Below, in pieces: positions 1-52,609 of a stretch of DNA of 52,609 nt; within the stretch, counting starts at the first letter, position 1; each line of letters opens with the position of its first letter. Source of the stretch: Girardia tigrina. Lineage: Eukaryota. Location of the stretch: contig MQRK01248256.1 in assembly GCA_001938485.1 (NCBI GenBank), positions 9,723-62,331 on the forward strand. The letters run 5' to 3'. The notes below the pieces were generated by a model. That model made no database searches. It was not told the DNA's origin and saw only the letters and a list, made by a program, of their open reading frames with translations. Made by a program: the position numbers and the translations under genes.

Positions 1-940
1 GACATTGGCCAGACCGTTTGAGTGTTCAAAAACTTCAGTTCAAATCTAATCGAAAATATATGAAAATAAAATAACGGTCGTAACATTTAGAACCCAAGTT
101 TTTAACATCAAATTAAATGTATTACATAAGTTAATGTATGACTTTTAAAAAGTCGTAACATTACTTTTATGTTTGAAATTGATATTAAACTGGTTTTTAT
201 TCACTTACCTTATTTTTGGTTCACGTAGTAATGCACTAAAGTAANNNNNNNNNNNNNNNNNNNNNNNNNNNNNNNNNNNNNNNNNNNNNNNNNNNNNNNN
301 NNNNNNNNNNNNNNNNNNAATTTGCAGTAAATGAAATCGTTTTCACCAACCTTAGGCATCATACTTTTTATTTTTAATTCAACTTGATCTCCATGGACAC
401 TTTTAAATTTCAGCATAGATGTCCTGATTTATCTGGATTGCATGACGTGGATTTTTGTGAAACTTTTAATGAAAATATCAATAAAATACTAATTTATTTG
501 ATAAATGACGATTTCTATCACTTTTTTACTAATTATATTTCTAAAAATCAGTTTAGATTAAATTTGCAAACTTTCGTAATCATCTGATTCACGGTTTGTC
601 GGTAAAGCTCAAATTTTACTATGATCATATGTATGCTGATAAAATGAGAAATATTATAGGAAAAGTGAATGAATCCGCGTAAAGTTGAGATAGCTCTGTA
701 TAGTCCGCATTGAGACCGTTCTGACTGTACAGCGCCATTATCGAAATGCCCTGGGAGCCGATTTATTTGACTGACTGTTAAATTAACACAGAATTCGAAA
801 CAAATAATAAAAAAGTAGAATAACTACGATTTAAAAATTAAAACAGAAACTTTCAGTCGAAAATTCAGCCAACCCGTCAGTAGTATATAAACCGTGGGTA
901 TAGAAGCATACCCCAAAAAATTGTATCGAAAAGGCCTTTT

Positions 941-1501
941 TTAAACTTTTTTCCAATATTTATTTCTTTTTTTTGACAGAATATAATTGGACAGGAAACC
1001 GTATCTCCACGATATTTTAGGCTGAGAATAATTATTTTGTTTACGATAATTGCTGTTTTTAAATTTATCGTCATTGATACTCAGACAATTTTTAACGAAG
1101 CAATATAAAAGGTTGTGAGGGCAATAAGCTGCACCGGCGCTCAATAACAGTTGACAAATTTGATAGTTTCCACAAGAAACCGTAAGATCCAATGGTGTGA
1201 GGCCAGTTTCTTTATCGACAAAATTCACTTCGCAATTTTTATTCATCAATGACTGAACTATTTGCTCGTTCTCATTCCAAACNNNNNNNNNNNNNNNNNN
1301 NNNNNNGTGCAAGCCATCAGAATCAAGATCGGCACCCTTTCCAATCAGAAAGTTGACGGCAGAGACATTTATTCTCTCACAAAACACACGCAAAGGATAA
1401 GACATGTCAGAACAATATATTTTTGCCTCCTTTGCAATTTTATCGGCAATCTTTAAACGTTTAAGAATATGATCAATTTCTTTTGAATTTAATACTGACA
1501 T
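941..1501 (-). CDS. Short ankyrin-repeat protein (about 3 repeats), apparently intronless; contains a 25-nt N gap
   Basis: ORF contains VNFLIGKGADLD, IVQSLMNKNCEVNFVDKETGLTPLDLTVSCGNYQICQLLLSAGA (TPL..G...LL..GA ankyrin consensus). C-terminus uncertain. Confidence 0.7.
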   Translation of the reverse strand: MSVLNSKEIDHILKRLKIADKIAKEAKIYCSDMSYPLRVFCERINVSAVNFLIGKGADLDSDGLHXXXXXXXXVWNENEQIVQSLMNKNCEVNFVDKETGLTPLDLTVSCGNYQICQLLLSAGAAYCPHNLLYCFVKNCLSINDDKFKNSNYRKQNNYSQPKISWRYGFLSNYILSKKRNKYWKKV

Positions 1502-3042
1502 TTATTTTTATTTTTTTTTAATTGTTCAAAAGCAGAGCAAAACAAGAGACCTTTATTTTTTTTAAACTTTTCCAAATTGATAAACCTTTTTTTTTTTAAT
1601 TGAATTGAATTGTGAAAACAATTCACAAAAAAGTCCTCACACACACACAACAACAAACAGAAATTCACCAATCAACACACCCCACACATTCCTTACACAA
1701 AACACGCATACACACCAAATCAAATTACCTAATTACATTGGCAAAAAATTCCATTAAATCACAATAACCTCAAATTAAACAAAAATGAGGCTCACAATTC
1801 ATTGCTTCAATCAACGAATTCAAAACGTTGATTGATTGCATAATCAATCTCTCGTACTCAGACTGAAACTCGCACAAAGAAATTAAAAAGTTTAAATGTT
1901 GATTTGATGACATATGATAACTTGCTAAAGAAAGTTGATGCTTTGGCTCTGTTGCGTTTAAAAATAGATGATTCTTTAATTAATGAATTTAATTAAAGAC
2001 GTGATTTGTGTATTTGCCAAAGAAAGCATTGTAAATGAATAAATTATTTCTAAGATAAAAAATTTAAAAAATTTATTTAACTCATTTATTTTATTTAATT
2101 ATTTTAATTTCTTTTTAATTAATTAATTTATTTAATTTTATTTAATAAATATATTAATTTAATTATTTAAATATATATTTTTATCTACATTTTAAGACTG
2201 GCAAAATAAATGTTCGGTCAAAATTGGCAATTCTCCGCTCCAATAATAAAAAAATGAAGGTTATTAAAATAACTTCAATATATTTTTATCATTAAGATAC
2301 AGTTTTGTCGTTCATTAAATTTCAGTCTATTTTTCAATACAGACTACCACCACCTTCACAATTGAAACGTTAATTTATAGCAAATATTTCGGGTAAAAAT
2401 CTAATTACGTATGTAGCGCATAGATATTCATCGCAATGACACATTTATCAAACTATTTAAGCTCACATTAAAAGTATTGCTTTTTTTCAGATTTTAGATA
2501 TCGATATTTTTGACTTTAAAACAACATATCAAACATTGATAAATAACATTTATCAAGATATAATAATATAATATCTACAAAGATATGACACTAGAGTAGT
2601 TTCGATTTTCAAACAACTTTTATTTTCGACCATTGTTTTAGCTCGATTTCTCCGCGGCCGCGGCCGGGTTCAGACGGACTCGGGTGATTTTTTCAGTAGA
2701 TAAATGGCCTAAAAATATTCATGCAAGTCATTGTTCGTTTTATTTAATTGATTATTCGAAATTTTTTTAATGAAAACCATAAATACAAAGGTCCATATAA
2801 ATATTATGAAATATAAATATTAAAAAAATATAATAATTGCTGGAATATGAATATAAAAAATTATTAATAGTTAAGGAAAATAAAATTAATTGCAAGGAAA
2901 ATAAAAAAAGAAATAGTAAATTATAAATAAAAATCAATTATTAATTAATACAAAAATATTCATAAAAATTAAATAAATCAAATAATAAAAGACAAAAACA
3001 AATGAAGTCAAGTCGAATCCATCTATGTATTAAGTGCCCCTG

Positions 3043-4111
3043 AGAAGTTCGGGTCGGACACTCCCTACACCGATGTGAGGTGTGGGGCGGCGACCGCGGT
3101 AAACTGAAGCGCTGACACTGTTGTTGAGGCGACGTTGACGGATGCTCGGCCCGAACGCGGAAGTCCCGACTGTTCCCACATTGACTCGAGATGATGGTCC
3201 AGGTCTATGTCGCCGTCGGTGAACGGACAGACATCCTCTCGCTCGACTACATATTCCTAAACATAAAAGAAAAAAAACGAAGGGACGAATTGTTGAACCA
3301 ACCGAATTTAGATGGTGGATTTACGAACAGAAAGGGGCGACCATCACGCCCAATCGGCCAACATTCACAACTGTGAATCATAAGTGATCCGTTTGTCAAT
3401 TGATTATCGGTCGATGTGTGGGACATTCTATTGGCAAACTCGGCCAGCATTCCAAGATCGATGTTCGTGACTCCGTTGACGATTTTTTGGCCGTCCGGTG
3501 GAAGCGATGAGACAAAGAACGTGCGGACGATTTGCTCATTGTCTTTGGTGATTGCAGGCTTGATTGATTCGAGATCGCGTGCGCATTTCGATAGATGTTC
3601 CGACGGTTTATCGTGTTGCGCAATCGGATGAGACTGGAAATACGAGCGGATGATGTCGTCCGGCTGTGAGTGGTAGTGGTCGATTAAAAGATCCTTGAGC
3701 TAGATGTAAGGGTCGAAAGACAGATGCTTGGAGAAGATCGTCCGACAGGAGTTTGAGAACGGGTTCCGGGAGGTATGAAATTGTCTGGTAGAATTTGTAG
3801 GGAGATGAAAATATGTAGAAATCGAATTTCGCTTCGAGAATTCGAAACCAGGATTTCGGGGAACCCGATTTGTTAAGAAAAAAACGGAAGTTCGTCCATT
3901 TGGTTTTTTAGTAGAAAAATGACGAAGATTTTTTTAAATTGTGATTATTTAAACAAGTATTTTTATTTTGTTTTTTTTTAAATATTAATTTTCTAATTTA
4001 TTCTCGCTCCACATCACCGCCACCCATTTACTTTTTCGATCAATCCGTTCACATTTTTTTTATCATTTTTGTTATTAAAAAAATTATTTTTATTTTTTTT
4101 AATTCACTACA
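3043..4111 (-). mobile_element. Non-autonomous retro-like element, copy 1, carrying a degenerate Ty3/gypsy Gag-like ORF
   Basis: Minus strand reads GGGGGGC|TGTAGTGAATT (PPT-like tract, then LTR-like start at 4111). ORF from ATG 3899: MDELPFF..SPKSWFRILEAKF..YKFYQTISYLPE..DPY.*LKDLLI..DKPSEHL..RTFFVSSLP..LAEFANRM, with one frameshift and one stop; this follows the gypsy capsid pattern as I recall it. Both flanks are shared with 35727-36848. Confidence 0.65.
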
Positions 4112-4595
4112 GCCCCCCATGAATTATCGATCACAGTCGGCGTCGTCGCTACCCCCCCCGTTTTGACCAGGTGGTGTCGTGCGGGATCGACTTCGCGTTT
4201 ATTTATTATTCAAGTGCATCAGCACTTTTTTTTGATATTCTGCTCCCTTGTACCTCTAAAATCGATGTGCACTTTGTGTAAATTTGCACATTATGCTAAT
4301 TATATAGAAAAGTAATCAATATAGGAAAAATCTAATTGCACATTCAGATAGAGAATCAAAATGTGCATCAAATACATGAAATCTATTTTTGACACTAGTA
4401 CTTTTAAAAAATTTTATGTATTGATTTTTGCACTTTTGCAAATGTGCAACTTTAAAAACCATTGTGCTAGCACATTAGAAATGTGGGGCACAATGTGCAC
4501 TATCGATTAGCACTTTAAAATAACGATCAGCATATATGGGCAGCGTGCAGCAATCGATTAGTATTGTTTTCTACGTTCCTTAGTGCTGGGTCATG

Positions 4596-4830
4596 GTTGC
4601 TATGGATACGGTAACCGTTACCATGGTTACAACCGCCTTGAATCACAGTATCCGTTGCCAATGAAAAACTTCCTTTGGTTACCGTTGCTATAGTAACGAG
4701 GACCTTGGTTACCGTCACCAAGTGAACTGGAACCGTTGCTGCCTAGGCTATGGTAGCCGGAACCGTTGCTAAGGTATCAGGAACCAATCGGAACCGTTGA
4801 TATGGTGATCGCGATCGTTGCTATGGCAAC
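4596..4830. repeat. Degenerate tandem array of X-box (RFX-site)-like palindromes
   Basis: GTTGCTATGGATAC 4596, GTTACCATGGTTAC 4617, GTTGCTATAGTAAC 4684, GTTGCTATGGCAAC 4817, plus weaker copies, most preceded by (A)ACC. Confidence 0.6.
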
Positions 4831-4869
4831 GGGCTCCCCCCCTAGGGGGTCTTATGGATCGAATGCCCA

Positions 4870-5360
4870 TTTTTCACCTACTTTCTACCAATTTTGCTTG
4901 TTCTTCCGTCCAATCCTCTTTGGCCTTCCTCAGTAACCTCCCAACTTCCTTGTTTGCCTTCCTGTAATCTTGCATGTGCTCTTCACCGTTATTTCTCTTG
5001 CTTTTCAGTTGAAGTCATCTGTCACAGCATTCCAATACCTCTCCATTGATCCAGGGTTTCTTCGTCTTTCGTCTTTTACCCAGAATCCTTTCGACAGTAT
5101 CCGTGATAATGTTTCTGAACTCGTCACAGAGCTTTTGTAGTTGCTGGTCTTCTAGTAGCTGCAAGGGAGCGAATTTCGATGATAGTTCACTCTGATATTT
5201 GTCCTTAATTCTAATATCCTTCAGTTTCTCAAGGTCGAAAAGCGCTCTTTAATGTTTTGTTCTGGTTTTTGTGGAGAGCGTTAATTTGAAAGTTGTTATG
5301 ACAATATCATGATCGCTTCTTATGTATGGTTTCTTGAGAGTTCTAGTTTTGGCTAAATTG
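4870..5360 (-). mobile_element. Degenerate RTE-type LINE fragment (end of endonuclease plus linker)
   Basis: Translates SDHDIVITTFKL..FDLEKLKD..RILGKRRKTKKPWINGEVL..YRKANKEV..RKAKEDW with stops. Confidence 0.7.
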
Positions 5361-5649
5361 AAATTGTTAATGAGTTGTGAGTGTGTAAATAAATACATTG
5401 TTTGTGTGTGTATGCAGTGTAGTGTGATATTTTTAATGTAAACATAATTATGTATGTATGTCTAAATGTGGTGATCGACACATTTTTTGAAATGAGATAT
5501 TTTCATTGTAACTATACATTTGTCATTTTAAATTGACATATTTTCCTTTTATTTTGAAATTTTGATTTTGACTTTAGATTGTAATATATGTTTAAAGATT
5601 AAAAATAGAAAAATAAATAAAAATAAATACATGATGGTAAAAAGTACAG

Positions 5650-5880
5650 GTGAAGTTTTAACAACATTAGCTAGTCTTCGCAGGTATTTCAGTATATCAT
5701 CATTTGATTCATTCACATGCAGTGACATATATTTTTTTAACCTCTGAACGACCTGATTGAAAATTTGCCAAAGTCCATCTGGGACAAGCTATATCTTTTT
5801 CTAGTCCATCAAGCAAGGTACAAACACTGGGGGGCTGCAGTGAAATATGGCATTTACAACATTGTGAAGATCTTTACAAC
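5650..5880 (-). mobile_element. Possible MULE transposase C-terminal remnant
   Basis: LHNVVNAHISLQPPSVCTLLDGLEKD..DILKYLRRLANV resembles MULE C-termini; short and degenerate. Confidence 0.35.
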
Positions 5881-6831
5881 AATTTGTAGTTTTTGTTGTT
5901 ATTTTAGTGGTTATTTTTAAATCAAAATTATTTTCAATTAAAAATTGTCGTAAATATAAGTATAAAATTTTCCGGAAATTCTAGATTATTGATTCTAGAT
6001 TATAATTGTGCATGTGCAGAAGGTCAAGTCAATACTTAACGATTATTTGTTATGTTGTTTGTAACTTAATCTTTTAATTTTATTATTTTTGTTAGATGCA
6101 TTACAGTTAAAAACTACGCAATCCTTGGTTTTATTCCAACAACTGACAGTTATAAAAATTGTAATTTATTTATTTTGAGAATGTTTTTTAGTTTTATTGA
6201 TATCAAACCGGAACAGAAAATTTATTTAATTTATTAATTTAAATTTAATTTTTCTTTCAACGTACGATTACTATATTTCCTTAATTTCTGTTAATCTTGA
6301 TAAATAATTTCTTTTTAATTTTTAACGACCTTTGCTTTTCATTTTAAATATTACCAACGACATTTTAATTCTTTACATTAGCCATTTTATATGTTGATGT
6401 AAAGTTTCATTTCACTATTTTCAGTGTGTTTATTTAATACTTTTAACTCTCATTCTAATTTTAATTTATTTAAAATTTCTTTCTGATTTCTGTTTTGTTT
6501 TGCATCAATCTAAAATCCCATCTATAGCACTGACCTCTTTAAAAAACTCTTAGATAATGAAAATAAATCTAATAGATAACATGGCACCTGTGTATAACTC
6601 AGCCGAAATGTTCTTGCCAAAATTATTTATTGTTTCTGTTAAAAATTTTTTCAATAATTAAGTTTTTCTATTGGGAACCTTCACATTAAAGTTGATTTAA
6701 TTATTTTTGACACAGCTCTTGTTTCATGCTTTATTGTCTTTTTTCGTTAAAATTAATCTGAATACAAATATGAGATCTTAATATATGCAAATGGAGATTA
6801 AAAAACTTACATTGCAACAAACAAGATATAT

Positions 6832-6841
<10 letters not shown>

Positions 6842-6893
<52 letters not shown>

Positions 6894-6943
6894 NNNNNNN
6901 NNNNNNNNNNNNNNNNNNNNNNNNNNNNNNNNNNNNNNNNNNN

Positions 6944-6980
<37 letters not shown>
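6842..6980. repeat. (AT)n microsatellite spanning an assembly gap
   Basis: Directly visible. Similar tracts near 29800-29900, 39341-39380 and 49036-49063. Confidence 0.95.
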
Positions 6981-6986
<6 letters not shown>

Positions 6987-7097
6987 TTAGTGTATTATAT
7001 ATACGATACAAAACAGAAACAATTATATTCTTATATCAATAAATTTTAATTGTGATGTAACATTTATAAATTGATGAAAAGCGTTACATCCGTAAGG

Positions 7098-10000
7098 TCA
7101 TAAAAAGTCTACGGTACATTGGACGATGCTGTCAAAGTAGCTCAGTATTCCGATGGTGGAAAGCTCCAGTTTACTGAATGAAAACTGATCACTCCATTGA
7201 TTCTGATCCCTATCCGGTTTGTTAATTACACATTCCTTTGAAATACTTTTATTAATAGTCTCATTTAGTCTTAGATAAACTGTGATGGTTACATTCGCTC
7301 TGAAAGGCCATTGGAGAGAGTAATCATTCTCACTGGGGTACACAAACAAGCGAACCAACAAGACATCCTCCTTGCTCACTAATTTCATTCTCATTTTATA
7401 CATTTTATTTCTATTATAGAAGTATTTACTGCTAATGACTTCATTTGTATGTATTTTATCTATTTTACCAATGTCCCATTCAAACACTTTATCTTTAGCA
7501 TCCAAATATTTCTCTAATTTATTTAATCGGTTCTTAATCTCCTCTTTACGTTTCTTTTCCCTTAAGTTAATCTCAATTATTTCTCCATTGAGTTTATTCT
7601 TCAAATTATCGATATCGCGATCAAGTTTCACTGCTGCGATCTGAACGATTTATGATTATAACGTCCATAATGATACATATGTCTACCTTCAGTAACCCTA
7701 ATTCTTCCTGTATTCCTTCAAGGCTCACTTTATCACATTTTATACTCACACTTGCTCGTATTTCTGCTATTTCCGTTTCCAAATTATTCTTTAAATTTTC
7801 CGTACATTGAAAAAAGTTTTCCTCGACTTTCTAAAGATAAAATAAATAAATATAATAATATTAATAATAATATTATTATTATAATAATATTATTATTATT
7901 AAAATAAATATAATAAATAAATATATATATAATATTAATAATTATTAAAAAGAATGTTAAGAGAACTCAAACATTTCACAGTTTTGATCATCTCTATGAC
8001 GATCAATAGTATTGCTCTTACTTAAATCCATCACTCAATGTTTAATAATTCTCATCCCAATCTGAAGTAACTTGAAGAAAATTATTTTATTTAAAATATT
8101 TAATTTAAATTTTATTGGCTAAAATAAAATTACTTTTTATAATCATTTTTAAACATTAATTTGATCAAAATTATTTAATAATTTACAAAAATACAATTAA
8201 TAAAATTATTTAAAATTTACAATAATAAAAATTAAAAATTTGAATATTAAATATAAATTTGAATAAATTAGTTTCAGATAATAAGAATTAAAATATTAAT
8301 CATCCATCTGATTAGGACAGGCACAATCCCAAATCAACACACAACATTTAAACATGTAAACACTACACAAAACACATCAACGCACCAAATATTCCTCACA
8401 AAGATTAAAAGTGAAACGAAATGGTTTGCTCTTAAAAGTTATAAATGAAATAGATTAAATCATAATGAACACGTTTTATAGAAAATTGTATCAAAATAGC
8501 AAAATGAAATAATTTTGAAAATAATTATTTTTATTATACAGTGCCCGCTCGATATAGTTACCCTTCCGACATTAAATTTTTAAAAATGTTTCATATACGA
8601 AATTTTATTGCTTATAACGAAGTAAGGAATCAAAAATGGGAATTGCATTTAAATGGTGTTATCACATAAAATATAAAAGTTAACAAATGAGCAACCAAAC
8701 ATGGAAGATAACAACATTCGATAGTTACATTAGTTCTTTTAATTTTTTCAAAATCCAACCTATTCATCTTTCAATTCAATAACTATATTTCTAAAAATTA
8801 ATTTAATAGTTTATTAAAACAAATTGCAAAACTTAAATAATAAATATTCAAAAAGTTGCTTAGATCGAATGTCAAAAACTAAAAATATAGACTACATCGT
8901 ATTTGACAAAATCGATGTGGTCGGTAATCTAAATGAAATGTGCTTCCTAAGGGAACTTAAAAAATGATTACAAATAAAAGAAAAACAAATAAGTATTCTA
9001 TTATTTACATATTTTGAAACGAGCATAGAATACACTATCAGTATGCATGTGGATAGGGGACAAAGACTCATTATCACCTGGGTAATGATTATTATCAGGT
9101 TGAACTGGATAGAACATTATATGATAAGATGGCTTTTTCTAGAAAGAAAGACTGCTTTAGAAGAATAACGATGGGGATAGATGCAGAACTCAGTTAATTT
9201 AGGGTACTGGAGAGAACAGTCGATTAGAAAGGAAACACCAATATACATAGATGATATATTGATTGCAGCACTTACACAGAACTCACATTAAAAGGTATTA
9301 TGCGAAATATGCAGCAGAATCAGAGGTATAAACCTAACAGCAAAACCAGAAAGAGAAAGTTTTTTTCAGTGAGAAGTTAAATTGTTGAGATAAAAAATTA
9401 AGATGACAAAAATTAATCCAGAGAAAATAGTCAAAATGTTTTAAGAATTTTAAACGTTCTTTATGAATTTTCAACAATGAAGGGTGATTTTTTCACCGAT
9501 AAGCTAAGAAAGCTCTGACATTAGAAGGAATGTAAAGATCGAATGTAAAGAACCTGCTTTAATATTTCCAGGCGTTAGTAAAGAATTCCTTGTGATAAAT
9601 GACGCCAGGTTTTACATTATAATAGCTGTGTTTTCAGAGGTATAGGAAGTTTGCTAGAAAACTGGTACCTGTATATGAATAGGATACAATGCAAGCTCTT
9701 GAGGACGAAAATGCATAAGAAGGAATGATTTGTCAGTGAACGTTTATTTATGCAGATATTTTCATAAATATATGCGTGATAAAAGATATAAGCTGAGGAC
9801 AGATTAAAGGCCATAACATTTTTGTCGTATACCAAACATCTGTCAACATTGCAGTTCTAGGTTTGGACGGACCATTAGAAGGGTCTGAATATATACATCG
9901 GTGCCAGGAAAAGAGAATGATTCGGAATCACAATAGATATTTATACGAGTCATGCACACAATGTTGATTACAAAACTAAAATGCTAACAGAAGCCAAGCA

Positions 10001-11670
10001 AAAGAAGTACAATAAGAATGTATACTCAAAAAAGAAAAGAAGTGAATTGATTTTCCAAAACCAAATTATTATGTCTAACGAGAACTGAAAGATATATCAT
10101 TAAATAAAAGATAAGTTCAAGGTGGAGGAAATTTATGTCGATGAAGACAAAAAAAGAAGTAATTTAATTAACATTGAAAGAAACATTTGACAAAGGGTAC
10201 ATAAACATTTGCTCCCATAGCGAGGAGCAATATTCAATGATAAATACTTTGGTAGGTCATGTTAGAAAATACATGATGTAGATGGCGAATGAACAAAAGG
10301 ACGAGGACAGAACAATAATATCAATTCTAACAAAATAGAAAGTGGAATTCGGAGACTCGAAAGACGTTCACGTGGACAATGGAAAGAATTTTGAAACAAA
10401 TATGATGCAAAAGATGATGAGAACTTAAGGCATATACTTGGTACCTTAAAGGTGATACTATGGTAACATTGACAGCGTTGAGGAAGAGGAATCATGGGAT
10501 ATACCGACATTCTTTAGAATAGTATTAAAGAAAGGAAGAAGACAATCAAAGCCAAGATGTTATTTAAATTGACAATTAATACAGCATACCATATGTCAAT
10601 TAACAGATACTCAGAAGAAGTTATGTTTGAAAGATAAATATATAANNNNNNNNNNNNNNNNNNNNNNNNNNNNNNNNNNNNNNNNNNNNNNNNNNNNNNN
10701 NNNNNNNNNNNNNNNNNNNNNNNNNNNNNNNNNNNNNNNNNNNNNNNNNNNNNNNNNNNNNNNNNNNNNNNNNNNNNNNNNNNNNNNNNNNNNNNNNNNN
10801 NNNNNNNNNNNNNNNNNNNNNNNCCAAAACCATAATCCTAATATTAATTATATTAAGTCTACGTCTATTCTTCCTTTTGTTATTCAAATCGTCCAATATA
10901 TATTGTATATATATATATATATATTTATTAAATATATTTAATACTTTATTTATATTTAAAATGATTTTATTGTTATTTTTAATTGTTCTTTGTTCAAACA
11001 AATGTAATTATTCAATGAAACTTTTTACCTTTAACAAAACAAGTTCTGATTGTTTTGCATTTTCTATGAACGATCCGACTTCATGTCTACATTCCTCCTC
11101 CTTTCCTTTCAACCAGTCTATTTCCCGTCTATTCTTCTCCAGGATCGTCTTCAAGGAAGACATCTCAGATACATAATATTCGTTCTTCTCTTTCATTTCA
11201 TTCCTTAGATTATTTATTATTTCAATTAAGAAGTGATTGTCGCCGAGATTCTTGCTCCACAAAGTCTCTTCTTTTCTCCTTTCCTCAACTTCTTTTTCTG
11301 GTTTCTTTTTCTCTGTACATTTTTCCAAGTGAGATTCCATATTTGCTAGTTGATCTTTATACCCACAACCTTTTTCGTCACATCTTGCAATTAATTCCGA
11401 TATTTTCTGATTTTTACTGGAATTTATTTTTATTTTGTTTAAATTAGTTGCTTTACATTTCTCTGTGTCTCCGGAACAAAACGTTCTTCCGTTTCTTAAA
11501 GACGTTTTGACGCATTCTTCACAAAAATTGCATCCGCAATCCGCTTCAAACGCGTTTTTGAGAACGGATTTACAAATTCTGCATTTTAATTCCTCTTTTA
11601 CGTCGCTGATTATCGTCAAATTATGCTCCAATAATAATTTATAAATATTATTTATATTTTCATTCATCAT
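7098..11670 (-). CDS. TRAF-like protein (RING, one TRAF-type zinc finger, coiled coil, MATH), 3 exons, about 442 aa
   Basis: Exons 11670-11029, 7830-7687 and 7640-7098; both introns GT-AG and phase 0, joining without stops. RING CRIC..CGCNFCEEC..C; zinc finger CDEKGC..HLEKC; MATH motifs FEWDI, YKMRMKL, NDYSLQWPF. Confidence 0.85.
8900..10620 (+). mobile_element. Decayed Ty3/gypsy pol remnant inside TRAF intron 1
   Basis: RT motif IYIDDILIAA at about 9241; integrase-like DNGKEF at about 10375; many stops and frameshifts. Confidence 0.75.
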
Positions 11671-13565
11671 CCTTTATAATTTAAAACGTCTTTCAAAAAT
11701 AAATATTAATTGACACAATTTTTAATAAATCAATTCTGATAAAAAATTAAAATTTATTAATTAATTTTTTGATTAAAAAGATAAAATAAATATTAAATGT
11801 ATAAATTTATTGAATATTTTATACTTTAAAATTTTTAATGATTAAATATTCCAAATAAGCGCAATTAAACAAATATTCGTACTTTGTGTCATACGCGTTT
11901 TCGAATTTAAAATATACATTTATTATTACAACTTTAGTTATTATTATTATTTTAATAATAATAAAATTAAATTTAACATTAAAAATAACAAAAAATAAAA
12001 TCTATTTACTGAACATTATTTATATTTTTTTTTAAAAAAAGAGTAAACTTGTAAAAGAACAAAATAAATTAATAAATACAAAATTAATATCTAAAAATTA
12101 AGAAAACTATTTTTTACAAAAATTAAATTTTCTACTTTTGTTTCAATTGATTCAAAACGGTCTGTAAAGAATATGAGGAATATTTTATATTGTGTATGAA
12201 TGTGGTGTGCTCATTTGAATATGTTGAAATTGGAATTGTGATTTGCGCAACAATTTGAAAATTGGTGGTTTATTGTATTGGCGAGTACTGATCATTCTAA
12301 CAGAATTGATATTAAAATTAGTGACAATTCAATAGTCCAATATAGATCTATAAATCTAAAAAGTAATAAGTTTGGGTAAAATTTTAATATAAGTAATCTG
12401 TTTCGAAAATTTAAACGAACATATTTAACGTATTAAATAAAGACATTAAGGTGTATAAATAATTTTACAATTAGTTTTAATTAGTTTTTATAATTTAATG
12501 AAATACTTTTCACATAAATGCATAATTGCGTTTTTTTTGTAATGAAATTATATTTAAATAAAATAATTTTCAAGTTAAAAGCGCTTAATTGATTAATTTT
12601 ATAAAGAATATCTAAATGTTTGGGATTTAAATATTTGTTAGTGTTGATAAATGTGAAAGTAAAATATTACTATTAATAAATTATGAATAATAATTAAAAG
12701 AGAATAATTAAATAACAAACACGAAAATAGTTTTTTTAATACTTTTATTAATTTACAATAAAATACAACTGGATTCACAAACAATAAAATTTATGAAACT
12801 TAATCAAAAGTTGATACTTAAAAAGGAATCACCAATGCTGGTTAATCCTTGATAATGACAGTTGATAATATACATTACTGAGTTTAAAAATATAACAAGG
12901 AATTAATGATTTTAAGAATATTGATTTTAATTAAAATAAAATAATTTTAATAAAATAATTTTCAAGTTAAAAGCGCTTAATTGATTAATTTTATAAAGAT
13001 ATAAATAATGAATATAAATAATGAAGGATAACAGTGACCATTTGAAGGATCCAGATAATTATCAAATGTAGATAAGGCCTACTTCTAAAATTGACTGTTC
13101 TCAGTTCCTGTTCTTTCGGCTTTTCGTCTTTTTCGTCAATTGAATTTTTCCGTCAAATATCTCTGCAAGGGATAGTTCCTTGTCTTGGATTCGTTTATTT
13201 GAGAATTAAAATTAGTTTTTGTTAAATTTTAATTGAACATTGAAACTTTTATGATTTTTACAATTAAAATTTTACCTTAATTGAATATTGAAACATTTAA
13301 AATTTTTGACGTAATTCCATATCTATTTTATATAATATCTTAAATCCTGTGTGGTTGCTTTGTTTATGTTATCGATCACTATTGTTTATCTTAATTGATA
13401 AGAATTAACTTTGGATTGACATCTAAATAATAGGGTGACGAAACTTTAAATTTTAACTTTAATTGTACTTTTTCAATTAATTAAAATTGACATTTTAAAT
13501 AACCTTCTTTTTTCTTTTAATTAATTATTCTTTCTTATACTACTGATTTCTTTCTCCTTCTTTAA

Positions 13566-13636
13566 CCCTTGTTCGTGTTTCTGGGTCATAGTGACCCAGA
13601 AACACGGCTTAAAAGTTCTTACTACACCGACAAAGG
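13566..13636. mobile_element. 71-bp piggyBac-type miniature element
   Basis: TTAA on both sides (13562-13565, 13637-13640); imperfect TIR CCCTTGTTCGTG / CACCGACAAAGG; internal perfect 15-bp hairpin 13574-13606. Confidence 0.65.
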
Positions 13637-14142
13637 TTAATAAGTAAATGACATTCTCTTTTCTTTCTCCTTATTTTATAAATAATTAGATACAAAAAAT
13701 AAATATAATAAATTAATTAAATTCACATTTTTCTTTATACATCAAATATATATTTTTTATAACAATACTTATAAATTATTTTTCCACATAACCCAACATA
13801 TTATTGATATTATATATATCTTGATCATTATTTATATCGTCTGTCTTTTGTCGCCATCTCAAAATCAATCTGTAACATTTTTACTCAAACTCAAAAGCGA
13901 TCAACTGAAAATAAATTTGATTGTATTTGCAGAAAGAAAATAAAATTTTATCTGAAAATCTTTTTTTAAAAGGGGGTTTTTTGTTTACTTTACGCTAAAA
14001 ATAGTGATTTTCGTTTGTGATTAACAAAAAATTATGACTGAAAACTTATATGTAAAAAATTGCATTGGTTTAAATAATTAGTATACTAAGAGTTTTGTTT
14101 AAATAATCACAAATAAAATAATTCGAATTTGAAAACCGTTTT

Positions 14143-14553
14143 TTGATAAATTTTAAAGTGACTTCGATTAGAAATTCGAAGCCGCGTGTTTTTTTCTCGT
14201 CAATCCAATTGAAGGTCACCGGGACGACGATAACGACGAGATTAATCGATAATCGATTTGATTGCTCATCACTATTTCAGTTAATAGATCGAATTCATAT
14301 TAAATTTGATTGTAATAATAATTCTGTGATGTCATCGGCAATCTCGATCAAATGTAACGCCATTGATCTCGCATTGAGTGCCGATTCCAAGTTGTACGAA
14401 GATTCAGTTGGTGGACAAACCATTGTAACAATGAACAACCAATTGCTAATTAAATGGGTCCAGCACAATGAAAATGAAATACATCAACTGCTGCACGAAA
14501 AAACTACCCCCGTCCGATTCTCAGGGCAACCTGAGGGTCGTACGGAACACTAA
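14143..14553 (+). CDS. Hypothetical ORF, no recognisable domain
   Basis: 136-codon open frame, GC-richer than its flanks; begins at TTG, no motif recognised. Confidence 0.25.
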   Translation: MINFKVTSIRNSKPRVFFSSIQLKVTGTTITTRLIDNRFDCSSLFQLIDRIHIKFDCNNNSVMSSAISIKCNAIDLALSADSKLYEDSVGGQTIVTMNNQLLIKWVQHNENEIHQLLHEKTTPVRFSGQPEGRTEH

Positions 14554-14999
14554 ACATCTTAAAATTAAATAAATAATAAATGCTATTGAAAAATAAGAAA
14601 ATTTGTTCGAATAATCATTATTAAAAAATCCAGAAATAACAATAATTAGAATGATGAAAAATGGTGGAGTGTCATCACAGCTCTCGGAAGATCTTTCTCT
14701 ATTTAATGTCATTCTAATTGGTTTTTATTTCTGTCGTTTTATAGTGATTTTTCGAACAAGTATTCTTTTTCTTTCTAAATATTTATTAAAATAAATAATT
14801 TTAACAAACCTTTTATAACCTCAGAATTTAGTTCAAATAATTTAAACACATTTTAAGAACTCTAAATAAATTTCTATTTTAATTGATTTATAAAATATTT
14901 TATCAATTATAAAAATGTCATCAATTTATATTTAATTATATATTAAAATATTAGGCGCACAAATATATTATAAAAATTCTACTGTAAAGAATTCTACGA

Positions 15000-17800
15000 A
15001 AGAGACATCTAAACTCCCCCTAGCAGTTAGATCTGCAATCATAAAAGTCAGATGTGTTTCTTGAGTACCTATCGCTTCTTCCACCGCCGTCGAGATAGTC
15101 GGGCGGTACGTCACGGATTGAATCTGGTTGCCTGAAATTTTGAGGTTTTCTACAACTCTTTCTTCTGTGTTATTTGTTGTACTGGTTTGCGCTGGTGTCA
15201 TTGTCGGCTCTCCAATTTCTTCTGTCTCCTCCTATTTATGATCCCGGTAGAGGATCAGCTACCCCTTCGTTGTGTACAACTTTTTACATAGTGTACACGA
15301 TAATGGCAATTGCTGTTGTTGTGTCTCGTTGAGCTATTCAGGATTAGCGGAAGTGGATATTGTGTGGTCCCTTTTCATGTGTCTGTTCAGCTCCTTCTTT
15401 TCGGCAAACTCCTTGTAGCATCTTTCTACTGGACATTGGTGACGTTTGTCTCTCTCGTTGATCACTTCTGCACAGTTGTTCTTGTCCTATTGAGTCTTCC
15501 TGATCGAATTAAGGAGTTTATGTATTTTTCCCTGGATACAATAGGACCTCTGTGAATGATGCGGTTAATGAAATCTCCATAGACTGCATCAGCCCCAAAT
15601 AGCCACTGTATGTCCACTCGAAGGCATTCCAAAATTGATTGCTTCCTTCTCCCACTGATCTTTTTCCCCATTTATATTTCTCCCCTCCTGATTCGTTTGA
15701 TTGTCTCATAATCCTCTGAAGTTTCCGTCTTACTGTGTAAAGTTAGCCTTTTACTCGCAAAAAATTTTGAAACAAAACTTTAAACACCTAACCTGTGTTT
15801 TTAATGATCAACCTTTTTTAATGATCATTTCTTTTTCATTTGAGAAACTTTCTTTTTGTTAATTTTGCATGTTATATGACTTTAAATTTAAATTTTATAA
15901 TTTTTTTCTTTTACTTTTGTGTATTTAATTTCCATATTTTTCAAACATTTTCTACCTGGTTACCGATGTCCTAACAAAGATCATCAAAAACCTGGTATTT
16001 CCTATTGTAAATTGACTTTATCCAGATTTATCCTTTGACCTGATTCTTTGATTTTCCAAAAAAAAATTCTTCCCTCGTCAATATCCACCATCTTGATTGG
16101 ATTCAATTACAATAGTGTAAATCAAAATCTCCTTCTTAAACAATTGGGTGAATAGGCTATGTATTGACGGCCTAGTTTTTCATGATTTATTTTTTATTGA
16201 TTTGATATTATCATCGCTTTCAGCAATGTTGATTTTTCAATATAATAGTAATAATTGCAAAAATAATTAATGGCTGCTTGAAGTAAACTCTTCAAATGAG
16301 GACTGTGAAATGGGAAACCTTTTATTTTATTATAAATACAAATATCATGTAATGAATATTACAGAGTAAATAACTCTATCGCTTCTCATAAACATAACAT
16401 AAGAAATGTGTCTTCCCAAGTCATCGACGGAACAACAACAGTTGCTTCATCCATCTATTTCTACGTGCTCAAGTTGGTTTTACGGCAAGACTCAATTTGG
16501 TTTATACAAATTAATTTACTACTCTCTACCAGATGTTTATAATATCAAAAGAGGAATTCCCTCGTACAATAATTGGTGGAATCTTTGGTTATATCGGATA
16601 TTTTCAGACAAATCTAAGCAAACCCCGCGACCTTTTTCTATATTCCTTATCTTAAGTTTGAACAAGTATCACATGCAACGTAATAAAGGTCGAATTGTGC
16701 AATATAAAATAGAGATAGCTTTCATTACAAAATACTTCAATTTAGTAAAATATGATTACATCACGTTTATCATTGTTACATGTATTACAAAAATACAAAT
16801 ATTATAACCATTCAATCTTTGACCTTATTGAAGTTTTAAGTTATTAAAATCATTCTAAACAGCGGTCAGATATTAAATAATTACGAGTTATCGTCCACTG
16901 ATTCTTGCTCAGACTCCATTTATTCAAGCCTCTCCAAAAATGAGAAATTATAATTGAAAAAAAAATATTTTAGTTTTACTTACATAAAACTATCTTCTGT
17001 TGAATGGTGCTGCAGAAACATCAAGCAAAAGTAATATCTATAAATAAAAAAGGAAGACATTCGGCATATACCCCTTCATATAGACTTATAAAACATGAGA
17101 AGGTTTATTATATCACATTTATTTCATTTTCGAGTTGTTTTGAGTTTGAATTAAAAATACTTGTAATTCAACGTCATAAAACTTGTTCCGAGTCTTAGGA
17201 TACCAGGGGAAGATGTAATATCTCTAGGGATATGAAATAATTAATTACTGATGATGGTCAATTGAGATAGAAATATATTCAAAAATAGATTTAAAACATA
17301 TTCTTCGTCAAATATTTAAAAAATATCAAGTTATTCTTCATCAGATTGTATATTTCTCGTAATCCGGATCTCTGGGAACTATAATAATGTATCTGGAGTA
17401 GACTAATTCTGGATTACACAAATTATTAGGAATCATTCACAAATAGAGAAATAAAGAAAGAAATTTATATTCACGAGATAATTATTAAATAATTTCTTTA
17501 TTTCTTTACTTTTACTTGAAAATTCATCCGGAGTAAACCAATTTCCAGATTATTCGCATCCAGATCACAGAATTTTCATTATATGGAGCAAACCGAATTT
17601 TTAATCGGGACTTAATATTTTATCCGATTTAACGATTTTCCGGAGTGAAATATCTAAGAAGATTCAACAATATTTGATTAACTGATTCTGAATTTTTTGA
17701 TCGGTCCTGTTTCCAGTTATCTTCCTTTCGATCGATAGTAATTACTTATTATTTACGTCTTAGCCTTTACCTGACAGACTTTCTCGTTTTCTGTAATCGA
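15000..17800 (-). mobile_element. Decayed gypsy-like retroelement remnant ending in C2H2 zinc fingers
   Basis: Weak RNase H-like (TNYCTRE) and integrase zinc-binding-like (YSGYLG..C) traces, then HQCPVERCYKEFAEKKELNRHMKRDH (about 15365-15442) and a second, broken finger CTLCKKLY. Confidence 0.4.
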
Positions 17801-18184
17801 ACTTCAACTATCGTTTTCTTCTTCCGTCCGTTATTTGTTTGTAATAATATAATTATTATACAATTCTTGTTAAATTTTTCTTATTTAATAATATAAAAGA
17901 AGAACATGTAGAAAATGTATTCTGAGTGATTTCGACTGTATATATAATAAAATTTTGAATATTACACTAAAAATAAAAAGTTAGCAATGGTCGAAGGTAT
18001 TTATATTATTAAATACAAATGTAATGTTAATTATATCATTCATATTTTTAACTTTCAAACTTTTATAATTTATTTTTATTAATTTGCTAAAATATTCTAA
18101 AATATCACAATTAAATTAATTTTTAGTGTCCAAATTATCGTTTTAGAGTTTCGTGAAATAAAAGGTAATGAAGAAGTTCCTATT

Positions 18185-18757
18185 TCAAAAAAGTGTTTTC
18201 TTTTTATAATCGACGTCGTCATTGTGTTGTGATCGGACGCATTCGTTATTGAAACTTGCTTCGTTTAATAGTCGAACAATATGGATATGACCATGTGATT
18301 CAGCAAAATGAATGGGTCGTTTTTTCTGAATATCCATCAATAAGTGATTTATTAATGGATAAAGAATTACGTGGTCGTCTTCACATTCGATTTCACATTT
18401 TGAGTCAATCAATTTTTTAACAATATCTTCATAACCCTTTGAGGCTGCGTAATGAATCGGACGTTTTTTCTAAATCTTTTTTGTGATTACTCTTTATTTA
18501 TAAATAATAAAATACATTATCGCTTTTACATTCAACATTGCATTTCATGTCAATCAAAATGATAATAATATCGATATGACCATGTGAGGCAGCATAATGA
18601 ATTGGTCTCCATTTCTAAACAAAACATAAAATTTGATGTCTTGTCAACAGTAAATTACATTTTTGTCTTCGCATTCTATATCACATTTAGACTCAATCAA
18701 TAATCTAACAATATCGGTATGACCTTTTCTAGTAGCCAAATGAATCGGTCGCTGTTT
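18185..18757 (-). repeat. Ankyrin exon cluster 5 (3 repeat exons plus terminal exon)
   Basis: About 144-nt period; introns 44, 46, 45 nt. Confidence 0.92.
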
Positions 18758-21700
18758 CTGAATATTTAATATTAATTTATTTATTTATCAAAATTCATTT
18801 TAAAATTTGAAAACAATAACATGCCTTTATAAACATTTATAATGTGAGGAGCTTTAATTTTTATAAATAACTTTTAAAAGAAGAAAATATCTAAAATTCA
18901 AGGTTTTGGAAAGAATTATTATTAAAAATATCTCTAATTAATTTTAAACAGTTATTTTCAAGAATAATTTAATTTTATTTGTTAAAACTTTAAGTTGAAA
19001 TTAATTGTCAAATAATTGATTTTAAAATAATTAATTCAAAAAAAATATGGAAAGTCAATGAAAATTATGTTTTAAATTAATTTTAAGTTATTCTCAAAAA
19101 AAATTAATGAAATTTTTGATTGATAGAAATGTAATTTTTAAAAGCAAATAATTGTTAAATATTAAAGTTGTTAGAAATTTTGTAAATTAATAATTTGATA
19201 AATATTTAAATTTTAATCAGCTTTTTAAAAAATAAAACAACCATTAAAAATTTATAATTAATATAAATTTTAGAGTATAACAATAAATTTAAATATTCTA
19301 ACTAACAATTCTATTTTTTGTATTTAAATTATATAAATATTAAATGGTTTTTAAATTAAAAACATTTAAATTAATAGAAATCGTTGTAAACTTGCTAAAA
19401 TACGTTTTTAAAAAGGATGTAAAATAAAAATTAAAATATTAAAATTTTAATCTATAAAATTAATGTAATACAAAAAATAATAAATTCAATTTTTAAAATA
19501 ACGTTTTTATAAATAACTTATCAGTACTTATAATCCAGTATTTTTATGTATAATTAATCTGGTCATAAAGAAAACAAAAGAAAAGTTCCTCAAGAAAAAT
19601 TGTTTAAATAATTGTTATTGTGATCGAAATAAAGTTTTGTGATAATGAATTCTATTCTTGATCAAGAATCCAACATATAACATTCTTCATTAAATGATCA
19701 AAAGTCTTCCAAACGATATATACCTTGAACGTTGAGTTATAAACTTGACAGAACGGTGCTGCTATTTACTATCTATGACCAGAAAAATTCAGCCACAATT
19801 TTCGATGGACTCATATCAAAAGTAAACCACATGATACAGAATTTCAATCTTTTATCCGTTTCCATTGACTTTGAAAAAGTTCGTCAATTTATAAAGAGAA
19901 CTAATGCTCTATCGAAATATATTTGTTAAAGTATAAATTTATTTTTGTCATAAAATGGTTTTCTATTGTTTTCAAACATTATTGGCTTTTGTTTATTTTA
20001 AATCGTAAATTACATATGCATTTTCACATTCGATGTTGCATTTTGCTTCAATCAATATCCGTACAATATCGATATGACCATTGGAAGTAGCAGAATGAAT
20101 CGGTCTCCATTTCTAAATATGTCTAGAATAACTTAAGCTTCATTGTCAATTAATTACGTTATTATTTTCACATTCAATATTGCATTTCGATTCAATCAAT
20201 AATTTAACAATTTCTTTTTGACCATTTTCAGAAGCAAAATGAATTGGTTTCCATTGCTAATTATTTTTAAAATAAATAATGTGTCATTAACAATCGATTA
20301 CATTTTTAGTTTCGCATTCGATGTTGCAATTGGATTCAATTAATAAATTAACAATGTCTTCATGACCCTTCTCAACAGCACAATGAATCGGTCGTTTTTT
20401 CTAAGTGTTTGACAATGAATATTTTCTTTATCAAAATCAAATACCTGATAGCTTTCACACTCAATATTACAATTTGATTGAATCAATAATATAACAATAT
20501 CTCTATGACCATTTGATGCGGCATAATGTATCGGTCTCATTTTCTAAATATCATATAATAACTATATTAATCACAATAAAAAAGCATTTCAGTTGTAAAT
20601 AGTTATGAAAAATAGTTATACAAAAAATACTATTAATGATGTAATGTAATTAAGTAATAATTTGTTTTAATTAAATATTTTATTAAATGTAACAATGTAA
20701 TAAAATTTAATTAAAAAAAGTTGTAAAAAATACTAAAGTAAAATCAATTTGTTAAGACACGGGTAAAGGAGAAACACTTTCCTTTACTCTACTACTGTGC
20801 TCAACAAAAGAAGACAATAAATCTTCTATTAATTTGTTTAATCTCCTATGGAGTTTATTAAATGAAATCTTCCTTGGTTTTAATTATAACAAATAATCAA
20901 TATCAATTAACAATAATGTAAGACGATAAGATTTATTTATAATATGAACAATATTATACAATTTATTTGAAATGAAATAAAAATATAAAAGAATATCCTA
21001 ATGTGAGTTGTAATTAGACCACTTCGAAAACACCGTTTCAAAGCGTTCTATATTTTGATAAATACCGATTACTAGTTTATTATAAATTTAAATTACTGAT
21101 TTTATTTAATTAAATAATTTAGTGTAAAAAGAAAAAGAGAATTCAATAACCTCGTGCTTCCAGACTTGTCGAAAATAACGTGCAAAATAGACTTCTAGAC
21201 TTATCGAAAATAAACGTGCAAAATAGAATTCCAAAATTTCCCCGTCAAAAATAAACGTGCAATTGAATTCCAAATTTCTAATAGACTCGTAAACTGGTCA
21301 AGAGAATGATCTGTAAAAGATTATATGATTTCCTTTTTTAAGAAAAAATTTATTACCTGTAAAAGATAATATGATTTCGTTTTTAAGATGCTTAATCAAT
21401 TATTTTATATTATTCAAAAAGATGCGTGGCTTAATGTTGGTTACGCGTATAAGATAATAAACTATGGATGCGTGGCCTAGAAAATAAGAATGGTCGTACG
21501 CGAATCACGGAAATAAACGCGTGGTTGTACAAACGCGTGGCTTACGCGAAAAATAGATTATAGGTCTTTTAAAATAATCTTTTGACCTTTAAAACTTGTT
21601 CTTCTTAATATTATCTTTTAAAATATAAATAATAATATAATATTACCCATTCTAAAATATAAATAATAATATAATATTACTTATTTTCTTTTAAATATAA

Positions 21701-24700
21701 ATAATAATATTACGGTAAATAACAAATCTTATTATTTACTAAAAAAAATATACTGTCAGCAAGCACAGGAAAATAATAACAATTTACAACTATCAAATAA
21801 TAAACTATTTATTTATACTTTCAAGAACAATTAATTAATAAAATAGTTCATGTACATTCCCCAACAAATTAACATATATAAATACATTTTAATTAAAATA
21901 TGTCAAGGCTTTACATACAACTGTAAATATATAATATGCACAATATAACTTTATGCATCAAATAAACATAACTTTTTTTACATCGAAAAGTTTTTTAATA
22001 AACCTTTTAAATATTCTGTAGTGTTACAAACTTCATAGTTTGGAACTATTCTCAAAATTCTTGCTTCAGCTTCAGGATATTTAGTTCTTTTGAGGCTGGG
22101 TTGATCTCTCATACATTTTATAAAATATTTGATTAAAGTAAAATTTTATTACATTTATACATTTAATGCCTATACTTGATAAAACTAAAATTATATTACA
22201 TTATTACATTTAATGAAATATTTGATTAAAACTAAAATTTTCTTTAATAAAATTTGTTGCGGTGCCCACAGATGCGTACTCTCTTTCAGGAAAGGCAAAT
22301 AATTTTGATATAACAAATAAAAAGCGGTATAAGTTCAGTCTCTTGATAGGATAAAATTCTATTTGCCTTTATTATAACAGCAACACCTAATTCATAAATC
22401 ATAATTTTAATTTTTTATTCGAATTAAAGTATTTGAATTACAATTCCATAGCAGGAATCGATATTGCCCTGAAATTATAATTCGAATTTTAATTATTAAA
22501 TTTATTATTACACATATTGTTGTTTAATGTGATTCATTATTTCATACGTTTGTTTAAGTCAGCTGTTTACCTATTGAGAATTTCATTTAAATATATCTTT
22601 TTGCTCGTCGCGCTTGTTATTTACGCATATTATTATAATTATTATACAGTTGATACGAATGTCACCCATCTGACTACGACCGCATAAATTTAAGGTCCAT
22701 CAGACGGAACTAACAACCAGATGATAATATGATAAATATATATGATAAATTATGCATATGATGTTATTTATCTAACAGAAGAAAGCATTATTGATATCAT
22801 TTTCTGAATAGTATGTAATAAATAATCTTTTATCAATATCAATTTACATTTTTGTCTTCACATTCGATATCACATTTCAAATCAATCAATAACCTCAGAA
22901 TATCGGTATGACCATTTGATGCAGCACAATGTGCGGGTCTCCAACCCTAAATAATAATTAATAACTGGTTTACTTAACAATTATCAATCACAAAATTGTT
23001 TCTACATTCGATATTGCAATTTAACTTAATAAATAATCTAACAATATCTATGTAACCATTTTCAACTGCAAAATGTATCGGTCGCATATTCTGAATATTT
23101 GACGTTAATTGATTTTAATGTCCATCATCACATACGTAATTATCTTGACATTCGATGTCGCAATTTAACTCAATAAATAATCTAACAATATCTATATTAC
23201 CATTTTCGGCAGCGAAATGAATCAGTCGCTTTTCCTAGACAATTATTATTTCAAATAATTGATGTATTTGTGAATAATAAATTACAAAAGTATTTTCACA
23301 TCCGATAATGCATTTCGATTCAATCAATAATTTAACAATATCAATATGACCATTTACTACCGCACAGTGAATTGGTCTCATTTTCTGAATTTATCAATAA
23401 TTTTTCGAAATATCAATAATAATTTACATATTTGTCTTTGCATTCAATATCACAATTTAATTCGATCAATAATTTAGTAACCTCAATATGACCATTGGAC
23501 GAAGCATAGTGTAACGGTTCCTTTTTCTAAACCATTTAAATATCTGATATGTATTTCCTTTAACTACATTTTTTTGAAATATATAAAATCCATTTTTTTA
23601 AATTTATTTTGACAGTTGTTTTCGTTATTTGCAAAAATTCAAAATAATTTAAACAACTTTTACTCAAATATAATTTATTTATATTCAACGAAGTCTTTAC
23701 CAGAAAGACGATATTTCAAAGAAAAATTTTAATCTTTGTTATTTGAAAATTATAAATGAAATAATATTATTTAAAATATGACGATAATGAATTTTTAAAA
23801 GTCAAAAATATTTCGTCAGAATATATTGTGATTAATTTCGACGGATTAACCGTCATCATCAGACTTAATTAACAATGATATACTCGTGTTTATATATCAA
23901 AGCAATGTTTATATAATCATTATGTCATTTAAATCATGAAAATACTTTCAATAAAGTTGAAGAGGTTGATGTTTGGACATTGATTTTAGGATCAAAAGAT
24001 TTGATCAACAATTTGATCCGTCGAAATTAATCACAATATATTCTGACGAAAATTTTTTGACTTTTAAAAATAATATTATGATGCCTTATTTGTTTCTAAA
24101 ATGTGTAGTGGACCTTTTTATTTTATGAATTGTCTTATGGTATCGCACAAAGTTGAACATGAATTTTCCTATCATGTCTTTATCTCATCGTCTCTAATAA
24201 CGTTTCGCCATTAAGTATGTCCTGTATATCCTGGTATCCACATGATCCTTACTTACAACACCTAAATTTTCTATAGCCAAAGACTTGATGACTAACAAGC
24301 AGCTTCTTCAAAAGATTATTGTAGTGTGAGGTTTTTTGTGGCCCAGCAAACCAAAAAAAAACATTCATAAATTCAATCCATGATCTTATTTCTGTCCTTA
24401 TTCTTTTTCCTATCAGAATTTCTGATACAAACATTTTCTTCCCCTGTAGACCGATAAATGCAGCTGCATCCAATTTATCATAATAATTTGGGAAACATGG
24501 ACCTTGAAACATTCACCGTTTTGAAATGGTATTGAGACAAACTTTTTTATTAATCCAAGTTTAATATACACGGTGCGGCAGCTATTTGAGAACAAAATGA
24601 CATAAAGTTCAAAAAATGAATATACAACAGAAAAATAACATTTATTACAATTTATAATTTTACATATATTAACACGTACATAAAGGACTANNNNNNNNNN

Positions 24701-27700
24701 NNNNNNNNNNNNNNNNNNNNNNNNNNNNNNNNNNNNNNNNNNNNNNNNNNNNNNNNNNNNNNNNNNNNNNNNNNNNNNNNNNNNNNNNNNNNNNNNNNNN
24801 NNNNNNNNNNNNNNNNNNNNNNNNNNNNNNNNNNNNNNNNNNNNNNNNNNNNNNNNNNNNNNNNNNNNNNNNNNNNNNNNNNNNNNNNNNNNNNNNNNNN
24901 NNNNNNNNNNNNNNNNNNNNNNNNNNNNNNNNNNNNNNNNNNNNNNNNNNNNNNNNNNNNNNNNNNNNNNNNNNNNNNNNNNNNNNNNNNNNNNNNNNNN
25001 NNNNNNNNNNNNNNNNNNNNNNNNNNNNNNNNNNNNNNNNNNNNNNNNNNNNNNNNNNNNNNNNNNNNNNNNNNNNNNNNNNNNNNNNNNNNNNNNNNNN
25101 NNNNNNNNNNNNNNNNNNNNNNNNNNNNNNNNNNNNNNNNNNNNNNNNNNNNNNNNNNNNNNNNNNNNNNNNNNNNNNNNNNNNNNNNNNNNNNNNNNNN
25201 NNNNNNNNNNNNNNNNNNNNNNNNNNNNNNNNNNNNNNNNNNNNNNNNNNNNNNNNNNNNNNNNNNNNNNNNNNNNNNNNNNNNNNNNNNNNNNNNNNNN
25301 NNNNNNNNNNNNNNNNNNNNNNNNNNNNNNNNNNNNNNNNNNNNNNNNNNNNNNNNNNNNNNNNNNNNNNNNNNNNNNNNNNNNNNNNNNNNNNNNNNNN
25401 NNNNNNNNNNNNNNNNNNNNNNNNNNNNNNNNNNNNNNNNNNNNNNNNNNNNNNNNNNNNNNNNNNNNNNNNNNNNNNNNNNNNNNNNNNNNNNNNNNNN
25501 NNNNNNNNNNNNNNNNNNNNNNNNNNNNNNNNNNNNNNNNNNNNNNNNNNNNNNNNNNNNNNNNNNNNNNNNNNNNNNNNNNNNNNNNNNNNNNNNNNNN
25601 NNNNNNNNNNNNNNNNNNNNNNNNNNNNNNNNNNNNNNNNNNNNNNNNNNNNNNNNNNNNNNNNNNNNNNNNNNNNNNNNNNNNNCGTAAGAGTAGCTTC
25701 TGCCATGTCTACCAGCAAAAATAAAATTATGTAATTATAACACACAAAAAGATATGGTGTCTATATTACGTGTTCTCAAATAGCTGCCGCACCCTGTATA
25801 GTGATGGAAGGAAGAACTTTTTGGACATGAACTAGAGAATTATGTTTCACATTCAAATTTCCAGGACGCAAATCATCTTTAGGGGACCATTACTTCCCAA
25901 TGTAGTGATCTGCAGTATCTCTGCTATTCCACAGACACAATAAATAAGAATATTTAGTAAAATTACTCCAGAGTCCAAATAAAAACCCCAACATCTTAAA
26001 ATCTTCACATACATCAAAATTATATTAATCATAATTGATCCTCAATAGTAAACACTTAACATTATCAAAGTTTTCTTTCAAATGAACAGAGTGGCCCACG
26101 TGAATTTATAGATGTTCGTTTCCGTTGTGTAGTAGTAACGCTTTTAAAATTACACTGAACTATCAATAAAAAAGCTACTTGCTAGGTTAAAATGTAGTTC
26201 TCATCTTTTAAAATAGTTTTTTTTATATTTGAGAAGTAACAAAGTGACTCCTCCCTCAAAAGAATTGAGCATAGAATATACACAGTTTTTGATACTTAGA
26301 CGTCGATTAATACGTCGACAGTAAGATGATTCCATTCTTTCAGTTTTGATACTAGGAGTTCATTAACCCATTTATGAAGAATCAAATCTCGTACTACACC
26401 ATTGGGCTACCACATCCAATGGATATAACTGCATGTAAAAGACTCACGTTCCATTGCAAAATGGAGTCCGCAGAGACGATCATACTTCAGACACTGTGGA
26501 GTGCAAATATACCAATTGGAAAGAAGATCAGTGGACCCTCTAAAGAGTCTAGTGGCTCAATACCATTCGAAAGAGATTGGAGGCCCACAACACCATTAAC
26601 TGCTTCCTGGTTAGAAAAAGGAAGTTCAACTAGTGACTTAGCTAAAAAATCATCATCATCGTCGCAATTACAGTTATCATGAAAATCATGCTTATCATCG
26701 TAGCCGCTACAAATATCAGTCCAAGGAACAAGAAACAGAAGCAGAAATCGATACAGAAGAAGCAATCATTTTAAATAATATTATGATTTTTAAATAATTT
26801 TATTGGTTTGCAAAATGCATTTAATGACTTGCAAATGGTATAAATTGAAAATATTGATGATTTGGTCTAAGGAATAATTTTTCGGAAATCAGAAAAATTA
26901 TTGACCAAAAGACAACTGTCGAATAATATATTTTAAATTGGATTGTATTTATCTTAATAACATTTTTTAATAATACTACAAATTTTACATTTTTGTTTTT
27001 TATTTTCATCTGGCAGTTTGACTCAATCAATAATTTCACAATGTCGACGTGACCCTTTTCAGCAGCACAATGAAGTGGTCGCTTCATCTTAATATTTAAT
27101 ATTAATACATCTATTTATAAATTATCAACAACATAATTATCTTCACACTCAATATTGCAATTTGATTGAATTAATAATCTAACAACATCAATATGTCCAT
27201 ATGATACGGCGTAATGAATCGCTCTCCACCTCTGAGTATTTTAAAATAACTGCATTTTATCAGTAATAAATTACAAATTCATTTTCGCTTTCGATGTTGC
27301 AATTTGATTCAATTAATAATCTAACAATTTCTAGGTGACCTTTTTGAGTAGCATAATGAAGCGGTCGCTTTTTCTGAAAGGATTGTAATAACTCATTTTT
27401 TATCACTACTCGATTACAGTACTGTTTTCACATTCGATATCACATTTTGATTCAATCAATAATCTAACAATATCGACATAACCATTAGAAGCAGCACAAT
27501 GAATTGGTCTTGATTTCTAAACACTTCGAATAAGTGATCTCAAATCAATATTCAATTACATTATTGTTTTCACATTCAATGTTGCAGTATGATTCTATTA
27601 GTAATCGAACGACATCGACATGGCCATTTGATGCAGCACAATGTATTGGAGTTTTTTTCTAAAAGTTTTTAAATAGTTGATGCAAGATATTAAAAAGTTA

Positions 27701-29871
27701 AATAATGTTTTTATTAAATTAAGTAAATTATCGTATAATACACAAACTAAAGGTGACAAAGAACAGAATATATATATTTATATTTATAAATTTTTAGCTG
27801 CAGTAAGTATGATTTATTATGCCGCATTTGTATAATTGCCAAATTCGTGAATTAGGCAATTTTTGCCGAAAAATTTTTTTTAATTCATTTATGAAAAAAA
27901 TATGTATTTAATATGAAAAAAATCAATTTAATATGAAAGAAATATGCATTTAATATGAAAAATAATCTAGTTAATATGAAAATAAGGTTTTAACAATACA
28001 CATTTGCAATTCAGCTTACCACCCAGGAAGAATTTTAAATAACTATGAATAAATTTTACATTTGGAGTCTATTTGGCATAATAAATTAAGATTTTTTTCA
28101 AATTTAATTTATATTTTTTAATATTAAATTGATTTTTTCATATTATATTGATATTTTTCAAAATAAATTGATAATTTTTTATATTAAATACATATTTTTT
28201 CATATTTGAATATCATAAATACATAATTTTTCATAAATGAATTTAAAAATTTTTTTATTCGGCAAAAATTGCCTAATTCCCGAATTTTGCAATTATACAA
28301 ATTCGGCATAACTGATCATACTTACTACAGATAAAAATTTATAAATAAATTTACCAAGGACCAAAACGGCGGTACAAAAACGGTGGTACGAAAACGGTAT
28401 GTACCCGCTTTAATATATTAATAATATTTAATATAAATAAAATGTAAATTTCCCCAATTTAATGATTCAGAAACATTCAATGAACAACAAGATATCAATA
28501 AATTTGTTACGGACCAAAAAAGATTTTTTGAAATATCAGGACATCTAAAATGTCTTTTGGGGAAGGATTGTTGGTCATTGATGATTTGAAGATTTCGAAA
28601 AATGAATTTCTGAAATAAATTTCTGATGAACAGATAACCATCAGCAGTTATTCAGGACTTCAGGAATCGTTATGTCTACAAGAAGGGAAATCACTCTGTA
28701 GCACGCTATTTCCAGAAAACAAATAAAATGAATTAGAAACTGCAGTTTTATGAAAGGAACAAAGGAGAATTAACTTCCTATTTTATGGTTGATTATGTGA
28801 AAAGATTCGGATTCAAAGATGATTTAGTATAAACCATATTCTCAACCCTGGGATACAATTGCCTATTTTTAAAAGAATATTTGGTGCTGTCAGAATAAAA
28901 TGTCTGACATCTTAGTGTATATCCTGTTTGACATATTTTTCAATTTTAAGACCCTTCAAAAATCTATCATCCCCTTTTCATCGACATTCCAATTAATAAT
29001 TTCATAACTGAGCATTCTTATTTTGCCCATTTCAAGTACTTGACCTTTACATTTTACATGTTTTTACATTTGAAAAATCCATGCAGAATTAACAAACATA
29101 AATTCATATGGACAGAAACTTGTTTCGAAGTCATTTTGAAAGAAAAGCTTCATGAAATTCACTTATTTTGGTTTACGTAGATTTTAAGAAGGATTTTATT
29201 TATGATACAGGTGCTGGTTTTGACATAATTGGAGCTGTTCTGTCTTAAGATAAACATAAAAAGAAAGATTAATTACAAACATTCTGTAGGAAACTGTTTT
29301 CTTCTTCACATAAAGATTAAACTTAAACTTCACTAACGAAAAGTATATATGTCCATTAAATATACATATCTATGAAATAAGGTAGGTACTATACTAGCCC
29401 CCGATTGAAAAGTGGAACGTTGTTGTGTTATTTGTTTACTGTCTGTTTTTTTCTTGATTAGTTCTACTCTTCTCAGGTTGACCAAGTTTTCTTCTCGATA
29501 TTGCTATTTCATTGAGAATTATATGGCGTTGTTCTCGTTTTTTTATGTTGTATTTTTTAGAGGGTTCTCATACAAACTTGGATTTGAATTGGTTCCCCAG
29601 ATTAAAAACGATTTTTCGGGGTAGACCCTATATGTGAATTCATTTTTGCTCTAGATTCTTGTAGAATTAGTTGGCAAATATTTCTGTAGTGTCCATTATT
29701 ACAAAAAATTAATAAACAAAAATTAAAATTAATTTATTTAACAAAAATTCAAATTAAGTTATTAGACAAAAACAAATTATGAATATTTAAAAATATTCAA
29801 TATATATATATATATATATATNNNNNNNNNNNNNNNNNNNNNNNNNNNNNNNNNNNNNNNNNNNNNNNNNN

Positions 29872-29907
<36 letters not shown>

Positions 29908-32900
29908 GATATATTTACAAAAATTAATATATTAAAATAGTATGAGGATTTTTTGTTTAAACGAAGAAAAAAGGAACCAGATTTGAAAAGCGTTAAAAAA
30001 TGGTGTTATGAACTATTTTCTCATATATATTTTTGTGGACACACCATTTCGCTGAAATAAATATTATTCGTTCATTTTGTTTCTTCATTATTTTTCAAAC
30101 ATCAATCAATGACGGACAATGACGGGAATACCGAGTGGGTATCTCCCACGCGAAGCCACTCGATCGGATGGGTCTTTTCATCGGAATCTAGAGGCCGTGG
30201 CCACCTCTTAAAATATCGAACAGATGTCGGTGTGCCACCGATGGAAGTAAATCAACCGTGAATTAATACTTTATTGCGGCTCGTAATTTTAGTCCCGTCG
30301 CGGTATCTCAGTGGGTAACACAATTCAGTGTACATGAAAAACCGTTATATTAATTTCTTTTAACGAGAAAGCTTCAGTTCAATTTGAATAACTTCCTATA
30401 ATTGTTAAATGGAATTTATGATTCTTGTTTGGTAGCCCTAAAAATGTGTATTGTTTTAAAGTTTTTGCACTCCTCTAAAAAAATTATCTCACCTTTGATT
30501 TGTTTTGTAATTTTATTAATGTTGCAAATTTTCCAAAGGAATCTCTTGTTCAAGCTTTTGAGACTTAAATGAACAAGACTCCGGACAGTGTTCCCGCCAG
30601 AACTTTTCTTTAGGGGGGAAAACAGAAAAAACATGGGGGGGCGAAACATGATCCGGAGTCTCCGGTTAGATTCGAAGACTACGGTTTGCAAGTTTAGAAT
30701 ATTTCGTCGTATTTTACTGATAACACAAATGTGAATTTCGGCGTTTGATAGAGTGACTCAGTCTGTCTCTTCGTCAAGTTCAGAAACTTTACTGAATGGT
30801 ATCGTAAAATCGAGGCAATGGCGATACTGCTCAAATGGCGGGCTTCGATTTGATTTCCGGGTTACCGAATTAAAAATAACGGATATTCAAAGCAGAAAAG
30901 GAAGCGCTGCTGAGCACCTATGTTTTGAAGCTGAAGGAGGTTAATAGAGTTCCGATCAAGATTTCTTTGACCGGAAAAGTCCATCGAGAAGTTTCCATCG
31001 AATCGGCGGCACCTCTCGTCAACAGTAAGTCATGAACAAAAGACCCCGAATATTGTCCTGCGACAAGCATTCATTACCAGCCTGAAGGACAACGTTTCTC
31101 GATATTTATCTCCAAAAGCGGTAGGAAAGAATAACTAGTTGGAAGAATTGCTTCTAATGGTATGAGCTTTATTCTGGATAAGCAGACGAGGCACAGCTTA
31201 TGCGGATATCATTACGATACTAATGATCAATTTCATCAGAGAGCCAGGAAATATAAAGGCAGCTGACATAAATACAAAAAAAGAAAATTCCAAGCGTACG
31301 ACTTGAATTAATAGAGCCCCAATGCCAATCACATGCGGCGTTTCTTCTGTTATTCGACAGATAATCTCTGCAAAGAATGTCCACGCTGTTAACAACAGAC
31401 GAAAATAGCAAATCTTCACCAATGCGGGAGTGAGATCTCTGTGAGTTATGTAGTATGACAGTATGGCGTCAGATTCATAAGAGAGCAAGTGTGATATATG
31501 TTCAGCCATGAGCAGCGTCTGGTACGATTTAGGGTACTAGAAGTAGTTTGACTGGACAAATAAAGAACCTTTAGAGGATGGAGGGTGTCGGGTCTTCTAG
31601 ATCAGTTTGGAATTGAGACGTAATTTCGGAGTGAAAACTGACAAAGTGAAAATGACATTGTTGAGCGCAATTACCGAACAATCAAAAGGATGAACGCTTT
31701 GTGCAGTAGGGAGGTTCAAAAATTTGAGACGTAGTATAACGTAACCCAAGTGCAAATTGACTCATTCGACATTAATGGTGTTTGCAAAAAAATGATATTA
31801 CTGTTGCCGAAAATATTCAATTACGCTAGGCCAGAACTGTAAACAATGCCACCAAGTTTGGATTTGGTAGCCGGAGACGATGTGTTCGTGAATCCTGTAC
31901 CACCGTACAACTTTATTTTACGATAAAAAGGCAGGATAGTCCAAGAGGTGCGAATGGAACAGAAGTCTGAAGTAAGCGATTTGTCTTATTATGTCAGCCA
32001 CACGTGTCATGCACCTTTGGTGAAAATTCAAATTCATACGAACTCTGAATAAAGCGAGAATTCTGAGCTATATCATCCTATTACTTCGGCCTTTGAATCG
32101 AGGAAACAGAGCTTGAGGAAATTTCTATTCCGTCTGATTCGAATGTTCATGCGCTACAGCACAAGAAGCCGACACGGTTCCTCCAAGTTCAGCGGGAGCA
32201 TGTTTATGTGTTTTAAGGCAGGGGACATGGGGTGTGAGATAAAGAAATAATTTAATCCGATTGAGTCTTAGTTATTTTAGATTATTTTTCAAGACAACTG
32301 TAATTGTGCTCTTTTCTCTCGTTCAATTTTTACGTACTGTACTTCCTTGTACTTGATTGTCCATTTATTTAGAAATTCATTTTAGTGTACAATTTTATTT
32401 TCTAACAGTTTATTTGTTTATCAATTATCAATTACATTTTTGTCTTCATATTCCAAACAACAGTGTGACTCAATCAGTAATCTGACAATATCCACGTGGC
32501 CATTTTGAGCGGCATGATGAATTGGTCTCGATTTCTTAATACATTTAAATAACTTTTTTATATATAATAAATTACATTTTCGTCTTCACACTCAATATTA
32601 CAATTTGACTCAATCAACAATCTCACAATATCGATATGACCGTTGGAGACAGCACAATGAATCGGTCTCCATTTCTATTCCTTTTTAAAATAATGCCATT
32701 TGTGAATAAAAATTTACATAGTTGTCCTCGCAATCAATGTTGCTGTTAGACTCCATCAGCAATTTGACAATTTCTATATGGCCTTTTGTAGCAGCATAGT
32801 GAATTGGTCTTCGATTCTAAATATTTCAAAATTATTTGTGTATAAACAACTGGAAGATCTTGTGATCGTATGACTACTATGCCCATCAAATAAATAAACC

Positions 32901-33069
32901 GACATAGACTAAGGTTAAGTTGACGTATTTGTCTTTGGTCCCTTCAGACAAGTACGTCTTCACGGTTTCTGCGTCGCCACTCGTCAGAGCATTCACAAAC
33001 AATTCGTCATTATTCTCACTTTAATTATTAACTTAAAAATTAATTTTATTTAATTAAAACTTACTCCAT
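18185..33069 (-). CDS. Long ankyrin-repeat protein: myotrophin-like N-cap, 20 single-repeat 99-nt exons, terminal exon (about 746 aa)
   Basis: Exons 33065-33069 (ATGGA) and 32904-33018 (donor somewhat uncertain). 99-nt exons: 32718-32816, 32576-32674, 32436-32534, 27560-27658, 27418-27516, 27275-27373, 27133-27231, 26989-27087, 23428-23526, 23286-23384, 23136-23234, 22992-23090, 22848-22946, 20445-20543, 20302-20400, 20158-20256, 20014-20112, 18659-18757, 18516-18614, 18371-18469. Terminal exon 18185-18325. All repeat exons are AG/GT-bounded, phase 0 and stop-free. Consensus KxRPIHxAxxNGHxDIVRLLIESNCNIECEDxx. Confidence 0.9.
19730..19930 (+). mobile_element. MULE transposase remnant in ankyrin-gene intron
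   Basis: VLLFTIYDQKNSATIF..NFNLLSVSIDFEK resembles the MULE K..Y..F..DFE motif. Confidence 0.45.
20014..20543 (-). repeat. Ankyrin exon cluster 4 (4 exons)
   Basis: 99-nt exons; introns 44, 45, 45 nt. Confidence 0.92.
22848..23526 (-). repeat. Ankyrin exon cluster 3 (5 exons)
   Basis: 99-nt exons; introns 43, 51, 45, 45 nt. Confidence 0.92.
23786..24077. mobile_element. Foldback MITE with about 60-bp inverted repeats
   Basis: TTTTAAAAGTCAAAAATATTTCGTCAGAATATATTGTGATTAATTTCGACGGAT near 23790 is reverse-complemented at about 24017-24070. Confidence 0.75.
24100..26760 (-). mobile_element. Decayed DNA transposase, probably CMC/Chapaev3-type, interrupted by a Tc1/mariner insertion
   Basis: With the insert removed it reads NVKHNSLVHVQKVL..LPSLYIKLGLIKKFV..NGECFK, matching the LPPLHIKLGLMKQFV motif. 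Family assignment is from memory. Confidence 0.55.
24569..25796 (-). mobile_element. Tc1/mariner-superfamily element (CAGGGTG-type ends), interior unsequenced
   Basis: 26-bp TIRs CACGGTGCGGCAGCTATTTGAGAACA / TGTTCTCAAATAGCTGCCGCACCCTG (1 mismatch); TA on both sides; about 1.2 kb. Strand tentative. Confidence 0.85.
26989..27658 (-). repeat. Ankyrin exon cluster 2 (5 exons)
   Basis: 99-nt exons; introns 43, 44, 43, 45 nt. Confidence 0.92.
27777..28351. mobile_element. Long foldback element (palindromic MITE)
   Basis: More than 120-bp imperfect inverted arms (CAGTAAGTATGAT..GAATTAGGCAATTTTTGCCGAA vs TTCGGCAAAAATTGCCTAATTC..ATCATACTTACTAC) with internal TTAATATGAAA subrepeats. Confidence 0.8.
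28440..32400 (+). mobile_element. Decayed LTR-retrotransposon fragments in ankyrin-gene intron
   Basis: Protease-like FIYDTGA near 29200; GC-richer broken pol-like sequence 30400-32200; purine-rich tract GGGGACATGGGG followed by TGTGAG at 32233 (PPT/LTR-like junction). May be more than one element. Confidence 0.5.
32436..32816 (-). repeat. Ankyrin exon cluster 1 (3 exons)
   Basis: 99-nt exons; introns 43, 41 nt. Confidence 0.92.
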
Positions 33070-34616
33070 CTTAATTCTCTGTTCGGTTACACATTCTAAC
33101 AAAAAATCAATCTGAATGCAGTATTAAATGAGTTGTATACAAATAAATGGCACTTATAAATATTACTAATTAAATAATTTAAAAATAATAATTTTATATT
33201 AAAAATCGAAATCTTAAATTGAGAATGAACTTCGGACAGAACTGTGACAACGGTTTTATATATTTAGTAATAATTAATATTTTGTTTAAATGAAACATTC
33301 TCATTCAAAAATAAAATATAATAAATAAAAAATATTTTCAAAAATATAAATTTTTTTATTAAGTTTCATAGTTTAAAATGTTTTAATTAACAAATTAAGG
33401 GACAAAAATTGTCAACTTATTTGTATTAATAATGAATTCGATTATTATTATTATTATTTGTCCCGACCCTCTCGAGTTAGAACATTTTCGAAAGCTCCAG
33501 AGCCCCTAGTGGTTATTGTGTTACCACAACCCAGTGTCATTTTACGAAGGTATTTATTTAATCTCTTTAATATGTTTATGGGTCGGACGCCTCTCCTTAC
33601 CTGACAAACGTCTAGCAGTGCCAAGCTCAGAGGGCCTTCGTGTTCAATTCAATACATCACGGGCTATGGGTTCCCCGTCTAGCTCAGCGCCGCTCGGGGT
33701 TGATTTCTTGTTATGTAGTTATGAATGCGTCGCTCATGTCTATCTAATTTACCAATGTTATGTTTATGATTATGACTTGTGGCACTGTTATGTATTATCA
33801 AACTTGCGGCACTGTTGGGTTTCTAAAATCATCAATATATGTCAACGATAAAACCGGGGTTGTTCCCTTTATCCTCGTGTGTATCGCTCATGTTTCACTA
33901 TTAAATTCTTTGAGAGTCTTACTTCTGTGCGCTGGGGTACACCATCATGTAGCCATCATTATGATATTATGCATCCTCAGGTACTCATTGTATATCATTA
34001 TATGTGAATATGTCATTCGATAATTATCATTACGTTATTCGTTGATTAACAACAACAGGTTCATATAACTCATTATTGTAGATTCAAATATTCATAGACT
34101 AGACATGTTAGTTCATATTATAACTTTATTTATTATTAAAACTCATATCTAATTTAATATCAAAATTCATATATACACATCATTGCTTTGATTCATTGTT
34201 TCATCAATCTTATTTTTCGCTCCATGTTACAAATAATAGACGATTGCAATTCATCAATCACAATTTGCGAAGTCATTTCGTATCAGTATCCATTTATCCT
34301 GATAGCTTATCTAAATCTCTACCTCACTCAGGTGATTTACTACTCTACCGTTTACTTTATTTATTTATATATTTACAGTTACCTATTCTTGTTTAACTAT
34401 GCCAACAAGGCATTTATATATGTCAGATGACTTATGTATTATCTCTTATGTCATCCATTTTTTATGCTAATTTTATGCAAAGTAAGATTATTTTATATAA
34501 TATTTTTTTATATAATAATTTTTTATATATCAATTATATAAATTTTTTAAAGTCTTTAAAATTTAAATAATAAGACCTTTTTAAAATAAATAACTTTTAT
34601 TAAATAAAATAACATT

Positions 34617-35649
34617 TAATCTAAGACATCCTCTTTTAAAAGGGACTCCGGAAAAAATGTCTTGATGTGCTTAAAATACTTCGTTAATTCGAGTATTCCT
34701 CTTTCGCAACCTCAGTTGTAATGAGGTTGACCAAGCACTCTACTTTCTGATGCTGCGAAATATCAGAAAATGCCGTTCTTGTGATACTCTTTCGGACGCT
34801 TTGTTTGACCTTGCTGAAAACCGCTTCGATCGGATTCAGGAAAGGGGAGTACGGAGGAAGTTGCATAATTTCCAAGTGATTTGGGGTTGTTATTCCCAGA
34901 TGTATAGAAGCATTATCGTGGATAATGTAATGCTTACTTTCGGGCAATTTTGCGATGAGTTCACTAATGAAGTTTTGATAAACCTCCCGATTAACGAAAC
35001 CACTTACCATTTTGTAATGGACGGGTCCTTTCTTCGATATTGCCATTATTAAACTCTGGTTCCTCCTTCTATTAGATGGAACTGTCGCGTAGATCCTGGT
35101 TTCCTTTCTTGACCGCCCAGTAGTTTTCCGAGTCCAGAGGTTGAAGCCCATCTCATCCACATAAATATATTCTTTTGAAGAAATTGCTTTCTTCAAAAAT
35201 TGGTGGACATATTGTGACCGTAGTTCCTTCACCCGATCACTATTGCGCTGCTCCACAATATTTCTCACCTTCTTCACCATATAAAATCTTCCATCCAAGA
35301 ATCTGGCGATTGTTGAGGTGGAACAGGAAAATCCAATACTGTCGATTAAATATTGCTGCATTTCTTTTAATGTAGCTTCTGGATGCTCTTCTATATAATC
35401 CATGATTTTTATTGCTGCATCCTCCTTGATGATATATTTCTTTTGGCCACCGATATGCCCAGTTGATATTTGTCCTGTTTTTCGGAACCTGTAAATGATT
35501 CCGCGTACGGTGCGCCGATTTAACCCCAATTGATTACCAAAGAGGTAATAATCTTCCTCCATTTCGAAGGCGTTGATTATCCTTCTTTTATCCACTTCAG
35601 ATACCCTAATAATTAATTCAAACTTGATTATAATTGAAAAAAAATACAT
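34617..35649 (-). mobile_element. IS630-Tc1-mariner superfamily DDE transposase, near-intact, frameshifted near the C-terminus
   Basis: HTH regions plus YVDEMGF, HDNASIH, LPPYSPFLNPIE. After the stop at 34684 a shifted frame continues LTKYFKHIKTFFPESLLKEDVLD*. TIRs not identified. Confidence 0.9.
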
Positions 35650-35726
35650 TTTTCGGTCTCTCTTCTTGCTCGGTTCGGTATTCTCCGATGCGGTCGATGT
35701 GCTGTAAATAATATATTAATAATTAT

Positions 35727-36848
35727 TGGAGTGAATTAAAAAAAATCAAATCAAAATAATTTTTTTTAAATAACAAAAAAAACGATTAAAAAATAAAATT
35801 GTGAACGTATTGATCGAAATGTAAAAATAAAAATTCGAGCGAATAAAAAATTAGCAAATTAATATAAAAAAATACACTTGTTTAAATAAGCTCAATCTTT
35901 ACAAAACTCGAACTACATAATCAAAAAAAACAGTTAAACTCTAATCATGCCCGACTGTGAAACCGAGACATTCGCCTTTCTGGCCGAAATCGCCCAGTTG
36001 ATGAGTCTAATCATCAACACGTTCTACTCTAACAAAGAGATTTTCCTTCGGGAATTGATCTCCAATTCCAGCAATGCGCTTGACGAAATCCGTTACGAAA
36101 GCTTGACGGATCCATCCGTGCCCGTCACCGCCAAAGAACCAATGATCAAAATCATCCCGGAAAAAGATGCTGACACTCTCACTCTCATCGACACAGGAAT
36201 CGGCATGACGAAAGCCGAGCTCATCTAAAATCTTGGAACGATCGCTAGATCTGGAACCATAGCCTTTATGGAGGCGCCGCAAGCCGGTGCCGACATCTCG
36301 ATGATCGGTCAATTCGGTGTCGGTTTCTATCCACCGTATCTGGTCGCCGACAAAGTTCAAGTGATTTCCAAGGGCAACGACGGCGAGCGGCATCTGTGGG
36401 AATCGTCCGCGGGCGGTTCGTCCACCGTCAAATCCGACAACAGCGAGCCGATCGGCCGAAAAACGAAAGTCATTTTATGCATGAAAGAAGACCAAATCGA
36501 ATATCTAGAAGAACGGAAAACCAAATACGATGGGCCGTTTGGGCGTGATGGCCGCCCCTCTGTTTGAAAATCCGCCATCCCAACTCGGTTGGTTGAACGA
36601 TTCGCCTCTTCGCTTTTTTCCTTTTACATTCAGGAACGTGTTACCGAGCGAGAGGATAGTTGCCCGTTCTCCGACGGCCACAGAGAGCTGGACTATCTTC
36701 TCGCATCAATGTGGGAACAGACGGAAGTTCCGCGCTCGAGGCGTGCTTCCGCCAACGTCGACTNNNNNNNNNNNNNNNNNNNNNNNNNNNNNNNNNNNNN
36801 NNNNNNNNNNNNNCGGTGTCTGGAGCAACCGCCTCGTTGAACTTTTCA
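35727..36848 (+). mobile_element. Copy 2 of the element at 3043-4111, carrying an Hsp90 fragment
   Basis: 35727-35890 aligns by eye to reverse-complemented 4111-3945; 36531-36848 aligns to reverse-complemented 3362-3043. Confidence 0.8.
35947..36520 (+). pseudogene. HSP90: Truncated, intronless cytosolic Hsp90 pseudogene (N-terminal ATPase domain)
   Basis: [56 protein letters not shown]. In-frame TAA at 36226-36228, substitutions at conserved sites, homology ends at EYLEERK. Confidence 0.93.
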
Positions 36849-38359
36849 ATTATAATCTAAAAACCTTTTATTTATTTTTTTGCGACAACTTTCGGTTTCC
36901 GAACTTGCGCTACTTATGTCTGAGTAGATTGGGTTCATAATTTTGCAAATTAATTTTAAAATTTAAATTTTTAAATTTTTAAAATGTATATATGATAATG
37001 ATTATGAATATATAATAATGGTTATAAATAAAGTGTGTTTGTTGGTATGTATGGTTCTTGTGTGTGTCTAGTGTGTTTGTATTGAGTTTGCATGCCACTT
37101 TTTTTGTAACCTATTTATTTACATATATTTTAGACATAGTCACTTGGTCCGAGCCATATGCAAATGACTGTCAAATCAATTTTGATTGGTGAAGTTATTT
37201 TTATGCAATTATTAAATATGAAGTTCTTTACAGGAATATAACCAAATGCTTTCGTGACATTTGCAAACGAGAACAGGTGTATTTATCAACATCGTCCCTA
37301 GCTAGTACGTGTGCGGCTCAGATTGACTTACGCCGATTCCTCTGCTGTCTCTCGCAGACCGTTAATTTTCTCTCTGATTGGAATTGTATATCTCGAGTCG
37401 CATTTCCTTTCTCGACTGCGTTATAATCGAAATTAATTCACGGGATTGTTTACTCATTATCATCGACATGCAAAGAACGGTAACAACGACGACGAACCTG
37501 TGGTGCTCTACTGGCTAAAATTCAGTATTAGAAAAATACTTAGGTTAGTTTTAACGATATAAGCAAGAGATAAATTTGGCTAAACACATATTCAGATTAT
37601 TCAACCAGTTATGATACAATAAATAAAAGAAAATTTAATTACAATACAATGGGGATCTGAAGAATTGTTCTCGGTTACTACTTGATTATCGGTTAAATTA
37701 TTCGCCAATCGACGAGTCGGTAGATTGAAACGTCTAGTCGTGGAATCTCTTCGCTGTCTTTGATAGTTATAGCATCGTCTGGTTCTGTCAACTCTTCTAT
37801 TCTTGTCTCAGATTCTTTTAGCGCTTTCTCGAATTTTATTGTGCGCGGCTGCTTTAGGTTTTAGTGTGATCAAACGTTTTCTGCTGATGCAATTGTTTTG
37901 TGCAATTTGTTGTTGGCTGGAGAGTGGTTCAACTGTGGAATGGCGATCATTTTATATTACTAATGGGACATTCTGTCGTTCCCTTTCACACAATCATTAC
38001 CGACCAACGATGAATTTCAATGATGATTGGTCAATTATTCTTATTCTTGGTTTGTACGTGTCTGCGTGTCTACGATTTTTGAAAGTAATTTTTGATTTAC
38101 TATAGAAATTCTCTGACTAAATTCTAACTTGACTCCGTCGAACAGAATTCTGAATCTATTAATCAAAAATGTATTAACCATAACTAAGCATCAATAGCCT
38201 ATCATTTATGTAATCATCTTAAGATCAATTTTCAGTCATCACAGAGACAATAACATTCTTGAAGACTGTTTGAACCGTGAGTCCGCTCACTCAACCTCAT
38301 TTAAACGAAGATCATATTATAACATACCATATACTTATAAACCAATCAAACTTACAATG

Positions 38360-38500
38360 GGGTCGTGTTTGAGGAGCTGGGCTTTCTCTTGACACCTTTA
38401 TAGATTTCCTGTCTAGAAAAGGGGATTGCACCACTCGCAGGATGGATACGCCCCATATATTCTCAGAGTTATCTCCTTGGCGAACACCGGTTTAAGTATT
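38360..38500 (-). mobile_element. Small LINE RT fragment
   Basis: TGVRQGD motif at about 38472-38492. Confidence 0.4.
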
Positions 38501-39337
38501 AATCAACGAAAAGATGACCGGTAAACAACAGTAATTACAAGATTCGGTAAGTGTCGATAAGTTTCATTTAGGTTGCCATCATTACAGTCTGAACACACAG
38601 CTGGAAGAGTCATCGTAGAACTAAAGTCCGGGTGATAACCAAATAAAGTCCAACGCATCGGGACAAATAACAAATCCAATAAAATCCGACGATAATTTAT
38701 TTATGAAAAGATAAATAAATCAAACGATCACAAAAAGATGTATTTGTACAGAATCAGCAACATTATCAGTGGTTTGCACTAGAGTGAGAAGAAGATTATC
38801 GACATTTTTCGGTTATTTTAACAATGGGTGTCCGATAGTCTAAAATGCTATACGAAATGAAAACCAAGTATAAATATATCAATCCCGGGAAATTCCGGGC
38901 TTTTAAAAAATAAAACCCCGAAATCCCGGGATTGTCAGACCTAATACCAAACCACACACAATAAGCATCATTCAAGTATATTCCTCTGAAAATGAAATTA
39001 AAAAATAATTTACTAAATAAACAACATAATTAATTAATTTAAATAAAAATAAAGATAAAAAATAAAATAAAAAGGAATTTAAAATCTTACCTAAACTGAG
39101 TTTCTTTCCTTTTAAATTTATTTTTTTTGTTATCGAGTCATGCGACTCAGGGATATTTTCGAGCGATTTGACCAATGTAACATAGAGCAAGTGTGTGTAT
39201 GCAATTTGTGCAAATCAGTGCGAGTTACTGTCTTTAATCCAGAAATTTGCCATATTTAATTATGATTTCTTTATAGACGGTGTTTAAATTGGTTTTGTAC
39301 ACTTTTTCCATTCTTTTTATTAATTTATTTTCTAAAT

Positions 39338-39377
<40 letters not shown>

Positions 39378-39383
<6 letters not shown>

Positions 39384-40010
39384 ATGGAATTTAGAAACCT
39401 GTTTTTAAAAGCATTTTACTTAATCAATTTTCTTCAAACTTTGCACACTTACTCATCTCGATGACAATAAATGATTACGTAAAAATTTGATCGAAAAAAA
39501 CTTTTAAAGATGCCAAAATGGAAAAAACGGAAAATTAGGAGTTCCCGAACAATATTAATTGCAAGATATCTACTTATAAATTATAAGTAGTTTATATTAA
39601 TTTTATATTGATATATAATTATAAATTATAAGTAGTTTATATTAATTTTATATTGAAATTTTACAATACACACAAACACCGATAAGTGTGTAAATCAAGT
39701 TTGTCCGCTGTTTTTATTTGAGTGTACTTACTTACATAATTGTGTGTGAGTATGTGTGTATCGAATATCAAATGAGACTTGATGTGAGTTTTATTTGATT
39801 ATGACGCATTATACAACCAATCAACGATTTGAAAACAATTATTGTAAATCTGTGATGGTGTTTTTTACACGGAAAAGATTTTATATTACCATTTTAAATA
39901 AAATAATATTTCTACAATATATAAATATTAAATTATTTTTTTAAATCATTTTTTTAATTAAAACTTCGTTGGCAAAGTAGAGTTCTGTCTGCAAGAAGAA
40001 TGGATATAAA
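39378..40010 (+). mobile_element. Non-autonomous dispersed repeat (Helitron-like); second, interrupted copy at about 42560-45075
   Basis: Shared blocks TATCCATGGAA..CTTTGCACACTTACTC..ATGACAATAAATGAT..AAAATTTGATC and TTGGC.AAGTAGAGTTCTGT.TGCA..AAGAATGGA. Confidence 0.6.
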
Positions 40011-40469
40011 AATTTAATTTTTTGATTTACTAGTTGGCACTTGACTTTCTTGGTTTATTTTGAAAGAATAACTTGATATTAATATTTATATTACAATTCA
40101 ATTGCTCGATCATTACATTGTAACGAATATCTCGATTAAAAGGGAGAAAATAATCATTTTTATTTTTGACTCCAACATCTTATCGAATTTAAATTGTATT
40201 TAAGAACCTTTTTACTCAACGGAATTAATTTTTTCATTTTCATTACATTTTAAATATTGTACAAATCAATTAAAGGAACCTTTTAAAAGAAAGAGACTGA
40301 TTGTAGCTTTGCTTAAAAGAGAGAGAAATTTTATATTGTGAAAAAATCTTTAGAAATATTTTTTGTTGAAAGAGTCATTTTATTTGAATTACATATTTCG
40401 GAGTAACGATTTATTTATTTTGATTTAAACTTTTAGTTAATTTTTAAAATTTAATCCTTTGAAATCATG

Positions 40470-42110
40470 AACTCAAACCCTCGAATTATAAAAAGACAAT
40501 GTAACCAGCACACCAGATTCGAGTTCCTTATTTTTTTCACAGAGCGCCTCTGCTACCACAGACCAATCTTCGGGGAAAATCTCTAATCTGGCGGAACAAA
40601 TGGTAAATGTGTTGGAAGAATAAAACTGCAAAGAAGCGGGGTGTAATTGTACGATATCCTTATTTTTCCAAAAGATAAAGAAGAACACCTCAGACGACTC
40701 ATAAACATTTTTGAGAAGATGAAATAATCGGGTTTACGTATAAACACAGAAAAATTTCCTTTTCTTGTAGCAAAAACGAAATTCTTCGAATATATTTTTG
40801 TAAAGATAGCATAGAGACTGATAAAACAAAATTTGAATAGATCTACAAATTTCAGAGTTTTTCGTGCATCAAACATTTGAGACGTTTTTTTGGGACTGAC
40901 TAATTACTAAAGTAAAGTTTTAAAGGATAATGAAAATATTTGCAGGATTATGCGAGAAGAATAAAGATAAGAAACTGATATGGATGAACGAATGTGACTT
41001 TGCATTTCAGAGAATAAAGCGAAAAAATCTAAAGCACCGACACTAGCATACCTAGATTCTGAAAAAGAATCCATATTGAATACGGATGTAAGTTTCGATA
41101 CAATCGAAGCAGTATTGTCACAGAAGAATACATACAGAAGGAAAAGCGACATACTACTTCAATCACTGTAGCGACACTTATAATTATTGAATAAAAAAGT
41201 AGAAAAAACATAATTATTAAATTAAATCAAAACATGATTTAATTTGATTAACAAAAAAATTAAATATTAATATTTTTAATGTATTAAAATCCAATATTCA
41301 TATTTATAAAAATAATTTAAAATACACAACTCAAAACACTAATTATAATTGTGATAAAAATAATTTTGTTAATCCGGATCACTTTTCTTGAGAAAATTTT
41401 AAATTTAAAAAAATAAAAACGTTTGTTCTTGTTAAGTTTCATAAAATTGAACTCCGGAATTATCCGTTGATCCAAAACACATTTCAATCAAGATCAAGAT
41501 TTCTGTTGAGAAGGGTTCATAAAGCCATCACATGATGACAACAAAAAATCAAATAACTTCACTGTTCTAAACTTGGATAAATTTACTTGGGGGGCTGGAT
41601 ATGACAATGGCATAGAGGAAAGGAGAAGAACACAGTAATGCAAACACAATGTCAAGAAATACATGTGCATAATGTGTGCAATGTCAGACCATACACGAGA
41701 AAGCTAAGAAAGGAAATAATTAAACAAGAATACTCGCATTAAATCAGATATCAGGAGGACTTATTTGGCAAATAGATGATAAAAAATATAACAGATTAAA
41801 AAACGGATAAGAAATAGGTTGAAAAAAAAGTTATTAAAAGATGAACTTTTGACGACAAGAGACAAAAAGTATTCGGTCACAAAAAGCCGGAAAATCGACT
41901 TTATAGAAGACACAAATAAAATACTGGGACTTACGGGAAGTAAGAAAGTCTTAAATTAAGTAAAATAAAGCATCCATAGGGATAACATAAGTTGTGAAAA
42001 TTGTCAAAAAATGTAAACTTTGGCAACAAAAACGAAAGAGAAGCCCATTAAACAATCCACCTACGAACCATTTCGGAAATTATACTTGGATATTTGCGGA
42101 CTGCAGTGAC
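40470..42110 (+). mobile_element. Decayed Ty3/gypsy pol remnant
   Basis: LKAPTLAYLDSEKESILNTDVS..AVLSQ (RNase H start, TDAS-like) near 41030-41125; integrase-like traces near 41900-42100. Confidence 0.7.
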
Positions 42111-42803
42111 CAAAAATTAAATATTAATATTTTATTTTTGTAAAATTTTAAATTATTAAAATCCAATTAATGTTTAAAAATGATTATTTTTATTTAAGTC
42201 AATAAAATATAAATTAAATAATGTTAATAAAATAATTTTCTTCAAGTTAGTTCAGTTTGTAAGGAGGAGTATTAAACATTGAGTTATGAATTTAAGTGCG
42301 AGCAATACTATTGGTTGTCATAGAGATGATCAAAATTGTCAATGTAATAAATGTTCTGTCAAATGTGTGAGTACTCTTAACAAGTATAAAAACTTTAATT
42401 AACTAAAATTATATATCAGTATTTATATTTCAAATAGGATATCTGGTTGTGCTAAATATGAAACATGGTTCCTCAGAAATTTGTTTAAAAAATCATTGTT
42501 TGTTAGAAATAAAATTTTGCGAGTCAATAAATCTTGGATTTAATCTCGAACCCAAAAATGTATCCATGGAAACTAGAAACTTATTTTTGAAGTCTTTTTA
42601 CTCTTTAAATTTTCCCCAATCTTTGCACACTTACTCGTTTTCCATGACAATAAATGATCATGTGAAAATTTGATCAAACAAGTAAATAAAAAATCTTTTT
42701 TGCAAAAAAATTTACGATTATCCACAAATGTTTCAACTGCATCAAATAGAAACGTTTCGTTTTTTTCCTTCCATGCTTTATAATAAATGTATTGTGTTAT
42801 TAG

Positions 42804-44960
42804 TAGGGCACGGAATTTAATGACCTTAAACATCAAAAAATGACTCTATTTTATTTCCTCTCTTTCCGGATGAGAAATTATTTTGTTCTTACCCTATACC
42901 AATAGAGTCGCTACCGTCACCAATCCACCGCAGTCAAACTACTGCGCCACACTCTGTTATCAATTGTAGTGAACCCACTACTTCAGGCACCATGGTGTCG
43001 CACGTTGAGTTTGCCGGTATTAAAATTGGTATGTTTGTGTATTTGTCATATTGTTGTTTGTTGCTGGTGAATTGATTATTGGCGCCGCTGTTCGGAGCCG
43101 GTGTGAGTGTGTGGCCGCTGCACATTTTTGATGCTAAGCGAATCACCTTATGTTTTTGGTTTCTGTATTTCCCAGTGATTGGGGTGATTAGTTGGTTTGA
43201 GGTGGATATTTTGCAGTTCACTTCGAAAGTTGCGAAAAACAGGGAGTTTGATTTTGTTGTGCAATTTATCTGTGATTGTTAATTCGACTACCCGAGCGAG
43301 GCGCCCCGACTGCTGCCAGTCGCCAAGTATCATGCCAATTCGAAGCAAAAGCCAAAATAATAATTCGATCAAGATTAATTTAAAATTGGTAATCGATAAC
43401 GATAATAATAATGAGGAATTATAAAATGCATTAAAAATTCGGAATTAACTGTTATTACTGATTATGATTTTGAGTATGTACTTTTTCTCGTGTGTATTTT
43501 TTAATTAAAAGTTATTATTGTTATTTATTTCTTTATTTATTAGTTAAAAGTGATTCTGACGGAAGAATCAGTATTCCATTAGAACCACTTTTACATCAAT
43601 GATTATTATTGTAAGTAGCGTTTATGCCACTTTCATTATTATCACATGCTGAAGTCATAATTTAACACCACAAAAATTTATTAATATCAACAATTCACAT
43701 ACTTAAACAAATTAATTCAATTATTTCGCCCAAAATTAATTTACAATTCTTTTCGATTCACGAAAAATCACGAAAATTAAACCTTAAAAATAATTTTACA
43801 TTTTTTGCAAAAAAATTTACAAAATTTAAAATATAAAATACTTTTACATTCTTACGAAACTTTATCATAAAAACTAATTAATTTAAATTGACAATAAATC
43901 CTTTTATTAAAAAAATTATTTCTAAAAATATTAATCCGTTAATTATTTATTTTAAACTTTATTTAAACTTATTCCACTTATAAAATATATTAATTGTTAT
44001 TAATGTAAACATATTTTAAACACGTACTCATTTTATCATATTTTTACTCTACATTTTAATTTTCTAATTTATTTCCTTTAAATTTTCAAAACTAAAAAAA
44101 TAATAAACTATTTTGGCGAAACTTAAAACTAACCCCTCATAATTATTATTATTAATATTGGTGACGGTAGCGACTCTATTGATATAGGGTAAGAACAAAA
44201 TAATATCTCATCCGGAATGAGAGGAAGTAAAATAGAGTCATTTTTACCACGTTTTTCTTAGCTTGGTTTCTTGTCTGTTTGTCTGTCTGGAACAAATCTT
44301 GCGATTGATTTTTCGACCACTTTCAGTCATCCAATTGAGCTGAATTTTTTTATACAGGCTTGCTTCCGATGACAATACAATATTTTAAAACATTTACTTT
44401 ACGGATGTACGGAAAAAAATTAATAAATTGAACAAAAATTGTGAAAATCAAGTGATAATTAAGTGTAGAAGTATTAAAATTAGGTTTAAAAATTATTTTG
44501 AAATAAAACTTGCTTTTATTAAAATAAAACTTTGTTATTTTGGTTTTATTATCATTNNNNNNNNNNNNNNNNNNNNNNNNNNNNNNNNNNNNNNNNNNNN
44601 NNNNNNNNNNNNNNNNNNNNNNNNNNNNNNNNNNNNNNNNNNNNNNNNNNNNNNNNNNNNNNNNNNNNNNNNNNNNNNNNNNNNNNNNNNNNNNNNNNNN
44701 NNNNNNNNNNNNNNNNNNNNNNNNNNNNNNNNNNNNNNNNNNNNNNNNNNNNNNNNNNNNNNNNNNNNNNNNNNNNNNNNNNNNNNNNNNNNNNNNNNNN
44801 NNNNNNNNNTTTGGTTAGGTATAAAATTTCGCACGTCTAGAAAAAAATTATTTTCCTCTTTTTAGTGCATTGGTAATGCTTGAAAAACGTGGTTGTTTTT
44901 ATAAAAAAAATTTTTTATTAATAATATTTTATTTTTAAGGTCATTAAATTCCGTGCCCTA
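42804..44960. mobile_element. Non-autonomous hAT-type element with about 115-bp TIRs and an 8-bp TSD
   Basis: Ends TAGGGCACGGAATTTAATGACCTTA (42804) and its reverse complement (to 44960); inner TIR 42836-42923 vs 44158-44245; flanks GTTATTAG / GTTTTTAG (7 of 8 match). Confidence 0.8.
44241..44900 (+). mobile_element. Helentron/HINE (DINE-1-like) element inserted in the right TIR of the hAT element
   Basis: Subterminal inverted repeats ACCACGTTTTTC / GAAAAACGTGGT, (GTCT)n microsatellite, small hairpin GCATTGGTAATGC, T-run ends. Confidence 0.6.
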
Positions 44961-45341
44961 GTTTTTAGTAACTATTTAATTGCAAAAATTTTTGGTATGA
45001 AATTTTCCGTTCTACAAAAGATAACATAAAAAATTCTGTTGGCCAAGTAGAGTTCTGTTTGCATAAAGAATGGAAATGAAACGAACTTTATTTTACAAGT
45101 TTAATAGTTTTATATCCCTATATCAAGTGTTTATTGGGATACAAACATCTCCCCCCCCAAATCCCTCTTAAATGTTGATGAGGCACTGCCAAAAGACAGA
45201 ATGTGTTCTCTCGCTCGCCTTGAATAATTTGAGCAACAAAAACAAACATTCTCGATAACACAAAATTATGACAATTACAATCAGAAATCGATCAACTAAA
45301 ATCTATTTATTATTACATTAACACATCACAAACGCGGTCTG

Positions 45342-48300
45342 TCAATTATTTTCCTTCTGATTCTGATCCTCCTCTCCCTTTTCTGATTCCAATCTATCAC
45401 TCGCCGACTAAAACCAATCAATAACATTCCATCACTCAGAGACTCTATCAATTCCTACTGTAACTCCTGCATCATCCGAATGCGACGGCGCCGTTTTCTG
45501 CCGCTCAACTTCTCGCTTCTCTCGCAATTTACGTTCCTGTTCTATTGCGTGGAAAAAGTCTTCCTCTGCTTTCACAACGAGATTTTCTTCCTGTTCCCCT
45601 TCACCTTCCTCTACTGCTACGCTTGCGGTTGGTCCAGTTTTCTCTCCTTCCTGTAGAAATCAGATTTTATTGCTAATTTTGTGAAGGATTCACAATTCTT
45701 GTGGATAACTAGCAGTAGTAATATGGGGCAGGAACGTAACAAATCGATGGTATTTATTCCAAAATTCAAACATTTAAACAGTTCGTTGCAAATGAATTTC
45801 AGGCAAGTTAACAATTTCTGTCTTTAGAAAGCTAAACTTTCTCACAAACATAAAATTAACGGAAATTAAATTACAAAGAGAATCAAAGTCAGAGTCAAAA
45901 ACATCTTCGAGCAAAGAGTTCTTAGACTCGAATCGTAAATTTGGATCTAGAAGAAAAAAAGAACGAGTAAGAAGAAATGATCGATATTTAAAACAGCATA
46001 TTAAGAAAGACAGAAAGATGAGTGATATAAGATTAAAACGGTATCGGAAAAAATTTTGACTGAAAAGTAAAGGTAGTTTGAAATAAAGAGATTATTAATT
46101 ATTATTGATTAATAAAGAGATGAATAAAAATTAAATAAATAAAATAATAAAGTAAATAAATTTGCGGTCCCGGTTTGATATCAATAGAACTAAAAAAATA
46201 AGTTTATAAAAGAAAATATGAGAAAGTTAACAAAGACAGACGAAGTTGTTTTACATATCCGCGGAAAGTGCAGATTTCCAAATTAACTTACCGTAATTTC
46301 CGCACTATAAGGCTAAAATAAAACCATTTTCCCCCAAAAAAACATTATAAGCTATAACATTATATATAAAAACATTATAAACATTATAAAACAAATAAAA
46401 ACATTATAAAAACGTATAAGCCGCAACTCTTAAATTATGACTCATTTCAGGTTTTTAAGTGCGGCTTATAGTCCGGAATTTACGGTAAATATATTGTTGG
46501 TGTTTCAATGGAGTTATTTCACAACCAGATGGTGCGCCCAACGAAACTAACTATGAGTATCAAGAATCTTGCTAGTAAATCTGGGGATGTACAAATAGTG
46601 AAATTTCCATACATAACAGAACAAATGAAATTACAGTAAAGCACTTTTCTGATGACAAACAATCTCTGAATTAAAGAAACAGAAAGACTCCTATTAAATA
46701 CCAGGAATGAAGGTCTAATAATATATCAATTTAATTGATTTTTTTGTGATATATTCCTTAAGTATTATACGTTACTGTAATATTATTTGTTTTTCAGTTT
46801 CATCTGCATGTGGTATAATTTTCGCGGACATTCAATTTTTCGTCGTAATCATGTATTCTACCATGGAATTTCGTTGAGTAAAAAAGTTTCTTGATTTGAA
46901 GAAGATGTCGGTGAAGGAAATTATTGACGAGTTTAGGAATGTATACAATGAAAGAAGCATATCCAAAACTAGTGTGTATTACAGAATTACATAATTTAAG
47001 TATGGTAGGCAGCGTGTTTTTGATAAGAAAAGTACGGAAGACCTTTAGAGATTCGTGAAAACATAAAAAAAAATTGAGAATATTTTCAAATTTGACAGAC
47101 GCATCACAACAAGAATGATCTACGACAGTGTAAATTTGACCAAAGGAAGTTGGGATTTTATTAAGCGCTTCAAGACGATTTTTTTCTACAAAATCAAAAA
47201 GTGGAATAGTAGGTTATTAAACGGAGGAACAATCTGTTGATATCATATGCTACCAGAGGTTGGTAGTTTTATGACAGCATGATTATAACGTGATCAAAAT
47301 GGTAAAAGACGAAATGGGCTGAATAAACCCCCTGGTAAGCGCATTTGAAAAGTTTAGTCATGTGTTACAATTTCTAGAGAAACAAAAGCCTCTATAGGCC
47401 TGAAACGGTTAATAAAGTCTATAGGTTTTAGGAAAATCTATTCCAGATTCGTTCCACGCTTTCTATTAAGTGAAATTTGCGAAAACAGACTCAGTTAGAG
47501 TCAGGAAAATTTCATGATATTGGAGCACATTGGAGATATATTTTTGCAAAACATCGTGACAGTTTACGAAACCCCACTCTTCCTCTTTTTACCTGACACT
47601 AAACACGAGTCTAAGATGTGAAAATTCCCGAATAAGAAGAACACAAAGAAGCTATGAGCATGAACGTGTTACCGAAAAGCTGAAATGCTAACGATTTTTT
47701 TTGATTTCCATGGCGTGGTTTCAAATGATTTTGCTGACAAGGATGTGAAAATTAACTCCTGTTACTATGTCGAGCAAGTCCAGAATGTTAGGAAGTTCAT
47801 ACGATAATCCCCTAAATATAATCTCTATCTTCTTCTGGAAAATGTCACAATACACACAAGTACACAAATGAAATCGAGAAGGTGGATTTCCATAACCTCC
47901 TACATCATCCATATCTACCGGTAGACATTTCGCCTCAAAAGCAGAATTAAAAGAGGTGGTGCAAGAATTCATGGAGAATCAACTCGTTATTTTCTACAAA
48001 AATACTCTCTTGAAGCTGGTATGTACAGAATAGTTGGTCCTAAATTGAACAATAAATACATATAAATACTCCCAATGTTGGTTTAAAGATTATTCATGTG
48101 TTATGTTCTTTTCTATTTCATTCATAATGGGTGCATGAGGTATTTCTAGATTATGAAAATTATTCCAAAAAATATTTTCAAGAACCATCTTGTTATGGGT
48201 ATTTATTACAATGAAAGATGTCAGTAAGTTAATGCTTATAAATAGAAAACAACGAAGATCATTATTCGATTTCAAAAAATGAAGGTAAAGATCCCTAATC

Positions 48301-49032
48301 TTGCATTTCAGCAACACAACACATGGCGTCATGAAGTAAAAGTTGTTATACATTTCTTTGCAAAAGTGGCATAAATATTTTCAAGAGACGGACTAAAACA
48401 TATAATTATAAATCCGGAATATTTAGAGTTTCGAATTGCGGTTGCAATATATTTCATTTTGTAATTGACGATCTGTACAACTAGAGATGTCACCGTGTAC
48501 TCATTTTCTGTAAAGCATGACTTTATAAAGGTTGAGTATGGAAAAGCTATCAAGTTTCTTCTCCTGGGAAAATTGAAATCCCTAAAATTCACAGATAGCT
48601 GCAAGAAGCCTCCATAAAAATGATTGCACATTGCATGTGATACCATCTAAAATTGGTATTAAAGACTGAAGTAATATACGAAAATCTGTTTCGGCTTGGA
48701 AAGAGAAGGAAGTCTAATGCAAACTTGAGAAAAATGAAAATGATGGGAGAAAATAATCACAAAGGAGAGAACAATTCATTTGAAAAAGATCACACTACGC
48801 CTCAACAATAGTGCGCTCATAGCATACTGAAAGATCTTGGAATTCACAAACTTTGTTTGCGATCTGAACCCAAACTTTTGACTAGAGCACTGTTTCAATT
48901 AACTTCAACTGTTGAAGCAATATTGGAAAAAGAATTCTAGAAAATAACATCACTGCAATGGAACACCACAATTTTTGATATTTTACTTGTTCCTAAATTC
49001 AAAAGCTTTTTATAGAAAACAATTTACAATGC

Positions 49033-49066
<34 letters not shown>

Positions 49067-50441
49067 ATTTTGAATTTGCTGAATTTCCTGCTGAATTTTC
49101 CTGAATTTGCTGCAGGAAAATGTGATGCCAAGTATTCGTGAGCAGTTTGAGGATGAAGAGGACTATTATTTTCAACAAGATGGAGCACCACCCAACTATT
49201 CTCATGATGTGAGAGCTAAGCTCAGTAAAAAATCTGCCAAACAGATGAATTGGATGAAGAAGTGCCATCAAATGGCCCCCGCGTTTTCCAGGCCTTACAC
49301 CAATGGATTGTTGTTGGTTAAGGATAAGGTTTGTCGGTCAAAATCAGCACCAGTCGATCAATTGAAGTTGGAAATTGATAGAGAATCCAAAGAAATTCCA
49401 ATTGAAATGATTCGCCTCGTTTGCAATTCTATTTGTTCGCGTTATTGAAAATCATCATTAAGAAATAATGAAAATATAAAGTGATATTTTATCGATATTT
49501 TGCGGCCGTTAATAAACCAGAGTAAATAAATTATCACAAATCAAATAGAAAATATCAATAGCAAATCAATATCAAGTACAATACCAACCCCTTCTTTCTT
49601 CATCTTCAGCTTCATTTCTCTGTGTCTGGCCTCGAGAATCTTCTCCCGACGTGTCTCTCTCTCAAAGATATTCGACACAAGATTCTTCTCATTCTTGCTG
49701 AGCGTCCAGAAGCCCTCGCTCAGCTCCAGTATCGTGGTGGTGCCCGAGTGACTGCCGCAGGCGAGCAATCGACCCTGTTCTTGAATCCTGAGGCTGTTAA
49801 GAGACTCATCGCACACTTGGATCCTTAGAGTCGGCTCTTTCTGCTTGAAAACAATGTCCCACACGTCCAGGGTACCGTCCATTTTAGTAGTGAAGAACAC
49901 GGCTGGTCGAACGGGGCTCCAAGTGCCGTCTGTCAGTGCTGACAGATGATATTTCGTCCACATGATGCTCGAGTCTCGAATATCTTCGCTCCAGATGCGA
50001 GCCGTCCAATCTCCAACAGTCAGGAAGTTCTTTGGGAAGAACGGATTGCGCTGGAGAGCGTACACTGGTCCCAAGTGTCCTGGATAAACAGCAGCAATCT
50101 TGTCTGCCGGAGTCTTGCCCTTGCGATTGCATGACATAATGGAACCTTGCTCTGTACCNCCGCCATGAACTTGGTGGGGATCGTCGATTCGTATTCCAAG
50201 GCATACGCTCCTTGAGCAAGCTCTAAGTTTTGTTTCTTGGTCGGGTCTAGTATAAGAGTTTCCGTCGGCTCCGCCATCTTACGCACATCCCACCAGAACA
50301 CTTGGCCATCCGTACTAGCCGAGAAACACTCAGTACCAGTTTTTGATTGAATCCAGATCACTTTCCAAGCCGGGTCACGATGACTATTTTCTACCGGTGA
50401 TACCTCCGTTGGCTGCGATCCCTTTCTCCTGTCCCACAGAG
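45342..50441 (-). CDS. DNAI2: Axonemal outer-arm dynein intermediate chain 2 (WD40), 3' exons only
   Basis: Exons 50441-49589, 45650-45459, 45407-45342; the two internal introns are GT-AG, phase 0. Diagnostic [68 protein letters not shown]. The frameshift at the single n (50159) is probably an assembly artefact; upstream exons were not found in the window. Confidence 0.93.
46291..46485. mobile_element. pogo/Tc1-type MITE
   Basis: TA|CCGTAATTTCCGCACTATAAG ... CTTATAGTCCGGAATTTACGG|TA. Confidence 0.75.
46740..48050 (+). mobile_element. Heavily decayed mariner in DNAI2 intron; a related fragment at about 48640-49000
   Basis: HTH-like [22 protein letters not shown], then SRFVPRFL and NIVTVYETP, with stops. 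Confidence 0.65.
49085..49450 (+). mobile_element. maT/rosa-like (DDxD) transposase C-terminal fragment
   Basis: [11 protein letters not shown], frameshifted WPPR.P.LTPMD, VKDKV. Confidence 0.7.
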
Positions 50442-50538
50442 CTGAATGAATAATTGAATTATTGAGTTTTAATATTATTCATAATAGAAATTATATAAGA
50501 CAAAATTATAAATGTATATCCTTTAAATCTTTGTTTTA

Positions 50539-51953
50539 TTAGGTGTATAACTCAGTTTTTTGGATTTTCTAAGAGATGGTGTAACCTTTGTAATAAGCAT
50601 TATTTTACAGTCGTGCGTACAGATTTTTAAAGTGCTGAAATCGAGGCATTAAAATTAAGTAGGTCATTGACCTTAAATGCGTCATAAATATATTTTTAAT
50701 CACGTTTTAGCATGACAACTTTCATACCAACAAAACAGCATTTGCGGGAAGCACTACTGTTTTGCTTTAATCAAAAGAAAAAGGCTGTCGACAGTTTTCG
50801 GCTTCTTGAAGAAACTTATGGTCAACATGCACCAACTCAACAGATTTGCGAGAACTGGTATAAACGTTTCAAAAGTGGAGATTTCGACGTAAGTGACAAA
50901 GAGCGTTCNNNNNNNNNNNNNNNNNNNNNNNNNNNNNNNNNNNNNNNNNNNNNNNNNNNNNNNNNNNNNNNNNNNNNNNNNNNNNNNNNNNNNNNNNNNN
51001 NNNNNNNNNNNNNNNNNNNNNNNNNNNNNNNNNNNNNNNNNNNNNNNNNNNNNNNNNNNNNNNNNNNNNNNNNNNNNNNNNNNNNNNNNNNNNNNNNNNN
51101 NNNNNNNNNNNNNNNNNNNNNNNNNNNNNNNNNNNNNNNNNNNNNNNNNNNNNNNNNNNNNNNNNNNNNNNNNNNNNNNNNNNNNNNNNNNNNNNNNNNN
51201 NNNNNNNNNNNNNNNNNNNNNNNNNNNNNNNNNNNNNNNNNNNNNNNNNNNNNNNNNNNNNNNNNNNNNNNNNNNNNNNNNNNNNNNNNNNNNNNNNNNN
51301 NNNNNNNNNNNNNNNNNNNNNNNNNNNNNNNNNNNNNNNNNNNNNNNNNNNNNNNNNNNNNNNNNNNNNNNNNNNNNNNNNNNNNNNNNNNNNNNNNNNN
51401 NNNNNNNNNNNNNNNNNNNNNNNNNNNNNNNNNNNNNNNNNNNNNNNNNNNNNNNNNNNNNNNNNNNNNNNNNNNNNNNNNNNNNNNNNNNNNNNNNNNN
51501 NNNNNNNNNNNNNNNNNNNNNNNNNNNNNNNNNNNNNNNNNNNNNNNNNNNNNNNNNNNNNNNNNNNNNNNNNNNNNNNNNNNNNNNNNNNNNNNNNNNN
51601 NNNNNNNNNNNNNNNNNNNNNNNNNNNNNNNNNNNNNNNNNNNNNNNNNNNNNNNNNNNNNNNNNNNNNNNNNNNNNNNNNNNNNNNNNNNNNNNNNNNN
51701 NNNNNNNNNNNNNNNNNNNNNNNNNNNNNNNNNNNNNNNNNNNNNNNNNNNNNNNNNNNNNNNNNNNNNNNNNNNNNNNNNNNNNNNNNNNNNNNNNNNN
51801 NNNNNNNNNNNNNNNNNNNNNNNNNNNNNNNNNNNNNNNNNAAAGTCATAATTAACGATGGAAAATATTTTGATTAGAATAAAACTTATTATGTCATATA
51901 AATAAACTTGTCTGTTCTGCAAAAAAATCCAAAAAACTAAGTTATACACCTAA
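50539..51953 (+). mobile_element. Mos1-like (mauritiana-type) mariner, probably young; interior is a gap
   Basis: About 30-bp TIRs TTAGGTGTATAACTCAGTTTTTTGGATTTT / AAAATCCAAAAAACTAAGTTATACACCTAA; TA duplication; ORF from 50712 MTTFIPTKQHLREALLFCF..WYKRFKSGDFDV; end ..NDGKYFD*. Confidence 0.93.
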
Positions 51954-52389
51954 TATATTCTATCATGTTTCTCTTGGAAATTTGATAACTGAGGAAATAT
52001 TTAGTCTACTTATTTTATGCCAAGAAATAATTAATTGAATTAAAAATAAATTAATTTAATATGAAAAGCAGTCTACTAATGATCGCAGCTGTCGTAAGCT
52101 TAGATCAAGTCCGATAATACTGGATGATTCAAATTTTAAAGATATCAGAGCGAGGATGTCTACACTAGCACTAAAAGATTTCTGCTATTTGTTTCAATGA
52201 AACCGAACTAAAAGTACGGTTATGGTTCACAAAATATCAGTGATTTTCAATATCGTTTCACAAAAAAATATCAGTCTTTTTCATAATTACAGAGATGAAT
52301 GAATGAAAAAACTTTAATTCTTAAGTGAATAAAAAGGACCGTGATAGACAAGAAAAAATGTCATATTGTAAACCAATCTCTTTTAAATA

Positions 52390-52609
52390 CAGTCAACCCC
52401 CATTAATCCGAACCTCAATAATCCGGAAACTTCATAATCCGAAAAATAAAAAATATATCTGGCCAATTTTCAAAAGTTTTTAGCCAAAATTGATTCATTA
52501 AACCGAAACTTCATAATCCGCAATCGGAAAGCTCTTTTTAATAAAATTTTCGAAAGTCTCAAGTCAAATTTGATTCAATAATCCGAAATTATATCATCCA
52601 GAAATGGTT
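52390..52609 (+). mobile_element. Left end of a pogo/Tigger-like element (runs off the window)
   Basis: TA|CAGTCAACCCCCATTAATCCG followed by repeated (A)TAATCCG subterminal motifs. Confidence 0.55.

Follow-up and report, generated by a model that had tools for sequence, protein, structure and literature searches.

The window, by which we mean the whole 52,609-nt stretch of Girardia tigrina DNA that was analyzed (contig MQRK01248256.1, positions 9,723 to 62,331, assembly GCA_001938485.1), contains on its minus strand a gene in which 99-nt ankyrin repeat exons lie between an N-cap exon and a terminal exon. Its features are given below in the order of transcription, with the repeat exons numbered e1 to e20.

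33065–33069, minus strand: first coding micro-exon (ATG GA), placed from sequence, with the ATG at 33069; a 46-nt GT-AG intron follows
32904–33018, minus strand: N-cap exon with degenerate ankyrin-like helices, 40 aa counting the micro-exon; an 87-nt intron follows
32436–32816, minus strand: e1–e3 (32718–32816, 32576–32674, 32436–32534), from the AG-99nt-GT scan; e2 matches Pfam Ank
27781–28347, no strand assigned: MITE-like insertion in intron 3, with 93-nt inverted arms
26989–27658, minus strand: e4–e8 (27560–27658, 27418–27516, 27275–27373, 27133–27231, 26989–27087), from the scan; e6 and e7 are in RNA contigs
24565–25800, no strand assigned: high-copy DNA transposon in intron 8, TA-flanked, with 30-nt terminal inverted repeats
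23791–24071, no strand assigned: small MITE-like element in intron 8, with 59-nt inverted arms
22848–23526, minus strand: e9–e13 (23428–23526, 23286–23384, 23136–23234, 22992–23090, 22848–22946), from the scan and RNA contigs
20014–20543, minus strand: e14–e17 (20445–20543, 20302–20400, 20158–20256, 20014–20112), from the scan and RNA junctions
18371–18757, minus strand: e18–e20 (18659–18757, 18516–18614, 18371–18469), from the scan and RNA junctions
18140–18325, minus strand: terminal exon, coding at 18185–18325, with a degenerate 21st repeat (C-cap) and a short tail, 46 aa plus stop

An unbiased AG-99nt-GT scan recovers exactly 20 stop-free repeat exons, and the initial annotation, which had described twenty distinct, phase-0 ankyrin exons in clusters of 3/5/5/4/3 flanked by an N-cap and a terminal exon, with 746 aa in total, is reproduced throughout. 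All 20 exons differ in both DNA and protein (61–80% nucleotide and 39–79% amino acid identity) and score 59–76 bits with the array's own profile, which finds no further 99-nt repeats in the window. Protein searches all used single exons or alignments of exons; the Pfam Ank match of e2 scores 32.5 bits against a cut-off of 21.1. The N-cap shares 32–34% identity with five paralogous N-caps, all of which have their donor at the corresponding site, and the stop codon is at 18185–18187, with RNA contigs from two runs terminating at 18140. The product is predicted to be a cytosolic protein whose only components are an N-cap, 20 internal ankyrin repeats, and a C-cap, and neither a signal peptide nor an effector domain is seen in the gene model. 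Fusion to a downstream RING-TRAF gene or to an ankyrin open reading frame at 941–1501 was rejected, as the terminal exon is the one used in RNA and each of these has its own ATG.

The introns within the clusters are 41–51 nt long, and the four long introns are 4777, 3462, 2304, and 1256 nt; the clustering is the outcome of insertions in these four and is not a functional grouping. The intron 8 transposon, Tc1/mariner-like by its anatomy, recurs elsewhere in the genome in at least 40 near-identical copies, and the sequence gap at 24691–25685 sits within it; a second gap (29822–29871) is inside an (AT)n run of intron 3. No docking or selector elements are apparent in the introns, and the intron repeats found are transposon-like. 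A possible cryptic donor lies in e13. Isoforms made by intron retention were rejected: an in-frame stop occurs in 13 of the 15 short introns, and the remaining two cause a frameshift or have a stop at their end; a retained intron would therefore truncate the protein.

The gene is transcribed, with RNA contigs from three studies joining exons in genomic order and with identical exon spacing. Exons e9–e13 are spliced in order (X2 record 11, X7 record 22), and junctions are seen between e13 and e14 (X5 record 15), e17 and e18 (X5 record 13), e19 and e20 (X2 record 9), and e20 and the terminal exon (X5 record 12), so the terminal exon with its stop is RNA-confirmed. Contigs with e9–e14 also contain e7 (and e6); the transcript therefore spans the 24691–25685 gap, with no space for an added exon. 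The clusters are not separate genes, as RNA spans the introns of 3462, 2304, and 1256 nt and there is a single N-cap and a single terminal exon. Long skip joints were assigned to paralog transcripts, their sides being about 20–27 nt and their depth hundreds to thousands, versus 5–35 for the window gene. Letter differences in e14 and e15 (X2, X7) were considered as gene conversion from e7 and e6 and rejected, as the same contig matches e14 without a difference; they arise from the contig's own e7 and e6 being placed on look-alike exons, with their true places outside the part that was compared with the RNA. No exon-skipped product of the gene is seen in the contigs of the three studies, although Logan contigs lose rare variants and low-level skipping could escape them. 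Constitutive splicing is the best explanation, and the exon skipping, cassette choice, and Dscam-like exon choice proposed at first find no support: the RNA contigs are collinear, the informative ones join only neighboring exons, and introns of 41–51 nt favor intron definition, which is unfavorable to exon skipping. It does hold that any subset of the 20 phase-0, 99-nt exons remains in frame.

Residues H6, A8, and G12 are invariant in all 20 repeats, and the variable residues listed at first for positions 2 (W/K/M/S/R/Q), 7 (Y/C/F/H/S/L), 10 (S/E/Q/T/V/R), and 32 (8 states) agree with ours; position 33 has 6 states. DARPin chains and ankyrin structures align in register with the repeat profile, bearing out the proposed correspondence of the variable sites to the positions randomized in DARPins. 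The layout is also DARPin-like, with an N-cap, uniform internal modules, and a C-cap, and no other domain was found. Variation is concentrated at the beta-turn and helix-1 positions (p=0.003 versus random codon sets), a putative binding surface of the solenoid. In a fixed-site codon model dN/dS at the DARPin positions is 1.07, which is not significant (p=0.47), and 0.38 in the framework; no significant excess of nonsynonymous change is found at the surface of this gene. The exon divergence (identity of at most 80%, pS 0.57) suggests that the gene is old, and it is best explained as an old, now stable member of its family. Three observations had been named in advance as contradicting a diversifying gene (a single constitutive isoform, identical exon order across individuals and species, and no surface excess); two of the three are seen, within the limits of the contigs, and surface sites still change at roughly threefold the framework rate.

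Our main finding is the family to which the window gene belongs, which is large, lineage-specific, apparently undescribed, and, in the proteins examined, ankyrin-only. The same repeat type is present on about 85 other contigs (a hand count that includes some allelic duplicates or fragments), and a profile search of the genome gives 25 N-cap exons. Arrays contain from 6 to about 40 repeats, and there are capped genes with 6, 13, 22, 23, 24, and 25. The tandem unit, 145 or about 170 bp long, consists of a 99-nt exon and a short intron. The window and 22 fetched contigs yield 333 clean 99-nt exons; about 88% of repeat matches are intact 99-nt exons and the others are mostly terminal, 102-nt, or N-containing, with a few paralog exons having a lost splice site or frameshift that would need skipping. 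The window exons group with those of one further old gene; its two assembled copies have the same exon order and share 99.8% identity over 2 kb. No NACHT or NB-ARC domain precedes the repeats in the window gene and five paralogs, where there is instead a 40-aa N-cap with its own ATG; a RING motif is absent from the window gene and the fetched paralog loci, and none of the top 150 RING matches directly adjoins a listed array. Paralog-type transcripts are deep in the RNA runs. A literature search found no published description of the family, and the ESM Atlas returned generic ankyrin clusters only. The window repeat type is missing from the best matches of a 1.84-billion protein library, with at most 44 bits among the best 150 versus 59–76 bits here, probably because the 41–51-nt introns and 99-nt exons defeat gene callers.

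The young arrays behave differently from the window gene. At the DARPin positions, chosen a priori, omega is 1.95–3.7, with p≤0.01 in all eight arrays tested, and 0.38–0.8 in the framework; this position set beats random codon sets (p=0.0002). Pairwise comparisons in the six youngest arrays give a pN of 0.20–0.32 at these positions versus a pS of 0.05–0.11, with an intron divergence of 0.025–0.05. Against a null in which gene conversion is simulated and surface sites are neutral, 5 of 15 arrays, which are not independent, exceed the 95% bound and all 15 exceed the null median. Block duplications are present within the young arrays, exons of different genes intermix, and four-gamete incompatibility increases with distance in 10 of 10 arrays tested, with recombination inside exons; one subfamily has 88 surface combinations among 99 distinct repeats. 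The proposal that unequal crossover or conversion generates a binder repertoire accordingly gains support in the paralogs, where repeat number varies, blocks are duplicated, exons recombine internally, and dN/dS exceeds 1 at the surface positions; the window gene lends it none. That young members change fastest at the binding surface looks like the behavior of recognition proteins in a host-pathogen arms race.

We consider it probable, on balance, that the window gene is an old, constitutively spliced member of a family that forms a DNA-diversified repertoire of cytosolic ankyrin-only binders, likely for non-self recognition. Since the repeat unit preserves both frame and phase, unequal crossing-over or gene conversion between units could alter repeat number and swap half-repeats with the protein left intact; the paralogs display the pattern, from which we infer the molecular process. 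The exon boundary appears from the alignment to lie within the beta-hairpin, the turn being formed by residues 31–33 of one exon and 1–2 of the next, so reordered units would create new turns. Purifying selection would hold the stacking framework, and diversifying selection, with its signal in the young paralogs, would act on the beta-turn and helix-1 residues. The repertoire would arise in DNA, over loci and generations, without exon choice at the window locus. Most likely the proteins recognize or sequester, inside the cell, fast-changing non-self proteins from viruses, bacteria, or mobile elements, with members acting as stand-alone binders, decoys, or adaptors; this putative immune role is read from the evolutionary signature only. 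Planarian-type invertebrates withstand many pathogens with poorly known receptors, for which these genes are direct candidates. As for fate after binding, there is no effector domain to account for it, which counts against this explanation.

Ordinary repeat-protein turnover is the strongest alternative, and we regard it as possible though rather unlikely. Exon duplication would here give a lineage-specific family of scaffolds or adaptors for host partners, with no non-self recognition; new repeats would diverge fast, by relaxed and some positive selection, and then become fixed, the window gene being the fixed end state. It is favored by the lack of significant positive selection in the window gene, by the two thirds of arrays that do not individually beat the conversion null, and by surface positions that, to our knowledge, are variable in all natural ankyrin proteins. 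Dozens of loci with parallel omega above 1 at binding positions, the 88 surface combinations, and ongoing copy-number change exceed one fixation episode. The pattern does match the rapid divergence and then fixation of new copies reported for protein repeats across life (PMC5120217). The coexistence of old frozen and young homogenized arrays in one genome offers a clean test bed for this two-phase course.

It seems improbable that the family signal is largely an artefact, with collapsed or chimeric arrays and pseudogenized copies raising the apparent copy number, recombination, and dN/dS, and old genes such as the window gene alone being real. The assembly is fragmented (255,254 contigs), and the young arrays, with units more than 90% identical, may be collapsed or chimeric; N runs, duplicate contigs, and identical exons within arrays are all present, and this main caveat weighs more heavily on the repeat counts and the four-gamete result than on dN/dS. 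Chimerism reshuffles variants, however, and yields no nonsynonymous excess at six pre-chosen codons, and the intact 99-nt exons, the framework omega below 1, and the depth of paralog-type transcripts likewise argue against it. We give a similarly small chance to an adaptive-like intracellular repertoire, with arrays recombined in stem cells of one individual or spliced combinatorially in young genes, so that cells would differ in the natural DARPins they carry against pathogens; if stem-cell recombination were true, somatic variants could pass to offspring in a fissioning planarian. Regulated exon choice, by which in-frame skipping of 99-nt cassettes would make many binder isoforms from the window gene, is the least probable, for all its junctions shown join neighbors in three studies, apparent skips come from paralogs, and the introns are short and have no apparent selector elements, against which stand the in-frame subsets, the few defective paralog exons, the rare variants dropped from Logan contigs, and the alternative splicing reported for repeat exons in brown-algal ROCO genes (PMC11378527).

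Compared with known systems, the DNA-diversified family is best read as akin to the ankyrin arrays of fungal NLRs and the exon-per-repeat genes of brown algae, minus their signaling domain. Brown-algal ROCO-LRR and NB-ARC-TPR genes have one repeat per equal-length phase-0 exon, as do the window gene and its family, and have exon turnover within and between loci, diversifying surface selection, and a proposed immune role (PMC3341825, PMC11378527). They differ in coupling LRR or TPR repeats to a ROC-COR or NB-ARC domain, whereas the window model has ankyrin repeats and no such domain, and in their reported alternative splicing, of which none is seen for the window gene. The ankyrin arrays of fungal NLRs (Podospora Pa_3_8560 and others) have near-identical repeats, repeat-number variation, and concerted evolution, with positive selection on the inner helix and beta-hairpin (PMC4986451); concerted evolution and positive selection on the concave surface are shared by the young paralogs, but not by the window gene (omega 1.07). 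Fungal arrays are C-terminal domains of NACHT or NB-ARC receptors, whereas the Girardia proteins examined consist of capped ankyrin repeats alone, with a separate exon for every repeat, in an animal host.

The likeness to DARPins (PMC8683736) extends to the caps, the self-compatible 33-residue modules, the fixed framework, and the variable surface. The family differs in being natural, in having 6 to about 40 repeats rather than 2–4, in its K-x-R-P-I-H start and Cys-containing linker in place of G-x-T-P-L-H and GADVNA, and in varying also at position 7, with the DARPin-randomized position 30 nearly fixed. If the family reading holds, an animal has evolved the design of a DARPin library in the form of a natural multigene family, and selection works there on the positions that engineers randomize. 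Canonical ankyrins and other exon-per-repeat ankyrin genes share the 99-nt repeat exons and long solenoids, but the window gene is without a ZU5, death, SOCS, RING, or membrane domain. Arthropod Dscam likewise has many interchangeable equal-length exons; these are mutually exclusive alternatives, whereas neighboring exons of the window gene are spliced to each other in RNA.

The ankyrin exon array is a real feature of the window. An AG-99 nt-GT scan of the minus strand recovers exactly 20 stop-free exons (e1–e20, numbered 5' to 3' along the gene), each coding for one ankyrin repeat; they are grouped 3/5/5/4/3, which reproduces the arrangement described in the initial annotation. No two are alike (pairwise nucleotide identity 61–80%); H6, A8 and G12 are constant across all 20 repeats, and the residue states listed earlier for the variable positions are confirmed. 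The gene model also bears out the flanking N-cap and terminal exon and the predicted length of 746 aa, with the following parts outside the repeats:

33065–33069, minus strand, ATG micro-exon, first coding exon
32904–33018, minus strand, N-cap exon
from 18325, with the stop at 18185–18187, minus strand, terminal exon

The N-cap donor looks unusual, and the same end codon is present in five paralogous N-caps. Introns within the clusters are 41–51 nt long and the other four are 1.3–4.8 kb, the grouping being a by-product of insertions in these four. The 995-base assembly gap lies within one 1.2-kb element (24565–25800) with 30-nt terminal inverted repeats and TA ends, the left end of which has at least 40 genomic copies at 96–98% identity. 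Two RNA contigs with e9, e10 and e12 reach 246 and 497 letters further upstream, and these extensions contain e7 (and e6) sequence, so the transcript spans this gap; the 246-letter extension leaves space for one exon only between e7 and e9. The 50-base gap of intron 3 falls in an (AT)n run, and the joining of e1–e3 to e4 rests on scaffold order and paralog anatomy.

The gene is transcribed, collinearly spliced and ankyrin-only. Contigs from four runs in three studies were aligned to window positions 17800–23700; they are presumed to be RNA, and their splicing is what RNA would show. Neighbor junctions are seen directly for e9–e10, e13–e14, e17–e18, e19–e20 and e20–terminal, and in a 969-letter contig the spacing of e9, e10, e12 and e14 is in exact multiples of 99, which fits the inclusion of e11 and e13. 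The same spacing recurs in a contig of 1429 letters whose run has 3–5 differences per exon, so a diverged strain or sister species shares the exon order. The sole departure from collinearity is one RNA contig in which 53 letters separate e12 from e14, possibly reflecting a candidate cryptic donor at 22894 within e13 that would shift the frame. Long exon skips were assigned to paralog transcripts, being much deeper and having 20–27 matching letters on one side. The main product is therefore collinear, with low-level skipping compatible with this evidence, which consists of assembled contigs that lose rare variants; the proposal that exon skipping or choice diversifies this gene is unsupported, and the gene is not Dscam-like. 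Paralog-type ankyrin transcripts have contig depths of hundreds to thousands versus 5–35 for this gene. Certain members of the family may thus be present at much higher levels, although contig depth gives only a rough guide to abundance.

The gene belongs to a large family in which repeat number varies between genes. The initial annotation had proposed a count of paralogous arrays, and a profile search of the 1.43-Gb assembly finds about 85 other contigs bearing this repeat type, including some allelic duplicates or fragments, and 25 N-cap exons by an N-cap profile; of 8328 candidates, 150 were scored with the exon profile and all 150 match it. The window and 22 fetched contigs contain 377 repeat matches, 333 of them clean 99-nt exons. 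On the exon tree, an old clade of divergent exons comprises this gene and one other, and two young clades have introns of about 46 nt and about 71 nt, respectively. The 46-nt clade includes six genes with 6, 13, 22, 23, 24 and 25 repeats between a common N-cap and a common short C-terminal ending, and one 71-nt-intron array holds about 40 repeats. The family is absent among the best matches in a 1.84-billion protein library, where the best single-repeat score is 44 bits versus 59–76 for the window repeats, and a literature search found no account of such an ankyrin family in flatworms. Some units in young arrays are 96 or 102 nt, and a few are damaged by a frameshift or a lost acceptor or donor (contigs L028, L034, L046, L049 and L023), with the frame preserved if they are skipped. 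Two contigs of the same assembly, C221494 (761–1054) and C116109 (828–1022), have repeat matches about 99 bases apart in a 154-aa open frame, and apparently carry intronless (processed) copies of the family.

The array comparisons are all based on a fragmented, short-read assembly, in which the young arrays have internal identities of 78–94%. They contain units that are identical and blocks of two to four units that have been duplicated, and on the tree the exons of different genes are interspersed. In all ten young arrays tested, site pairs separated by 45 bases or more show a higher four-gamete incompatibility than pairs within 15 bases of each other; in the window gene it is nearly flat with distance. 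Breakpoints of exchange thus lie inside exons: frame is kept exon by exon, but exchange does not proceed in whole exons. The closest relative of the window gene is assembled twice, with 99.8% identity and identical exon order.

Selection was evaluated using an a priori surface class of exon positions 2, 10, 11, 30, 32 and 33 (register checked by alignment), the six positions randomized in classical designed ankyrin repeat proteins (DARPins). Under a fixed-site codon model, each of the eight young arrays tested has an omega of 1.95–3.7 at these positions (p ≤ 0.01), with framework values of 0.38–0.8. Pairwise counts agree with this, giving in the six youngest arrays a DARPin-codon pN of 0.20–0.32 versus a pS of 0.05–0.11 and intron divergence of 0.025–0.05, and pS within the variable codons is not elevated. 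Against a harsher null, in which gene conversion was simulated and the surface codons were neutral, 5 of 15 arrays exceed the 95% level and all 15 exceed the null median. Young members thus have a surface-focused non-synonymous excess. In the window gene, pS is 0.57, and omega is 1.07 for the DARPin codons (p = 0.47) versus 0.38 for the rest; its variation is concentrated on the surface (p = 0.003 versus random codon sets), with no demonstrable positive selection.

The earlier suggestion that unequal crossover or conversion could generate a binder repertoire is supported for the family, by repeat number, duplicated blocks, recombination and selection, but not by positive selection at the window gene. 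The main ordinary reading is that the family reflects the two-phase evolution described as general for protein repeats (PMC5120217). A DNA-level, selection-driven repertoire is supported at the family level, in which new arrays would arise as exon-plus-intron units of 145 or 170 bp undergo unequal crossing-over and conversion with one another; the exon boundary lies within the beta-hairpin, so new neighboring units would build new turns. The proteins may be cytosolic solenoids binding fast-changing targets, most plausibly non-self proteins, and could act as decoys or adaptors; none of the family genes read carries an attached effector domain, and no signaling, RING or membrane domain was found next to the fetched arrays. 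An array gaining a useful specificity would stop homogenizing and then age, as the window gene may have done.

The window also contains the following genes and elements:

941–1501, minus strand, ankyrin-type ORF of a different kind, with its own ATG
7098–11670, minus strand, divergent TRAF-like gene (RING ORF 11008–11670 and MATH ORF 7098–7631)
34684–35649, minus strand, intact-looking 321-aa DDE_3 (Tc1/mariner superfamily) transposase ORF
35947–36567, plus strand, broken Hsp90 fragment, G+C-rich in an A+T-rich genome
49541–50361, minus strand, WD40 coding stretch (Pfam WD40), G+C-rich, apparently intronless and frame-broken

The WD40 stretch, which resembles a dynein intermediate chain, adjoins a mariner-type transposase start at 50712. 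The DDE_3 ORF is 1.6 kb upstream of the ankyrin gene start, and the right flank of the Hsp90 fragment (36533–36763) is an 80% inverted copy of 3127–3359. A paralog of the 941–1501 ORF (85% identical) occupies positions 1–403 of contig L035, where a young array of ankyrin exons lies 1.2 kb upstream, so ankyrin-exon genes and ORFs of this type are linked at least twice. The TRAF-like gene lies 6.5 kb downstream of the ankyrin gene, in the same orientation; a protein database search found no homolog of its ORFs, and planarians have expanded TRAF genes (PMC6109357). This neighboring gene, a low G+C content, introns of very small size, elements of mariner type and an assembly size like that of a freshwater planarian together suggest that the host is probably a planarian. 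Many RING matches across dozens of contigs of the assembly fall in open frames of only 47 or 53 residues, and these are another expanded small-exon family.
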